Source: Thermoproteota archaeon (lineage in GTDB: Archaea > Asgardarchaeota > Jordiarchaeia > Jordiarchaeales > Freyrarchaeaceae). From it: a DNA stretch of 64,000 nt. A program made the position numbers and the translations under genes. Location of the stretch: positions 1 to 64,000 of the forward strand of contig JAPDJY010000035.1 of assembly GCA_029258835.1 (NCBI GenBank). The letters are read 5' to 3'. The notes under the pieces were generated by a model. The model ran no database searches and was not told where the DNA came from. It saw only the letters and a program-made list of their open reading frames with translations. The stretch's first letter is position 1. The number at the start of each line of letters is the position of its first letter. Shown here in pieces: positions 1 through 64,000 of the stretch.

Positions 1-162
1 CTTAACTGCGGCGGTGGCATGGTCACCCTTGGCGTGGTCACCCTTCCTCCGCTCAGTCTGCCTCACCCTCCTCGCCGCCTCATCGCTGAAGCTCACGGCG
101 TCCTCGCCTTTAACGCCTTCATCGCCCACCTTTCGGGGTGCCTCCTCGTATACTTCCCTCAT
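1..162 (-). CDS. hypothetical protein, 5' part only (runs off window edge)
   Basis: ATG at 162 preceded by GGAGG; open frame MREVYEEAPRKVGDEG... to position 1; same strand as the upstream Zn-finger and ATPase genes. Confidence 0.5.
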   Translation of the reverse strand, partial: MREVYEEAPRKVGDEGVKGEDAVSFSDEAARRVRQTERRKGDHAKGDHATAAVK

Positions 163-223
163 CGCCCGCCCTCCAATATCCATCGTCCACGCGGGTCTTC
201 CTCCGGCAGGGGGCCTGCTCCGT

Positions 224-1072
224 TCACCGCCAGCCGCCTGTAGGTTTCCTGCGGCGTCCGCTTACGGCGGCTACGCCTCCTCTCTTCAGAACCTGCTGCA
301 TCCAGTGGGGTAACGCCCCTCTTGGTTCGCCGTGTTTCTCCCGGAGGACTTCTCTCGCCTTGAACGTGTGCGTGCATCCCTCGCTTTCACACGCTGGGCA
401 CAGGACTGCGTACCCGTACCTCGTCCTGTAGGCGTCCACCTTCACGCCTTCGACCTCGACCTTCACGTGGTTGAAGAGGTGTGGGGCTAGCTTGACCGCT
501 AACGCCTCTATCGGGGTGGTGAGCCTGAGGTCACGGTACACGTCGCTCACGGCGAAGGTTAGGGCGGTTTCCAGGAGCAGCTTGACGTGGTGGCACGCCG
601 CCTCCGGGTGGTGGAGTATGGTGAACGTCTCATCGCACATTATACACTTGATGTAGCCGTACACTTCGCAGTCGAAGGGGTCGTCCACGGCGACGCCGTC
701 CTTGACTGCCACCAGGCCGGAGTTAAACGGGAGGATGAAGGAGCCGAGCAGGTTGTAGCAGTACAACTCCACCACCTCCTCGCTTCCTTTACGGCTCACC
801 TCAGCCTTCAAGGCGTAGCTGTCGGAGGAGAGGGACTTGGCGGCGAACTTGGCGTCGTTGATGGTGACCCGTCCGTCCTCAAGCGGCTTCAGCACCGCCT
901 TCGACACAAGGTTAAACCTTTCACTGGGGAGGCCGGATAACTCGAGGACGTCATCCAAGTAGGCTGTGAAGTCTTCTTGGGCGAGCAGGAAGGCTTTAAC
1001 TATGGCTCCAACCTCCCACTCTTTAATGTTCCACTCCTCGTCTGGGGGCTCTTCGCCGCCCACCTCCTTCAA
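224..1072 (-). CDS. SWIM-like double zinc-finger protein
   Basis: Likely TTG start at 1072 after GGAGG, overlapping the upstream stop (TTGA); motifs CIMC-x13-CHH and CPAC-x4-CTH. Confidence 0.6.
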   Translation of the reverse strand: MKEVGGEEPPDEEWNIKEWEVGAIVKAFLLAQEDFTAYLDDVLELSGLPSERFNLVSKAVLKPLEDGRVTINDAKFAAKSLSSDSYALKAEVSRKGSEEVVELYCYNLLGSFILPFNSGLVAVKDGVAVDDPFDCEVYGYIKCIMCDETFTILHHPEAACHHVKLLLETALTFAVSDVYRDLRLTTPIEALAVKLAPHLFNHVKVEVEGVKVDAYRTRYGYAVLCPACESEGCTHTFKAREVLREKHGEPRGALPHWMQQVLKRGGVAAVSGRRRKPTGGWR

Positions 1073-1940
1073 GCCTCCCTTAACCTTCTCAGCTCGTCGT
1101 CCCCCGGGACGTTCCTTTCGATGAGGGGGGCTACGACCTGGACGGGCTCGTAGTCGCCGTGCCGCAGGCCTGGGGGCGTGACCACCGCCCACCCGACACC
1201 CTGCCTGGTAATCCACCTCGCCACCATCCTGTGGTCCCAGTGGGGGTCTCTCAGCACCAGCCTCGTCATCAGCTCAGCGTCCTGCCCCTGCGTCTCAGCC
1301 ACCCTCAGTATCGCCCTGAACGGCGTGTTCCCGAGGACGTCCGCCGGGAGCTTCGAGGGGGTCTGCGAGATGGCCATGAGGAACACCCCGTAGCTCCTCC
1401 CCTCCCTGAACATCTGGTTGAAGAGGTCCTCGCTCCGCAGGTCGCCCTGCTCCCACTGGTTCTCGCCCGCAGCAAGCACGTTGTGCGCCTCCTCAAGAAC
1501 CACGAGTATCCTGTTCCTCCTACGCCTCCTCGTGGCGTGGACGGCGAGCGCAAGCCACCCCAGGAGAAACTTCTTCGCCCCGCTCGTCAGGCTTCCAGCC
1601 TCAACCACGGTTACAGCCTGCTCCTCCAACCCCAGGAGGCGGTCCACGCTGCCTCCACTGTTCAGGGATGGCTTGCCCAGGAAGTAGTGGAGCCTGCTGA
1701 TTACGGCGTCCACGGCCTCCGCTTCAGCCTCCCTCCTGTGAGGCTCCCTCATCAGCTCAGCCCTGTACTTGACAAACCTCCGGTGGAGCGACCTGAACGT
1801 CGGAGTCCTCCCCCTTAGCGTGCTCGCCCTCCAAAACCCTCTGGAAGACGTACTTCACACGCTGCCACGGCGCAAACGAGTGGGCGAAGAGGGTGCTCAC
1901 AAGCTCACACCATTCAGGCAGCACGCCTGAGGGTGGAAGA
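1069..1940 (-). pseudogene. HerA/FtsK/VirB4-like ATPase, N-terminally truncated and frameshifted
   Basis: Walker B VVLEEAH, REGRSYG arginine-finger motif, ISQTP; ATPase-like sequence (PPSGVLPEW...PTFRSL) continues upstream across a frameshift in the C-run at ~1810-1814; no Walker A. Confidence 0.7.
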
Positions 1941-2019
1941 GAGCAAAACTAGGAGCAACGCAAAGGCGGCGAACCCCATCAACCCCCAGCACCCATCCCT
2001 CCACCCCCCAAAGAAAATC

Positions 2020-2094
2020 TTATAAATAATTTTTCCATTATTCCTTCCTTCAAAAAATCTTCAAAAATCTTTTCTTCAAAAAAGTCTTCAAAAA
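2020..2094. promoter_or_regulatory. divergent promoter region with TATA box and four CTTCAAAAA direct repeats
   Basis: TTATAAATA at ~2020-2028; CTTCAAAAA at 2048, 2059, 2074 and 2086. Confidence 0.45.
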
Positions 2095-2105
2095 GGTGAG
2101 GGGGT

Positions 2106-4979
2106 TTGAAGAGGGTACTGAAAAGAGCTCTCAAAGTAATACCAGCAATACTGATAGTAGTAGTGCTGTTAGCGGTGAGGCTTGGAGCCACGACGCCCAT
2201 AGTTGCGGCGTCAACCCAGAACCCCAATGCAGACACGAAAACATTCATCCCTTGGTGGGAGTGGCTCACAGACAGCGACCACGACGAGCTATCGAACGCT
2301 GTGGAGAGGTTCTTCACCCTCACAAGCCCATACGACCCTGACACCGACGACGACTGGCTGTGGGACGGTTACGAGGTTCAAGTGAATCTGGATCCGAATC
2401 GGGGGGACACTGACTGCGACGGGGTGATGGACGGAGCCGAGCTTGCAAGCGGGCTTAACCCCTGGTTGTGGGACACCGACGGGGACGGCGCAGGCGACGG
2501 GTACGAAACAACTAAAGGCACCGACCCGAAGAACCCCGACACAGACGGCGACGGGCTGCCAGACGGAGGCGAGTTCAGCCATGGCACCGACCCGCATGAC
2601 AGCGACAGCGACGGAGACGGGCTAAAGGACGGGGACGAGGTCAACACCCACCACACGAACCCGACCTGCAACGACACCGACAGCGACGGACTACTAGACG
2701 GAGAAGAAGTTGAAACCTACTCCTATTACAACATAGACCCTCGCAACCCTGACAGCGACGGAGACGGGCTGCCAGACGGGCTGGAGGTCAACACATACGG
2801 CTCAGACCCCGGCAACGATGACACCGACGGGGACGGACTAGAAGACGGGGAGGAAGCGAATAAATACCACACCAGCGTAGTGGCGTATGACTCGGACGGG
2901 GACGGGTTATGGGATGGAAGCGAGGTATTTGGCTCCACAGACCCGCTGTGCAACGACACCGACAGCGACGGACTACTAGACGGAGAAGAAAGTGTATATG
3001 GGACGAACCCCACGGTTAACGACAGCGACGGCGACGGGCTGCTGGACGGGTTCGAGGTCCACAGCTTCGGCAGCGACCCATTGTGTAACGACACCGACGG
3101 AGACGGAGTAAGCGACGGCGTAGAGTACGCCCACTCCTCCAACCCGAACAGCAACGACACCGACGGAGAAGGGCTAACAGACTACGAAGAAATAATGGTG
3201 TACAAAACCGACCCAAACGACCCTGACACGGACGGGGACGGAGTAAGCGACTACGACGAGGTGGCGAACGGCACCAACCCAACAGACGGAGACAGCGACG
3301 ACGACGGACTACCAGACGGGCTCGAATCCTCCATAGGAACCAACCCAAACAACCCTGACACCGACGGAGACGGAGTAAGCGACGGCGCAGAGCACTACGG
3401 AAGACCCTACATCTGCGATAACAGCGTGACGTTTAGCCCCGACCCACTTAACCCCGACACAGACGGCGACGGACTAGAAGACGGAGAAGAGTTCAACACA
3501 ACACTTGGAATGTGGATCACCAATCCTCAAGACCCTGACACGGATGGTGATGAGCTCAGTGACTACGAAGAATTAAAGATTTACTCTACATCGCCGACGG
3601 ACAGAGACAGCGATGATGACGGGTTAACGGATGGTGAGGAAGTTAACCGGGTCAAGACTGACCCGTTGAACGCTGATACTGATGGGGATGGGCTGCTTGA
3701 CGGGAGCGAGAAGCTTAAGAATTGCGATCCTTTTGACCCTGACACGGACGATGACGGCCTCGGCGACTACGATGAGGTGGTCGTGTACTTTACTGATCCA
3801 ACGGATGGGGATAGTGACGATGACCTGTTGAAGGACGGTGAGGAGTTCAATTATGGCACAAGACCTAATGCTAGGGATACTGATGGGGATGGGCTGACGG
3901 ACTACGCTGAGGTTGAGGTGTATGGCAGTGACCCGCTTAGCGTTGACGGGGACGGAGACGGGCTGACAGACTGGCAGGAGTGCGTGGTGTTCCGGAGCAA
4001 CCCGGTGCTCAACGACACGGACGGAGACGGGTTCGAGGACGGATACGAGGCACAGGAGCTTAACACGAGCCCCGTGGAGGCCGACACGGACGGGGATGGG
4101 CTGAGCGACTACGAGGAGGTTATGAGCTACGGCACAAACCCCAACGCTAAGGACACCGACCACGACTACCTGGATGATGGTGGGGAGCTGGACGCCGGCA
4201 CAGACCCGCTCGACGGCGACTGCGACGGCGACGGGCTGCCAGACGGGCTGGAGGTCAACTGCGGGTCAGACCCCCTCAACCCTGACAGCGACGGGGACGG
4301 AGTAAGCGACGGGGACGAAGCCCTGGTCCACTCCTGCAGCCCCGTGTCAGCAGACACCGACGGGGACGGCCTCTCAGACAGTGAAGAAGTTGCTTACGGC
4401 ACCATGCCGGCGAACCCTGACAGCGATGGGGACGGAGTAAGCGACGGCGAGGAGGTCAAGGCTGGAAGCGACCCACTAGACCCGGACAGCGTACCGGGCA
4501 ACGGCAGCCCACCAGCCACGCTCCTCCTCCTGCTCGCAGCGCAGCAACCCAGCACGTTGCCAACCCCGGTCGTAGCCGTGGCTGCGGCCGCGGTCGTTGG
4601 AGCGGTGGCGTGGCTCTGGAGGAGAAGCAGCACGGGTGCGGGAAGCGCGCCGAGGCCGCCAAGCAAACCCCCCGGCAGCCCACCCAGCGTCGACTGGGAA
4701 CACCTCAAATCGTTGGTGAATGACGTGGAGAGAAAGCTGGATGACGTGGAGAGAAGGCTGAGGGATCCGTTGAGGGAAAGGCAGCCCTCCCAGCCGACGC
4801 AGCAGCCGGCACCGTCAAGCCTGGCCAGGATGCTCAACAGCGGAAACGAGTATGAGAGGATGATAGCCCTCGACGCGCTTACCAAGTATGCTAGAGCGAA
4901 GGGTGTAGGCGTTGACCAGCCTATGCATGGCGTCAAGTTGCTGGGCGACGAGGATGAGGAGGGTGCGCAGCCCAGCTAG
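2106..4979 (+). CDS. large membrane-anchored Ca2+-binding repeat protein (TSP3-like DxDGDG repeats)
   Basis: N-terminal signal peptide; dozens of DP-x3-DTDGDGLxDGxE repeats; C-terminal TM helix followed by WRR, a Pro-rich linker and a short coiled coil. Confidence 0.85.
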   Translation: MKRVLKRALKVIPAILIVVVLLAVRLGATTPIVAASTQNPNADTKTFIPWWEWLTDSDHDELSNAVERFFTLTSPYDPDTDDDWLWDGYEVQVNLDPNRGDTDCDGVMDGAELASGLNPWLWDTDGDGAGDGYETTKGTDPKNPDTDGDGLPDGGEFSHGTDPHDSDSDGDGLKDGDEVNTHHTNPTCNDTDSDGLLDGEEVETYSYYNIDPRNPDSDGDGLPDGLEVNTYGSDPGNDDTDGDGLEDGEEANKYHTSVVAYDSDGDGLWDGSEVFGSTDPLCNDTDSDGLLDGEESVYGTNPTVNDSDGDGLLDGFEVHSFGSDPLCNDTDGDGVSDGVEYAHSSNPNSNDTDGEGLTDYEEIMVYKTDPNDPDTDGDGVSDYDEVANGTNPTDGDSDDDGLPDGLESSIGTNPNNPDTDGDGVSDGAEHYGRPYICDNSVTFSPDPLNPDTDGDGLEDGEEFNTTLGMWITNPQDPDTDGDELSDYEELKIYSTSPTDRDSDDDGLTDGEEVNRVKTDPLNADTDGDGLLDGSEKLKNCDPFDPDTDDDGLGDYDEVVVYFTDPTDGDSDDDLLKDGEEFNYGTRPNARDTDGDGLTDYAEVEVYGSDPLSVDGDGDGLTDWQECVVFRSNPVLNDTDGDGFEDGYEAQELNTSPVEADTDGDGLSDYEEVMSYGTNPNAKDTDHDYLDDGGELDAGTDPLDGDCDGDGLPDGLEVNCGSDPLNPDSDGDGVSDGDEALVHSCSPVSADTDGDGLSDSEEVAYGTMPANPDSDGDGVSDGEEVKAGSDPLDPDSVPGNGSPPATLLLLLAAQQPSTLPTPVVAVAAAAVVGAVAWLWRRSSTGAGSAPRPPSKPPGSPPSVDWEHLKSLVNDVERKLDDVERRLRDPLRERQPSQPTQQPAPSSLARMLNSGNEYERMIALDALTKYARAKGVGVDQPMHGVKLLGDEDEEGAQPS

Positions 4980-5267
4980 AGAGTGCTGGCTGGAGCATGC
5001 AACGGACGAAAACGCCAACTCCAGCGGAAAAGCCGGAAAAAACGCCCCCCCACTTTTTCTTGGACTTTCACCGTCCAGCACGGCCATCTTCTTCATGCAA
5101 GGGGGGTCTGCTCCCGTGTGCGGAGAAAAGCAGCGGGTTGGAGGTAAGAGTCGGTGGAGGCACAAGCTGATCTAAAGGTGCAGCTTAAAGGAGGCAGCCA
5201 GACCCCTACATACAAGCACACGCAACACAGAAGGCACGGGGGCTCAAGCACGCTTTAAAGCCATCCT

Positions 5268-5511
5268 AGAGCACACACAAACGAAGCAGCCCAAGCAAAC
5301 AGCCAAAAAACAACACCAGCCCCCGGAAAAGCAGCACACACCACACAAACAACACCAACCACCAGACACCACCCAGCACACACCACACAAACAACAAACA
5401 ACACAACCGCCAGGAAAACAGAACAAAACAGCAGACAAGACAAGAAACCCGCAGCAACCCAACAAGAAACAGCCAAAACCCACCCCAAACCACAGCCAGC
5501 AACACCCGACC
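5268..5511. repeat. low-complexity C/A-rich tract (no T on + strand)
   Basis: 244 nt without a T; non-periodic. Confidence 0.85.
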
Positions 5512-5758
5512 TCCACCTCCCGTGCGGCTACCGCCCCCATTCACCTATGGATAACTCAATAGTGCAAAGGCACCGCCTCAACCTCTAAGCTGTCCCCTCC
5601 CCGGATTTTAACATCCCCCGCCGCCACGCCTCCCACACCCTTATCACCATGCCTGTTTAAAGTTGCTACCCGACACAAGCCTCCTACCCCATGCGTCCGC
5701 TCTGGCGCATGTTGCTTCTCCCGGCTTCTAAGCTCTCCCAAAAAGGGATCGGAGACGT

Positions 5759-6008
5759 GAGGAAGCCACCGGGAAACCCAGCAACACAAAACCAGCCAGC
5801 AACAACACAAAAAACCACCCAGCAGAAAACAACCAACCACAACAACAGCAAAACCCAACACAAACAGCCCACTCCAGCCACAACAACACAAAACAGCAGA
5901 AAAACAGAAACAAAAAGCAAAACAGAACAGAAACAAAAACAGAAAAACAGAAAACAACCCACAAAACAAAGAAAAACCAGAACAAAGGAAAGAACGAGGA
6001 AGCCCAGA
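5759..6008. repeat. low-complexity C/A-rich tract
   Basis: single T (5873) in 250 nt, immediately downstream of the 16S gene. Confidence 0.85.
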
Positions 6009-6047
6009 TCCAAGAAACCCAAACCCAGACCGCACAGCCCAAACCCT
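6007..6047 (-). other. 3' arm of 16S pre-rRNA processing stem (bulge-helix-bulge)
   Basis: Pairs with 7592-7632: 20 bp and 14 bp helices around a 3-4-3 BHB. Confidence 0.9.
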
Positions 6048-6051
6048 GCGG

Positions 6052-7548
<1,497 letters not shown>

Positions 7549-7591
7549 TTTGGGGGGTTGCTCCCCGTGGTTGGAGTGGCCGCAAGGTTTT

Positions 7592-7632
7592 AGGGTTTGG
7601 GCTGTTCTGCGGGGGTTTGGGTTTCTTGGATC
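7592..7632 (-). other. 5' arm of 16S pre-rRNA processing stem (bulge-helix-bulge)
   Basis: Reverse complement of 6007-6047 except for the offset 3-nt bulges. Confidence 0.9.
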
Positions 7633-7778
7633 CGAGTCTCTCGGCTGGGCCGGGTTGCTCGGATCCGCACCGGGTTTGCCCGCAGCTGGAACGCAGCTCC
7701 TTCATTGTTTGCCTATCCGGCTTTCCTCAGGGCTGTACCGGTGCTGCGGGTTGCTCCAGAAGAATGGTGGATGGTTGG

Positions 7779-7796
7779 GAAATATATCTTTTTCGG
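7779..7796 (-). promoter_or_regulatory. putative 16S rRNA promoter (BRE-TATA)
   Basis: Minus strand CCGAAAAAGATATATTT, ~230 nt upstream of the mature 5' end. Confidence 0.6.
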
Positions 7797-7800
7797 TTGT

Positions 7801-8140
7801 TGGGTTCTGTCGGCTGCTGGCTGGGTGGGGGTTGTTGGGTTTTTTGTTGGGGCTTGACGGTTTGATGATGGTGTGTTGCTTTTCTTGCTGGGTTTTCTCG
7901 CTTGTTTTGGTTCTGGGGGTTTTGGCTGGTGATTTTGGGTTGGGGGTGGGTGGCTGTTTAGCCGTGTCTTGCTGTTTTTTTGCTTTTTGGTGGTTGTGCT
8001 TTGGGTTTTATTGCTGTGTGGTTTGTTTTCCTTGTGGGGTTGGGGTGTTTGCTGCTGGGGTTTTTATTGTTTGCTATTTTTCTTGTTTGTTGTGGGGGTT
8101 GTTTGGGTGGTTTTTTTGGGGGGTGTTGTGTGGGTTGGCG
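7801..8140. repeat. low-complexity G/T-rich tract
   Basis: About 8 A in 340 nt on + strand; compositional mirror image of the tracts left of the 16S gene. Confidence 0.85.
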
Positions 8141-8982
8141 TTGTACTTGTGGAGGTATTTTCTTTTTATTAGTTGGTAGGTTGCGTATAGGGTGGCTATT
8201 ATCGCTGCGGCTATGGTGAAGAAGATGGTGTAGGGGTTGCTTGTGAGGGGGTTGTTTGCGAGGAGGGTGTAGAGGGTGTATTGGGTCGCTGTGTCCTGTG
8301 CGGTGTAGATTAGGGTTCTTAGTATTTGGGGGATTAGTACGAGGTTTTGGTATATTGTTTTTCCGAGGTATGCGTACATTAGGGCTCTTGGGAAGGCGCC
8401 GACTGCTGTTGCGGCTATGAAGGGTTTGAAGCCGATTTTTGTTAGTCCTGCTCCGTAGGATACTGCGTCGAAGGGTATTGGGGGTGTTAGCCGGGTGACT
8501 AGGACCGCTATGGCGCCCCATTTTTCCAGCCAGTTGTCTGCGATGAGGATGGCGTCGCCTATCGTTACGAGGAGGACTCGCTCTATTCTGCTTACCTTCC
8601 CGGTGCTTACCTTCCCGGTGTTTGGGTTTTCTTCATGGGGGGTTTGCGCGACCCTTTGCTCCCACCTTGCTATTAGCGGGCGGCCTATTGTCCTTGCAAT
8701 GAAGAATCCGGCTGTTGCTCCGGATATTTCTCCTATTCCGCCGATTGTGGCTGTGGCCAGCATGGCGTAGTCGTATCCGTATAGCATGTTTAGGGGCCAG
8801 TAGATGTAGCTGTAGGCTATTCCTCCGAACATTAGGATTAGCTCGCTTGGGATTACTGCTATTATCGCCTGGATTATCATTGCCGCGTAGAAGCCTAGGA
8901 AGCCGTACTGGATTATCCACCAGAGGACTGTCATGAATAGTCCTTGGAGCCTGCCTTCTAGGTTGATAAGGAGGGGGAGCAT
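8074..8982 (-). CDS. DedA/TVP38/TMEM64 (VTT domain) membrane protein
   Basis: IPSELILMFGG, GATAGFFIAR and RLTPPIPFDAVSYGAGLT motifs. Confidence 0.9.
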   Translation of the reverse strand: MLPLLINLEGRLQGLFMTVLWWIIQYGFLGFYAAMIIQAIIAVIPSELILMFGGIAYSYIYWPLNMLYGYDYAMLATATIGGIGEISGATAGFFIARTIGRPLIARWEQRVAQTPHEENPNTGKVSTGKVSRIERVLLVTIGDAILIADNWLEKWGAIAVLVTRLTPPIPFDAVSYGAGLTKIGFKPFIAATAVGAFPRALMYAYLGKTIYQNLVLIPQILRTLIYTAQDTATQYTLYTLLANNPLTSNPYTIFFTIAAAIIATLYATYQLIKRKYLHKYNANPHNTPQKNHPNNPHNKQEK

Positions 8983-9259
8983 TGTTTAGCCTCCGTGACA
9001 TTCCACTTTTTTCAGGGTTGAACCTTATATTGGTTTTGATGTATGCTTCGCTTGCGGCTGATGCGTGGGCGAGGCGGCTAGCGGGGCGTGTTACGGTTGG
9101 GGTGTGTTACTGTTGATTGCTGGTGTTTGGGTTCTTCTCGCTGTTTTCAGGCTTTCCGGGCGTTTACGTTTAGGGTTGGTTCTGTGTTGCACGTGGGGGC
9201 GGGGTTTAGGTGGGTTGTTTTGGCGGTTTGGTGTTGGCTTCATTAGGGGTGTGTCGCTG

Positions 9260-10456
9260 TCATGCCGTGGGGGCGGCGCTCTTTTCAGGGTTTGCTAGGG
9301 TGAGCAGTGCTAGGGCGAGTTTTACCAGTATTTTCGGGTTTGCTATTAGCTTCTTGATGGCGGCCGACTCGAAGTCCATGTCGCCGTAGGCTTCCATTGT
9401 TTCGGTGCCTCCATGCTCGATGAGGGCTTTGAAAAGCGAGTCTAGGGCGTGATCGCTTAGACGGTTTAGTACCCGGCGGGCCAGCTTCATGTAGGAGAAC
9501 TCCTTCCCCAAGATTTTTTCCCATCTTTGCTGGTACCGCTTCAGGAAACCGCTTGAGAAGCGTTCTTCCTGGAGTGCTTCGGATGCCACTTGGCCTGCTA
9601 TCCTCGAGCAGATCCCTCCGGTAACCACGCCTCCCCCCGTGGTAGGTTTAACTTGTCCTGCTGCGTCGCCCACGGCCATGAAGCGGTCCGTGAACGTCCT
9701 TTTAACCGGGCCATTAGTGAGGACCACACCGGCCACTGTACGGGAGACCTTTGCCCTTGGAAAACGCGTGCTTAAGAACTTTGCCAGACGTTTCCGGGGG
9801 TGAGAGCGGGCGGCGAGCCCAACCCTTGCTCCTTCATCCGTCGGGATCACCCATGCGAAGAAGCCGGGTGCCAGTCTGCCGCCGAAGTGTAGCTCGACGA
9901 AGTCGGGGTCTACGTCTACCCCGCGTACTTCGAACTGGACGGCGGGGAGCCGGCCTCTGAGGGGGGGCAGCCCTGCGATCTTGGCGAGGCGAGCCCTGCA
10001 GCCTTCAGCGTCTATTAGCAGTTTGCATTTCTCTTCGCCTCCGCCTTTAACGTGGACGTGCACGCCATCCAAGCTCCTCACGAAGGAGGTAACCTTCCTT
10101 TTAAGGGTGAGGTGTGCCCCTGCGCTTTGAGCGAGGGATGCAAGCCACCGGTCAAACATCCGCCTGTCTATGACTAGTGCCTGCACGCTTCTCCGGGACA
10201 CGGAGAATGACACGCCTGAAGGGGAGTAGAAGCGGGCACCGTAAACCCTGTTTAGGACGCATTCCTCCGGTACTCTGAGGCCGAGGCGCTTCAGGCCTGT
10301 AACGCTCACTAGGCCTGCACAATGGTCTGGTTCACCTACTTTCCCGTGTTCCTCTAGGACGATGACGTTTAACCCTCTGATGGATGATTCGAGAGCTGCA
10401 AGGGATCCGGCTGGGCCGCAGCCGACGACTGCGACGTCCCAGTTCAACGCTTCCAC
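9260..10456 (-). CDS. geranylgeranyl reductase family flavoprotein (DGGGPL reductase-like)
   Basis: DVAVVGCGPAG, IDRRMFD, PGFFAWVIP, VGDAAGQVKPTTGGG. Confidence 0.92.
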   Translation of the reverse strand: MEALNWDVAVVGCGPAGSLAALESSIRGLNVIVLEEHGKVGEPDHCAGLVSVTGLKRLGLRVPEECVLNRVYGARFYSPSGVSFSVSRRSVQALVIDRRMFDRWLASLAQSAGAHLTLKRKVTSFVRSLDGVHVHVKGGGEEKCKLLIDAEGCRARLAKIAGLPPLRGRLPAVQFEVRGVDVDPDFVELHFGGRLAPGFFAWVIPTDEGARVGLAARSHPRKRLAKFLSTRFPRAKVSRTVAGVVLTNGPVKRTFTDRFMAVGDAAGQVKPTTGGGVVTGGICSRIAGQVASEALQEERFSSGFLKRYQQRWEKILGKEFSYMKLARRVLNRLSDHALDSLFKALIEHGGTETMEAYGDMDFESAAIKKLIANPKILVKLALALLTLANPEKSAAPTA

Positions 10457-10566
10457 CCTTCACGCTTATCTAGGGCTCACCGTAACCTTCACTTAACTTT
10501 TCAACGGTTCCCCCCTTAAGCTTTTTAGTGAGTGTTACGTTGTGATGGCTGCTGGAGGGGCGCTGG

Positions 10567-10923
10567 TTGTTTAGGTATAAGATGGTTATTCTCGTGAGGA
10601 CTGACCTGAAGATGAGCAAGGGCAAGATTGCTGTTCAGGCTGCTCACGCAGCAGTCTCTGCCGCTGAGGAGGCAAGGCGTAAACGTCCTAAATGGTGGGA
10701 GGAGTGGCTCAGGGAGGGACAGAAAAAGGTCGTTTTAAAAGTTGCATCCCTTGAAGAGCTGGAGTTCTTCGAGAGGGAGGCTGCTAGGAGGAAGCTGCCT
10801 CACGCCAAGATACAGGATAGAGGGTTAACGGAGGTGCCTCCGGGAAGCGTTACAGCCTTAGGTATAGGGCCTGCCCCAAGCGAGGTCATTGACGAGTTAA
10901 CGGGGGGGCTCCCCCTGCTTTAA
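10567..10923 (+). CDS. pth2: peptidyl-tRNA hydrolase Pth2
   Basis: KMVILVRTDLKMSKGKIAVQAAHA, GQKKVVLK, DRGLTEVPPGSVT. Confidence 0.97.
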   Translation: MFRYKMVILVRTDLKMSKGKIAVQAAHAAVSAAEEARRKRPKWWEEWLREGQKKVVLKVASLEELEFFEREAARRKLPHAKIQDRGLTEVPPGSVTALGIGPAPSEVIDELTGGLPLL

Positions 10924-10947
10924 CGTGTCGCAGCCGGGGGAGGCGTC

Positions 10948-12300
10948 GTGAACGTGGAGGAGGAAATCGGCATCCTTTTCTTCATGACCGATACTCCCGG
11001 CGTGGGCGGCCGCCTCAGGGTTAGACTGGAGGATTTCATCGTGGAGGAGGTTACCCCTGAAGGGAGGATCCTTAGGTTTGGAATGGAAGAGAAGGGTGGA
11101 GGAGGGGTGGAGGAGAAGGGTGGAGGAGACTACTGCGTCTTCATCGTTGAAAGGTACGGGGGATACGACACTTTTGAAACCGTAAGAGTGCTTGCTAGGA
11201 CTTTAGGGGTTAGCAGGAAAAGGTTCTCTTACGCGGGGGTTAAAGATAAGAGGGCGGTGGCTGTTCAGAGAATGAGCGTGTGGAGGGTTGACCCGGAAAG
11301 GTTGAGGAGGGTCAGGGTTAAGGGTTTAACGATAAGGGAGGTTTGCCGTTCAAGCGAGAAGGTTAGGCTGGGCGGACTCCTAGGTAACAGGTTTAAGGTG
11401 AATGTGAGAGAGGTCAGGTTGCCCCTCTACAGGGCTGAGGAGAGGGTTGTAAGGATCATTGAGGAACTGAAAAGTAAAGGGGGGATGCCGAACTTTTACG
11501 GGCATCAAAGGTTTGGGGTTGTGAGGCCCTTAACACATGTTGTCGGGCTGAAGATTTTAAGGGGAGACTATGAGGGGGCGGCGATGGACTTCCTAGCTAA
11601 GGTTTACCCTTTAGAGGGGGAGGATGCTAAGGACGCTAGGGCGCACCTTCTAGAAACAGGAGACTTTAAGGAGGCATTAAGAAGGTTTCCCGAGAGGCTG
11701 CGCTATGAAAGGGCGATGCTTAACCATCTGGTTAATTCCCCTAGAGACTATGTAGGGGCCTTCAGAAGGCTTCCGCGGGGATTAACTAGAATGTTCATTC
11801 ACGCCGCTCAATCCTACATTTTCAACTTAACGTTGAGTCTGCGGAAAAGGGAGGGGTTGCCGTTGAACACCGTCCTGGAAGGAGACTACGCTGCAATCCT
11901 ACTTAGAGGTGTTCCCAGCACGTTCATAAAGGTGGACGGTGGAAACGTCGAGAAGGTTAGAGCGCTGATCAGTAAGGGAAGAGCTGCATTAGCTCTCCCG
12001 GTGGTGGGCTACGACACCGTTATCCCGCCGGACAGCCCTTCAAGAAAGCTTGTGGAGGAAGTGCTTTCAAAAGTGGGAGTAACCATGGAGATGTTTAGGG
12101 TGCCGTCGATGCCCGAGTTAGCTGCTAGAGGAGGGTTCAGGACGGCGCTGGTTAACCCTCAAGCGTTAAGTGTCGCAAGGGTTTCAAGGGATAAGATGGG
12201 GGGCGGAGTCATGGTAAGGCTTGTCTTCACGCTTCCGAAAGGAAGCTATGCTACGTGCCTGCTCCGTGAAGTGATGAAAACCGACCCTGCAAAATATTAA
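10948..12300 (+). CDS. truD: tRNA pseudouridine(13) synthase TruD
   Basis: EDFIVEE, YAGVKDKRA, GNRF, PNFYGHQRFG, FTLPKGSYAT. Confidence 0.97.
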   Translation: MNVEEEIGILFFMTDTPGVGGRLRVRLEDFIVEEVTPEGRILRFGMEEKGGGGVEEKGGGDYCVFIVERYGGYDTFETVRVLARTLGVSRKRFSYAGVKDKRAVAVQRMSVWRVDPERLRRVRVKGLTIREVCRSSEKVRLGGLLGNRFKVNVREVRLPLYRAEERVVRIIEELKSKGGMPNFYGHQRFGVVRPLTHVVGLKILRGDYEGAAMDFLAKVYPLEGEDAKDARAHLLETGDFKEALRRFPERLRYERAMLNHLVNSPRDYVGAFRRLPRGLTRMFIHAAQSYIFNLTLSLRKREGLPLNTVLEGDYAAILLRGVPSTFIKVDGGNVEKVRALISKGRAALALPVVGYDTVIPPDSPSRKLVEEVLSKVGVTMEMFRVPSMPELAARGGFRTALVNPQALSVARVSRDKMGGGVMVRLVFTLPKGSYATCLLREVMKTDPAKY

Positions 12301-12389
12301 TAATGCGAGCTTACCCAACACCATCCAAAGCCGAAAAATGCTAAAGTTGTACGGTGACGTTTGGCCATCTTCTTGAAGGGGTGAAGTAG

Positions 12390-13700
12390 GTGCTTGAGGA
12401 GCTCGGCGGGCTGAGAAGGACACATTACTCAAACCAGATAAAGCCGGAAATAGATGGCGAAGAGGTAACCGTCTGTGGATGGGTTGAGAGAGTAAGGGAC
12501 TTGGGGGGTCTCAGGTTTCTCGTTTTAAGGGATAAAGAGGGGAAGGTGCAAGTTACCTTCTCCAAGAAGGACACGGAGTTATTCGAGAAGTCTAAGGGCC
12601 TCGGTAAAGAGTACGTGGTTGCTGTACGTGGCAGGGTTAAGGCTGTGAAGAATGCGCCCGGAGGGGCGGAGATAATACCGTTAGAGTTAAAGATTCTAAA
12701 TTACGCTGTTTCGCCTCTCCCCCTAGACCCAACTGGCAGGGTAGAAGCCAACTTGGATACAAGGCTAGACAACAGGGTGCTAGACCTTAGACGGCCAAAA
12801 GTGAATGCAATATTCAGGATAAGGCATGAAGTTCTTCAAAGCATAAGGGAATTTTTCCTGAAAGAGGGCTTCATAGAGGTACAAACTCCTAAAATAATCG
12901 CTTCAGCAACCGAAGGCGGAGCAGAGCTCTTTCCAATATCTTATTATGAGAAAGAAGCGTTTCTAAGCCAGTCTGCTCAGCTCTATAAGGAGCAGCTATC
13001 AAGCGTCTTCGAAAAGGTCTTTGAAATAGGGCCGTGCTACCGGGCTGAGGAAAGCAGAACTGTCAGGCATTTAAGCGAGGTTTACGTGGTGGACGTTGAA
13101 GTAGCGTTCGCAGAGGCTGACGACGTGATGCGTATTCTCGAAGAGCTCATCTACTACGTTCTCAGGAAGGTATCAAAGAACTGCAGAAGCGAACTGGAAC
13201 TACTGGGGAGAAAGATAAAGGGGCAGAAGCCACCCTTCCCCAAGTACACGTATTCCGAGATTATCAGCATGCTGAAGGAGAAGGGGGTCACGATTAACTG
13301 GGGGGAAGATATATCTACACCGGCATACCGTGAACTTGGAAAAATAATCGGGAACTTCTACTTCATAACAGAGTGGCCAACCAAGGGGAAGCCATTTTAC
13401 ATAAAGCCAAGAAGGGATAACCCGGAAATATGTGAAGCATTCGACTTAATGTATGGCTGGCTTGAGCTGGCATCAGGAGGGACTAGAATTCACGATAAGG
13501 AGATGCTTATCAGAAGACTTAAAGAGCAAAACCTTGACCCAGCATCCTTCGGGTTCCACCTTAAAACCTTTGACTGGGGGATGCCGCCTCACGCAGGATG
13601 GGGACTCGGATTAGACAGGTTAATGATGACCATAACGGGGGCAGAAAACATAAGGGAATGTGTGTTTTACCCGAGAGACAGAGACAGGCTTATACCTTAA
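12390..13700 (+). CDS. aspS: aspartyl-tRNA synthetase (archaeal type)
   Basis: RTHYS OB fold, RLDNRVLDLR, ATEGGAELF, GMPPHAGWGLGLDRL. Confidence 0.97.
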   Translation: MLEELGGLRRTHYSNQIKPEIDGEEVTVCGWVERVRDLGGLRFLVLRDKEGKVQVTFSKKDTELFEKSKGLGKEYVVAVRGRVKAVKNAPGGAEIIPLELKILNYAVSPLPLDPTGRVEANLDTRLDNRVLDLRRPKVNAIFRIRHEVLQSIREFFLKEGFIEVQTPKIIASATEGGAELFPISYYEKEAFLSQSAQLYKEQLSSVFEKVFEIGPCYRAEESRTVRHLSEVYVVDVEVAFAEADDVMRILEELIYYVLRKVSKNCRSELELLGRKIKGQKPPFPKYTYSEIISMLKEKGVTINWGEDISTPAYRELGKIIGNFYFITEWPTKGKPFYIKPRRDNPEICEAFDLMYGWLELASGGTRIHDKEMLIRRLKEQNLDPASFGFHLKTFDWGMPPHAGWGLGLDRLMMTITGAENIRECVFYPRDRDRLIP

Positions 13701-13707
13701 TGCCGCC

Positions 13708-14214
13708 TTATTCAAAGACGAACCTAACCTTTTCACCAGTTAACTGGTTAATGACCGTCTCCAGCACACGAGTCGAAGCAGGCAACCTTTTACTGTCAGA
13801 TTGACGTACACGGATTTTCTTCTCATTTGTTCCATCAGGAAGCCAGACCGTGTTAACCCCCAGAAGACTTGCTGGAGCGATTATGTCCTCAATTATTTTC
13901 TTCAGCGAAGAGGATTCCTCGATCACGCGGACCTTTCTGCCAAGCTCGTCACTTAAGCTTTTAATTATGCGCCCCTTAGGCCCTATCAGGTTGGGAATAT
14001 CACCTTGCCCGACAACTATGATAACTAGGTTATTCGACTCTATTGCTTTAACAAACTTAACGTCTTTGAGGCTGGAGAAGCGCTCCTCAAGCTCGGTTAG
14101 ATATCTAGCTATTTTAATATCGAGCTCGCTAACCTCGCCACTATCCACTTTCTCTTGGCAACGTGAGCATAGAACGCCACTTTTCAGGCAAAACGTGCAA
14201 ATCGGCGTCTTCAT
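13708..14214 (-). CDS. NusA-like KH-domain protein with N-terminal Zn finger
   Basis: MKTPICTFCLKSGVLCSRC; KH motif LIGPKG. Confidence 0.85.
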   Translation of the reverse strand: MKTPICTFCLKSGVLCSRCQEKVDSGEVSELDIKIARYLTELEERFSSLKDVKFVKAIESNNLVIIVVGQGDIPNLIGPKGRIIKSLSDELGRKVRVIEESSSLKKIIEDIIAPASLLGVNTVWLPDGTNEKKIRVRQSDSKRLPASTRVLETVINQLTGEKVRFVFE

Positions 14215-14318
14215 CAGCCAGATCTCCGCTCCAACCTTGCGATTAACAAAAGGAAGACATCCTTAAAAAATTTTCTTTGAAGCGAGCCTACACCCACTCC
14301 TCAGTCCAACCCATTGAG

Positions 14319-14342
14319 GGAACCTATCAAGGAACCTATCAA
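14319..14342. repeat. 12-bp tandem duplication GGAACCTATCAA x2
   Basis: direct reading. Confidence 0.7.
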
Positions 14343-14539
14343 GTTTAAAATAGGCAGCCAACTTATAAATAAATGAAGCTCAAGTTGAAGGTTAGCAACG
14401 TGATGCAAAACAACAACTGTTTAATTCGCTGTCGCCGCTAAGTCCCCTTGCGAAAGCGAGGGAATACAGCAGGGGAGGTGGCGGGGGTAGGCTGAAGGTA
14501 AGTTTTATTTTATATAGTTTTACTGAAAGACCTACAACT

Positions 14540-14955
14540 ATGAAATACAAACTTGACAGAGATGCTCACTCAGTTACTCTCTTCACTATCACTTCATCTT
14601 CGTAGTAAAGTATTGCAGGAAAGTTTTTACTAACGACAAAATTATTGATTTCCTCAAACAGAAGATTCACGAAATCTCCGAAACGTCTGGAGTTGAAGTT
14701 CTTGCCATAGAGTGCGATGTAGATCACGTCCACATCTTATTCAAAGCGAAACCACTCTAAACATCCCTAAAATACATAAACGCTCTGAAGACTATAACTT
14801 CAAGGGAGATAAGGCGGAAGTTTCCGGAGGTAAAGAAGAAGTTGTGGAAAAACGTTTTCTGGTCTCCGTCATACTTCTTAGCGACGACCGGACAGGTAAC
14901 TCTTGATGTGTTGAAGAAATACGTAGAATCGCAGGGTGAAAGAGATGCTAATTAG
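14540..14955 (+). pseudogene. tnpA: IS200/IS605 Y1 (HUH) transposase TnpA, frameshifted
   Basis: Reconstructed HSVYSLHYHFIFVVKY..DHVHILF..FWSPSYFLATTG..KKYVESQ across frameshifts. Confidence 0.9.
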
Positions 14956-15798
14956 CTACAAGTTCCGCCTCTATCTTTCTAAAACTGTTCAGCAGGCTCT
15001 GAATGAACAGCTTGAGCTATGTCGTGGCTGTATAATCGCTTACTTGGAGAAATCAACAGAGCAAGGAAAGAAGGCAGAAAAATAACGTGGAAAGATACTC
15101 AGGCTCTAATCGTGAAGTTCAAGCGAGAAAAACCAGAGCTAAAGAACGTTTACTCTAAAGTTTTGCAGATGGTAAACTACCGGCTAGGTCAAACATTAAA
15201 GCGTTAAACGAGCTGAAAAAGAAGGGGAGGAGAGTTGGCTGGCTTCGCTACAAGACTTCTCCTAATTCGTTCAAGACTCTCAATTTCAATCAGTCAGGTT
15301 TCAAAATCGACTTTGAGAGGAGGAAGCTTATACTTTCAAAAGTCGGTGAAATTCCGATAAAGCTCCATAGACCAATTACAGGCGGAAAGGGTGTAATCGT
15401 CAAGAGAACTAAAACTGGAAAGTGGTTCGCCATAGTGCAAGCAGAAGTCGATGAAGAATCTCTACCTAAAACTGGCAGAGCTGTTGGAATAGATGTAGGT
15501 ATTCATCACTTCTGCATAGATTCTGATGGATTAACATTCGAGAATCCCAAGTTCATCTATAGAACGCTTGAAAAGATAAAGAGAGTCCAGAAACAGTTGT
15601 CGAGAAAGCAAAGAGGTTCGAATAGAAGGGAGAAAGTTAGGCTAAAACTGGCTAAGCTCTACGAAAAACCGAACAATCAGCGCTTAGACTTTCTGCACAA
15701 GTTATCTCGCTATTACATCAACAAACGATGTAATCTGCGTTGAAGATCTGGATGTGAAAGATTTGGTTGAAAATGGAAAATCCTCTACACTAAATAGG
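14945..15798 (+). pseudogene. tnpB: IS605 TnpB, N-terminal/central part, multiple frameshifts
   Basis: MLISYKFRLY start, RuvC-I VGIDVG, RuvC-II VEDL, ends at ENGKSSTLNR junction. Confidence 0.9.
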
Positions 15799-16576
15799 CT
15801 TGCTCTATGATTTGGTTAGCAACTTTATGATAGATGCCCTCAACTCTACGTTTTTCTCTACCTCGGTATTTGGCTAAGAGTCTCTGTTTGCGTTTCCCAT
15901 ATTTTATGGCTGATTGGACTCTACGCCTCTTTAGGAAGTATGCAGTTCTGATTGGTCTTTCACGGGTTATTATTTGCTTAAAGCCATTTGGAAACGCTAT
16001 GGTTACGTTATTCTCGTTCACGTCTATAGCTAGGGCTCTACCATTAGGCTCCCTAAGCTCAACAACCTTCCTAAACACAACCTTAAGCCATAGTTCATGG
16101 CCACGCTTGACAAGCCACCCCTGTCCTAGCTTCATGGTCTCGAACTTCTCGTGACACTGACCATGAAGTAGTCTAAACTTCACACGGCCCTGAGGTGTGG
16201 CTATTGTTGCTATCCAACTCCTAAGGTCTAGGCTAAAGAGATGATCATCCAACATTATTGTGCTCTTTCTGAAGGCGGGCTTACCATCCTTAGCTCTGCC
16301 ACGCCTCTTTAGTTTCCTAAATGCCCTATAGATGGAGCAAGCCATTTGACAAGCTGTATAGATGTAGTGAGACGGTAAATCTGGGAATTTTCTCCTAAAC
16401 TCGTAGTATTTACTTGTTTTTAATCTTTTGAAGCTTGTTATGTGGTTCTTGTGGGCGAATTCTAACAATTCATTAACCATGCCCATAAACGTGGAGAATA
16501 GAGGCTCAACCCTACTTGAATCCCCATCCAACTTGAAGTTGGCGGTAAGTTTAATCATCTCTGAGGGCGTGTTCAA
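15785..16576 (-). pseudogene. tnpB: IS607 TnpB, C-terminally truncated
   Basis: LPSHYIYTACQMA, RuvC-I LAIDVN, YHKVANQII then abrupt stop; RuvC-II/III and Zn ribbon absent. Confidence 0.85.
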
Positions 16577-17230
16577 GCGCCTCCACCACCTTGCGCTTCT
16601 TATGGCTTCTCACGCCATAGAGGCGCCCAGCAAAAGATGTTACTATAGCTATCAGATCTTCCACAAGTTCTTTCTGCGGCTCCTTCTCCACTTCACCATC
16701 AACTACATGAATTACCACACCATAAGAGGAAAAGAATCGTTCAATGTAGGAGAAACCAAATCTTGTTAATCTATCTTTATAAGTTACGAATACAGCGCCT
16801 ATCTCACCATTAGTTACCAAGTCGAAAAGTTTCTTGAGACCTCTACGTCTCTCATTAAGACCAGAAGCTACGTCATCCAATACAATGACATCTTCATAGC
16901 CCTTAGACCTAGCAAACTCTATTAAGCGATTCTTCTGTCTTTCTAAGTCATCCTTCTGGTCTGCTGAACTAACCCTAGCATAAACAACAGCTTTCCGTTT
17001 AGGGACTAAGCCAAGTAGACGCCTAACTTCACTCTCAGGATATCGGTAACGTCCACCTGGAGTTTTAATGAACTTAATCTTACCTGAGTATGTCCACTTC
17101 TTAACTGCAGTATAAGAGACTCCAAATATCTTAGCAACTTCACCCGTACTAAGCAACCTTTCTCGTTTCATCAAGGGTTATTGAAGTTATGAAGGTTATT
17201 AAACTTTACGCTTCCATGATACCGCTTCAG
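15790..17230 (-). mobile_element. IS607-family element, right part missing
   Basis: Serine-recombinase tnpA plus overlapping tnpB; left end near CTGAAGCGG (17230) with short ATAAC(C/T)T-like direct repeats upstream of tnpA. Confidence 0.85.
16551..17174 (-). CDS. tnpA: IS607 serine transposase TnpA (MerR-type HTH + resolvase domain)
   Basis: LLSTGEVAK HTH, TPGGRYRY, YARVSS, VASGLN, DRLTRFG, SFAGRLYG. Confidence 0.96.
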   Translation of the reverse strand: MMKRERLLSTGEVAKIFGVSYTAVKKWTYSGKIKFIKTPGGRYRYPESEVRRLLGLVPKRKAVVYARVSSADQKDDLERQKNRLIEFARSKGYEDVIVLDDVASGLNERRRGLKKLFDLVTNGEIGAVFVTYKDRLTRFGFSYIERFFSSYGVVIHVVDGEVEKEPQKELVEDLIAIVTSFAGRLYGVRSHKKRKVVEALEHALRDD

Positions 17231-17567
17231 AACCACAAACTACTTCCTTGAAATAAAAATAGTAAATACTAATAAGGGTGTAATCCAGTATATCTACGAT
17301 GCTCTAAAAGTTGGGCATATTTCAAAAAAGCCAGATAAAAGGGGGCACAGAACTCAATGGTGCTGGGTAGCCAATTCAAATGAGGCATCTTATGTATTAA
17401 ACTTACTCCTTCCATACCTTAAAGCCAAAAAAGAACAGGCAAAATTGGCAATAGAGTTTCAGTCGAAATTGAAAAACAGGAAAAACTCAGAACCACTAAC
17501 AACAAGTGAAATTGAAGAAAGAGAGAGGATTAGAGAAAAAATAATGCAATTAAATAAAGGTGGGTGA
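17229..17567 (+). pseudogene. LAGLIDADG homing endonuclease fragment (N-terminal motif lost)
   Basis: Open frame without start: YFLEIKIVNTNKGVIQYI..GHI..QWCW..LLPYLKAKKEQAKLAIEFQ..IMQLNKGG*; AT-rich; not in ORF track. Confidence 0.75.
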
Positions 17568-17579
17568 TGTGAAGTTAAG

Positions 17580-17876
17580 AAAGCTGGTAGGCGGGTGGTG
17601 AGAGTTAAGGCTGCGAATACATCTAAAAGGTGTGCAAGATGTGGTTACATTGTAGGTGACTTAAAATTAAGTAACAGATGGTTTGTCTGTCCTAAATGCG
17701 GATGGGAGGCGGACAGAGATTACAACGCCTCCCTAAACATCTTAGATGTGGAGCTGGGACGGCCCCGAACGCCGGTGGAGGGAGAACCTTTACCCCTCGT
17801 GATTAGCCATAGAAGCATGATCGAGGGGCAAGTTCTCTCGATGAAGCGGGAAGCCTCGTCCGTCAGGGCGGGGTAG
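17580..17876 (+). pseudogene. tnpB: IS605 TnpB, C-terminal part
   Basis: KAGRRVVRV..NTSKRCARCG..CPKCG..DRDYNASLNI (Zn ribbon, RuvC-III). Confidence 0.9.
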
Positions 17877-17960
17877 TTCACTTCGCTCTTCAAAAAAAAG
17901 TTTAACTAAAGAATGAAAGACCTGTTTTAAGAGGGAAATGGTAACTTGAGGATTACTTTG

Positions 17961-18494
17961 CTATTTTTTGAGGAGTGAAACCAGTTCATCCATTATCGCT
18001 TTCCAGTCCTTGGGGTTTAAGTTGGCGAAGCTCCAGTCAGCGTTGGGATGATACTCCCTATCGAGACTTATCGTTTCAACGTCTGAAAAATGCTTTAATG
18101 CTGAAAGGGACTGGCTTTGCGTATAGTAGAGGCCGCCCAGGTATAGGGCAAGGTCGGGCTTGCCTTCACCGTCAAATCCTTTCCAGCTGGGATCCCTTAA
18201 ACGGTTTGAGATGTCAGCTAGACCCATAGAGACCACGTTGGGAAATCCTGCATCTATAAATTCTTTGACTACATGGGCTGTCGCCACGATCGGAATTCCA
18301 GCTTTCCCCATCTCGATAGCGTACTCAATAAGTTTTTTCCCTTCAACTTCTCTAGTAATATTGGGGCCAACGATCAAGATAGGGTTCTTTTTTCTTTTGA
18401 GGCGGGCAAGCACAACCCTTGCATTATTAATAACTTTAGCTGTTTTGGGACCTTGTATATTGCCAAGCTGCCAAGGGATAGGGCCAAGAGACAT
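17961..18494 (-). CDS. cdhB: CO dehydrogenase/acetyl-CoA synthase epsilon subunit
   Basis: PWQLGNIQGPK, NPILIVG, WKGFDGEG, TISLDREYHPNADWSF. Confidence 0.9.
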   Translation of the reverse strand: MSLGPIPWQLGNIQGPKTAKVINNARVVLARLKRKKNPILIVGPNITREVEGKKLIEYAIEMGKAGIPIVATAHVVKEFIDAGFPNVVSMGLADISNRLRDPSWKGFDGEGKPDLALYLGGLYYTQSQSLSALKHFSDVETISLDREYHPNADWSFANLNPKDWKAIMDELVSLLKK

Positions 18495-18652
18495 TTCAAC
18501 CACCACTTCTTTCACCTAGTTAACTTACGTGAAGTCTATTGATTAATTACCCTTTTAAACTATACGGTCTCTGCCTTCCACATACGATACCACCGCGACT
18601 TCTCCCAGAAAGCTTAGAAGCCATAAGTTATTTGTCAGCTTACCTTCTGGGA

Positions 18653-18919
18653 CTAGATGCGCCTGACCATCTCCACTTCTATTTCGCTTACATCGTCTAC
18701 GCTTGATATAGCCTTCTCGACGTGGGAGGCTCCACCCTCCTCCTCGGGAACCAGAATGTTCACTCTGAGAGCATTCAGCCCAAAGGCTATTGGAAGCTTT
18801 TCTGAGCTGTGAAGCTCTGTTCCCTTAGGCAGAGACGCTCTAATTTTTTCCAGCAACTGGTCTAAGGGGACATCCGTTGATACAGGGAAAACCTTAACGG
18901 TCACCACCACTTTCGCCAC
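18653..18919 (-). CDS. ef1b: translation elongation factor aEF-1 beta
   Basis: VVVTVKVFP, PIAFGLNAL; follows the DUF1610 Zn-finger gene as is typical in archaea. Confidence 0.95.
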   Translation of the reverse strand: MAKVVVTVKVFPVSTDVPLDQLLEKIRASLPKGTELHSSEKLPIAFGLNALRVNILVPEEEGGASHVEKAISSVDDVSEIEVEMVRRI

Positions 18920-18959
18920 GTAAACCCCTCCTAACACATTTAACTAACGTGAAGGAACT

Positions 18960-19136
18960 TCATGGCCCTTCAAAGTCACATACTGGGCACTTGTATGTGT
19001 TTCCAAGCTGCCTACATCTGTAACAGCGCCAAATGGTTACTTTGCCACAGTTTGGACACAAAAACTTAACGCCACCCTCATCCGGATGGATAGGCTTTGA
19101 ACAGCTACTGCATAAAGGTAATTTTACCTCTGCCAT
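18960..19136 (-). CDS. small Zn-ribbon protein (DUF1610/HVO_2753-like)
   Basis: 58 aa with CSSC, CPNCG, IWRCYRCR, YKCPVCDFEGP; below ORF-track cutoff. Confidence 0.9.
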   Translation of the reverse strand: MAEVKLPLCSSCSKPIHPDEGGVKFLCPNCGKVTIWRCYRCRQLGNTYKCPVCDFEGP

Positions 19137-19422
19137 CCTTTAGCCATCCCCTTAAAATCGCTTTGACACATTAATCATCTTTCCCTTTTAAATTTGCCTC
19201 ATTGAAGCCTTTACTCCTCTTTAAACCTGCGAGGAATTATAGCAGAGTGGCAGAGGAATCTAAAATGTCTCTTTAAGGAAGCATCTTAAAAAAGTAGAAT
19301 ACGTTTTCCATTACCTGCTTAAAGCGCCCTTACACGGATTCACGATGGCAGATCGGAGGGTATTGGCAATTTTTTTATAATGATTTCAGTTAGTTATGGT
19401 GGAACTTTCGGAGGAGACGTAA

Positions 19423-20565
19423 ATGGGCAGAGACGAACTTCTCATGATACCGGGTCCAACATTTATGGCCGAGAGGACGCTTAAAGCCATGAGTAAGCCC
19501 ATGATATCTCACAGGGGGGAAGAAACCGGCAGAATGCTAATCGAGTGTATTGAGAAATTAAAGAAGGTTTTCAGAACGGAAAACGACGTATTCATATTAA
19601 CTGCTTCAGGTACTGGCGCCATGGAGGCGGCTATTGCAAATGTGGTGGAGCCAGGTGACAGAGTCCTCTGTACAACATGTGGGAAGTTCAGCGAACGATT
19701 TAAGAAAATCGCTGAGGTATTCGGCGCTGAGGTTCTAGAGGTAGCCTCCGAATGGGGCGACGCCGTTGACCCGGAGAGAGTTAAAGAAATTCTGGATGAG
19801 CACGACGATGTTAAGGCCGTCACGGTTACCCACAATGAAACGTCTACGGGAGTAAGAAACCCTGTAGAGGAAATATCAAGAATAGTTAAGGATTATGGAA
19901 CGCTTCTCATAGTGGACGCTATTTCAAGTATGGGAGGCGATCACGTCCCGGTCGACAAATGGAACATTGATATTTGCCTGGCAGGTAGCCAGAAGTGCTT
20001 CGCGATCCCGCCGGGATTCTCGTTCATCTCGGTCTCAGACCATGCATGGGAGGTCATAAATAAGACTAGAAGAAGAACATTCTACTTTGACTTGCCAGCT
20101 TACAGGGAGAGTTTAAGGAGGAAGCCTCCGCAGACCCCGTACACGATATCGATAACGCTTCTCTACGCATTAGAGGACACATTGAAACTCATGTTCGACG
20201 AGGGATTAGATAATGTCATAGCTAGACACCATCACGTAGCTAAGATCGCAAGGGAAGGAGTCAAAGCGATGGGACTCAGGCTCTTCCCAGTAAGCGAAGA
20301 CATATGCTCAGCCACCGTTACAGCTGTTAGGCTTCCAGACGGAATAAGGGAAAAGGAGCTACGCCAAAAAGTGAGAGATTATGGCGTCGTGATCTCTGGA
20401 GGACAAGATAAGCTTTCAGGGAAAATATTCAGAATAGGGCACATGGGACGCGTTACCGAGAGGGAGATCCTAGCAACTCTACAAGCTATACAACAAGCAC
20501 TTTTAGACTTGGGAGTTAAGGTTGAAACGGACGCATATATGCAAGCTATAGAAAAAATACGGTAA
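19423..20565 (+). CDS. class V PLP aminotransferase (serine-pyruvate/alanine-glyoxylate type)
   Basis: LMIPGPT, SGTGAMEA, HNETSTG, VDAISS, GSQK, FRIGHMG. Confidence 0.93.
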   Translation: MGRDELLMIPGPTFMAERTLKAMSKPMISHRGEETGRMLIECIEKLKKVFRTENDVFILTASGTGAMEAAIANVVEPGDRVLCTTCGKFSERFKKIAEVFGAEVLEVASEWGDAVDPERVKEILDEHDDVKAVTVTHNETSTGVRNPVEEISRIVKDYGTLLIVDAISSMGGDHVPVDKWNIDICLAGSQKCFAIPPGFSFISVSDHAWEVINKTRRRTFYFDLPAYRESLRRKPPQTPYTISITLLYALEDTLKLMFDEGLDNVIARHHHVAKIAREGVKAMGLRLFPVSEDICSATVTAVRLPDGIREKELRQKVRDYGVVISGGQDKLSGKIFRIGHMGRVTEREILATLQAIQQALLDLGVKVETDAYMQAIEKIR

Positions 20566-20609
20566 GAGGCGGGGAAACAACTTCCTTTTACCCGGTTTAT
20601 TGACTGTTT

Positions 20610-20954
20610 TTATTCTACCTCGTCGCGTAGCATTGCCCTACGTCCCTTGGAGGTTAATACTACCTTATCGCCTTTAAGGTTTACGAGTCCTTCTCGCTGC
20701 ATCAGAAGGACGACGCGCTCCACTTCCCAATCCTCCGCTTTAAGACGCCTAGCTAGCTCCTCGATTGTACCTGCAAATTGAAGCGCCCTCATAACGTTCT
20801 TAAATGAAATGTCGGGTTCCTCTCTGCCGCTTTGCACAAGCCCGCAGACACTGCAAACGCGGATCCGTTGAGAAAAATCGAAGAGAACCGGGCCACCACA
20901 AGCTTCACATCTTTGCCTTGTATAACGCATGCTATAACGCCTTTCCCTTGACAA
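20610..20954 (-). CDS. Zn-ribbon + winged-helix protein
   Basis: CEACGG..CSVCG; C-terminal GTIEELARRL..GLVNLKGDKVVLTSKG. Confidence 0.7.
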   Translation of the reverse strand: MSRERRYSMRYTRQRCEACGGPVLFDFSQRIRVCSVCGLVQSGREEPDISFKNVMRALQFAGTIEELARRLKAEDWEVERVVLLMQREGLVNLKGDKVVLTSKGRRAMLRDEVE

Positions 20955-21000
20955 ATTACCACCAGCAAATCCTTAAGGGAGGCAGATATTAACCGGTTTA

Positions 21001-22200
21001 CTAAGCGGATTGCCTTTTAAAGTGCTTTATCCTCTCTCTCATGAACTCTATGATTTCCCCAGCTTTTAACTTTACCCGTTCATCTCTCTCGTTTAACAGT
21101 ACACCCTCAATGATAGAGGCTGCTTCTTCGGATATTTGAGGGTTATTCACGCTAATCCAACCTATGGACTCTACCGCGCACCTTCTAACCTCCGGATTCT
21201 CGTCTTCAAGGAGGGAGGAAACAGCGTTAATTGCCGTTTTTGCTGCTTCTTCGGGAAGCTCGGGGTTATTGCCGATGAGCCAGCCTATAGCCAGCGTAGC
21301 CGTCGCCCTTACAGACACCTTACGCGATTCAAGCGCCTTTAGCAGTTCGGGTATCATGTGAGGTATTGCTTCGGGGCTCCCTGTCCCTATTAAACCAAGG
21401 GTTACTACTATTTTCCAGTCTGCTTTCCCTTCTAAAGACACATTTTTAAGTACAACCGAGGCAACGGCGCGCGCTAGTTCACTCTTCTCCTTACATACTT
21501 CTATTATGGCTTCCATTGCACTGCCACGTATGTTCTCGTTTTCGTCAATGACAGATATTAACGCTAAGTCCTCCACTGCACCCTCGAGTTTTAAAGCGTT
21601 CCCGTGAGATATTGACGCTAGGGCATCTATAGCGCTTAAACGGACTTCTTCCGCCTCACCGGGTTTAGACAGCTCAAGTAATTGTGGAATGTACTTCTCT
21701 ACCAGCTCGGCATCTATGCTACCAATCCATCCAAGAGCCATAGCTGAAGTGATCCTGTTAATCTCAAAGCTAGATTTAAGCCCAGCCCCGATCTTATCTA
21801 TGAATGGGGCAATCAAACCGGGCTGGCTCCCGCCGATCCACCCAAGGGCTACAACAGCATTCCATGCTAAGTCACTATCTTGTAGGCTGAGGTTTGACAC
21901 CACTTCATGCACGTGCCTTTCGACTATTTCAGGAAATTCAAAACTCACTTTTCCTAGTAATTCAAGAGCGTTTCCCCTAACATAGACGTGAGGATCTTGA
22001 AGTGCCATCCTAAGAACCTGCGGGAACGCCTCCTCGATTATTCGGCGAAATTTTCCCATAATAACACTGATTACGGTAAGCGATGCCACTTTAACTTCTG
22101 GATCCTCGTCGTTCATTAACTCCTTTAAGATTTTTAACGCTCCAAGCTCGTCTCCTTCATGGAGGAGGAGGCCAACTTCTTCAAATAATTTTTCCTTCAA
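21001..22200 (-). CDS. HEAT-repeat protein
   Basis: Repeated LxDxxxxVRxxAxxALGxI motifs. Confidence 0.9.
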   Translation of the reverse strand: MKEKLFEEVGLLLHEGDELGALKILKELMNDEDPEVKVASLTVISVIMGKFRRIIEEAFPQVLRMALQDPHVYVRGNALELLGKVSFEFPEIVERHVHEVVSNLSLQDSDLAWNAVVALGWIGGSQPGLIAPFIDKIGAGLKSSFEINRITSAMALGWIGSIDAELVEKYIPQLLELSKPGEAEEVRLSAIDALASISHGNALKLEGAVEDLALISVIDENENIRGSAMEAIIEVCKEKSELARAVASVVLKNVSLEGKADWKIVVTLGLIGTGSPEAIPHMIPELLKALESRKVSVRATATLAIGWLIGNNPELPEEAAKTAINAVSSLLEDENPEVRRCAVESIGWISVNNPQISEEAASIIEGVLLNERDERVKLKAGEIIEFMRERIKHFKRQSA

Positions 22201-22244
22201 AGACGCACGCTCCTTCTAAGCTTAAATTGATCATGCATTGCATT

Positions 22245-24626
22245 TTACCTCAGCTTTCTAAGCTCACTAACGGATCTCATGTAAGCTTGTGCAATCTCCT
22301 TGGCAACGGCAGGAATTAAGTAGCGGTCCACGTCTCCCTCCATTACATGTTTCATTGAGCTTTTAGGCGAGAGTTTCCCTTTTATCTTAAGCTCAGAAAA
22401 AATGGACTTTACGGTTTTAAGTGCATCGCTAAAGGACGATGGCTTACGCAGCCGCTTCGCATTTTGTGGAAGGGCTTCCTCTATGGTTTTAAGGGAGAGA
22501 AAGTAAAAGTGAGCTAAAGCTTCCAGAGGGCCTTCAACAATAGGGGTTACGTACCCATGCTCTGGGCACACATCATCCCTCAGTTTTCGGGCACAGTAAG
22601 GGCATATTCGGCTTCCAACTTCTTGCCTTATGAAGAGTTTGCTTATGGCCTCTATTTTTTGAGTATCTTTCTGGGTCCATTCGAGTTCAGCCTTCTCTAT
22701 CCCGCTCGGCGCCTTAAGGGCGATTTTTATTTTTCGTTCAAGTAAGCTGGTTGGCTCTAAACGCTCGTATACCCTTCTCTTGGCTTTCTCCTCTTCTTCA
22801 AGCATCCTTGCCCTAGCTTCCTTAACCGTTTTAGCCTGTTCAAGTTGAATGCTGATATATCTTTGAGCCAAATCATATGCAGTAGCGTAGCTTACTGGAG
22901 GTAACGACTTAAAGTTTAATGGGGCACTTACCGTACTCGCAAAAAGAGGGCTCGGTGTTTCTTCAAGGATTCTTACAGATTTTTCCATGGGGATCATTGC
23001 TTGACGCGCCCATATAAAGCTACATATCTTTAACGTATCCAAATCGGGGAAGGCCTCACGTATTTCCATTTGCCTTCGTATTATGAGTTCAACAAGCATC
23101 TCCTCCTTTACACATCTTATGTTAACATCTGGTTCCTCTATGACAACTTTGAAGAAAATCTTAAAGCGTTCACTATCCTTTTTAAGCCGGTTATAGAGTT
23201 CTACCACACGTGACGCGTGCGCTAGACACTCAAAAAACAATGCCTGCATGACCTGTCTAACTAAGTTATCCAATGTTACTTCAAACTCTACAGCAACCTT
23301 TAACATGTTAATGTCCGTAGTGCCTAAGGTATCCAGTATCTTACGCATCGAAGCTTCATTTTCAAGTAACTCCCTAAACTCTTCTGGGGGAGGCGGAGAA
23401 ATATGTTTTTTAACCTCGTTTATTATGAGCTCTTCCAGCTTACTTAACTTAGAGGGAGGAACAGTAAACATCTCTAGGTTAACTGTATGAACAGAGTAGC
23501 CCTGGCCTCTGAGACGGGGAATCACTTTTTCCGTTAAGACGCTTCTCACTCTTTCAAGGCGCTTATATCTTTCTAGCATGAAACTAAGGTCGCTTTTACT
23601 TATCCCCAGCTCCTTAAACTTGCTCAGTACATCCTTTGATGACGTTTCCCCTGAAAGGGCTGCCTGAAGCATACTTAAATCTATTCCTAGACGTTCTATC
23701 CTTTCCTCTCCAGCTAGGAAAGAAAGGATTCTCCTGAGAACTAACACGTTTTTTGACTTATCTTTAATGCTGGATGTAAGCGTTCTTAATGCTTCATTGA
23801 ACAGGTTCTCTAAGCTTGTCTTTTCACGCGTATATTTTTTGAATAAACCTATTAGGAGAAGCTTTAGTCCGCAAGCTTCTATATATGTTCTTAGTTCTGC
23901 TTGATCTTTTGGGAGGCGACTAAAAATACGTGATGATATTTCCTTTGAAAGATATGATAATTGCTTGACATTTAATGGTGACTCATTTAAACCGGCTAGC
24001 TCTCTCAGTCTGTCTTTAACTTTTATAAACGTTGATATTTCGACGCATTCCTCTTCATGAGGGTTCTTAACCTCTTCCTCAAGCTCCAGAGATAGAGGTT
24101 TCAGCCCGTAAGTTTTCTTTAAGAACTCAGATCTGAAGTTATAGGAGATACCTAGTAAATCACCTAAGAAGTCTATTAGATGTGTGGTTGGAAACTTGGA
24201 GGATACCTCTACAATGTAGCGTTTTGGGATATCTTCAACGCTGGGTTTTCCGTCAAGTTTAGCCTTAGCCATAGCTAACTCAAGTTCTGTCTTTTTCTCT
24301 AAGAGAAGAACGTCTTTCTGAAAATTATCGTTTAAAATTATAGATATTTCTTTAAAAAGGTCACGTTTCTCTTTTATGGTGGTATCGTCTTCTCTCTTGA
24401 ACGATGCTCCTGCATCCATGGGGGAAACTGTTCGAATACCAATGTAGCTATAAATTTGCGATACCATGGCGGCTTTTACGAAGTCTTGCAGAAAAGCACT
24501 TTCCCCTACAAGCATTTCAAACCTAGACCAGTTAGATTTCGAAGCAAGAAAATTGCTTAAAAATTCTCTGACAGCAAACCCTGGAGCAACCTCTCTCAGA
24601 ATATCCCTTTGCGTGGACGCCCACAT
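22245..24626 (-). CDS. hypothetical 793-aa helical protein with C-terminal Zn knuckle
   Basis: Long ORF; CPYC-x8-CPEH; ATG overlaps upstream stop (TAATG). Confidence 0.8.
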   Translation of the reverse strand: MWASTQRDILREVAPGFAVREFLSNFLASKSNWSRFEMLVGESAFLQDFVKAAMVSQIYSYIGIRTVSPMDAGASFKREDDTTIKEKRDLFKEISIILNDNFQKDVLLLEKKTELELAMAKAKLDGKPSVEDIPKRYIVEVSSKFPTTHLIDFLGDLLGISYNFRSEFLKKTYGLKPLSLELEEEVKNPHEEECVEISTFIKVKDRLRELAGLNESPLNVKQLSYLSKEISSRIFSRLPKDQAELRTYIEACGLKLLLIGLFKKYTREKTSLENLFNEALRTLTSSIKDKSKNVLVLRRILSFLAGEERIERLGIDLSMLQAALSGETSSKDVLSKFKELGISKSDLSFMLERYKRLERVRSVLTEKVIPRLRGQGYSVHTVNLEMFTVPPSKLSKLEELIINEVKKHISPPPPEEFRELLENEASMRKILDTLGTTDINMLKVAVEFEVTLDNLVRQVMQALFFECLAHASRVVELYNRLKKDSERFKIFFKVVIEEPDVNIRCVKEEMLVELIIRRQMEIREAFPDLDTLKICSFIWARQAMIPMEKSVRILEETPSPLFASTVSAPLNFKSLPPVSYATAYDLAQRYISIQLEQAKTVKEARARMLEEEEKAKRRVYERLEPTSLLERKIKIALKAPSGIEKAELEWTQKDTQKIEAISKLFIRQEVGSRICPYCARKLRDDVCPEHGYVTPIVEGPLEALAHFYFLSLKTIEEALPQNAKRLRKPSSFSDALKTVKSIFSELKIKGKLSPKSSMKHVMEGDVDRYLIPAVAKEIAQAYMRSVSELRKLR

Positions 24627-27286
24627 TATTCCCCCTCCGTTTCGCTCAGCTTTAAGTCAAGTAGATTGTTTCCTATAATCATCCTAACAGTTTTTGGGTC
24701 GGGATATTCATAGAGAACTAGATAATTAAGTTTCGGCTGGCTTTCGCTTTGTAAAAGAAGTCTTGCAGGTCTAAGAAGAATGTAACTAAACGCCTTAAGA
24801 AAAATGCGTTCCATATATGTCTTGAATTCATCGAAAAGCCCTTCAATTGCTATGTGTGGAACCTCAGATACGAGTTTTTCACGTATGAAGGGCTGTAGTT
24901 CCGTCTTCACTATATGCGGAAGGAAAAGGGTTTCCTCAGACGTATGAGAGTAGTTTTCAAGAAACTTTGTAAGGGCTGACTTTATCTCCTCTTTCCATCT
25001 TATTTCATCATTCAACCTTGAAATTTCATCTGAAATTTTCTCTAAGTCCAGATGCAATTGTTTTAAAGCATTTTTAAAGCGTTCCTTCGCCTCGATCGCT
25101 TCACCCAGCGCCCTATCAATCCGCTCAATTTCAGAAATGATTTTTTGCACTTCCAATGTTGTAGTTTGTAGCTCCGCTTCTAAATTGTTTTTCTGCTCTA
25201 ATAGGGGAGGTTTATCCTCTTCACGTGCCGAGGTTAGAGTTTGACGTATTTTCTCAAGAAGGTCTTTCTTTTTCTCTAACCGCTCCCGTAGTTGTTTTAA
25301 CGTTGAAACTTTCACGCTGTAATCGGTTTTAAGACGGATCTCAAAGTTTTCCGTCGAGTCTAATTGTGACTGTACAACATCTATTTGCCGTTCAATACCA
25401 TTTCTTTTTTCCATTAACTCGGATAAGCTGCTTAAAAGTGAATCGATTTCTTGCTGATGGTCTCTAAGCTTAGTCTCTAAGATTTCTTTTGGCTTATCTT
25501 TTGATGATTCTTCATCTCTAACTCTGTTTATGAAGTCAACAAACTCCGCTACGAGGCCGCATATGTCAGGTTTACCCTTAAAGGTTAATACGAAAAGTTC
25601 TAACCAGCTTTTCGCTAAGCGCTCCCATTTAGGGAACTCCTTAACGTCCCGAAGGATGAAGCTAAAGAATTTTTCAGAGAAAACTTGTGGGGAAGTTATG
25701 TCTGGATTATGCTCTAAGAAGGCGCCTAGAACATTATGGCTAAGAAGGTAGTCTGAAAGGCCGGGAACAACCTCTGAGACGTGCTCACGCACTTCCTGAT
25801 AAACGTCTTTAACTATGTTGCGTGTTTCTGGCGTTATTTCGGCTAGTGTCACGTTAAAAGCGATTTCCAGAATCTCTGGAATCGAGAAAAGATCCTCGTC
25901 GCCTTCAAGTTGAGAGATGAGATCATCTTTAAGTCTACTTCTGAAAATGTTGAAATCCCAGTTTAAAGGGATCTCCGGACTTTTATTCTCAAACCAGCTC
26001 TCCAGCTTTTCTTTAACTTTATTAATATATGCTTCAACCACTTTTCTGCGGATAGGGTCAACGATGTTTCTAACAAAATCTTCGAGGAGCCTCCTAGCCA
26101 CGATTGTTTCGATCTGCATGAAAACGAAAGATGAAATGGCCCTTTCAAAGAAACCAAGTCCTTTTTCCGCTTGTTCAAGGAAATATGATACTTCATCTTT
26201 GAGATCCCAACTCCAAATCTCCTCTTCAGGAGCCCGTTCATTAAACAAGAAATTAGCTAGGACATCTTTAAACTTTTTAGCCAGACCTTCAACGTCGATT
26301 CTATCTAAGTGATTTCTTAGTAGGTCTTTCTCGCCGGCTTGAAGGAGGGAGTTAAGCTTCTCTTTTAGCAGGTTGAATGAGGCTTTGGCTTCATCCATGA
26401 GCAAATCACAATCTTCTAGGATGTTTTTAACGTCGATCAAACCTGGAGTAATTCGCTCCCATAATGTTTCAGCTAAACGCAATGCAATATTTTCTCCAAT
26501 CTCGTTTACAGTGTAATCATTGATTAGAGATAATATTTCCCGACCTATAAGGCCAACATCGTTTATGAGAACTTCAAGCGCAGTCTTCGTGAAAATCAGA
26601 CTTTTAAGGTATTCGAAATCCTTGGAGACGTTTTGCTTTTCAAACGAGATCTTTTTAACTGACGCGTTAAAGCCGAGGGGTTTAACGCCATAATTTACTT
26701 CGATGGGGCCTTCAACTATTAGGCCGCTTAGAATTTTTAAATGAGCTAGGAGATCCCTTGCATACTTTTCCCTATACTTTTTCTGCGATGCCTCGCCGTA
26801 AATCCTTCTAGTAAAGCGCTCTACAAATGACTGCATAACAAGCTTCGTATCCTGAGAACTTAATTTTGAGGCAGTGCAAGCTAGTCGGATATCCTTAAGC
26901 CTACTTGAAAGTTCTCCCGCTAACTCCATAACTTTAAATACGTCCACTAAACCCTTCTCGTGCTCTAACAGTACGATGAAGTTTGATGATTCCTCGTCGC
27001 CTCCTGTAACCAAAGCCATCGCTTCAGGAAGATTTCCCTTTTCAGTCCCAACAATATCAAACTCTATGAAACCAAGTGAAACGCCACTTTCCTCTGAAAG
27101 AAGACGGTTGAGCATATGAACTGCTTCCGCAACCTCTGAAGCTAGTTTTTCAGCCCCCTTCCTACTGAGACCTTTAGGGCCAACAGAGAACCCAAACGAG
27201 CTCTCGTCTATTGAATAGCCAAAAACTGAAAAGTCAGCGATCCTTAATGCTTCGATGGTACTCATGGAGCTTCTACGAGACAACAA
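24626..27286 (-). CDS. hypothetical 886-aa protein with long coiled-coil segment
   Basis: Long ORF; heptad-rich segment at roughly aa 590-780; no Walker motifs seen. Confidence 0.8.
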   Translation of the reverse strand: MLSRRSSMSTIEALRIADFSVFGYSIDESSFGFSVGPKGLSRKGAEKLASEVAEAVHMLNRLLSEESGVSLGFIEFDIVGTEKGNLPEAMALVTGGDEESSNFIVLLEHEKGLVDVFKVMELAGELSSRLKDIRLACTASKLSSQDTKLVMQSFVERFTRRIYGEASQKKYREKYARDLLAHLKILSGLIVEGPIEVNYGVKPLGFNASVKKISFEKQNVSKDFEYLKSLIFTKTALEVLINDVGLIGREILSLINDYTVNEIGENIALRLAETLWERITPGLIDVKNILEDCDLLMDEAKASFNLLKEKLNSLLQAGEKDLLRNHLDRIDVEGLAKKFKDVLANFLFNERAPEEEIWSWDLKDEVSYFLEQAEKGLGFFERAISSFVFMQIETIVARRLLEDFVRNIVDPIRRKVVEAYINKVKEKLESWFENKSPEIPLNWDFNIFRSRLKDDLISQLEGDEDLFSIPEILEIAFNVTLAEITPETRNIVKDVYQEVREHVSEVVPGLSDYLLSHNVLGAFLEHNPDITSPQVFSEKFFSFILRDVKEFPKWERLAKSWLELFVLTFKGKPDICGLVAEFVDFINRVRDEESSKDKPKEILETKLRDHQQEIDSLLSSLSELMEKRNGIERQIDVVQSQLDSTENFEIRLKTDYSVKVSTLKQLRERLEKKKDLLEKIRQTLTSAREEDKPPLLEQKNNLEAELQTTTLEVQKIISEIERIDRALGEAIEAKERFKNALKQLHLDLEKISDEISRLNDEIRWKEEIKSALTKFLENYSHTSEETLFLPHIVKTELQPFIREKLVSEVPHIAIEGLFDEFKTYMERIFLKAFSYILLRPARLLLQSESQPKLNYLVLYEYPDPKTVRMIIGNNLLDLKLSETEGE

Positions 27287-27489
27287 TTACCCTCCCAGCA
27301 ACAAATTAAGAAAGGTAATGAAGACCCTTTCATTTCAAACACTAAACCATATCTCGATTTCGATGTTTAAATTAAATAAATTAATTAAAGGTTTAATAAG
27401 ATTTGCCACCAAAATGACTCTTTAAATACCCAGCAGGGGATGATTCCCATTAAAAGGGTAATAAAACGTCATGAGGGAGATAAGGTAAA

Positions 27490-29076
27490 TTGACCCGATT
27501 TCTGATAATTGATGCTACTGGCGCGGGGAAGGGAATTAGGAAGCTTACTAGGGACGTGATAGGAAGCGGTGCACGAGCAGTAGCTGGTGTCTTAGAGAGT
27601 TTTGGATGTGAGACTAGAATAATGGTTCCAGAGGTGTTCTTCAATGCAAAATCAGAAGTGAAACAGTTTGACGTTTTAATGTGTGGCGGAATGAGTATGG
27701 ACCTAGAGGTTATGGGAGAAATTGTGAAGATATGGAGGAAAATCAGAGGAGGAGTATGTATAGCAGGGGGGCCTGCCTCTGCCGAAGCGGAGAAACTGTT
27801 AGAGAGAGGGTATGATTTAGTCATGGTTGGAGAAGCTGAGGACACTATCGCGGAACTACTTAGGGGAGGGTTAGAGGACGGGTGCCTTCCCAGTGAGGAC
27901 GAATTAAGGAAAACTGCGGGGGTGAGCTTTCTCTCTTCAGATGGGGTTGCCGTTAAGTCTGATCCAAGACGCACTGCTAGGCTATGGGAGCCGTCCATTG
28001 AGAGAGTTAAGGACTATCCGTTCTATAGGGTTGCCAGAGTTTATGTTTGGTGCGTGAGGGGATGCTCAAACTTTTACAGGACTAAAATACCGTTACCAGA
28101 CGGAAAAGTGTGTATAGAGTGCAGTAAGTGTAGAAGCGGTAACTTAAAGGAAAGATTAGAATGCCCAGTAGGAATCCCCCCAGGATGCGGGTACTGTTCG
28201 GTTCCTAGCATGTATGGGCCGCCAAGGAGTAGGAGTGTAGAGTCCATTTTAAGAGAAATTGAAGGATTGCTTAGGCAGGGTGTTAGACGAATATACTTGG
28301 GAGCAAGCTGCTTCTTAGAATTTCACAGAGAAAGGAAGGTGAATGGAGGAATTTTAACGGATCCTAGAGAGCCCGAGCCAAACTACGAATACATAGAGAA
28401 ACTCCTCATGGGTTTAAGGGAGATTGTAGGTGATAAAGCATACGTTAGCGTTGAGAATGTAAAGGCTTCCCTTTTCACAAGGGAAGCAGCGAGCCTCATA
28501 TCAGAGTATCTCCCTAAAACCACCATTCACTTTGGGGGGGAAACGGGAAGCGCGAGTCACGCAGCCGCCTTGGGACGCCCTGCCCATCCCCGTGAAGTTC
28601 TATCAGCTGTTAAAAAGGCAGTTACGGCGGGATTACGCCCCTATGTATACTTTATTCATGGCCTTCCAGGCCAGACGATTAAGACTGCCCGCCAGACTGC
28701 TAGAATGATTAGGGAGACATTTAGGCTGGGGGCTGAGAAGATAACTATTTACAAGTTTAAGCCCCTCCCAATGTCTGCATTTGAAAAATTTAGGGAGCCC
28801 CCATCGGCTAGCAGAAGCAAAGCAAGTAGGATAATAGTTAAAGAAGCCATAAGAATTAATAAAACATTGAAGAAAAAAATGATCGGTGAAACGCTTGAGG
28901 TCTTGGTGGCGGAAAAGGGCGAGGGGATATTTAGAGGGAAATTTATTGCTTACCCGTTACGTGACGGCCCCACCGTGATTCTCAATGGAAAAGCACGGTT
29001 AGGGGAAAAAGTTAAAGTACGCATTGTAAATGTGATGAGTGATAAACTCGTAGAGGGAGCGGTAAGCGACTCTTAG
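27490..29076 (+). CDS. B12-binding radical SAM protein with C-terminal TRAM-like domain
   Basis: IAGGP..VMVGEAE cobalamin-binding domain; RGC...CGYC; YFIHGLPGQT. Confidence 0.85.
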   Translation: MTRFLIIDATGAGKGIRKLTRDVIGSGARAVAGVLESFGCETRIMVPEVFFNAKSEVKQFDVLMCGGMSMDLEVMGEIVKIWRKIRGGVCIAGGPASAEAEKLLERGYDLVMVGEAEDTIAELLRGGLEDGCLPSEDELRKTAGVSFLSSDGVAVKSDPRRTARLWEPSIERVKDYPFYRVARVYVWCVRGCSNFYRTKIPLPDGKVCIECSKCRSGNLKERLECPVGIPPGCGYCSVPSMYGPPRSRSVESILREIEGLLRQGVRRIYLGASCFLEFHRERKVNGGILTDPREPEPNYEYIEKLLMGLREIVGDKAYVSVENVKASLFTREAASLISEYLPKTTIHFGGETGSASHAAALGRPAHPREVLSAVKKAVTAGLRPYVYFIHGLPGQTIKTARQTARMIRETFRLGAEKITIYKFKPLPMSAFEKFREPPSASRSKASRIIVKEAIRINKTLKKKMIGETLEVLVAEKGEGIFRGKFIAYPLRDGPTVILNGKARLGEKVKVRIVNVMSDKLVEGAVSDS

Positions 29077-29155
29077 CATTTAAGAGAGAAAGAGTTTTTA
29101 AAGAGAGACGATTAAAGGAGGTTACTTGAAGGAAGGACGGTAGGAAGTGAAAGCG

Positions 29156-29296
29156 ATGCCTTACGTGTGCGGACGTTGCGGAGAAGAACTTAAAAACGAA
29201 GAGTTAATGATGATTCAAGGTATAAGATGCAAATGCGGCTCACGAATAGTATATAAAACGAGGCCGCCAGTAACTAAGAAGGTTATGGCAAGATGA
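29156..29296 (+). CDS. rpo12: DNA-directed RNA polymerase subunit Rpo12 (RpoP)
   Basis: 46 aa MPYVCGRCG..IRCKCGSRIVYKTRPP; below ORF-track cutoff. Confidence 0.9.
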   Translation: MPYVCGRCGEELKNEELMMIQGIRCKCGSRIVYKTRPPVTKKVMAR

Positions 29297-29406
29297 ATTG
29301 GCTTTTGAGGTTTTAGTGGCTCCTTAAAAGTTTAATGGCTAGTTAAGTTTTCTCAATCAATGAAATAATAAAATACCATTAGAAACTTCAAAAATTTCTA
29401 GTGTAG

Positions 29407-30969
29407 GTGGTGTTCTTGGCCCGCGGAAAAGGGAGAGGTGGGACACGTGAAAAAACGCTCTTCGAAAAAGTTTGGACGCTTGCTCTACACAGGGGATTTA
29501 TTGTTCCCACAGCGGAGATCTATGGTGGCATAGCTGGGATCTATGATTTTGGGCCCCTGGGCGCCCTTCTCGTTAATAAGTTAATAGAATTCTGGAGGAA
29601 GTTCTTCATAGTTAGAGAGACAAACTTTCAAATTTACGAAATTAACGGTTCAACCATTCTTCCGTATGAGGTTTTAAAGGCTTCAGGGCATGTTGACTCC
29701 TTCGTGGATCCGATAGTTAGCTGCTTAAAGTGTAAGGCGAGAATGAGAGCGGATCATCTCATCGAGGAAAAACTAGAAATCAGAGTTGAGGGCGCAACTA
29801 CCGATGAACTCACTAGAATCATACGTGAAAACGGGTTACGGTGCCCTCATTGTGGAGGGGAGCTTTCCGAGGTTACACTGTTTAATCTCATGTTTAAAAC
29901 CGAGGTGGGCCCCGTTAAGGGTAAGACCGCGTTCCTTAGACCGGAGACCGCACAAGTCATTTTCGTAGACTTTAAGAAGGTTTTTCAGTCGATGAGAGGT
30001 AAGCTCCCCTTTGGAATAGCTCAAGTTGGGAGATCCTACAGAAACGAGATATCGCCTAGGCAAGGGCTAATACGGTTACGCGAGTTCACCCAGATGGAAA
30101 TAGAGGTTTTCGTGAACCCGAGAGATATTAACAACTGCTCCGGCATAAGTGATGTTGCAGAGTTCAAGTTTAGGATTTTAACACGGGAACAGCAGAAGAA
30201 GGGAGAGAGGAAAGCAATCGAGGTAACGGCCAAGGAGGCGGTTGAAAGGGAAATCGTCCCTAACGCATACATGGCATATTACTTAGCGAAGGAAGCGGAG
30301 TTCTTTGAAAGAATAGGAATACCTAGAGAGAAGTTTTATTTTAGGCACATGCTGCCTGAGGAGACACCATTCTATTCGGGTGGAAACTTCGACCTTGAAG
30401 TGGAGTTAAGTATTGGAGTGAAGGAGGTTGTCGGTAACGCTTACCGAACAGACTATGATCTTAGGAGCCACATGGAGCATAGTGGTGAAGACTTATCAGT
30501 TGACGTCGACGGGGAAAAGGTGATTCCTGAAGTAATTGAACCGTCGTTTGGCGTCGAAAGGATGGTATATTGCATCATGGAATGCTGCTATAGGGAAGAC
30601 GACGGGAGGGGGTGGAGCTGGTTCCAGTTCCCCCCTGAAATAGCCCCTATAACCGCGTTAATACTTCCATTAATGAAAAAGGAGCCTTTGACTTCAATAG
30701 CTAAGAAGCTCTTCAAGAAGATTAGAAAGGAAGGACTATTCGTTGAGTATGATGATAGAGGTTCTATTGGAAAAAGATATGCAAGGGCAGACGAAATAGG
30801 AGTGCCAATCTGTGTAACCGTAGATCATCAGACCATTGAAGATGGAACGGTAACCCTACGAGATAGAGATACAAGGAAGCAGGTTAGAGTCGAAATGGAC
30901 GAGGTGCCGAAAATACTGTCTAATTTGGTATCAGGGCGGACAAAGTTTCAAGATATAAAAGGATCGTGA
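29407..30969 (+). CDS. glyS: glycyl-tRNA synthetase (homodimeric type)
   Basis: YDFGPLG, ASGHVDSFVDP, LRPETAQ, RNEISPRQGLIRLREFTQME, IGKRYARADEIG. Confidence 0.97.
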   Translation: MVFLARGKGRGGTREKTLFEKVWTLALHRGFIVPTAEIYGGIAGIYDFGPLGALLVNKLIEFWRKFFIVRETNFQIYEINGSTILPYEVLKASGHVDSFVDPIVSCLKCKARMRADHLIEEKLEIRVEGATTDELTRIIRENGLRCPHCGGELSEVTLFNLMFKTEVGPVKGKTAFLRPETAQVIFVDFKKVFQSMRGKLPFGIAQVGRSYRNEISPRQGLIRLREFTQMEIEVFVNPRDINNCSGISDVAEFKFRILTREQQKKGERKAIEVTAKEAVEREIVPNAYMAYYLAKEAEFFERIGIPREKFYFRHMLPEETPFYSGGNFDLEVELSIGVKEVVGNAYRTDYDLRSHMEHSGEDLSVDVDGEKVIPEVIEPSFGVERMVYCIMECCYREDDGRGWSWFQFPPEIAPITALILPLMKKEPLTSIAKKLFKKIRKEGLFVEYDDRGSIGKRYARADEIGVPICVTVDHQTIEDGTVTLRDRDTRKQVRVEMDEVPKILSNLVSGRTKFQDIKGS

Positions 30970-31000
30970 AAAGAAGATGCATGAAGCGTTAAATTTAAGA

Positions 31001-32311
31001 TTAAAGAGTAATTGTTTCTCCGTTGCGAGGCGCGTACGCCTCAACTTTTCGGAGGGATTCTATCCGTTCACAGAAATTCAAGACTTTTTTCTCTTCTCCA
31101 TGAACACAGAAAACTCTTTCGAGGTTCTTGAAGAAGCTGAGGAAACGCAGTAATCCAGGATAGTCTGCGTGAGCGCTGAAATCGAAAAACTTAACTTGTG
31201 CTTCAACGCGGAGACTTTCACCTTCAAGCTGTATTTCACGCTGACCATCGTAAAGAAGCCGGCCTCTCGTACCTGGAACTTGGTATCCTGTTAAGCAAAT
31301 TAGATTCTTTGGGTCGGCACCAAAAATTTTAAGGTAGTAGAGAATAGGACCCCCCTCAAGCATTCCTGAAGTGCTAATGATGATCATAGGCTCTTCAGCC
31401 TTTAACACGTCTTTTCTGGATTCAACTTCGATGAAAAGGTTTGATTCTAAGGGGTTTTGTTTAGTGTAGCGGATCTGCCGTTTAATGGGGTCGCTTAAGT
31501 CAAACCAGTACATCCGGTAAATTACGTTCACCTTCCGTATCATCCCATCTATGAATATTGGAACCCTCGGTATGATGCCGCTTCTAACATATGCTTCAAG
31601 ACATAACATCACCTCTTGTGCTCTTCCCACAGCGAATACAGGGATCAATACTACCCCACCGTTAGTTAGGGTCTCAGCTACAGCAGCCGCGAAATCTCGT
31701 TCAATTTTCTGGAGGCTTGGATGCTGGTCAGAAGGAGAGGAATACGTTGACTCTATTATTATTGTATCAGCGTCGTTCATTGAAACATCCACCATCGTCT
31801 GGGTTCTTGTATTCCGGGCGCATATGTCCCCGGTGTAGAGGATCACATGATCACCTATTTTGAGGCGGACCATCGCACTTCCAAGAATGTGACCTGCTCT
31901 AAGGAGGGTTGCTTCGATTTCTCCTCCGAGATTTATGGGCTGCTTGTAGAGGACGTCTACTGAATGTTTTCTGACATTCATTATTTCTGTGAAAGTGTAA
32001 GGGGAGGTATCCTTCTGAAGTTTAACGTAGTCTATGTTTAAGGTTTCTGAAAGATCTTGTGTGGGGGGAGTACCTATTAATGGGACATGGTATTTTGAAA
32101 CTATGCTTGGAGCGAAGCCGGCATGATCTAGATGTGCATGTGTTAGTATGAGGGCGCTTGGAGGGTTAGGAGGGTCAAGCGGAAACATGCTATCATTACC
32201 GCTCAGAGAAACGCCTGCATCCAGCATTATACCTCTGTCACCATACTCAACGAAAAGGCAGGATCGTCCAACCTGTCGTGCCCCGCCTAAGAAAGACAAT
32301 TTCGTTTTCAA
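31001..32311 (-). CDS. MBL-fold beta-CASP ribonuclease (aCPSF-like)
   Basis: THAHLDH, AGHILGS, YTGD, IESTY, PVFAVGRAQE, FSAHAD, VHGE. Confidence 0.92.
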   Translation of the reverse strand: MKTKLSFLGGARQVGRSCLFVEYGDRGIMLDAGVSLSGNDSMFPLDPPNPPSALILTHAHLDHAGFAPSIVSKYHVPLIGTPPTQDLSETLNIDYVKLQKDTSPYTFTEIMNVRKHSVDVLYKQPINLGGEIEATLLRAGHILGSAMVRLKIGDHVILYTGDICARNTRTQTMVDVSMNDADTIIIESTYSSPSDQHPSLQKIERDFAAAVAETLTNGGVVLIPVFAVGRAQEVMLCLEAYVRSGIIPRVPIFIDGMIRKVNVIYRMYWFDLSDPIKRQIRYTKQNPLESNLFIEVESRKDVLKAEEPMIIISTSGMLEGGPILYYLKIFGADPKNLICLTGYQVPGTRGRLLYDGQREIQLEGESLRVEAQVKFFDFSAHADYPGLLRFLSFFKNLERVFCVHGEEKKVLNFCERIESLRKVEAYAPRNGETITL

Positions 32312-32323
32312 CGAGACACCCAG

Positions 32324-33250
32324 CTAGGTTATTACTTCACAACCGTCATCGGAAACTATCACTGTTTCTTCTGCTTGGGCAACGTAGCTTCCTTTCCTAT
32401 CGGAAAGCACCTTGTACTGGCGAAGAATTCCTTTAGACGCAAGCTCTCTTAAAGCGAGGCGCAGCCTACCTCTTGAGAACTGCTTAGCCAACCACCTTTC
32501 CGCAAATGGCAAAGTTTTATACTCGCCCTCAACGAACCTAACTATTCGGCGGGCTTCTCTGAGTCTGATAGGAGCTAAAACAGGCTGAATGCTGAAAATA
32601 TATGCGTATGGCGCTTCACTAACGCTTCCAGATCCCGTCGAAGCAAACGTCTCGACAGCGTAAACTTCTCCTTCCTCGATCTTTGCTCCATGAGGGAGGG
32701 ATATATTTGGGATCACTTTGCCCCCGTGAAGCACGTACTGGCTTAGTAAATGTCCTGAAAGTTCGCGGACAGGCCGGAAACCATACTCTTTTATTATTTT
32801 TTCGATCTCTCCGCCGACGGTGTTAGTTTCAACTCCGGGGGCTATTAGTTTGAGGGCAGATTTTAATGCTTCATCCGCGGCTTCCTTGAGAGAAAGAAGG
32901 TCAGGGTTAAAGCAGAAGGTCACGGCGGTATCAGCGATGTAACCGTCAATGTGTGCTCCAAAGTCCACCTTAACTACGTCTCCATCCTTAATAGTAAGAG
33001 TGTCGCCTACCGGGGAAGTGTAGTGTGCCGCAACATTGTTGATCGAGATGTTGCATGGGAAAGCTGGCTTAGCGCCTCTCTCAATAATTGCAGCTTCCAC
33101 CTTCTCACATATATCGATACATCTAACTCCTGGTTTAACAAGATCACCGAGTAACTGTTTAATTTCCTGCAGTACTTTTCCAGCTTCCCTATGTTTTTCC
33201 AATATCTCTAAGGTGTTTTGAAATGTTTCCTCGTGCTTATCGTCACTCAA
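32324..33250 (-). CDS. map: methionine aminopeptidase type II
   Basis: AFPCNIS, AAHYT, KVDFGAHIDGYIADTA, LSGH, AVETF. Confidence 0.96.
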   Translation of the reverse strand: MSDDKHEETFQNTLEILEKHREAGKVLQEIKQLLGDLVKPGVRCIDICEKVEAAIIERGAKPAFPCNISINNVAAHYTSPVGDTLTIKDGDVVKVDFGAHIDGYIADTAVTFCFNPDLLSLKEAADEALKSALKLIAPGVETNTVGGEIEKIIKEYGFRPVRELSGHLLSQYVLHGGKVIPNISLPHGAKIEEGEVYAVETFASTGSGSVSEAPYAYIFSIQPVLAPIRLREARRIVRFVEGEYKTLPFAERWLAKQFSRGRLRLALRELASKGILRQYKVLSDRKGSYVAQAEETVIVSDDGCEVIT

Positions 33251-33606
33251 GTTTCCGCCTCCACCCTTTTTTAAGAAGAGGCATGCACGCTCGTTAACAA
33301 AGCCAACTACCAGTAATTATTTTTGAAATAATATAAAGGAACCGCGACAAGAAGGGAGCGATCGAAAAGGACTGGCCAATATAAACATAGAAGAAAAGAA
33401 AATATAAAAGGATTTATTCTTTTTCTTATTAGCTCTATTTTTCTCTCTCCTTGGAAACTTTAACGATTGTGTAGCTTGAACAAATAGTATCCCGGAAAAC
33501 ATGTATAATAACCTTTTTAAGGTTTAAATTTAAACAAAATGAACTGGAAATGAGGAAAAGAATCATATTTATCTTTTAACCAGTTCCTAGTGGAAGGGTG
33601 AAATAT

Positions 33607-33978
33607 TTGACGAAAATTGATGAAATTTTAGAGTTACTTCGTAACATGGAAGCATCCACGCCTGGTATCGAGGCGAGTGCGGTAGTAAGCACTGAGGGAC
33701 TTCCAATCGCATCGGCGATGCCACAAGAAGTTGATGATGCTGTTGTGGCGGCGATGGCATCAGCGATCCTCAGCGTTTCAGAGAGAGTTAGCACTGAGCT
33801 CGTCAGAGGCAAACTGCAGCAAGTTTTGGTTCAAGGAGATTTAGGATACGTGATAATTAAGGGTGCTGGAGAAAACGCGTTGATTACCGTCCTTGCAAGA
33901 AATGATGCTAACCTAGGATTGATACTTATGGTCCTAAAGAAAATCTCGGAGGAAATTAAGAGGCTACTTGAAGAATAA
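33607..33978 (+). CDS. roadblock/LC7 domain protein
   Basis: IEASAVVSTEGLPIAS, VAAMASAILS, LGLIL; likely TTG start at 33607. Confidence 0.92.
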   Translation: MTKIDEILELLRNMEASTPGIEASAVVSTEGLPIASAMPQEVDDAVVAAMASAILSVSERVSTELVRGKLQQVLVQGDLGYVIIKGAGENALITVLARNDANLGLILMVLKKISEEIKRLLEE

Positions 33979-34018
33979 GTTAATCGAGGGTAAGGGGTCT
34001 CTTTAAGTTATTTTTAAT

Positions 34019-34076
34019 GGCTCAGACCGCCTGTCGTTCTTCATCCTCATGTCAGATGTTTAGGGTCTTCATCGCC
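34019..34076 (-). ncRNA. box C/D guide sRNA
   Basis: GCGAUGA (C), guide, CUGA (D'), AGGAUGA (C'), guide, CUGA (D); terminal GGC/GCC stem; intergenic. Confidence 0.75.
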
Positions 34077-34119
34077 AAGAAATGATTAACTGAATAGAAG
34101 AAAATAAAATGTTCGGTTT

Positions 34120-34731
34120 TTAAACGTTCTTTTCCAAGAAGGAAGCAACTACTTTCCTTAGTTTCTCTTGAACTTCCTTTAAGGGTAGTGATGAATCTAT
34201 TATGAGGTATCCTTTTTCCTCAGCTCTTTTAAGGTAGTTTTTTCGGACCAACGCAAGAAACTCCTGTTCCTCATATTTTTCTCTTTTCTTCTCTTTGATC
34301 CTTTGAAGGGCGATTCTTACATCCACATCTAGCAGAACCGTTAAGTCTGGTTTAGGAACCCACTTGTTAACTGTTTCAATCCATTCCATATTGAGTCCTT
34401 CAGCCGCTTGGTAGCAAATGGATGATTCAGTGTAACGGTCTAGAATGATGATAGCACCATTTTTGATGAAGGGCTTTAGTTTTTCGAAGTGATCTACACG
34501 GTCAGCTGCAAAGAGGAGCGTCATTACTGCTGGATGAGAAGCTTTTTCAGCTAGTTTTGTCCGTATTAGTTTTCCTATGGAGCTTTCGGTGGGTTCACTT
34601 GTAACTATAACTTTGTATCCCTTCCCTTTTAACCACTCTGCTAGAAGTAGAGCATGGGTTGTTTTCCCAGCGCCATCTATGCCCTCTAAGGCGATTAACA
34701 CTCCTCGCTTCCTCATGGTCAAAGAGTGCAC
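34120..34731 (-). CDS. tmk: thymidylate kinase
   Basis: IALEGIDGAGKTT, LLFAADR, ILDRY, PDLTVLLDV. Confidence 0.96.
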   Translation of the reverse strand: MHSLTMRKRGVLIALEGIDGAGKTTHALLLAEWLKGKGYKVIVTSEPTESSIGKLIRTKLAEKASHPAVMTLLFAADRVDHFEKLKPFIKNGAIIILDRYTESSICYQAAEGLNMEWIETVNKWVPKPDLTVLLDVDVRIALQRIKEKKREKYEEQEFLALVRKNYLKRAEEKGYLIIDSSLPLKEVQEKLRKVVASFLEKNV

Positions 34732-34815
34732 CCAAGGAGTTAACTATGGTAATAGATAAGTTTTTTACTGTTTTTCCTCTTCCTCAATGGAGCAATAATG
34801 GAGAAAGGGTGAAGG

Positions 34816-35577
34816 TTGGTGCCTGTTAACTTAGAAGTTGATAGGTTCAGTATATCTGAAGTTAGAGAGAGGGGGATTACTAAAAAAGTGGAAAATGCAC
34901 TGTGCATTCAGGGTATGCCGGGAATAGCAAACGTCGGTAAGACGGTGATAAACGTTATGCTTAAGCAAAACGATGCAGAAAGGATCTCTCAAATATATTT
35001 TTCAGATTTCCCATCGCACGTATCCGTCGATGAAAGCGGAAAGGTTAACGCGTTAAAAAGCGAGATATATTTTTACTATGATGAAGCCTTGAGAAGGGAT
35101 ATTTTCCTTCTGACAGGCGACGCACAGCCCACTTCAAACGTAGGCATGAACGTTCTTTCAAAATATATCGCGAAAACGCTGCATGAAATGAATGTTAAAA
35201 TTATTATAGCATTGGGTGCAATGCCTGTCGAAAAGCTAAACGATAAGCCACGGATTTTCGTAACTGCAACCAGTAACACGTTACTAAAGGAATATGGCAA
35301 ACTGCCAAACGTGGAGGTTCTTAGGAGTGGAATCATAATAGGAATGAATGGTATAGTCCCATGCCTCGCCAGCAATCTTTTTAACATTGATGGTATGATA
35401 CTCCTTTCGGAAACCCTAAGTGTTCTCCAAAAAGACCTTAGAGCTTCTCAAGCACTGGCACGGATCTTAAAGGAAAAGTTGAACCTTAAAATAGATTTAA
35501 GTGCTTTTAGTGGGGGTACAGGGGAGGAAGGGAAAAAGATAGAGAAAGGTACTGGACAGCCAAAATACATAAGCTAA
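34816..35577 (+). CDS. proteasome assembly chaperone PAC2 family protein
   Basis: GMPGIANVGK, LTGDAQP, IIALGA, IIGMNG. Confidence 0.85.
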   Translation: MVPVNLEVDRFSISEVRERGITKKVENALCIQGMPGIANVGKTVINVMLKQNDAERISQIYFSDFPSHVSVDESGKVNALKSEIYFYYDEALRRDIFLLTGDAQPTSNVGMNVLSKYIAKTLHEMNVKIIIALGAMPVEKLNDKPRIFVTATSNTLLKEYGKLPNVEVLRSGIIIGMNGIVPCLASNLFNIDGMILLSETLSVLQKDLRASQALARILKEKLNLKIDLSAFSGGTGEEGKKIEKGTGQPKYIS

Positions 35578-35658
35578 ATAGGGAGTGATGCATGAAGAGG
35601 CCGACTGAAAAAATTAAAGAGAAAATTTAACATCATGGGAACGAAGTTTCATATTGAA

Positions 35659-37104
35659 TTATTCTCTTTTTTCGAAAATATGCTCTCCGACTAGGGATCC
35701 AGCACATATTGAGTCACCTAGCCCAACCGTTCCCTTTAGCTTGGATGCTAACTTTGACGGGATAAACACTAGGTTGGGCTTACCTTCCACGAAGCCGCGC
35801 TTCAGAAGTAGTTCCCCGTTGACGCCTTCCTCGGATTCTAGGAAGACAGCTAGTTTCTGGTGTTCCTCCAGTCCTTTACCACTTAATTTAAGGGCTTCTG
35901 ACTTCATTAGACGCTCTGCTTCTTCAATTGTAGGTGTGCTACCTGTAACGGCTAAGGTAGCTGCTAGGCTAGCACCTAAGAGGAGGGAGAGCAATTCACT
36001 CCTAGGAGAAACCTTGTAGTTATCATCAAGTAGACTCATCGAAAACTCCCTAGTATGAATGAAAACCCGTTTTAATGAGTACTTGCTCATGAGGGAGCGG
36101 GCCTTAAGATATATTTCTGGAGCAGAATAGGATGAAGAGTTCCAGTCTACACTACGAGATGGAAATGAAAATTGTAGTAGTTCTGACTCATTGAGTCCTA
36201 CCGAGTCGACGTGTGGAAAAAGCAAGTTAAGAATGCCCTTTCTAACCTTAACGCTGGCAGTAAAGCCCATTTCAGCATGTACGGTCAATTCGGGATTAAC
36301 GGATTTCCAATCCTTAATTAAGGAGACAGTCCTCTCAATGTGCTCTTTATAAGTTGTACCGTCCGAGTAAACTTCTTGAAGAAGGTGGTATCCGGCGACT
36401 ACGCATGCTGACGCTTCCTCCACTTTAAGCATACTACCCTCCCAGAAGCCAGGCGCGATTTCAAGACGAGTGTTTATGTCGTCAAACGTGGCGATAAAAC
36501 GGTTTTCTCTAGGAGCTTTCACCTCTAACTCTCCTAGTTTGACCCTGAAGCCCTCTCCAAATTCGAATATCCAGTGGATTAAAGGCTCATCTCTACTTCT
36601 CACGGCTTTGCTGGGAGGTTTAAAGCGTACTTCGCCGTTTGCAAGGGTAGGTATCAGCACGTTCTTATCATGAAAGAGGTCGGCTTGCTGTTGGGGGAGA
36701 GAGGGGGCATTCGGTATAGCCAAATGACCCATTCCTGCTATTATGTTAGACATGTTACCGCCTTGACCGCCCATACGAGTAGAATCCCATCCTAATAGCT
36801 CCTTGAGACGGTGAGAAATGGCGGCGTCGCGTATAATCCACTCTTCTCCTAAGCCGTTTCTCACGCAAAGGAGAAAGCCTGCTAGGAAATCTTCTAGAGA
36901 ATTGATTTCCATTGGCGGTGACTCGATTTTCCGTATAACCTCACTTGGGGAAGCAAAGTTGAAAACACGTTTAACGTCACCTTCATTAACGTGCTTCACA
37001 GCATCTATGTTAACGTTAAAACCTACTATGAAGGTTAAGCGTTGCCTTACGCGTTTAGCGGTTTTTAAGGCGTAACTATATGCTTTACTCCACATCCTTT
37101 CCAT
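35659..37104 (-). CDS. ADP-dependent glucokinase/phosphofructokinase
   Basis: GFNVNIDAV, RMGGQGGNM, IHWIFEF, APRENRFI, SVGLNESEL, TVGLGDSI. Confidence 0.93.
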   Translation of the reverse strand: MERMWSKAYSYALKTAKRVRQRLTFIVGFNVNIDAVKHVNEGDVKRVFNFASPSEVIRKIESPPMEINSLEDFLAGFLLCVRNGLGEEWIIRDAAISHRLKELLGWDSTRMGGQGGNMSNIIAGMGHLAIPNAPSLPQQQADLFHDKNVLIPTLANGEVRFKPPSKAVRSRDEPLIHWIFEFGEGFRVKLGELEVKAPRENRFIATFDDINTRLEIAPGFWEGSMLKVEEASACVVAGYHLLQEVYSDGTTYKEHIERTVSLIKDWKSVNPELTVHAEMGFTASVKVRKGILNLLFPHVDSVGLNESELLQFSFPSRSVDWNSSSYSAPEIYLKARSLMSKYSLKRVFIHTREFSMSLLDDNYKVSPRSELLSLLLGASLAATLAVTGSTPTIEEAERLMKSEALKLSGKGLEEHQKLAVFLESEEGVNGELLLKRGFVEGKPNLVFIPSKLASKLKGTVGLGDSICAGSLVGEHIFEKRE

Positions 37105-37122
37105 GGGAACCCTCCTATAAGG

Positions 37123-38271
37123 CTAGTAATCGGCGAGTAGGTGTATGTTACCTATCCTAACATTGGTAAGCCCTTCCCCTCTAGCAGCGTCGGCACATTC
37201 CAATGCAAGCTTACGGCTCGTCGTAGGTAAGTCGCGCATAACGTAGTGTGGATGAAAAGCCAGCAGAGAGTAGGGTATATCCGGGTCTATGTCTGCTATG
37301 AAACTTGCTATTTGCCGAACTTCTTCGACGTCCACATAGCCAGGAACCAGTAACGTACTTGCAATCAAGAATGGAGGCTCAGGGGACTTGCGGATGAAGG
37401 GCTTTAACCTAGCAAAGTTTTCTAAGGTGCGTTTATTAGTTACACCGCAAAGGCCTATGTTAAGAGGTTCACTCCACGCTTTCAAGTCAAATTTTATGCA
37501 TCCTCCAGTTTTAAGAGCTAAGGAAGCCGCTTTCCTCAGGAGAGGCCAACTCATTGAACCATTAGTTTCCCAGCACACTCTCATAATTCCGTTCCATTCC
37601 TCCGCCCTCGCAACGGCTAATTCGCTGGATTTAATCGAGTGAGGCATTTGAACTGCGGGGTCTCCTCCAAAGTAACAGATGCAAGAAACACGGTCATTAC
37701 ATTTCTCAGCGAGCTCACGTGCACCCACGATTGGCCTAAGGCTTCTAGCATGCTCCCGGTAATGCCAGTTCTGGCAGAATAGGCAATCAAAGGAGCAAGC
37801 AGCATAGAAAACAGCCAAGTTAAAGTATCCGTACTCGGCTCCCATTCGGTACGCGTACCTTGGAAATCCTATGCCGGTGCATCCAGGACAAACCCATGCT
37901 GCAACACAGTTTGTAGGTAGAGGATCATAGTACCATTCTAAAAGTCCCTTAGAGGGGGTGCCTGCAAGATAAAACAGCCTCCCATCCCTATTCTCGACTA
38001 TGCCACAATATCCGCGTTCGCCCTCAGGGATCATACACTCGTTGACACAGAGCTTACATGGAACCCCACTTTTGTCTTTAGGAGGATAAGGAGGCAAGCC
38101 AAACCGCTTCCTACTTTCAGAGTGGACGGCCATTGCGATGGGTAAAGCGTCATCAGGTCTCTCCCTTAAGCATCTACCACACACGCCCAAGTTGCCAGAT
38201 ATCAAAACGCTTTTCCGTCCGCAAACACTACATCTAGACAGCGTAGTTTTCTTAAGGAATGAAATAATCAT
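37123..38271 (-). CDS. radical SAM protein (PFL-activase-like / AmmeMemoRadiSam-type)
   Basis: CSFDCLFCQNW, FGGDP, ETNG, IPYSLLAFHPHY; N-terminal Cys clusters. Confidence 0.85.
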   Translation of the reverse strand: MIISFLKKTTLSRCSVCGRKSVLISGNLGVCGRCLRERPDDALPIAMAVHSESRKRFGLPPYPPKDKSGVPCKLCVNECMIPEGERGYCGIVENRDGRLFYLAGTPSKGLLEWYYDPLPTNCVAAWVCPGCTGIGFPRYAYRMGAEYGYFNLAVFYAACSFDCLFCQNWHYREHARSLRPIVGARELAEKCNDRVSCICYFGGDPAVQMPHSIKSSELAVARAEEWNGIMRVCWETNGSMSWPLLRKAASLALKTGGCIKFDLKAWSEPLNIGLCGVTNKRTLENFARLKPFIRKSPEPPFLIASTLLVPGYVDVEEVRQIASFIADIDPDIPYSLLAFHPHYVMRDLPTTSRKLALECADAARGEGLTNVRIGNIHLLADY

Positions 38272-38367
38272 CCCTCCATTTCCCCTATGCCACCATCTTA
38301 AGCGAAAAAACATTCTTTAAATCAAGAAGTTTACAGGAGGAGTAATGAAAGATTCTAGGATGGACGC

Positions 38368-38883
38368 TTACATCGCATCCACCAATTTTTTACACATGAG
38401 GAAAGCGTCCTCTCCATCATGGTAATAACCTTTAAGTGTTTTAACTATAGTGAAGCCCATTAACGTATAAAGCTTTATAGCCGGGTCATTGGACACGCGA
38501 ACCTCTAAAATAACCTCCTCTGCACCGTATTCCCTCATTGCTTTAAGACCTCTCTCCATGAGCTTCTTTCCTATACCCATCCTTCGATATGCAGGGAGTA
38601 CAGCTATTGAAACAACATGTCCTTTCTTTAGAAGCTTAAAGGGTGAAGGGTTAAAAGAGGACATACCCTTCTCAATTCTATTCATCATGTAACCTACCAC
38701 TTCCCCGTTAACCTCAGCCACTATGAAAGCCTTAGGAAAACGCTCTAAAATATGCTGAAAGAAATAATACGGATAATTTTCAGGTAGACATATACGATTG
38801 ATTTCGACGACTTGTGTTAAGTCCTCATAGCGGGCTTCCCTAATAATAACAGCATATTTTTCCTGCAATTCCAGATCCTCCAA
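38368..38883 (-). CDS. N-terminal acetyltransferase (Ard1/RimI family)
   Basis: CLPENY, GHVVSIAV, RRMGIG, LEVRVSN, YYHDGEDA. Confidence 0.93.
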   Translation of the reverse strand: MEDLELQEKYAVIIREARYEDLTQVVEINRICLPENYPYYFFQHILERFPKAFIVAEVNGEVVGYMMNRIEKGMSSFNPSPFKLLKKGHVVSIAVLPAYRRMGIGKKLMERGLKAMREYGAEEVILEVRVSNDPAIKLYTLMGFTIVKTLKGYYHDGEDAFLMCKKLVDAM

Positions 38884-39235
38884 GAGGGCAGAGTTAGACT
38901 AAATATTTCAGTAAAATAACGGTCAAATATACCTTTCCGTACGATTTAAACGGGAAAACAAACGGAAATGAATTTCGGAGGTACCTTCCGCAAAACCACC
39001 AGAAAACGGCTAGAAACACCCAGTCCTTCTCAAACATTCTATGGACATTAAAAGAGCTACTTTAAAAGGAGGCGAATTGAGAAAATCGTCGAAAGAAGGG
39101 AGAAAAATTTGGAAAAGCTTAAAAAACTTAAGGTCATTATGAGGAAGCAGCTTATAAAAAAGAAGAGGAAAAGAAACCTTTTAAATAAAGAACAATAAAA
39201 TATTTAGGAGAAAATGCCAAGTTGAGGAGGGTAAC

Positions 39236-39394
39236 ATGTCCGAAGTCACGCCGACACGAGTTAAATGCCCTAAGTGCGGGAGTGTTGATGTGAAACAGGT
39301 TGAAGATAAAAGCAGAGTGCTTAGCTATGTTGGAGGACAACCCATTTATAAGAAAATATGGAAATGCAAAAAGTGCGGGGAAACATGGGAGTAG
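39236..39394 (+). CDS. small Zn-ribbon protein (52 aa)
   Basis: GGAGGG RBS; CPKCG..EDKSRVLSY..PIYKKIWKCKKCGETW; below ORF-track cutoff. Confidence 0.8.
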   Translation: MSEVTPTRVKCPKCGSVDVKQVEDKSRVLSYVGGQPIYKKIWKCKKCGETWE

Positions 39395-39415
39395 CTTCTC
39401 CGAAAAACAATTTAG

Positions 39416-40231
39416 GTGGTCAGGCTGGCGGAAAAAGACAAGACGGGTGTTACAACCCAGGTTTTTTTTACTTTATCTATCCTTCCAGCCGGTATAGTTA
39501 CATGGTACATTTATTACTTCGTTAGCCCCTACATAGCATACTGGCTTGATCCATCTTACGTGATATGGGATCTTTTTAGGTTGTGGATGAACCCGTTAGC
39601 TTGGGGTATGTTCTGGTTTTCGAACTGGTTTCCTGGAGGAGACTTAGGAGTATATATAGCGGTGTTCCTCGTTAGCATATTCGGAAACATTTCGATTATA
39701 TTTCCTGTTCCATATGTTATCTTCTTATGGTTCCTTGTGGTCTTTAGGGTGACTATTAATCCGTTTATTTTGGGTGTATCTGCTGGGGCTGGTGCAGCTA
39801 TAGGTGAAACCAGCGCTTGGATTCTGGGGAGGGGGGCGTCGGAAGTGTTGGAGGATACGCGCTACGGGGATAGGCTCAGACGTTATGGAGAACTTGTTGA
39901 GAGGGGATGGGGGGTTCCATTGGTTATCCTTTTTGCTGCAACGCCATTACCAGATGACGTGCTACTTTTAGCTTTAGGGATGGTGGAGTATTCGTACGTT
40001 AAGACGATCGTGAGTTGCTTCATAGGGAAAATTTTGATGTGTGTGATGATAACTTTTGCAGCCAGAACCCTTTCGAACATTAGGATTTTTGGGAAGACGA
40101 TTCTCGGATGGTACTCGGGGGAAGCCGGATTGGCGACCATGATTGCGAGCATAATACTTATGGTTTTGGTATTTATAGCCTTGGTTTTCGTGGATTGGGG
40201 GAAGATCTACAATAAATTAAGGAGGCGATGA
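39416..40231 (+). CDS. DedA/VTT family membrane protein
   Basis: IFPVPY, GAAIGETSAWILGRG, FAATPLPDD, FIGK. Confidence 0.85.
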   Translation: MVRLAEKDKTGVTTQVFFTLSILPAGIVTWYIYYFVSPYIAYWLDPSYVIWDLFRLWMNPLAWGMFWFSNWFPGGDLGVYIAVFLVSIFGNISIIFPVPYVIFLWFLVVFRVTINPFILGVSAGAGAAIGETSAWILGRGASEVLEDTRYGDRLRRYGELVERGWGVPLVILFAATPLPDDVLLLALGMVEYSYVKTIVSCFIGKILMCVMITFAARTLSNIRIFGKTILGWYSGEAGLATMIASIILMVLVFIALVFVDWGKIYNKLRRR

Positions 40232-40349
40232 TAGGCGGGAAGGAAGGGTAGCATTCAGAGAGGTGATGCCTGATAAGTAGGTAGAGAAGGATTTTTAAAG
40301 GGGGCTTCGTGTCTGGTATTCCATGAAGCGAGTATAGTGGTGATGTTCG

Positions 40350-40754
40350 ATGAAGAAAGCTAGAGAGGAATATGTCCATAAGCTAGTTATCAGTGATCCT
40401 GAGACTGGTAGAAGCGTTACTGTAGGGGTTGATGCTGCAAAGTTCAGAAGCTTGATTGATGTTAAAATAGGGGAGATAGTTAAGGGTGACCCGTTGGGCT
40501 TGGTCGGCTACGAACTCCAAGTTATGGGCGGCTCGGATAAGGATGGATTCCCTATGAGACCTGATATTGAGGGGCCTGTCCGTAAGAGGGTGCTGCTGAG
40601 TAAGGGTCCAGGTTTCAGGCCTAAGAGGAGGGGTGAGAGACGAAGAAAGCTGGTTAGAGGGAATACGATTTCAGAGGAAATATACCAAGTTAACATGAAA
40701 GTTGTCAAGAAGGGAGCTAAGGACATTTTTGAAGGAGCACCTGCTGAGGCTTAG
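40350..40754 (+). CDS. rps6e: 30S ribosomal protein S6e
   Basis: KLVISDP, GGSDKDGFPMR, GERRRKLVRG. Confidence 0.96.
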   Translation: MKKAREEYVHKLVISDPETGRSVTVGVDAAKFRSLIDVKIGEIVKGDPLGLVGYELQVMGGSDKDGFPMRPDIEGPVRKRVLLSKGPGFRPKRRGERRRKLVRGNTISEEIYQVNMKVVKKGAKDIFEGAPAEA

Positions 40755-40763
40755 AAGGGGTTT

Positions 40764-41255
40764 TTGAGCGTAATGCTTCTTTTCATTTGTGATGCTATGC
40801 TTGGTAGGGTTTGCCGATGGTTAAGGTTGCTCGGATACGAAGCGGACTATGAGCCAGACGAAAGCGATGATACCTTACTTATGAAGGCGGAAAAGCTTAA
40901 GGGCATACTTCTGACGAGAGACCAGCAGCTTTACATGAGAGCTAAAAGGGAGGGCGTTGAAGCGTTTTATGTGGAGGGAGACGACTTTTATAGTCAGCTT
41001 TCAAGCATCGTTTTAAAGTTTAAGTTGAGGCTGCAGGTGGACCCCTCAATCTCACACTGCCCTAAATGTGGCGGGAAGATAGTAAGCGTGGCAAAGGAAA
41101 GCGTGGCGGGGGTCGTACCTCGAACAACTTTAAAGAGGCATAACGAGTTTTGGGTCTGTGAAAAGTGTGGTAAAGTTTACTGGAAAGGAGGGATGTGGAA
41201 GTCGATGCTTAGAGTCGTTGAGAAAATTAAAGAGAGGAGTGGCGGAGGATACTAG
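40764..41255 (+). CDS. Mut7-C RNase domain protein (PIN + Zn ribbon)
   Basis: DAMLGRVCRWLRLLGY, LLTRD, CPKC, CEKCGKVYWKG. Confidence 0.9.
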   Translation: MSVMLLFICDAMLGRVCRWLRLLGYEADYEPDESDDTLLMKAEKLKGILLTRDQQLYMRAKREGVEAFYVEGDDFYSQLSSIVLKFKLRLQVDPSISHCPKCGGKIVSVAKESVAGVVPRTTLKRHNEFWVCEKCGKVYWKGGMWKSMLRVVEKIKERSGGGY

Positions 41256-41294
41256 GAAACATTTAAAGTTAAGTTATCAGAGATCTTTTCAAAA

Positions 41295-41957
41295 ATGTGG
41301 CTTGGAGAGGATGATGAAGTGGCCGGCTACCATGAAGTTAAACTAAGTGATGAGGAAGGAAGGTACTTGGTTAGACTCGCAAGGCGGACAATAGAGGAGT
41401 ACGTCAGGTCTGGAAAAGTGATGGAAACGCCTAGTGATGCTCCACCAAGGCTGATGGAGAAGGGAGGCGTATTTGTCACTATTAACAAGTTAGTGGAGGG
41501 AGGAAAGCACTTGAGAGGATGCATAGGCTATCCACTCCCTCACTTTCCATTGGTGGAGGCAACTATAAGGTCAGCTGCCGAGGCAACAAGAGACCCTAGG
41601 TTTCCACCTCTTAAGCCGGATGAGCTTAGCGATGTTGTTGTTGAAGTGACTGTTCTAACTGTTCCAGAGCGGCTTAAGGTTCAAGATCCTAGGGAGTACC
41701 TTGACAAGATCAAGGTTGGACGGGATGGGCTCATGATTGCACGCGGCCCCTTTAGAGGCTTACTTCTACCGCAGGTGCCTGTTGAGTGGAACTGGGATGC
41801 TGAAGAGTTTTTGTGTGAGTGCTGCATGAAGGCAGGTTTGCCTCCTGACGCATGGTTTGATGATGAAACTGAAGTCTACGTTTTCCAAGGCGTTATTTTT
41901 GAGGAGGAGAAGCCGCGGGGGGAAATTATTAGGAAAATACTTTCTGAGGGACATTAG
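41295..41957 (+). CDS. AMMECR1 family protein
   Basis: GVFVT, LRGCIG, DPRF, GLLLPQV, KAGL. Confidence 0.93.
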   Translation: MWLGEDDEVAGYHEVKLSDEEGRYLVRLARRTIEEYVRSGKVMETPSDAPPRLMEKGGVFVTINKLVEGGKHLRGCIGYPLPHFPLVEATIRSAAEATRDPRFPPLKPDELSDVVVEVTVLTVPERLKVQDPREYLDKIKVGRDGLMIARGPFRGLLLPQVPVEWNWDAEEFLCECCMKAGLPPDAWFDDETEVYVFQGVIFEEEKPRGEIIRKILSEGH

Positions 41958-43142
41958 ATGAAAGTGTACTTTGCCCCTAACGGTATGGCTTTAGGACATG
42001 CTGGTAGATGCGTTCCCATAGCAAAGAAGCTGGCAAGCAAAGGTATTCAAGTTCTTTTCTCAACGTATGGCGACGCCGTCGAGTTCATTAAGGCGTCCGG
42101 GCTTCCCGTCGTCACGGTTCCAGAGATCAAGTTGATTGAGGGAGAAGATGGAACCGTTGAAATGCTACAAACGAGCATAAGGTGGCCGAAATACGTTGCG
42201 GTGTTCATTAGGCAGCTTATCAGGGAGATCGAGCTACTCAGGAGCTTTAGGCCAGACGTTGTCGTATCCGACTCTAGGCTTTCGCCAGTGCTCGCTTCTG
42301 CTTTGCTAAGAATCCCATGCATACTCTTACTTCATCAAATCAAGCTAATAATACCGCATAAGAAGCCTTTAAGTAAGATTAAGAGAAAGCTTAAGGCTTT
42401 CGGTGAATGGATAATCCTCAACGTGCTCTGGCTGATGTGGAGTCGGAGCACGAGAATTCTAGTTCCAGACTTCCCTCCGCCATACACTATAGCTAAGGAG
42501 CATGTAAACGTTCCTGTGAAGTTCCTGAAAAAAGTCAGGTTTATCGGCCAAATAATAGATAAGATGGCTTACGAGCTACCAGATAAGGAGGAGGTTAAGC
42601 GGAAGCTGGGATTTGATGGACGCCCCTTAATTTACATAGGCATATCTGGCACGAAAAAAGAAAGGAAGGCCATAAATAAAATTCTTAGAAGGATAATCCA
42701 TGATTTCCCTAAAGACTACCAAATCATAATGAGTACAGGGGATCCGGGGGGAGTGAGAGAAGTTTACAGGGGGAATGGAGTGAGAATTTTTAATTGGCTC
42801 CCTGACAGATATGCCGTTCTTAAATCATGTGACCTTGTTATTTCGCGTTCAGGCCACAACACGATAGCTGAGTCAATGTATTATGGCGTCCCATTGATTT
42901 TGATACCTACTCCCGCCCATACGGAGCATCAGATGAACGCCAAGTCGGCTGAAGAGATGGGCGTGGCGAAGGTTATTCAGCAAGATGAACTAAACAGAGA
43001 GACGCTTCTTAAAGCGGTTAGGGAAGTTCTGGAGTCAAATCTCATCAGGAAAAGAGTGATTAAGATCCAGGAAAAATTGCTGAAGAACAATTCGATCCAA
43101 GAGGTTATTAACGAGATAATTTTACTTGCGGGAAGGCGGTGA
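41958..43142 (+). CDS. GT-B glycosyltransferase, family 28 (MurG/MJ1255-like)
   Basis: GMALGHAGR, PDVVVSD, ISRSGHNTIAE, EHQMNA. Confidence 0.88.
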   Translation: MKVYFAPNGMALGHAGRCVPIAKKLASKGIQVLFSTYGDAVEFIKASGLPVVTVPEIKLIEGEDGTVEMLQTSIRWPKYVAVFIRQLIREIELLRSFRPDVVVSDSRLSPVLASALLRIPCILLLHQIKLIIPHKKPLSKIKRKLKAFGEWIILNVLWLMWSRSTRILVPDFPPPYTIAKEHVNVPVKFLKKVRFIGQIIDKMAYELPDKEEVKRKLGFDGRPLIYIGISGTKKERKAINKILRRIIHDFPKDYQIIMSTGDPGGVREVYRGNGVRIFNWLPDRYAVLKSCDLVISRSGHNTIAESMYYGVPLILIPTPAHTEHQMNAKSAEEMGVAKVIQQDELNRETLLKAVREVLESNLIRKRVIKIQEKLLKNNSIQEVINEIILLAGRR

Positions 43143-43148
43143 AAACAG

Positions 43149-44006
43149 TTGTTAGAGGGTGTTAAGAGCGATCTAGAAAGGTTTCTCTTGGAGGACTTAG
43201 GTTTCGGGGACGTAACGAGTGAAGCCGTTATACCGGAGGAGGTTGAAATAGAAGGAGAAATAATTAGTAAGGAAAGAGGCATAATTGCAGGAGTGAATGA
43301 GGCAAAAATGGTTTTCGAGATGGTTGGAGTTAAGGTGGACGTGAAGGTTAAGGATGGAGATGCCGTCGAGAAAGGACAGGTTATCATGAAAGTTAAGGGA
43401 CGGGCAAGGACAATTCTAGGGGCTGAGAGGACGGCGCTTAACATTCTGATGATTATGAGTGGGATAGCCACTGAGACAGCGAAGATCGTTGAGACGGCTC
43501 GAAGGCTGAACAGCAAGGTTAGGGTAGCATGTACCAGAAAAACTACTCCTGGATTCAGGTACTTTGAGAAGAAGGCTGTTGAGGCTGGAGGAGGCGACCC
43601 GCATAGGTTCCGACTAGACGACATGATATTAATAAAAAATAACCATGTCAAAATAGTTGGAAGCGTCTCAGAGGCCATCAGAAGGGCGAGAGAGAGAGCA
43701 AGTTTCTCCAAGAAAATAGAGGTGGAGGTAAGTGAGCCTAGGGATGCGTTAGAAGCAGCATTATCTGGGGCAGATGTAATAATGCTCGACAACATGAGTA
43801 AAGAGAAAGTAAGAGAAACGTTAATGCTTCTAGAGCAGAAGGGGGTTAGAAAGGACGTTATAATTGAGGTATCAGGAGGGATAAGTCTCGAAAACGTTGA
43901 AGAATATGCTGAGCTGGACGTGGACGTGCTCTCCTTAGGCTACGTAACACACTCATCGAAAGCCTTGGACTTAAGCCTGTATGTAACGAAAATTCTAAAA
44001 ACATGA
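43149..44006 (+). CDS. nadC: nicotinate-nucleotide pyrophosphorylase (quinolinate PRTase)
   Basis: EDLGFGDVT, ERTALN, TRKTTPG, HRFRL, IEVEV, IMLDN, SGGI. Confidence 0.96.
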   Translation: MLEGVKSDLERFLLEDLGFGDVTSEAVIPEEVEIEGEIISKERGIIAGVNEAKMVFEMVGVKVDVKVKDGDAVEKGQVIMKVKGRARTILGAERTALNILMIMSGIATETAKIVETARRLNSKVRVACTRKTTPGFRYFEKKAVEAGGGDPHRFRLDDMILIKNNHVKIVGSVSEAIRRARERASFSKKIEVEVSEPRDALEAALSGADVIMLDNMSKEKVRETLMLLEQKGVRKDVIIEVSGGISLENVEEYAELDVDVLSLGYVTHSSKALDLSLYVTKILKT

Positions 44007-44384
44007 CATAGAAAGAACTGGAAATCAGATTGAGCGCCCGAGAGGTAAGAGATTCTTTAAGCAAGAATGCAAAAACGGGAATATACTGCCTTCTTCATAA
44101 ACGAGGCCTCCATTAAGGGTTGGTATGATAATTTGATTAGAGGAAAATGAGCAGCTTATACGTTAGATGAGCGGGAAATGCTTTAAATAATTCTTCCATC
44201 TTGGAAGAGAATATTTAAAATAAGCAAGGAGGCCTGCAGAATTAATTAGTTAGAAGAGCAAGATAACCTTTATATTCTGTCTGAATCTTCTTCTTAACAA
44301 TAATGAAACAATTTAGACGAAGAGTGGAAGGAGGCAAAGGAGAGATAACGCGGATATGAGAAATTAAGTTTTAACACTTGGAGG

Positions 44385-45665
44385 ATGTCTTTTTTGGAAA
44401 TTACGTTTCTAGGTGGCTGTCAGACTGTAGGTGGATCTGGTGTTTTCATATCTGATGGAAAAACTAACGTTTTAATAGATTATGGAGTTTACATGGGGCG
44501 GAAGGAAAAGCCAATGCCGAATCTACCCCCAGACAAGGTGGATGCGGTCTTCCTCACCCATGCACATTTAGATCACGTAGGGGCGACACCTATCCTTTAT
44601 GATGAGAACCATGAAACCAGCCCACCAGTATATGTAACGCCGCCTACACAGGGACTGCTGCCATTGCTAATAGACGATATGCTGAAGATCAAGAAGTTTC
44701 CTTTTGGCAAGAGGGAAGAAAGAAGGATGCTAGGTAGGGCGAGGCTAGTAAATTATGGGGATTTTGTCAAAGTTGGAAGCATAAAAGTAAAGATAATAAA
44801 TTCGGGGCACATACCGGGAGCGTATTCTGCCCTAATAGAGGCTGATGGAAAACGAATATTTTATACGTCAGACTTTAACACTAGGGCAACTCGCCTTGTG
44901 CAAAACGCAGACTTCAACGGGATAAAGCCTGAAGTGGTAATTATAGAAAGCACGTACGCACTAGAAGAGCACCCGGAACGGTTAGAGACGGAGAAGGCGT
45001 TAGTAAATGCGATAATGGAGACCGTGGAAAACGGAGGAGTGGTCCTGATCCCAGCATTTGCCGTAGCAAGGTCGCAGGAGATACTTTGCGTCTTAGAAAG
45101 GTACAATTTAAACTACAGTTACAGTATAACTCTTGATGGGATGGCACGTGACGCGAGCAGAATATTACTTCAATACCCGGACTATCTTAAAGACTATGAG
45201 AGCCTTCTTAGAGCATTAAGCAATTGTAAGTGGGTGCGCAGGTTCCATGATAGGGTTGAAGCAGTAAGCCGTCCAGGAGTAGTCGTTTCAACGGCAGGCA
45301 TGCTTAAAGGCGGCCCAACCATTCACTACATGAGAATGTTAGCAAAAGACCCTGAAAACGCTGTCTTCCTAGTTAGCTTCCAAGTACCCGGAACACCGGG
45401 AAGATTGCTTCTTGATACAGGGTACTTCCCCCTCTATGGAAAACCAGAACGTGTAAACGCTCAAGTTAGGTTCTTCAACTTTTCATCTCATGCCGACGGA
45501 AAACAAATACGTCAAGTAATAGAAACACTCAACCATAATAATTCACCAATATACTTTACAATGCACGGTGAGAAGGAGGCTTGCAGAGCCCTAGCAGAAG
45601 AAATACAGGAAAAATACGATAAGGAGGCTATAACGCCAAAAGCCGGAGAAACGTATGAGATATAA
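44385..45665 (+). CDS. MBL-fold beta-CASP ribonuclease (aCPSF2-like)
   Basis: THAHLDH, GHIPG, IESTY, PAFAVARSQE, FSSHAD, MHGE. Confidence 0.9.
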   Translation: MSFLEITFLGGCQTVGGSGVFISDGKTNVLIDYGVYMGRKEKPMPNLPPDKVDAVFLTHAHLDHVGATPILYDENHETSPPVYVTPPTQGLLPLLIDDMLKIKKFPFGKREERRMLGRARLVNYGDFVKVGSIKVKIINSGHIPGAYSALIEADGKRIFYTSDFNTRATRLVQNADFNGIKPEVVIIESTYALEEHPERLETEKALVNAIMETVENGGVVLIPAFAVARSQEILCVLERYNLNYSYSITLDGMARDASRILLQYPDYLKDYESLLRALSNCKWVRRFHDRVEAVSRPGVVVSTAGMLKGGPTIHYMRMLAKDPENAVFLVSFQVPGTPGRLLLDTGYFPLYGKPERVNAQVRFFNFSSHADGKQIRQVIETLNHNNSPIYFTMHGEKEACRALAEEIQEKYDKEAITPKAGETYEI

Positions 45666-45714
45666 TTAGATGACACTTAAAATTTGCAACCCAAAAGTTT
45701 TGGAAAACACTTGA

Positions 45715-45933
45715 TTATCGAGGTTTAATTTTCCTTGCTTCCCTCTCAGTTTCTCTTAACATAACTATGTCACCGACTCTGACGGGTCCACGAATATTTC
45801 GGGTTAGAATACGTCCTCTATCTGGACCATCAAGAATGCGTACACGACACTGAATTATCTCGCCGTAAACGCCAGTTCTATCTACTATGGCTATTACCTC
45901 AGCTGGTGTCGCAGTATCCTGCTGGGAACTCAT
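45715..45933 (-). CDS. rps28e: 30S ribosomal protein S28e
   Basis: [32 protein letters not shown]. Confidence 0.96.
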
Positions 45934-46157
45934 ACCTTTACCTCCTTTTTTAATCGGGCTAAATTTAACACTTTCAGCAGCCAACTGTTGGAAGGAAGCA
46001 ATAAAAAGTTTTCTGGAAATAATGTTGAAAAGGAGAAATAGCTTCTAGTAGCATTTAAAAGAGAGGAAGTTAGTCAGAGTAAGAGGTCGCCGAGGAAACT
46101 TGCTTCGGGATTGAATGCGGTATGCGGTATCCTGAGGAAGAAGTTTTTAGGGGATCA

Positions 46158-47675
46158 TTAACGGGAATTTACCGGCTTATTATCCATGGCATAGGGTATG
46201 TAACGTATCACGTCGGTGGCTGTTATATGGTATCCACTTTGTTGCACGGCGAGGTCTCCGGCTTTCCCGTTTATGAACGCGGCAGCTACAGCGGCCTTAA
46301 ATGGTTCCTTCCTCCAAGAGAGAATGGCGGCGCAACATCCTGTAAGAACGTCCCCTGTCCCTCCAACGGTCATGCCAGGATTTCCAGTAAGGTTTAATTT
46401 CACTTTCTCTCCGTTAGAGATTACATCCCAGTGGGCCTTTAAGAGTATTGTTGCATTAAGGCGTCCTGCCCACTCCTTTACTTTTAATATTTTTTCTTCT
46501 AGTGGCTTGCCAAGAAGGTTTTCTCCTGTTAGGATGGTAAACTCTCCTTGATGGGGGGTCAGCACCATCTTGTTTCCCACAGCGTTTAACCTTTTCGGAA
46601 GCGCTTTTAACCCATCAGCATCTATTACAGTTGGAATGTCTTTTTCCTTAGCTAGAATTATGGTTTCTAAGACCGCTTCTTGTGTTTCCCTTTCAATTCC
46701 AAGTCCAGGTCCTATAGCTAAGGCTGACGATTGGTTTAGTAGATCCCCCACGATGTCTAGCGACTCTTTAGTGTAAACGTCTCCAGGGAGAGAGGCTACA
46801 ATCAGGTTAGGGGAGTATGAGCGTATGGCTTGGGCAACGCTTGATGGGGCTGCAACCACGACGATATCTACTCCCATTGTTAAAGCAGCTAAAGCAACTA
46901 GGGCTGGAGCGCCGGAATACTGCTTGCCCCCGCCAATAATCAGCACTCTTCCATGATCACCTTTATGTGATTGGGGGAGACGTTGAACTTTTATGATTTC
47001 GACGTCTCCGGGGCCGGCTATCAGCTCGGCTTCAGGGGGGATGCCTATCCGGTGAACTTCCAATTCTCCTGTTAACTGGGAGCCTAACAGTGCAGGTTTA
47101 GCGGCATGGAAAGAAACTGTTAAGTCTGCTTTTACCGCTCTCCCAGCAATTTCCCCTGTATCCGGGTTTAAACCTGAGGGAATGTCTACGGACACTTTAA
47201 AGCAGTTTAATGTGTTAATTAGGTCTATTGCTGACGCGGCGGGCTCCCTTACTTCGCCTTTAACTCCTGTTCCAAGGATGGCATCTATAACAACGTCTAC
47301 CTTGGCAAGGGTTTTTCTAAGGGTTTGAATTTCCGAAGAATCTCTAACTATGATTTTTTCTATTTTAAAGAGTTTTTTGGTGATGTTCCAGTTGGTTCGC
47401 GCCTCTGTGGTTCGAATTTTCTCTTCTTCCCCAAGTAAGACAACTTTTACTTTTGCGCCGAGAGATGCGAAGTGCCTAGCCGCTACGAGACCATCGCCTC
47501 CATTGTTTCCCAGTCCGCAGAAAACCACCACTTGCTTTTCTTTAATGTCAAACCTTCTAGCCACCGCATCCGCAACGCATCTTCCAGCGTTTTCCATTAG
47601 AAGAAGGCGTGATACACCTAGGAATTCAGCATTTAAGTCTATTGCCTTCATCTCCTCACTAGTTACGACTTTCAT
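46158..47675 (-). CDS. nnr: bifunctional NAD(P)H-hydrate epimerase/dehydratase
   Basis: LMENAG, GNNGGDG, DIPSG, HKGDHG, IGPGLG, LTPHQGEF, GGTGDVL. Confidence 0.95.
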   Translation of the reverse strand: MKVVTSEEMKAIDLNAEFLGVSRLLLMENAGRCVADAVARRFDIKEKQVVVFCGLGNNGGDGLVAARHFASLGAKVKVVLLGEEEKIRTTEARTNWNITKKLFKIEKIIVRDSSEIQTLRKTLAKVDVVIDAILGTGVKGEVREPAASAIDLINTLNCFKVSVDIPSGLNPDTGEIAGRAVKADLTVSFHAAKPALLGSQLTGELEVHRIGIPPEAELIAGPGDVEIIKVQRLPQSHKGDHGRVLIIGGGKQYSGAPALVALAALTMGVDIVVVAAPSSVAQAIRSYSPNLIVASLPGDVYTKESLDIVGDLLNQSSALAIGPGLGIERETQEAVLETIILAKEKDIPTVIDADGLKALPKRLNAVGNKMVLTPHQGEFTILTGENLLGKPLEEKILKVKEWAGRLNATILLKAHWDVISNGEKVKLNLTGNPGMTVGGTGDVLTGCCAAILSWRKEPFKAAVAAAFINGKAGDLAVQQSGYHITATDVIRYIPYAMDNKPVNSR

Positions 47676-47769
47676 CCTCGGCACCCCGATGTTCCCAGAA
47701 GAAAAATACACGAAGTAAGCACTTTAACTTTAAGGTATTTCCTAGATAAAATATTGAGGGAGAAGGCTA

Positions 47770-48392
47770 ATGAAAGCTGGGGTGAAGCTGTTTCTACGAG
47801 CACTTCTAAACCTTTTAAAGGCAGTAATTAAGCCAAATTGTTTCAAATGCCAGAAATGTGGTGCTTGCTGCTCCGTTTATACCATATGCGTCACTGATTC
47901 AGATGTTAAAAAGGATAGCTGAAAAATATGGGGTTGATCCTTGCAGCTTTACTACAGGAGTGATTCCTGCTGGTAGAGTGGCACACACATACTCGGACAT
48001 TCCCAAATTCGGACATTCCCAGATTTATAGGGGGAGGATGGAGTGGAGAGGGTGTTGGCGTTAAGGGAGGAGGGAAAACGTATCTTCAACAGGGGTATGC
48101 GTGGTTTACCCTGTTAGACCGAGAGTGCGCAGAGTGTTTCCATTTGTATGGGGAAGGTGGAAAGTTTAAGCTTAACAGGGAAGCCCTCTTTTTCTGTAAA
48201 GGTATAGGGGGTGGAAGGCGCTGCGATTTTAACATGTTAACCGAGGAAGTGGAGGTGCTTGAAAAGGAAGGGAAGCGATACGAGGACGTGGTCAAGCTGT
48301 GGAATGGCCCCGTGAACGAAGGGAGGATTAAAAAGCCTATGGTGGAGAAATTTGTAAAGTTCATTATGGAGGGACGGGTGAATGGGGTTTAA
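47770..48392 (+). pseudogene. YkgJ family (CxxCxxCC) Zn/Fe-chelating protein, frameshifted
   Basis: FKCQKCGACC, then frameshift in A-run ~47908, a 16-bp duplication ~47993-48024, and remnant YPVRPRVRRVFPF with Cys lost. Confidence 0.75.
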
Positions 48393-49251
48393 GGAGCTCT
48401 ACGTAACGGCTAAAGAACCCTTCTTGTCGTGTTCAAAGGGGTATGGTGAAGCAATTATCGTGTTACTGGGTGTTCCATTTGATGGTACGAGTACATATAA
48501 GCCGGGTTCCAGGTTTGCACCTGAAGCAATCAGAGAAGCGTCGCGGAACATGGAAAGCTTTAGCTTAAAGTATAGGGCTGACGTGAAGGATTTAGGCTTC
48601 TGCGACTTGGGAGACTTGGACGTAGTTCCGGGGAACGTCCACGAAACACTTAGAAGGCTAGGGAACGTAATGACGGAATTAATTGATGACGGAAAGAAAC
48701 CTGCGGTTTTAGGAGGGGAGCACACCATCACATTGGCCGTTGTCGAACGCTTGAAAGGCGTTGGAGTAATCCAGTTCGACGCGCACATGGACCTAAGGGA
48801 TGATTACGCTGGACAGAGGGTTTCCCATGCAACATTTGCTAGAAGGCTTCACGAGAGAGGGGTTCCCTTACTTCAACTTGGCGTGAGGGCGTGCTCAAGA
48901 GAGGAATACAGGTACGCTAGAGAAAACAATGTGAGGTTTGTGTCTGCTTATGACATACGCGACTCCTTAATTTATGCGATAAACACTCTGAGGGATTTCC
49001 AAGAGGAGGTAGGGAGAGTTTACGTTACGGTGGATGTCGACGTGTTAGACCCGGCATTTGCTCCTGAGGTAGGGAGCCCCGAACCTGAAGGATTAACCAT
49101 GAGGGAACTCATGAAACTACTGGAAAACTGTGAGGGAATAGTTGGCTTCGACGTGGTCGAGGTTACACCCACAGGAGGAAGAACAGCGTTTACAGCCGCG
49201 AAAATAGCCTTCGAACTCATGTTCAAACTTCATGGCATGCCAGCCGACTAA
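48382..49251 (+). CDS. speB: agmatinase
   Basis: GVPFDGT, GGEHTIT, FDAHMDLRD, DVDVLDPAFAP. Confidence 0.93.
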   Translation: MGFKELYVTAKEPFLSCSKGYGEAIIVLLGVPFDGTSTYKPGSRFAPEAIREASRNMESFSLKYRADVKDLGFCDLGDLDVVPGNVHETLRRLGNVMTELIDDGKKPAVLGGEHTITLAVVERLKGVGVIQFDAHMDLRDDYAGQRVSHATFARRLHERGVPLLQLGVRACSREEYRYARENNVRFVSAYDIRDSLIYAINTLRDFQEEVGRVYVTVDVDVLDPAFAPEVGSPEPEGLTMRELMKLLENCEGIVGFDVVEVTPTGGRTAFTAAKIAFELMFKLHGMPAD

Positions 49252-49257
49252 ATACTT

Positions 49258-50079
49258 CTAGATTAAACCTATTTTCTGAGGGCGATGCTCTAAGAGCGAT
49301 TCGAGGGGAGCCATAAACCCTACGTCCTGCTTCCTAATGTAAACGTTCGGTATCCCGGTAGCTTTGCCTGCCTCAACCATCTCCTCCAGAGTAGGCCTCC
49401 TTAACCGTTTCATTTCATCCTTCCAAGCAAGGTTTGGCTCGAACTCCTGCAGGGTGTAGCTTGCTTCACCCCTTTCAGCCTTCTCACCGTAGCCCAGCTT
49501 AAGAAGTGTTTCCCCAATGTTCCTCATGTGCTCCGGTTTATCATTAACCGTCGGAATAAAGGTGGTTCTGAGATCAGCGTAAACACTGCTCGAGAAAAGG
49601 TGGGTTAAAGTTTTCTTGAGGCGCTTAATAGCTTCGGCGCCGGCGTTAACACCTATAACCTTGCTGTACAGGTCTGGGTCATTAAACGCTGCCTTAACGT
49701 CAACCGAGACCAAGTCTACATGCCCCAGCAGGTTTCCCACCACTTCCGGAAAGTACCCGTTAGTGTCAAACCCGAAAAGGAGACTATTCTCCTTGCAGAA
49801 GTCGGATAAGCCACGCAAGAAATCAGGGTAAAGGGTGGGTTCACCTCCAGATACTTTAACAGCTTCAACCGCGTCAATAGCTCTTTTCAGTTTTGAAAGG
49901 AGCTCGTCAAAGGCCTTTTCATGTTCAGGTTTAACCTCGAGCATACGCCAGTTATGACACATAGGGCAACGGAAAGGGCACCCTGGAACGAATATGACTA
50001 ATGCAGGGTTACGAGGATAGTCTACCAAGCTAAGCTCAACGACGCCTGACACTAAAACTTTCATCAAGCACACCGCCAA
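49258..50079 (-). CDS. radical SAM activase (anaerobic RNR activating protein-like)
   Basis: SLVDYP, GCPFRCPMCHN, SGGEPT, DTNG, RTT. Confidence 0.85.
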   Translation of the reverse strand: MAVCLMKVLVSGVVELSLVDYPRNPALVIFVPGCPFRCPMCHNWRMLEVKPEHEKAFDELLSKLKRAIDAVEAVKVSGGEPTLYPDFLRGLSDFCKENSLLFGFDTNGYFPEVVGNLLGHVDLVSVDVKAAFNDPDLYSKVIGVNAGAEAIKRLKKTLTHLFSSSVYADLRTTFIPTVNDKPEHMRNIGETLLKLGYGEKAERGEASYTLQEFEPNLAWKDEMKRLRRPTLEEMVEAGKATGIPNVYIRKQDVGFMAPLESLLEHRPQKIGLI

Positions 50080-50195
50080 GAAGCGAATTAGCTCATGTAA
50101 CCATTTAAGAATACTTCAAAAAACACTTTTAAATATTAAGCATCTCCAAGACATACGTGTCTTAAGCGTACATGGAATAATGTGAGGGGGTTAAT

Positions 50196-50615
50196 ATGAA
50201 TCATAAGAAGGCATACATAACAGAGTTCGTTGACGTTAAGAAGGACACGATGATGAACATACCATCAAACATAGCGGAGGCCCTCAAAATTAAGGAAGGA
50301 ACACGCTTACTCATAGTCGCAGACATCAACAAAATGAACTTCGTAGCGTACCCGATAGTTAAAGAGGAGAGAATGCTCGCCGAAGTAAAAGTGAGAATGC
50401 TTGATAAGCCCGGAGCGCTAGGTGAAATAGCCACCGCTCTCGGAGAAATGGGGATAAACATACACACTACGCTAATTCCCCCAAGCACAACGGGTGTGTC
50501 GGACGCGTACCTAATAGTCGACTGCACTGAAAGTAAGGTTCCACTAACCGAGGTCGAGGAGAAACTGGGGAAACTCAAAAACACAATTGAAGTAGAAGTG
50601 AACCCATTAGAGTGA
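50196..50615 (+). CDS. AbrB-like + ACT domain protein
   Basis: IPSNIAEALKIKEG; DKPGALGEIATALGEMGINI. Confidence 0.8.
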   Translation: MNHKKAYITEFVDVKKDTMMNIPSNIAEALKIKEGTRLLIVADINKMNFVAYPIVKEERMLAEVKVRMLDKPGALGEIATALGEMGINIHTTLIPPSTTGVSDAYLIVDCTESKVPLTEVEEKLGKLKNTIEVEVNPLE

Positions 50616-50641
50616 AACAGGTAAATAAAGGAAGCGGAAAA

Positions 50642-51289
50642 ATGGAGAGAACACTTGTACTCTTAAAACCAGACGCTACCGTTAGGCGCTTCGTTGGAGC
50701 AAACACCATAAAAGCACTACTTGACGAAGGCTACGAAATACATAAGTTTGCAGAGATACAAGTCAACAGGAAACTTGCAGAGCAACACTACGAGGAACAT
50801 GCAGGCAAACCATTTTTCAACTGGCTTGTCTTCTTCATAATGGTAGCCCCAGTCGTAGCCATGGAAGTAAAAGGAGAAAACGTTGTACAAGGCGTAAGAA
50901 AGCTGCTAGGGGCAACCTTAGTCCAAAATGCAGAGCCAAACACGATCAGAGGAAAATATGGAATATGGGGGGGAGTAAACGTAGCCCACGCATCAGATTC
51001 CATTCAAACAGCAGAAAGAGAACTATCCATCTGGCTCACCAAAACAGAACTAGGGGAAAAAGAAAACGGAAAACAGGCAGAAAAATACGTTGAAAAATGG
51101 ATCCAGTCTCCAAGAGACAACACTCAAAAACTTAGAAAAATCTGCGAGAACCTCTCAGAAGGAAAAATTGAAGCAGAAAGCGCACAAGAAGAAATAGAAA
51201 TGTTAATACTTGAAGAAAACCCTCATACTAATAGTCAATACGTAACCAAATTAGCAAAAGCAATAGTTCAAAACTGCCTAATAGATTAA
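50642..51289 (+). CDS. ndk: nucleoside diphosphate kinase with C-terminal extension
   Basis: ERTLVLLKPDA, HYEEHAGKPFF, TIRGKYG, NVAHASDS. Confidence 0.92.
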   Translation: MERTLVLLKPDATVRRFVGANTIKALLDEGYEIHKFAEIQVNRKLAEQHYEEHAGKPFFNWLVFFIMVAPVVAMEVKGENVVQGVRKLLGATLVQNAEPNTIRGKYGIWGGVNVAHASDSIQTAERELSIWLTKTELGEKENGKQAEKYVEKWIQSPRDNTQKLRKICENLSEGKIEAESAQEEIEMLILEENPHTNSQYVTKLAKAIVQNCLID

Positions 51290-51411
51290 AAATACTTACC
51301 CATCAAATTTTCATCTTTTTTAACGTTATTATCCAAGAAATTTTCAAACGCCACCCCCAAAAGACGAAAACATTAACTAAGAAGATTAAAATTCCAAAAT
51401 GTCGTAGGTTG

Positions 51412-51609
51412 TTACCTAGCTTTCTCATAAAAACGCGTCCATTTAAATTTACGAGGCTTCCGCTTTAGCTTAAGCATGTTCTTCCGACACTTGCTTGAGC
51501 AAAACCTTAAAACAGAGCCGTCACGTTTCACGTACTGTATGCCAGTTCCAGGCTCTATGTCTTTACCACAGAATGAACACGTGAACACCTTCAAATCAGA
51601 CACCAGCAT
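51412..51609 (-). CDS. rpl24e: 50S ribosomal protein L24e
   Basis: [28 protein letters not shown]. Confidence 0.96.
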
Positions 51610-51669
51610 ACAACAAAACAGAAACATAACTTAAATTTTTCCCTCCCCTTTAAAAGAAGCTTAATAAGG

Positions 51670-52221
51670 CTACACTTGGCTACGCGAAAGGATTATAAGC
51701 CTAGCAAGATCGGCAAAAACTTCATTGACGTTCTCGCCGGTTTTAGCACTAGTTTCAAAATAAAGTAGGTTCCTCTTAATAGCAAATTCAAGAGCGTCCT
51801 CAAGCGAGACCGAACGAGGAAGATCACGCTTATTCCCAACCAGAATCATTGGGATATCGCCACAATACTGCTCAACCTCCTCAATCCACGACGGCAAATG
51901 CTCAAACGACTCATAGTTAGTTACATCGTAAACACAAAGGCTGCCGATCGCCCCACGATAATATAAAGGCCGTATATGAGCAAAGCGCTCCTGACCACTC
52001 TGATCCCACACTTGATACTTAACAAGCCTTCTCCCAAAAGGCGTATCAACCTCAATGGTCTTAACGGCAAAATCCACTCCAATCGTCATCTTATAGGATT
52101 CTCGGAATATCCCCTGGCTGAAACGCATGGTAATGGATGTTTTCCCGACGCCGCCATCGCCCACGACAACTACTTTGAAGAGATATGAGTATTCGTTCTC
52201 AGGTTGCAACGTAATCTCCAC
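51670..52221 (-). CDS. Rab-like small GTPase
   Basis: GDGGVGKTS, TIGVDF, WDQSGQERF, YYRGA, VYDVT, GNKRD, ETSAK. Confidence 0.93.
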   Translation of the reverse strand: MEITLQPENEYSYLFKVVVVGDGGVGKTSITMRFSQGIFRESYKMTIGVDFAVKTIEVDTPFGRRLVKYQVWDQSGQERFAHIRPLYYRGAIGSLCVYDVTNYESFEHLPSWIEEVEQYCGDIPMILVGNKRDLPRSVSLEDALEFAIKRNLLYFETSAKTGENVNEVFADLARLIILSRSQV

Positions 52222-52297
52222 ACTTGGACTGTTTAATTCAAAAGTTTCTGAGGAAAGGAATGTCCTAAAAAAGTTTCTGTTAGGGGGTTTTTGACGC

Positions 52298-53668
52298 TTA
52301 TGCTGGCTCCGAGACCATGAATTCTTGCTCTAGTTTTCTGACGTAATTGGCTGAGCGCTTGACGTCTGAGAAGAGTTTTTCTACTGCTTGTACATCTTCT
52401 TTCGTTATTTTTGAGCGCCCTTGTTCCCTAGCGTGTTCCATGCTAGGTGTTAGGAGCTGTACCGCATAGCGGAGACTTGACTTGGTGCCGATTTCTGTTA
52501 GGTACTGGAGGGCGTCTTCCTCAAGTTCTATTTTTTCTTCTTTAGCTCGTATTTTCAGAATTTCCGTGATTTCGTCGGCAGTGTAAGGTCTGGTGTTTAT
52601 TATGAGGAGGCGATCTAGGAGGTCGAGAGGCATGCCGTGAGGGGATATGAGTTCCGTTCCTCTTATCTTAGCGAATCCCCTGTTAGATGCTAGTATTATT
52701 ATTGGTGCTAGTTCTGATTCCATTGCCCTGGCTATGAAGCTGTAGGCTTCAATATCTAGCATGTGGCTTTCGTCTATAAAGCAGACGCCGGGTAGGATTT
52801 CGGCTCGTCCTTCTTCGACCATGTTTTTGACCATTTCGTTTACTCTTTCACGTATTTCGGGGTCGATTTCTCGTTCTTCCTTGCCTCCGCCGAATATGCT
52901 GAAGATGGAGAAGCTGCTTCTTCTGGCGTTTATTTCATCAAGGTCGTGGAGGGTAAGAGTGTAAATGAATTCTTTCTCTTTAAGTATGGAGCCTGATGGA
53001 ACGGGAACTGGCTGTTCCGCCTCGATGTCGTAATGTTTAGCTAGTGAAGATTCCGATTTTCCTAATCGAGTAACTCTGCCTGTTTCGGCGTCGATCATTA
53101 TTACGTCTCCTTTAGCTACGCCTTCATTAATTAGGCGTATGGCTATGGTTTGCCCTACTTCGAATGTTTTTGACTCATCCTTGGTTGCGAGTGTTATTTT
53201 GGCGGACTGTGGGATCTGCTGGTAGGGGTTGTACGGATTTTTGGTCATTGTGATGTCAATGTCTCTTACTTCGCCCTCATAGATTTTCTTCATTTCGTGT
53301 ATTCTGACTCCTATGGCTTTCCTGAGGACTTGTGTGAGTATTTCTGTTTTCTTGACTTCTTCAGAGTATATTTCTGACCCTGTTATCATTACTACTGGTA
53401 CGTCTGGGCCAAGCTCCTTTGCGATAGCTATTGCTATGGCGGTTTTCCCCGTTCCCGGAGGGCCTGCTAGGAGGACGGCCCTACCAGCCATTTTCCCTTC
53501 CTTTATCATTCGAACAATTATTCCAGCGGCTTCTCTGGCTTCTGTTTGGCCTACCATTCCGTCTGCTATCATTTCTGCTTTCAAACCTTTCAGACCTAGG
53601 CCTTTTATGTGGGAGTGGGCACCTATTCTTTCGAAGCGCCCCGGGGCAACCTCTCTGATCGCCACCAT
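52298..53668 (-). CDS. RuvB-like AAA+ ATPase (TIP49/RuvBL)
   Basis: RIGAHSHIKGLGL, GPPGTGKT, GSEIYS, FIDESH, SPHGMPLDLLDR. Confidence 0.96.
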   Translation of the reverse strand: MVAIREVAPGRFERIGAHSHIKGLGLKGLKAEMIADGMVGQTEAREAAGIIVRMIKEGKMAGRAVLLAGPPGTGKTAIAIAIAKELGPDVPVVMITGSEIYSEEVKKTEILTQVLRKAIGVRIHEMKKIYEGEVRDIDITMTKNPYNPYQQIPQSAKITLATKDESKTFEVGQTIAIRLINEGVAKGDVIMIDAETGRVTRLGKSESSLAKHYDIEAEQPVPVPSGSILKEKEFIYTLTLHDLDEINARRSSFSIFSIFGGGKEEREIDPEIRERVNEMVKNMVEEGRAEILPGVCFIDESHMLDIEAYSFIARAMESELAPIIILASNRGFAKIRGTELISPHGMPLDLLDRLLIINTRPYTADEITEILKIRAKEEKIELEEDALQYLTEIGTKSSLRYAVQLLTPSMEHAREQGRSKITKEDVQAVEKLFSDVKRSANYVRKLEQEFMVSEPA

Positions 53669-53797
53669 TATCTTACCTCCACTGATTTTAAGATTGAAGG
53701 AAAACAGAGCTAAAGTTGGTTTTTCTCCATTAGGAAAGATAGAGATTAAAAAAATAAAGTTAACTAGTTTCTGAGGAGGACTTTTGTTTATGTGGCG

Positions 53798-54313
53798 TCA
53801 GGTTTCGTTAGTTTGGATTGTGGCAGCTTCGGATGTAGGTTTTTGCAGGTCCTTGTAGAAGACTATTTGGTACGAGTAGCGGATCATTCTTGCTGCGAAT
53901 GCTGCTACTGCTAGGGTTACGACCGGCTGGTAGTTTATGCTGATGAAGGTTACTGCGTTGTACAGTATTTGGGTTGTTGGTATGTTAATGCTAGTCAACA
54001 TCTCCGCGAATACTATCAGGTATATGATCCCTACGAAGTGGCGGAAGGCACCGAATACTCCACTTACAGCAAGGTTTGAGTGATGGAAGTATCGCTCTAT
54101 GAAAATGAAGACTGTTATCACGGAACCGATCACTGCTATGGTTACCGGGTCAAAGAGTCGAACGTAGAGGTTTAGCTTCTCTGCTAAGTTTTTTCCCGTG
54201 ATAGGTGCAATAACTGAAAGTAGAAAAGTTGTGGATGCTCTAAACGACGCGTCAATTATTGGCTTCTTAAAAAGACTTAACATTTTTGCCAGTTGAACCA
54301 CCTTCCTGCTCAT
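53798..54313 (-). CDS. hypothetical multi-pass membrane protein
   Basis: About four hydrophobic segments; follows 54319-54843 closely. Confidence 0.65.
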   Translation of the reverse strand: MSRKVVQLAKMLSLFKKPIIDASFRASTTFLLSVIAPITGKNLAEKLNLYVRLFDPVTIAVIGSVITVFIFIERYFHHSNLAVSGVFGAFRHFVGIIYLIVFAEMLTSINIPTTQILYNAVTFISINYQPVVTLAVAAFAARMIRYSYQIVFYKDLQKPTSEAATIQTNET

Positions 54314-54318
54314 CTTCC

Positions 54319-54843
54319 CTACTTATAGTGTGGAAGTATGGTGTGCAGTGGAATTACAGTTCTGATTACCGTTGGAGTTATTACTTGGATGCTTCCTGCG
54401 AAATAGGTGCTGAACCATGCCACCGTGGTGATGGTCATCCAGAGAGGAGAGCCGTTTGCCGCTGCTTCTATTTCCGCTCTAGGAACAGAGAGGGAGACAT
54501 TCAGCAATCTTAGAGTACCGGGTGAGATGAATAAGGCAGTGTCGTATGCGTAGCTGCCATTACTTGCTAGTTCACCATATGGAGAGCCTTTTCTTACGTC
54601 AATTAGTAGGAGCACATTTAGATCTAGGATGTAGCCGTTATATCCTAGTAGGACAGGGTAGGCATAGTAGAAAGTGTCCCATGGAGGCGGGAAAGACGTT
54701 GTTGACGAGAGAGGAGTAAAGTATATTTTTGTGGCGTTAGCTCCAAGCAGGGATCCGAGGCCAGTCGGCACCAGCCCAAATATGATGGTCAGCAGAACTA
54801 CTATTTTGTATACTAACCGTACAAGTCTTCTTTTTGAGCGCAA
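54319..54843 (-). CDS. hypothetical membrane-anchored protein
   Basis: Basic N-terminus plus TM helix, then beta-rich domain. Confidence 0.6.
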   Translation of the reverse strand: MRSKRRLVRLVYKIVVLLTIIFGLVPTGLGSLLGANATKIYFTPLSSTTSFPPPWDTFYYAYPVLLGYNGYILDLNVLLLIDVRKGSPYGELASNGSYAYDTALFISPGTLRLLNVSLSVPRAEIEAAANGSPLWMTITTVAWFSTYFAGSIQVITPTVIRTVIPLHTILPHYK

Positions 54844-55010
54844 CAGGTTGCACCCCGGATTGATAGGGATTAAAATGTTCTTAAAAAGATTATTTGGATA
54901 TCTTTAGCATATCATGTACTCTTAAAACTTAGGTGGAAGGAATCATGTTTTGATGTTTAACGTGTTTAGAGAGGAGTTGGCTAGAGGAAGAGAGGATTGG
55001 AGGGATAACT

Positions 55011-55616
55011 TTGCTGGACAAGATTTCAAGGATATTTAAGAAGAAGCAAAGCTTGGTTTTGGGTGTTTATGGTGCTCCTAATGCTGGCAAAACGACGCTT
55101 GCTAACAGGATATCTTTAGATTTTGCGGGGAAGGAAATTGGCGTGGTTTCTCCGATACCCCATGAAACGAGAAGAGTTACTATTGCAGAGCACATTAACG
55201 TGAGGTTTAATGGAAAAAGCATCGACGTTGACCTGGTTGACATGCCAGGAGTAGCGAGTAAGGTGGATTACAGGGAGTTCGTAAGGTATGGCCTGAGCGA
55301 GGAGGAGGCTATCGAGAGAGCTAAGGAGGCGACGCGCGGGGTTATAGAGGCGATTCAATGGCTTGATAGCATTGACTTGGCGTTGACGGTGTTCGACTCA
55401 ACTAAGGCGCCATACGACCAAGTGAACCTTGTGATACTAGGTAATTTAGAGGCGAAGAAGATACCAACTGTTTTGGTGGCTAACAAGATCGATCTTCCAG
55501 AGGCGCGTCCAGAACTGGTGAAGGAGGCTTTTCCAAACCATAGAGTCGTATGCGTGTCTGCGCTTAGAGGCGACAACATAGAAGAGCTCTACAGGGCGAT
55601 AGCTGAGGAGTGCTAG
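55011..55616 (+). CDS. oapA: Era-like GTPase OapA
   Basis: GVYGAPNAGKTTLANRI, IPHETR, DMPG, RAKEATRGVIEAI, ANKID. Confidence 0.88.
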   Translation: MLDKISRIFKKKQSLVLGVYGAPNAGKTTLANRISLDFAGKEIGVVSPIPHETRRVTIAEHINVRFNGKSIDVDLVDMPGVASKVDYREFVRYGLSEEEAIERAKEATRGVIEAIQWLDSIDLALTVFDSTKAPYDQVNLVILGNLEAKKIPTVLVANKIDLPEARPELVKEAFPNHRVVCVSALRGDNIEELYRAIAEEC

Positions 55617-55629
55617 GGGAGGTGTTAAC

Positions 55630-55950
55630 TTGCGTATAGATATAGTCCCGGAGCGCATTACTCGGAGGATGAGACCGAAGGACAAAGCGAGGATGATTCT
55701 TGAGAGAGTTAAGGGAAATGCGATTCTAGTTTTGGAGGAAAGGTTGAAGCCTGAGGAGCAGGCTGAACTCATTAAAGAGACAATGATGGAAATAGATTGT
55801 GAGCGGTTCTGCGGAATAGAGGTTGTCACGTTTAATGAGGAAAGGAGGAAGGGGAAGATCACCGTTGTGGCGCCGTCCAACGTCGTCGAAGTAGCGAGGC
55901 AGGGAGACTTGATTTCGCTGATGCTTGGGGGGTGCCTAGGAGGAGTTTAA
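55630..55950 (+). CDS. oapB: OapB (DUF2073) protein
   Basis: ILVLEERLKPEEQAELIKETMMEI..FCGIE..ITVVAP; operon context. Confidence 0.85.
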   Translation: MRIDIVPERITRRMRPKDKARMILERVKGNAILVLEERLKPEEQAELIKETMMEIDCERFCGIEVVTFNEERRKGKITVVAPSNVVEVARQGDLISLMLGGCLGGV

Positions 55951-55952
55951 TA

Positions 55953-56267
55953 GTGATTTACAATGTATGTGCTGTCTGTGGGAAAAAGATCCCGCCTAAT
56001 AGGGAGGAGCTAAGCTGTCCAATCTGTGGTTCAAGTGTTTTTAAGCTTGTAAGAGTTGAGAGTAAGGGAAACGATGTTACGCTTGCAAGTAAGAGGGGGA
56101 AGGCGAGGGAAAAAGTTGAAACTGTGAAAATACTACGTAGAGGCGTGTTCGAAATAGACCTTGAAGCACTACTTCAAGGGAAGCCCTTGATAGTCTCGGA
56201 CAGAGAGGGGGCATACAGGATTTCGCTTCAGAACTTAGCGAAGAACAAGTTTAGTGATTCCCTCTAG
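55953..56267 (+). CDS. oapC: OapC (DUF2072) Zn-ribbon protein
   Basis: CAVCG..CPICGS..F; ETVKILRRGVFEIDLEAL; EGAYRI. Confidence 0.82.
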   Translation: MIYNVCAVCGKKIPPNREELSCPICGSSVFKLVRVESKGNDVTLASKRGKAREKVETVKILRRGVFEIDLEALLQGKPLIVSDREGAYRISLQNLAKNKFSDSL

Positions 56268-57094
56268 ATTTTTAGGCTCACGGTGTCTCCTATGACCTGT
56301 ATTAGCCCGGCGTCCTTTAACTCTTCAAGATATCGTGCCACCAGCTGTTTTGGGACACCAAGGGTTTGGTAAATTTTATCTAGAGTAAGGTCGTGAGCGA
56401 TCATTAAGAGGCGTAAAATTTTGAATTTTGGGTCTTTCTCAAGAAGCTTATTGATTCGGCTCCAGAGGGATTGCAATGTTTCATGGGAAGGATGAATTGC
56501 AGCTAATGAAGGCTTTAGCTGTCCCAGTGAAGGTTTAAGGGCACCCTGCTCAGCCATGGCTTTCATGTTAGCTATGAGCCTCTCTTGCTCACGAATCTTC
56601 CTATCCCTAACCTTCAGCTCAAGAACTAGCCTATCGATTTCTTTTCTCAGCCGAGAGACCTCACTCTCTACGTCTTCTTGCTCATCTATTTTCCTTTCCG
56701 AAATAGCCTTCTCAAAATTATTAGCTCTTTCTAAAGTAATAGATTTTAACGTGTCTCCTCGCATATCGGCATATTGAGGCTTTTCAGGGAGGGCAACCTG
56801 CAAATCCTGTTGGACGGATTGACGAGGATGAGGGGATTGGCTATTTTCAGGAGGAGCTGCTTCAGGAAGTGTTGCTTCTTGAGGGAGTTCAGTAGATAGA
56901 AGAGAAGAGAAAATACTTATGTTCTCTGTGACTGCGCTGTCGAACGCCTCACGCAGTATTTGTTCTAGACCTCTCATAGGGAAGCGTGAGAGTATGGAAC
57001 GAACTAGTTGCTCTCTTACTGGGGAGAGCTGCTCTATTATCCGTTGTGCTTCCGATTCAACGGTTTCATTAGATGACTCTTGAGAAGCCTTCAT
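56264..57094 (-). CDS. coiled-coil protein with C-terminal winged helix
   Basis: Central heptads; DPKFKIL..LGVPKQLVARYLEELKDAGLIQVIGD. Confidence 0.75.
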   Translation of the reverse strand: MKASQESSNETVESEAQRIIEQLSPVREQLVRSILSRFPMRGLEQILREAFDSAVTENISIFSSLLSTELPQEATLPEAAPPENSQSPHPRQSVQQDLQVALPEKPQYADMRGDTLKSITLERANNFEKAISERKIDEQEDVESEVSRLRKEIDRLVLELKVRDRKIREQERLIANMKAMAEQGALKPSLGQLKPSLAAIHPSHETLQSLWSRINKLLEKDPKFKILRLLMIAHDLTLDKIYQTLGVPKQLVARYLEELKDAGLIQVIGDTVSLKI

Positions 57095-57337
57095 GATTTA
57101 CACCAATAGATTCATCCTTATGGTGAGACGTCTATATTAACTGTTCTGGCTGGTTAATAATAATTTTTTCTTAAAACTGAGGTTGAGAATCATGAAGGAT
57201 ATACGATACTTACTTATTAAGATCTCAATTTTGGTTCATTTAGAAAACATTTCTCATAATTAGAAAAGCAATATTTTTATTAATGAGTGTTCTAATCCAA
57301 TGGAGCAGAGAAAATTTAATAATTTGATGTTTTAATT

Positions 57338-58066
57338 GTGAAAAATGCGAAAGGTGTTGGCGTTATTATGGAAGACTTAAAGTCGGAAAGAGAAAATAAA
57401 AATAACATTGGAAAGATAGCTGAAAAACTCGAGGAACTTAGAGCTAGAAGAATAGCCGAAGATGTCCTAGAAATTATAATGGGAAGGATAACGCCGTTTT
57501 TAGAGAAAATCACCAAGTTTAACGAGGCAATTTCTGAAGTAACGTGTGAAATCGCAGACCTTAAATTAAGCTTCATGAAAGAAATCGGGATAATTCGTGA
57601 TCTATTAAGAAGAATAGATGAAAACCTTGTTAACTTAGAAAAACAAATTAGCAACGCTAATACCGTAGCTGCGGTTACTGAGGGGGGAAAATGGGGGCTA
57701 GAGGAAAGCATCGGAATGGAAAGTAACAGTGTAGAGGGGGGCGATGAAAGTGCTGGTGGAGAGGCTATAGTTTCTGAAAAGGGTGAAAATGAGCTAATGA
57801 AAGAGAGAGGTGAGCCGACAGAGAAAAGACGATTACTAAAGCTAGAGGGCATGGTTCTTATACCAGAAGAGAGAATTCAGGCATATAAAGAGATAGCACA
57901 GCTCGAGACGAGGTTAGTTAAAATTAAAGGTGAAATAGCAAGTCTTAAAAACTTAATTGATGCAGGACTTGGCACAATGGAAGACAAAAGGCTTTTAGAG
58001 GATAAGTTAGAGGAAAAGAGGAGAGTAGAAGAAAGGATAAAAAAATTAAAAGTAGAAGAAAAGTAA
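57338..58066 (+). CDS. hypothetical coiled-coil protein
   Basis: Two E/K-rich heptad segments separated by a low-complexity linker; start may be 57367. Confidence 0.7.
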   Translation: MKNAKGVGVIMEDLKSERENKNNIGKIAEKLEELRARRIAEDVLEIIMGRITPFLEKITKFNEAISEVTCEIADLKLSFMKEIGIIRDLLRRIDENLVNLEKQISNANTVAAVTEGGKWGLEESIGMESNSVEGGDESAGGEAIVSEKGENELMKERGEPTEKRRLLKLEGMVLIPEERIQAYKEIAQLETRLVKIKGEIASLKNLIDAGLGTMEDKRLLEDKLEEKRRVEERIKKLKVEEK

Positions 58067-58082
58067 GGAAGTAAAGGAATTT

Positions 58083-59840
58083 TTAGGTAAGTGGGCCGAT
58101 TGAAACTTGAGGTTCTCTTCGTATATAACGGCCGCTTCCCTCTATGACATATGAGAATTTTATCTCTTGTCCTGGTTCCACTCTGGCGAAAACCCACGAT
58201 AACATTGTCCCTTCAGATGTTTCACTAACCTTTGGTTGGAGCTCTTCAGGTTTCCAAGAGACAAGTTTAAACCCTGGAGGAACGAAATCCTTTACCGTTA
58301 CATTTTCTATGTTAACTTCTCCTGAGTTGACGAGTACAAGAGGAACCACATACTGGTTCTTCTCGGCTCCCGGTGTGACAGCCTCCTTAAAGATCTTTAC
58401 GGCTCTTCGTGCATACTTGATTCCGATCGCAGGCGGTGCTTCCTCCAACTCGAGGAACTCAGCTTCTAACCCCGGCGGATTAATGTTACATGAAACCTTT
58501 AATGGGGCGAGGTATTTCCCTTGCGGCTTTGGACCCCAAGCAACCATAGGATATGTAACCCTTAACGTTTGCCCCGGCCTGAAGCCGCCAATTTTACCCA
58601 GTCCGCTAATGATTATTTTTAGGGTTTTTGGTTGAGACGGATCTCCTGACGGAGGCTCTAGAAGCGCATCTACACCTTCAGCTAATTCTTGCTCTCCTAT
58701 GAAAACCTTGATCCTATCTGTTGTTGGCGGTTTAAAATCTTCTGGTATTGTGTCTATGATCGAGATTGCATCTAAGTCGGCGCTTCCCATATTGAAAACT
58801 TTTATTGTAGTGGTTATGGGGGTTTTGTCGTATGCATCGACCTCTGAAGGAGTGAACGTCTTCTCAGCGGTTACGTGCATAACAGGGAGCACAGTATCTT
58901 CTTTAACTATTGTGGTGTACGTGTTGCGTACTACTTCATATGCTACTCTATAGTCGAAATTTGTTTCGAAGACTGGTACGTCAGGGCTTTCAACTTGGAA
59001 CGTGTAGGACCATGGTTGGTTTGGTAGAAGCTCCACGTTAGGGGCAATGGAAGCCACTTGTCTTTTTCCATCTGATACGAGGTAGGATTCCACGTTAAGG
59101 AGCAACTCTATAAAATCACTTGTATTGAGGAATTCTAATGTGCAGTCCCATGTATTAGGCTTTGTGGGGGACTCCGCCGGCTCGACGCCGAACCTTAGAT
59201 CAGATATGCAGAAAAGGTCGGGTTCCAGTGTAGACCGCGTTTTCCCTTCAATATGATAAGTGACTTTTATCTCTCCTGCCCCAACTGGCTGAACAGCGTC
59301 AGTTTTCATTTGAACATTTATATTTAGAGTCGCTTCTGCCCCTGGGGCTAATTCAAAATCTTTCCAGACGACTTCTCTTACATCTGCAAGGTACTCTGCA
59401 GTACCTGTCTGGGGGGGCTCAATGGATGGGTCTCCAAATCCCTTGGGTATCTTCTTCCTCACTTCCACATCCTTCACAAAAAGGTCACTAGGGTTCGTTA
59501 ATGTTATCGTGCACCTTATGGGCATCACTTTGTTAAGTGCAACAGCCCAGTTGACAACATCATTCTGGGAAAAAGTGTCAACGGTCTCTTTCAGCCGAAG
59601 TATAGTGTCTTCAACGGGGATATCATATTCGAGAGACCATGTTCCTCCTGCGGGAACCTCGCCTACATTATAAGTTTCCTCCTTTAATGAGGTTGAGGAG
59701 GCTCCTTTAAGGTGTAGCTCGCAGCTCCAGAGCTTATTCTTCGAGCTTAAATTTTTGATGGTAAGAACTCCCTTAGCAGAGATTTCCTTTACTTCATTGT
59801 CTCCCGTTAAAGTACAACTGACATTTTCTGTTAAATCCAC
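58083..59840 (-). CDS. cytosolic multi-beta-sandwich protein (DUF11-like repeats; mu-homology-domain-like N-terminus)
   Basis: Three N-x-G/S..V-x-D/K-x-I/V-P-x-x-F repeats; no signal peptide; possible in-frame CTG start at 59864 after GGGAGGG. Confidence 0.75.
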   Translation of the reverse strand: MDLTENVSCTLTGDNEVKEISAKGVLTIKNLSSKNKLWSCELHLKGASSTSLKEETYNVGEVPAGGTWSLEYDIPVEDTILRLKETVDTFSQNDVVNWAVALNKVMPIRCTITLTNPSDLFVKDVEVRKKIPKGFGDPSIEPPQTGTAEYLADVREVVWKDFELAPGAEATLNINVQMKTDAVQPVGAGEIKVTYHIEGKTRSTLEPDLFCISDLRFGVEPAESPTKPNTWDCTLEFLNTSDFIELLLNVESYLVSDGKRQVASIAPNVELLPNQPWSYTFQVESPDVPVFETNFDYRVAYEVVRNTYTTIVKEDTVLPVMHVTAEKTFTPSEVDAYDKTPITTTIKVFNMGSADLDAISIIDTIPEDFKPPTTDRIKVFIGEQELAEGVDALLEPPSGDPSQPKTLKIIISGLGKIGGFRPGQTLRVTYPMVAWGPKPQGKYLAPLKVSCNINPPGLEAEFLELEEAPPAIGIKYARRAVKIFKEAVTPGAEKNQYVVPLVLVNSGEVNIENVTVKDFVPPGFKLVSWKPEELQPKVSETSEGTMLSWVFARVEPGQEIKFSYVIEGSGRYIRREPQVSIGPLT

Positions 59841-59966
59841 AACAGCTTTTAAGGCATCACTCAGGGTCCTTCCCTCCCAAACAGTTTTTCACGTAAGGAA
59901 GAAATATGTACTTGAAAATATTTAACCATTTTCTGTAGGCTTCCCTAGAAAATTCAAGGAGTTATT

Positions 59967-60677
59967 TTAGGGTTCTACTCCTGTTACCGGTCTGACCACA
60001 AATTCTGTTCCAGCAGCCCACTCGATGAGGAGTTCCTCCCCTGCTTCCATGCGTTTATACTTTACATGGGGAGCCATTATGGGTAAGTGTGCTTCAAAGT
60101 ACTCGATCTCCTCCTGGTTTCTAACATGCATGGGGATTGCTAATTTGGGACTTAAGTCGCCTACAGCTTGTAAAGCATGAACCGGATTGAACGTCTCTGT
60201 TTCGTCTATGCCGATCAATAGCACATCTATTGACCATTGATCCAGTAGGCCTCTCGTGGCGGCATCACCTAAGTGAACAAACTTTACTCGTCCTATCTCG
60301 ACGATGAAAGCCGTGTGGGATATGGAAGGTGGAGATCTAGACGGGCCATGTTTTAAGTCTATGGCGGTTACTTTAACTTCAGGCCTAATGAAGCTCTCCC
60401 CAGGAGGGAGGGGGCGAAGTAGCCATGCTGGGGCTCCTTCCTCCTTCAGCTTCTCTATAGTCTCGGCGTTTCCCACTAAGAATGCTTTCTGAGCGGTAGC
60501 TATTTTAGCAGCGTTTCCGAAGTGGTCTAGATGTGCATGTGTGATGCAAATGACGTTTACACGCTCATCCTCTGATACTAGAGGGGTTCCATTAATGATT
60601 CCAGGGTCGATTAGGATGCTCATTTTAGGAGAAGAAATTTTGAAAGCAGCGTGACCAAAATACTTTAAAACCGGCAT
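59967..60677 (-). CDS. MBL-fold metallo-hydrolase (UPF0173-like)
   Basis: YFGHAAF, LIDP, THAHLDH, HLGD, IPMH. Confidence 0.88.
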   Translation of the reverse strand: MPVLKYFGHAAFKISSPKMSILIDPGIINGTPLVSEDERVNVICITHAHLDHFGNAAKIATAQKAFLVGNAETIEKLKEEGAPAWLLRPLPPGESFIRPEVKVTAIDLKHGPSRSPPSISHTAFIVEIGRVKFVHLGDAATRGLLDQWSIDVLLIGIDETETFNPVHALQAVGDLSPKLAIPMHVRNQEEIEYFEAHLPIMAPHVKYKRMEAGEELLIEWAAGTEFVVRPVTGVEP

Positions 60678-60903
60678 AATAACGCCCCTTCAAGACCTTA
60701 CTTTGATTTAATCCGTAAAGGAGGAAAGATCCGTAGAAAATAAAACTTAACGAGTATTTCACTTTTTTGATTAACTTTCAGATAAGAAGGTTAAACTGCA
60801 AATTGAATGAGTAAATTATAAAAGGATCCACGTGAATGAGGGTGCTAGATTCCTTACACCGTCAAAGGAAGTGGCAGCGGATCGTTTACAGGGGAGATGG
60901 GAA

Positions 60904-61491
60904 ATGGTAAAATCAATGTACAATTACATTTCAGAAAGTTGGAGAAGGATTGCTAAAAAGGAAGGAGGGTTGAAGGACTTCTTACGTGAAAGAATGACAC
61001 TTTGGCGTAGGCAACCAGCAATAGTGAGAGTGGAGAAACCTACGCGTCCTGACCGAGCAAGGAGGCTTGGCTACCGTGCCAAGCAGGGCTTTGTGATCGT
61101 GAGGGTGCGAGTTCGTAAGGGAGGGTTAAGGAAGCCTAGACCTAGAAGCGGTAGGAAACCTAAGGGACTTGGAGTAGCAAAGAAGACGCCAAGGAAGAAT
61201 CTTCAGTGGATAGCTGAGGAAAGAGCGGCCCGTAAGCATCCTAACATGGAGGTCCTTAACTCCTACTACGTGGGCGAGGATGGAAGATGGAAGTGGTTTG
61301 AAGTTATACTGGTTGATCCACATCACCCGGTCATAAAGGCAGACCCTAAAATAAACTGGATCCGTGAGAAGCAACATCGAGGACGTGTTTTCAGGGGACT
61401 TACAAGCAGCGGAAAGAAAGCAAGGGGACTGAGAAGGAAGGGGAAGGGTGCCGAGAAAATAAGGCCGAGTCGGGAAAGGTATTATGAGTAG
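60904..61491 (+). CDS. rpl15e: 50S ribosomal protein L15e
   Basis: [43 protein letters not shown]. Confidence 0.97.
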
Positions 61492-61951
61492 ACTGGTGGA
61501 AAGATTGCATAGAGGAAGCGTGAAGGATGTAATAAGCGTTGAAGTTGAGGTTTTTGCGCATTCAACGGAGGACCCGGGTAAGGTTTTAGAGGCAATGCAA
61601 TTTTTCCTGCCTGAAGAAGTTAAGGTGAGGAAGGAGAAGGTTAGAGGACATCATGGCAATGAAGTGTTAATTTACAGGGTTCGGCTTTTGAGGAATGAAG
61701 CTGGCAAGGTATTACGCCATATCGCAGCTAAGATGAGAGAAGAGGACAGGAGGCGGCTAGCAAAGCAGTTCTATTTAAGGGTGGATGGGAGAGGAAACCT
61801 GTACTTACGCTTTGACAAGCAGAAAGCATTTTTAAAAAAGGCTATTCTAAGCTCCGATGAGGACGTGGTGAAGGTTAAGGTGAAGTTTCCAACGAATAAG
61901 CCTGAGGAGATATATGAAATATGCAGGGATGTGGGACTCGTCCAGGAGTGA
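61484..61951 (+). CDS. RNA-binding protein (DUF54, exosome/RNase P superoperon)
   Basis: [24 protein letters not shown]; context. Confidence 0.85.
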
Positions 61952-62613
61952 AATACGTTGAGACGTTTATCTGTTCAACCTTGGCTGGGGGAGAAATGTT
62001 ACCGGAGGAGGCTGCTGATGCTGCGTGGACGCTCGGGTACAATGCGGTCTTCGTAGCCACTCGAGAAGATGTGAGGTGTTTAAAGGGGATCAACAGTAAA
62101 TGTAAGGTTTTCCTTAGGTTTAATCTTAAAGGAGGAAACCTTGAAGAGATGAGGCGTTGCTTAGGAAGGATCAGAGGAAAAGTGGACGTTGTGGCTGCGC
62201 CATGCCTAAGCAGAGAGATAGGGTCTTGGGCTGCTAGGAACCCAGACGTTGACATACTATACTTTCCAGACGTGAACTTTTACAGAATACTAGATGGAAC
62301 ATTAGTGAGGCTTGCTTACGAGGGAAGAACCATCTTGGAGTTGTCACTAAGGCCTCTTTTTAAACTTAAGGGAGGTAAGCGCGTCCGTGCGATGACCATG
62401 TTAAGGAGGGCTGCAGGAGTCTTGGTGGATAAGTCAGCTCCCTTCGCTATTACATGTGAGCCGAGGGGAAGGTATGAGCTAAAGGCTCCCAGAGGATTAA
62501 TCGCCATTGCACGCCTACTTGGAATACCACCAGAAATATCGGTTAAAGCGATTTCTACGTATCCATTCTTAGTTTTGGAGTGGCGCGGATACGAGGGAGT
62601 ATGGAAAATGTGA
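61948..62613 (+). CDS. rnp3: ribonuclease P protein Rpp30
   Basis: VDIL, ELKAPR; conserved position between DUF54 and Pop5. Confidence 0.8.
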   Translation: MKYVETFICSTLAGGEMLPEEAADAAWTLGYNAVFVATREDVRCLKGINSKCKVFLRFNLKGGNLEEMRRCLGRIRGKVDVVAAPCLSREIGSWAARNPDVDILYFPDVNFYRILDGTLVRLAYEGRTILELSLRPLFKLKGGKRVRAMTMLRRAAGVLVDKSAPFAITCEPRGRYELKAPRGLIAIARLLGIPPEISVKAISTYPFLVLEWRGYEGVWKM

Positions 62614-62649
62614 ATGTGAAAGAGCGGAGTTGCTGGGCGGTGGTCGGAA

Positions 62650-62973
62650 GTGGGTAGGGTGAGGCGACGGTACGTTGTTTTTAACGTAGTAAGCGACAGC
62701 ATGCTCAACGAAAAAGAAGTAGTACGCGAGATCTGGGGCGAGTTACTCGCTCTCTTTGGGGAGGTGGGCGTTAGCTACATGGAACTACACGTTATAGAGT
62801 ATGATGGGCAGCGAGGGAGAGGGATCCTACGCTGTACCCATAAGACTGTGATGGACGTCTGTGCAGGGGTAACATTAATATCGGAGATTGAGGGGAAGCC
62901 TGCTGCAGTTAACGTTTTAGGCGTCTCTGGAAGTCTTAGGAAGGCGAGGGAAATCATGATGCGGAAACGCTAG
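62650..62973 (+). CDS. rnp2: ribonuclease P protein Pop5
   Basis: RRRYVVF, LFGEVG, GILRC, LGVSGSLRKA. Confidence 0.92.
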   Translation: MGRVRRRYVVFNVVSDSMLNEKEVVREIWGELLALFGEVGVSYMELHVIEYDGQRGRGILRCTHKTVMDVCAGVTLISEIEGKPAAVNVLGVSGSLRKAREIMMRKR

Positions 62974-63118
62974 GAAATTTAGATACGTTAAGACGAGGAG
63001 GGAAGCGCCGAACATGGTTTGCACGTCATGAAAGATTTGAAGCCACCATTAGGAAGGTTCCTTCCAGAGAACGTCTAACAAGCGATATTAATTAAAGGGA
63101 GGTTCCCCCTCTTATAAA

Positions 63119-63181
63119 GGGGGATGATGGCGCCGTCCCAGTCTGAGTTAGAGGGATGATGAGCTCGTGACGACCTGACCC
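63119..63181 (+). ncRNA. box C/D guide sRNA (predicted 23S rRNA Gm2251 guide)
   Basis: GGGAUGA (C), guide GCGCCGUCCCAGU, CUGA (D', 63143), AUGAUGA (C', 63156), guide GCUCGUGACGAC, CUGA (D, 63175); GGG/CCC ends. Confidence 0.85.
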
Positions 63182-63195
63182 GCCATGGAGGAGAA

Positions 63196-63834
63196 ATGAT
63201 GACGCAGGGACGGATGGAATCTATAAGGATTTTAGAGGCGAGGCTGGAGAAGCAGGGAGAAGAGATTGAGAAGCAGAAACGCATCATAGAAGAGCTTAGG
63301 GGTGAGGTGAGTGAGTGGAGAAACAGGTATGAAGCGGTTAAGGAGAAATGTGAAAGAGAAATTAAAGAGCTTAAAAAAGTTATAGAACAGATGGATAACA
63401 TTGTTAAAGAGAAGGAAGAGTTGAAGAGGCAAATCGGAGAGAAAGATTTGGAGATTAAAAGGATTAAAGAAGAGAAGAACCTTGCTGAAAAAAGTTTAAC
63501 GATAGAAGTCGAAAGGTTAAGAGGGGAGGTTAAAGCCAGGGAGGAGGAGAACGGTAAGCTTAAGGATAGGATAGCCTTACTAGAAGAGAAAATAGTCGAG
63601 TTACGTGAGGAAAAAGAAAGAACGGAACGATGGTTGCTGAGCATTGAAAAACTAATCGAGGACGACATAAACTATAGACCATACTTTATCTTGAAAAACA
63701 TGAAAAGCTGTAAAATAGGCGATCTAGCTAAAGCGATGGGGATGTCTGAGGGGCAAGTTAGGGTTATTCTCTCACGGCTGGAAAGGAGGCAGGTAGTAAC
63801 TATTGAAGGAGATGAGGCAAAAATTAAGCTGTAA
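63196..63834 (+). CDS. coiled-coil protein with C-terminal winged helix
   Basis: About 150 aa of heptads; DINYRPY..LAKAMGMSEGQVRVILSRLERRQVVTIEGD. Confidence 0.8.
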   Translation: MMTQGRMESIRILEARLEKQGEEIEKQKRIIEELRGEVSEWRNRYEAVKEKCEREIKELKKVIEQMDNIVKEKEELKRQIGEKDLEIKRIKEEKNLAEKSLTIEVERLRGEVKAREEENGKLKDRIALLEEKIVELREEKERTERWLLSIEKLIEDDINYRPYFILKNMKSCKIGDLAKAMGMSEGQVRVILSRLERRQVVTIEGDEAKIKL

Positions 63835-64000
63835 AAGAGGAGGCTATGTTAGCGAAGCTTTTTCAGCGGCTTAGATTTTTTCTCTGAAAAATGCTTTTTT
63901 TCGGGAGAGGGAGCTGTAGGAGGAATTAGGAGAGAAAGTAAAGTGTCAAGTCTTGAGAGGGTTTCTGAGGTTCTTTCATGTAGCTCGCTTTGAATCGTCT

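Follow-up and report, generated by a model that had tools for sequence, protein, structure and literature searches.

We examined a locus on a contig of an Asgard archaeon of the Jordarchaeia, within a window of 64,000 nucleotides (the whole stretch of DNA that was analysed), which bears four open reading frames, all on the minus strand. A previous interpretation made from the letters alone (hereafter the sequence-only reading) had assumed an Asgard setting and had described co-oriented genes of 886, 793, 399, and 114 amino acids, and both the source and the four open reading frames were confirmed. Gene A (24626..27286, 886 amino acids) and gene B (22245..24626, 793 amino acids, all-helical) are the two core components of a conserved pair; the HEAT-repeat gene (21001..22200, 399 amino acids) is a neighbour outside that pair, and the gene for a Zn-ribbon and winged-helix-like protein (Zn-wHTH; 20610..20954, 114 amino acids) goes with the HEAT gene and not with A and B. 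As had been noticed previously, the first two genes overlap in the stop/start sequence TAATG and the others lie about 45 bp apart. The A/B junction (24624..24645, minus strand) is preceded by the Shine-Dalgarno-like run GGAGGGGG, which sits within the 3′ end of gene A, and the spacers between B and the HEAT gene and between the HEAT and Zn-wHTH genes measure 44 and 46 bp, respectively.

The AT-rich divergent intergenic region 5′ of A (27287..27489) contains TATA-like runs and a GGGAGGG ahead of the TTG start, and, judging by these letters, would be the promoter region of A. At the opposite end, a T6 run (20552..20557, minus strand) lies 52 nt past the last stop codon of the four-gene unit and gives a weak hint of a possible archaeal terminator of this local unit; one metatranscriptome contig terminates at 20570, and no T-run occurs between the four genes. 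In one marine sediment sample, metatranscriptome contigs overlap parts of all four genes, with parts of A and B left without cover and none of the contigs spanning B to the HEAT gene. We note that contigs from RNA libraries could be DNA-derived. Co-transcription of the HEAT gene with the pair is probable in this genome. The neighbourhood consists of housekeeping genes (a radical-SAM enzyme, an aminoacyl-tRNA synthetase, a beta-CASP RNase, and an M24 peptidase), and the search for phage matches returned none.

The profile of A and that of B had matches in 232 of 400 Asgard genomes each; the families concerned are the same and their tallies near-identical (4 of 4 genomes in family f1, 5 of 6 in f2, 121–122 of 135 in f9, 14 of 14 in f28, 2 of 2 in f26, and 4 of 4 in f29), and neither profile had a match in families f5 (31 genomes), f21 (22), f12 (19), f14 (12), and f23 (12). 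Most genomes contained a single match to A and to B. Of the 29 loci sampled, 27 have A immediately 5′ of B, an order that f29 shares; the gap ranges from −44 to +21 nt across the 27 loci, 15 of which show an overlap. A and B are unlinked in f26. The pair thus distributed occurs in Jordarchaeia and in Thor-type and Loki-type lineages. Candidatus Lokiarchaeum ossiferum Loki-B35, an archaeon maintained in enrichment culture, also carries it (CP104013.1, about 3,340,964–3,346,117), with a short A of 785 amino acids, a B of 815, and a two-TM protein of 94. Members of the A family are ∼770–1070 amino acids long (median pI 5.4) and those of the B family ∼800 amino acids (median pI 6.6). Some Thor-type A genes carried flags for in-frame TGA codons; at the locus that could be checked (L046), the flagged codon is the terminal stop codon inside the match and not an internal one. 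Overall, we conclude that the conserved unit is the A–B gene pair only, not the four genes, and that a single message with translational coupling yields both A and B.

Neither A nor B matched any entry in Pfam, NCBIfam, or PADLOC apart from coiled-coil noise, and searches of PDB sequences with the A and B profiles returned noise only. For neither protein could a relative, a domain family, or a solved fold be detected. No [AG]xxxxGK[ST] or hhhhD[DE] pattern is found in A or B, A lacks any NTPase motif, and the P-loop pattern that 2 of the 34 family members carry is a chance occurrence. The view of the sequence-only reading that no catalytic motifs are visible held for all four proteins, none of which has a P-loop or other catalytic motif.

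The 399-amino acid protein is a HEAT-repeat protein (best match HEAT_2, E 2.4e-28, 98.7 bits) that also scores above the Pfam thresholds for Adaptin_N (63 bits) and Cnd1 (60 bits), and these matches are generic; the 114-amino acid protein has a CxxC...CxxC ribbon together with weak Zn-ribbon and winged-helix matches. These genes lie 3′ of B only in family f1, where, in all five genomes, the four genes run in the same direction and are separated by short spacers. In the sister family f2, the orthologues of the HEAT and Zn-wHTH genes are ∼30 kb from A and B, with two opposite-strand genes in between, and the Zn-wHTH gene there lies ∼2 kb from the HEAT gene and adjoins the same class-V aminotransferase. 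No HEAT or Zn-wHTH gene was found near A and B in any other lineage sampled, and beyond the order the HEAT protein (P0003) was unmatched at E ≤ 1e-10. The synteny of four genes in relatives, by which the sequence-only reading had proposed that its operon be judged, therefore fails for half of the operon, and the HEAT and Zn-wHTH genes make up a module of their own next to the pair, sharing its orientation in f1 alone.

The AlphaFold2 model of A (pLDDT 86.5, pTM 0.74) was analysed with DSSP, and all coordinates that follow refer to the minus strand. The N-terminal alpha/beta domain (residues 10–167; 26786..27259), delimited by the model and by conservation, is built in the order helix, two strands, helix, three strands, and two helices, and is the most conserved part of A (Thr-10, Gly-32, Gly-36, Glu-75, Leu-78, Pro-87, Gly-95, Leu-107, Leu-142, Phe-154, and Arg-157). 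The strands of residues 186–215 (26642..26731) open a second alpha/beta domain, which in the model is interrupted by a helical insert of ∼600 amino acids and completed by the strand, helix, three strands, and helix of residues 811–885 (24632..24856). Between these parts lie an acidic helical insert domain (residues 233–597; 25496..26590; net charge −25; conserved residues Gly-248, Leu-252, Asn-256, Gly-318, Leu-515, and Trp-554) and an antiparallel coiled-coil hairpin (residues 598–805; 24872..25495) with its tip at residues 687–688. The sequence-only reading had described ∼190 amino acids of coiled coil broken at AREEDKPP, and the two long helices of the model (residues 598–686 and 689–805) do break there, at the start of that motif (residues 687–694). 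The coiled coil is ∼220 amino acids long here compared with ∼80 amino acids (79–96) in Loki-type members; the long form is a lineage-specific expansion and not a feature of the family.

With the whole model of A as the query, Foldseek and VIA wide returned coiled-coil matches only and no convincing fold. A shape search of the ESM Atlas found two Promethearchaeota protein families of 302–344 amino acids that resemble the head of A, aligning over ∼225 residues that span A residues 14–875; a database search with the A profile for shorter relatives did not recover these families and gave a single 76-amino acid fragment. A feature search of the ESM Atlas with A residues 1–235 gave no usable match, and no paralogues of the A domains were found in the same genome. 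Judged by the order of its secondary-structure elements only, the N-terminal domain appears longin/Roadblock/PAS-like in topology. This order agrees with the earlier suggestion of a longin/uDENN-like N terminus, but no sequence or fold test confirms it.

The AlphaFold model of B is likewise good (pLDDT 85–86 for the A and B models) and portrays a protein that is all-helical and whose fold is not recognised; a zinc knuckle is an optional module of it. Its approximate domains are residues 20–175, 190–320, 330–610, and 650–793. Its most conserved block in the alignment, residues 473–589 (22860..23210, minus strand), contains fifteen near-invariant, mostly charged residues, among them Arg-473, Glu-476, Tyr-478, Asp-484, Lys-493, Glu-508, Arg-518, Glu-521, Arg-541, Ser-559, Tyr-580, Asp-585, and Arg-589. 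The CPYC..CPEH knuckle reported previously is present as a CxxC...CxxH zinc knuckle at residues 675–690 (22557..22604, minus strand), within a C-terminal part (residues 616–793) of pI 9.7. It occurs in Jord-type, Thor-type, and some Loki-type members, and ∼28 amino acids are cleanly deleted in a subset of the latter. Foldseek and VIA wide gave nothing above noise for B, and the ESM Atlas feature search gave no usable match; for the CATCHR, adaptin, kleisin, and HAWK folds that the sequence-only reading had asked about, the model searches returned no match to A or B. Comparison of A with B by hhalign revealed no homology, and comparison of B with itself no internal repeat.

We note that the genes beside the pair in other lineages recur in type. 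A small two-TM protein of 85–103 amino acids with a Lys-rich tail is encoded 3′ of B in 11 of the 11 Loki-type loci (f9 and f28) that extend past B, and a two-TM protein follows A in f26. No two-TM gene was found beside the pair in Jord-type or Thor-type genomes, and a profile of the Loki-type protein had no match in the Jordarchaeial genome studied here. In the Thor-type family, the small genes after B share a conserved HPYEVPEF motif, which we take to be that of CutA-type proteins, and have no predicted TM segment. A conserved Roadblock gene adjoins A divergently in 8 of 8 f9/f27 loci, an Arf/Rag-like GTPase gene adjoins B in f26, and another such GTPase gene lies two genes past B in f2. As background, a genome has no more than 15–18 Roadblock genes and 29–105 GTPase-model matches. 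We roughly estimate the chance of such neighbours in 3 of ∼7 lineages, which were not chosen blind, at 1–3%. The two-TM, Roadblock, and GTPase neighbours are lineage-specific, and none lies beside the pair in the 64-kb window. A Roadblock gene elsewhere in the window (33610–33972) was considered as an orthologue of the Loki-type neighbour and rejected, its best matches in Loki-type genomes being other Roadblock genes.

Because the pair is non-enzymatic-looking, strictly co-occurring, and translationally coupled, a structural complex of A and B is plausible, and to this extent the multi-subunit complex proposed by the sequence-only reading stands, with the HEAT and Zn-wHTH proteins probably not part of it. 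We propose, with a probability of about 0.4, that A and B form a membrane-proximal, non-enzymatic scaffold tied to small-GTPase/Roadblock signalling. A and B are predicted to bind one another and to act together, the alpha/beta head of A serving as a docking platform and its helical arm of variable length, here a 100-residue antiparallel coiled-coil hairpin, as a spacer. The two-TM genes that follow B in f9 and f28 and A in f26 suggest that this complex would act on the membrane or close to it, and it would be coupled to small-GTPase/Roadblock-type switches, as suggested by the Roadblock or GTPase genes that adjoin the pair in other lineages. It would be neither an ATP-driven SMC-like machine nor an enzyme, since the pair has no P-loop, no family match, and no match among PDB sequences. 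The invariant charged residues in the conserved block of B would, however, suit an active site or a nucleic acid–binding site that has gone unrecognised equally well.

A more specific form of this proposal, which we hold only tentatively, is that the pair is an Asgard-specific membrane platform for small-GTPase signalling, in which divergent longin/Roadblock-like domains are fused to a new helical fold and which, in Lokiarchaeia, would include a dedicated Roadblock protein and the two-TM anchor. If so, it would have been invented in archaea, either in parallel with the eukaryotic longin-based GEF/GAP and tether complexes or as a kind ancestral to them. It is also conceivable, though unlikely, that the pair is a structural scaffold, associated with the membrane or the cytoskeleton, that serves, for example, cell shape, protrusions, or division and has no link to GTPase switches. 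Its conservation, coupling, and lack of enzyme motifs fit such a role as they do the GTPase-linked scaffold, as do the two-TM neighbour in Loki-type lineages and the confinement of the pair to certain Asgard lineages, L. ossiferum among them; however, neither protein resembles any known cytoskeletal or division protein, and the two-TM gene does not accompany the pair in Jord- or Thor-type genomes.

We consider it quite improbable that B, by itself or jointly with A, is a helical protein with an unrecognised enzymatic or nucleic acid–binding activity, with the Arg/Glu/Asp/Tyr/Lys cluster of residues 473–589 as its site and the basic zinc-knuckle domain holding RNA or DNA. The fifteen near-invariant residues, the basic C-terminal part with its knuckle, and the position of a single-copy, core-like pair amid translation and RNA-processing genes are in favour of this, but B matches no enzyme family or fold, the knuckle is dispensable in many Loki-type members, and the median pI values of the two families are not consistently basic. 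Slightly less credit still is due to the idea, put forward by the sequence-only reading, of one coat- or tether-like or chromosome-organising complex made by all four genes. The co-orientation and short spacers in f1, the lack of T-runs between the genes and the T6 run after the last of them, and the Adaptin_N and Cnd1 scores of the HEAT protein speak for it; against it stand the ∼30-kb separation in f2 and the absence of the module from the vicinity of the pair elsewhere, the generic nature of the HEAT matches of a protein unmatched outside its order, and the shrinkage of the coiled coil in Loki-type families.

An SMC/Rad50-like chromosome organiser whose ATPase was lost or never present is very improbable. 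As in SMC, Rad50, and MukB, a long antiparallel coiled-coil hairpin in A joins the two terminal parts of a single chain, and in f1 A is followed by the genes for a large partner and a HEAT protein, as a kleisin and HEAT (HAWK) subunits accompany those proteins. Unlike them, A has no ABC ATPase head or Walker motifs, its hairpin tip is AREEDKPP with no hinge, zinc hook, or CxxC, its coil is not conserved in the family, and neither is its partnership with the HEAT gene; the SMC and Rad50 matches in NCBIfam cover residues 585–806 of A only and score 15–28 bits against cut-offs of 567–1087. Scarcely any credence attaches to a role in defence against viruses or as the cargo of a mobile element. The pair does consist of large, uncharacterised proteins, but the weak PADLOC matches are coiled-coil or HEAT noise (JetC and LmuB only for A, E ≥ 1e-5, residues 583–806; generic HEAT models for the HEAT protein; none for B), phage matches are lacking, and the pair is single-copy, almost always present in its lineages, and in stable synteny amid housekeeping genes.

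Eukaryote-like proteins of Asgard archaea draw most attention, and the A–B pair is the opposite case: two proteins of ∼90–100 kDa that several Asgard families retain, in almost all of their sampled genomes, as a single-copy, translationally coupled unit. Near-universal lineage-specific genes usually signal an undescribed core cellular process. The unit of interest is now corrected to two genes instead of four, and the two-TM, Roadblock, and small-GTPase neighbours are specific candidate binding partners. The pair is present in the cultured Loki-B35, and its partners and location are therefore directly testable.

Among known systems, the eukaryotic coats and tethers (adaptin/COPI solenoids and CATCHR rods) are likewise large helical proteins without catalytic motifs, and the HEAT protein next to the pair scores above the Adaptin_N cut-off. 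A second comparison is with the longin/Roadblock platforms that regulate GTPases, namely MglB, Ragulator/LAMTOR, Mon1-Ccz1, and folliculin-FNIP, and with the Roadblock and longin proteins of Asgard archaea (PMC10933270, PMC12290439). In GAP longins of the folliculin, SMCR8, and NPRL2 type, a GP motif immediately precedes strand 2 or begins it, and there is a catalytic arginine finger (PMC12290439). In A, the near-invariant Gly-36, with Pro-37, comes after strand 2 (residues 29–35); the near-invariant Arg-157 lies in a helix in the AlphaFold2 model, and A has no Pfam folliculin match. Neither Robl_LC7 (PF03259) nor Longin (PF13774) matched any of 34 family members even at E ≤ 1. Comparison by hhalign of the N-terminal domain with the Roadblock proteins of the same genome gave a probability of 0.2% (the Roadblock alignment included one mis-framed row), and those of the head and of the C-terminal part were null. 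The pair further differs from these platforms in that the second domain of A is split by the ∼600-amino acid insert, B is an 800-amino acid all-helical partner without a DENN, longin, or Roadblock part, and no GTPase is fused or constantly linked to A and B. What the pair shares with them is the order of elements in the N-terminal domain of A (two strands, a helix, three strands, and helices) with a second alpha/beta domain after it, a predicted two-subunit, non-enzymatic-looking assembly, and the adjoining Roadblock or small-GTPase genes in three lineages.

The four genes lie on the minus strand of a window that is archaeal: a 16S rRNA gene is present at 6053-7548, and database entries almost identical to its proteins carry the label Candidatus Freyarchaeota or Jordarchaeales, i.e. 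Asgard archaea. These ORFs encode an 886-aa protein (A; 24626-27286), a 793-aa protein (B; 22245-24626), a 399-aa HEAT-repeat protein (21001-22200) and a 114-aa Zn-ribbon/winged-helix-like protein (Zn-wHTH; 20610-20954). A and B overlap at TAATG, with a GGAGGGGG run immediately upstream, within A; the remaining two spacers measure 44 and 46 bp, and a purine-rich run precedes each start. The sequence between the four genes contains no T-run, a T6 run lies 52 nt past the final stop codon, and a 200-bp AT-rich region 5' of A is common to A and a divergent radical-SAM gene. The sequence-only reading had described four co-oriented genes with a TAATG overlap and ~45-bp spacing, a CPYC..CPEH knuckle in B and a central coil break (AREEDKPP) in A, and we confirm this description as correct, with the knuckle at B residues 675-690 and the break at A residues 687-694. 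Each of the four genes is partly covered, at 99-100% identity, by contigs from two metatranscriptome runs of one marine sediment sample, which is compatible with, and not proof of, their expression; no contig spans B to the HEAT gene. We note that one contig (run X19; 20570-20942), over the Zn-wHTH gene, stops 13 nt short of the T6 run (20552-20557), compatible with a transcript end at 20570, although contigs cannot show ends.

The conservation, coupling and distribution of A and B are established. Among 40 relatives examined, both occur in the same 13 genomes, adjacent and in constant order in all. Of 400 genomes of the phylum, 232 were matched by each of the two family profiles (alignments A1 and A2), and the tallies per genome family are almost the same for both: the window's own family f1, 4/4; its sister f2, 5/6; Loki-type f9, 121-122/135, and f28, 14/14; f26, 2/2; f27, 1/1; f29, 4/4; f33, 1/1; and 78-79/89 in three further families, Thor-type f7 among them. 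Neither profile matched in f5 (0/31), f21 (0/22), f12 (0/19), f14 (0/12) or f23 (0/12). Most genomes have one match; many genomes of groups g10, g58 and g64 have two to each profile. Only 39 B-related clusters came out of an exhaustive scan across 1.84 billion representative proteins, and those with a source name (word-index search) are Jordarchaeales, Thorarchaeota or Promethearchaeota. A lies directly 5' of B in 27 of 29 loci sampled from all positive lineages, at gaps of -44 to +21 nt (overlapping in 15 loci), and the order is the same in f29; the two are on separate contigs only in f26. The cultured Candidatus Lokiarchaeum ossiferum Loki-B35 (CP104013.1) is among the positive genomes. One Loki-type locus (L090; G259:C211:11000-22532) carries at 3179-11128 a tandem array of A, a 118-aa N-terminal B fragment, another A and a complete B, which is either an assembly artefact or a recent tandem duplication in which one copy is truncated. 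The f29 orthologue of B (L093:9692-11488, genome G294) has just 598 aa (profile positions 17-608), without the C-terminal Zn-knuckle domain, and the A orthologue matches its profile in the helical middle part alone, which indicates a very divergent lineage.

The reading with the best support takes A and B as an obligate pair whose products would form a non-enzymatic complex confined to several Asgard classes. With modest confidence, we propose that it is a scaffold that would sit membrane-proximally, in which the alpha/beta head of A would provide a docking platform with a link to Roadblock/small-GTPase switches. We infer that A and B bind each other and associate with membranes, and we infer likewise the GTPase link and any function. 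The gene directly 3' of B in 11/11 f9/f28 loci reaching far enough (L026, L031-L037, L042, L043 and L047) encodes a small protein (85-103 aa) that has a Lys-rich C-terminal tail and two predicted TM segments. In f26, the gene after the unlinked A encodes a two-TM protein whose N-terminus is extended by a long charged stretch (L091:6656-7102 and L092:9349-9726). Neither kind of two-TM protein has a Pfam family. A well conserved Roadblock/LC7 gene lies divergently beside A in 8/8 f9/f27 loci with upstream sequence (L034:6849-7235 and L030:4953-5372, both minus strand; equivalents in L035-L037, L043, L047 and L027). It represents a distinct subfamily, weakly matched by Pfam (~30 bits) and by its own profile at E 1e-35 to 1e-83 across loci, the weaker values reflecting truncated ORFs. 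Further, an Arf/Rag-like GTPase adjoins B in f26, and a small GTPase lies two genes 3' of B in f2. Against the background of 15-18 Roadblock genes and 29-105 GTPase-model matches per genome, neighbours of these kinds would, by rough estimate, turn up by chance in 3 of about 7 lineages with a probability of a few per cent, and we regard the association as a lead, not a finding. The closest rival is a structural A-B scaffold independent of GTPases. In the window itself, none of the two-TM, Roadblock or GTPase neighbours adjoin the pair. A Roadblock/LC7 gene does occur ~6 kb from A (33610-33972, plus strand; Pfam E 9.8e-18), and genome G001 has a Roadblock gene in the corresponding position; the window's gene is of another Roadblock subfamily and is not the orthologue of the Loki-type neighbour. 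In both f26 genera, a ~413-aa coiled-coil protein is encoded divergently 5' of the unlinked A (L091:9575-10816, plus; L092:5573-6817, minus); its weak sub-threshold matches to BLOC1_2, Snapin/Pallidin and BORCS6/7 models are probably coiled-coil noise.

A second rival takes the best-conserved block of B (473-589), which holds many near-invariant charged residues, as the centre of an unrecognised enzyme or of a nucleic-acid binder. The model of B (pLDDT 85.2, pTM 0.70) is all helical except for the small zinc knuckle, which some of the Loki-type sequences cleanly lack; B shows neither an internal repeat nor homology to A. That catalytic motifs are not visible was borne out for A by a pattern search, which found no P-loop and no Walker B. 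Both core proteins fall outside every family and fold tested, so the pair is not assignable to any known kind.

The interpretation of the four genes as one multi-subunit complex fared less well, and the sequence-only reading is only partly supported. The HEAT and Zn-wHTH genes do follow B in 5/5 f1 genomes. Their f2 orthologues (34-36% and 43-49% identity, respectively) sit together: in the closed genome G006 they are ~30 kb away from A-B, and in each of the other three f2 genomes with both found, A-B is on another contig. Two opposite-strand genes lie between them; a class-V aminotransferase adjoins them there, and the same enzyme flanks both in the window. Beyond the order, nothing matches the HEAT protein at E <= 1e-10, and its Adaptin_N and Cnd1 matches exceed Pfam cut-offs but rank under generic HEAT_2. 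Genes 3' of B elsewhere are unrelated: 4-HFC-P synthase in f2, DHDPS-Fae fusions in f7 and the small membrane protein in f9 and f28. Synteny across Asgard genomes holds for the A-B order, whereas HEAT/Zn-wHTH follow B in f1 alone; these two genes are outside the A-B unit, and the unit of interest is the pair. In the Thor-type family, two tandem DHDPS-family/formaldehyde-activating-enzyme (Fae) fusions follow B directly or past one small gene (L024:3428-6339 and L025:180-3252; equivalents in L039, L040 and L044-L046), and a metallo-beta-lactamase/ODP-family gene lies 5' of A, a neighbourhood kept across several genera.

The domain layout of A was obtained from an AlphaFold2 model built on a 34-sequence alignment (pLDDT 86.5, pTM 0.74). 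Residues 10-167, the best-conserved part, are modelled as an alpha/beta domain (helix, two strands, helix, three strands, two helices). A second alpha/beta domain, in two halves, appears to be made up of strands at 186-215 together with residues 811-885 at the C-terminus (strand, helix, three strands, helix), as suggested by two unnamed Promethearchaeota families (302-344 aa), of which ~225 residues align across A 14-875 (TM 0.51-0.54, normalised by the shorter protein). What parts its halves is a helical domain of acidic character (233-597), followed by a pair of long helices, 598-686 and 689-805, with the turn back at AREEDKPP. An SMC-like machine without its ATPase is an unlikely rival; profile matches to SMC, Rad50, JetC and LmuB are confined to the coil and far under cut-offs. 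The coil is lineage-specific: the insert is 220-230 aa and heptad-rich in Jordarchaeia, 160-190 aa with a proline-rich centre in the Thor-type family and 79-96 aa without a long coil in Loki-type families. In the membrane-proximal scaffold that we favour, this helical arm would be a spacer of variable length. A defence system is the weakest alternative, since the pair's neighbours in the window are housekeeping genes (a radical-SAM/TRAM enzyme, class II aminoacyl-tRNA synthetase, beta-CASP RNase, M24 peptidase and aminotransferase) and the neighbourhood has no phage matches, which argues against defence and mobile-element readings.

With respect to known systems, A is negative for longin/Roadblock in Pfam, and hhalign against the Roadblock proteins of the window's own genome was also negative. 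The head of A could nevertheless fall among longin/Roadblock proteins if compared fold-by-domain. GAP longins carry a GP motif, whose position differs from that of the conserved G36-P37 of A (PMC12290439).
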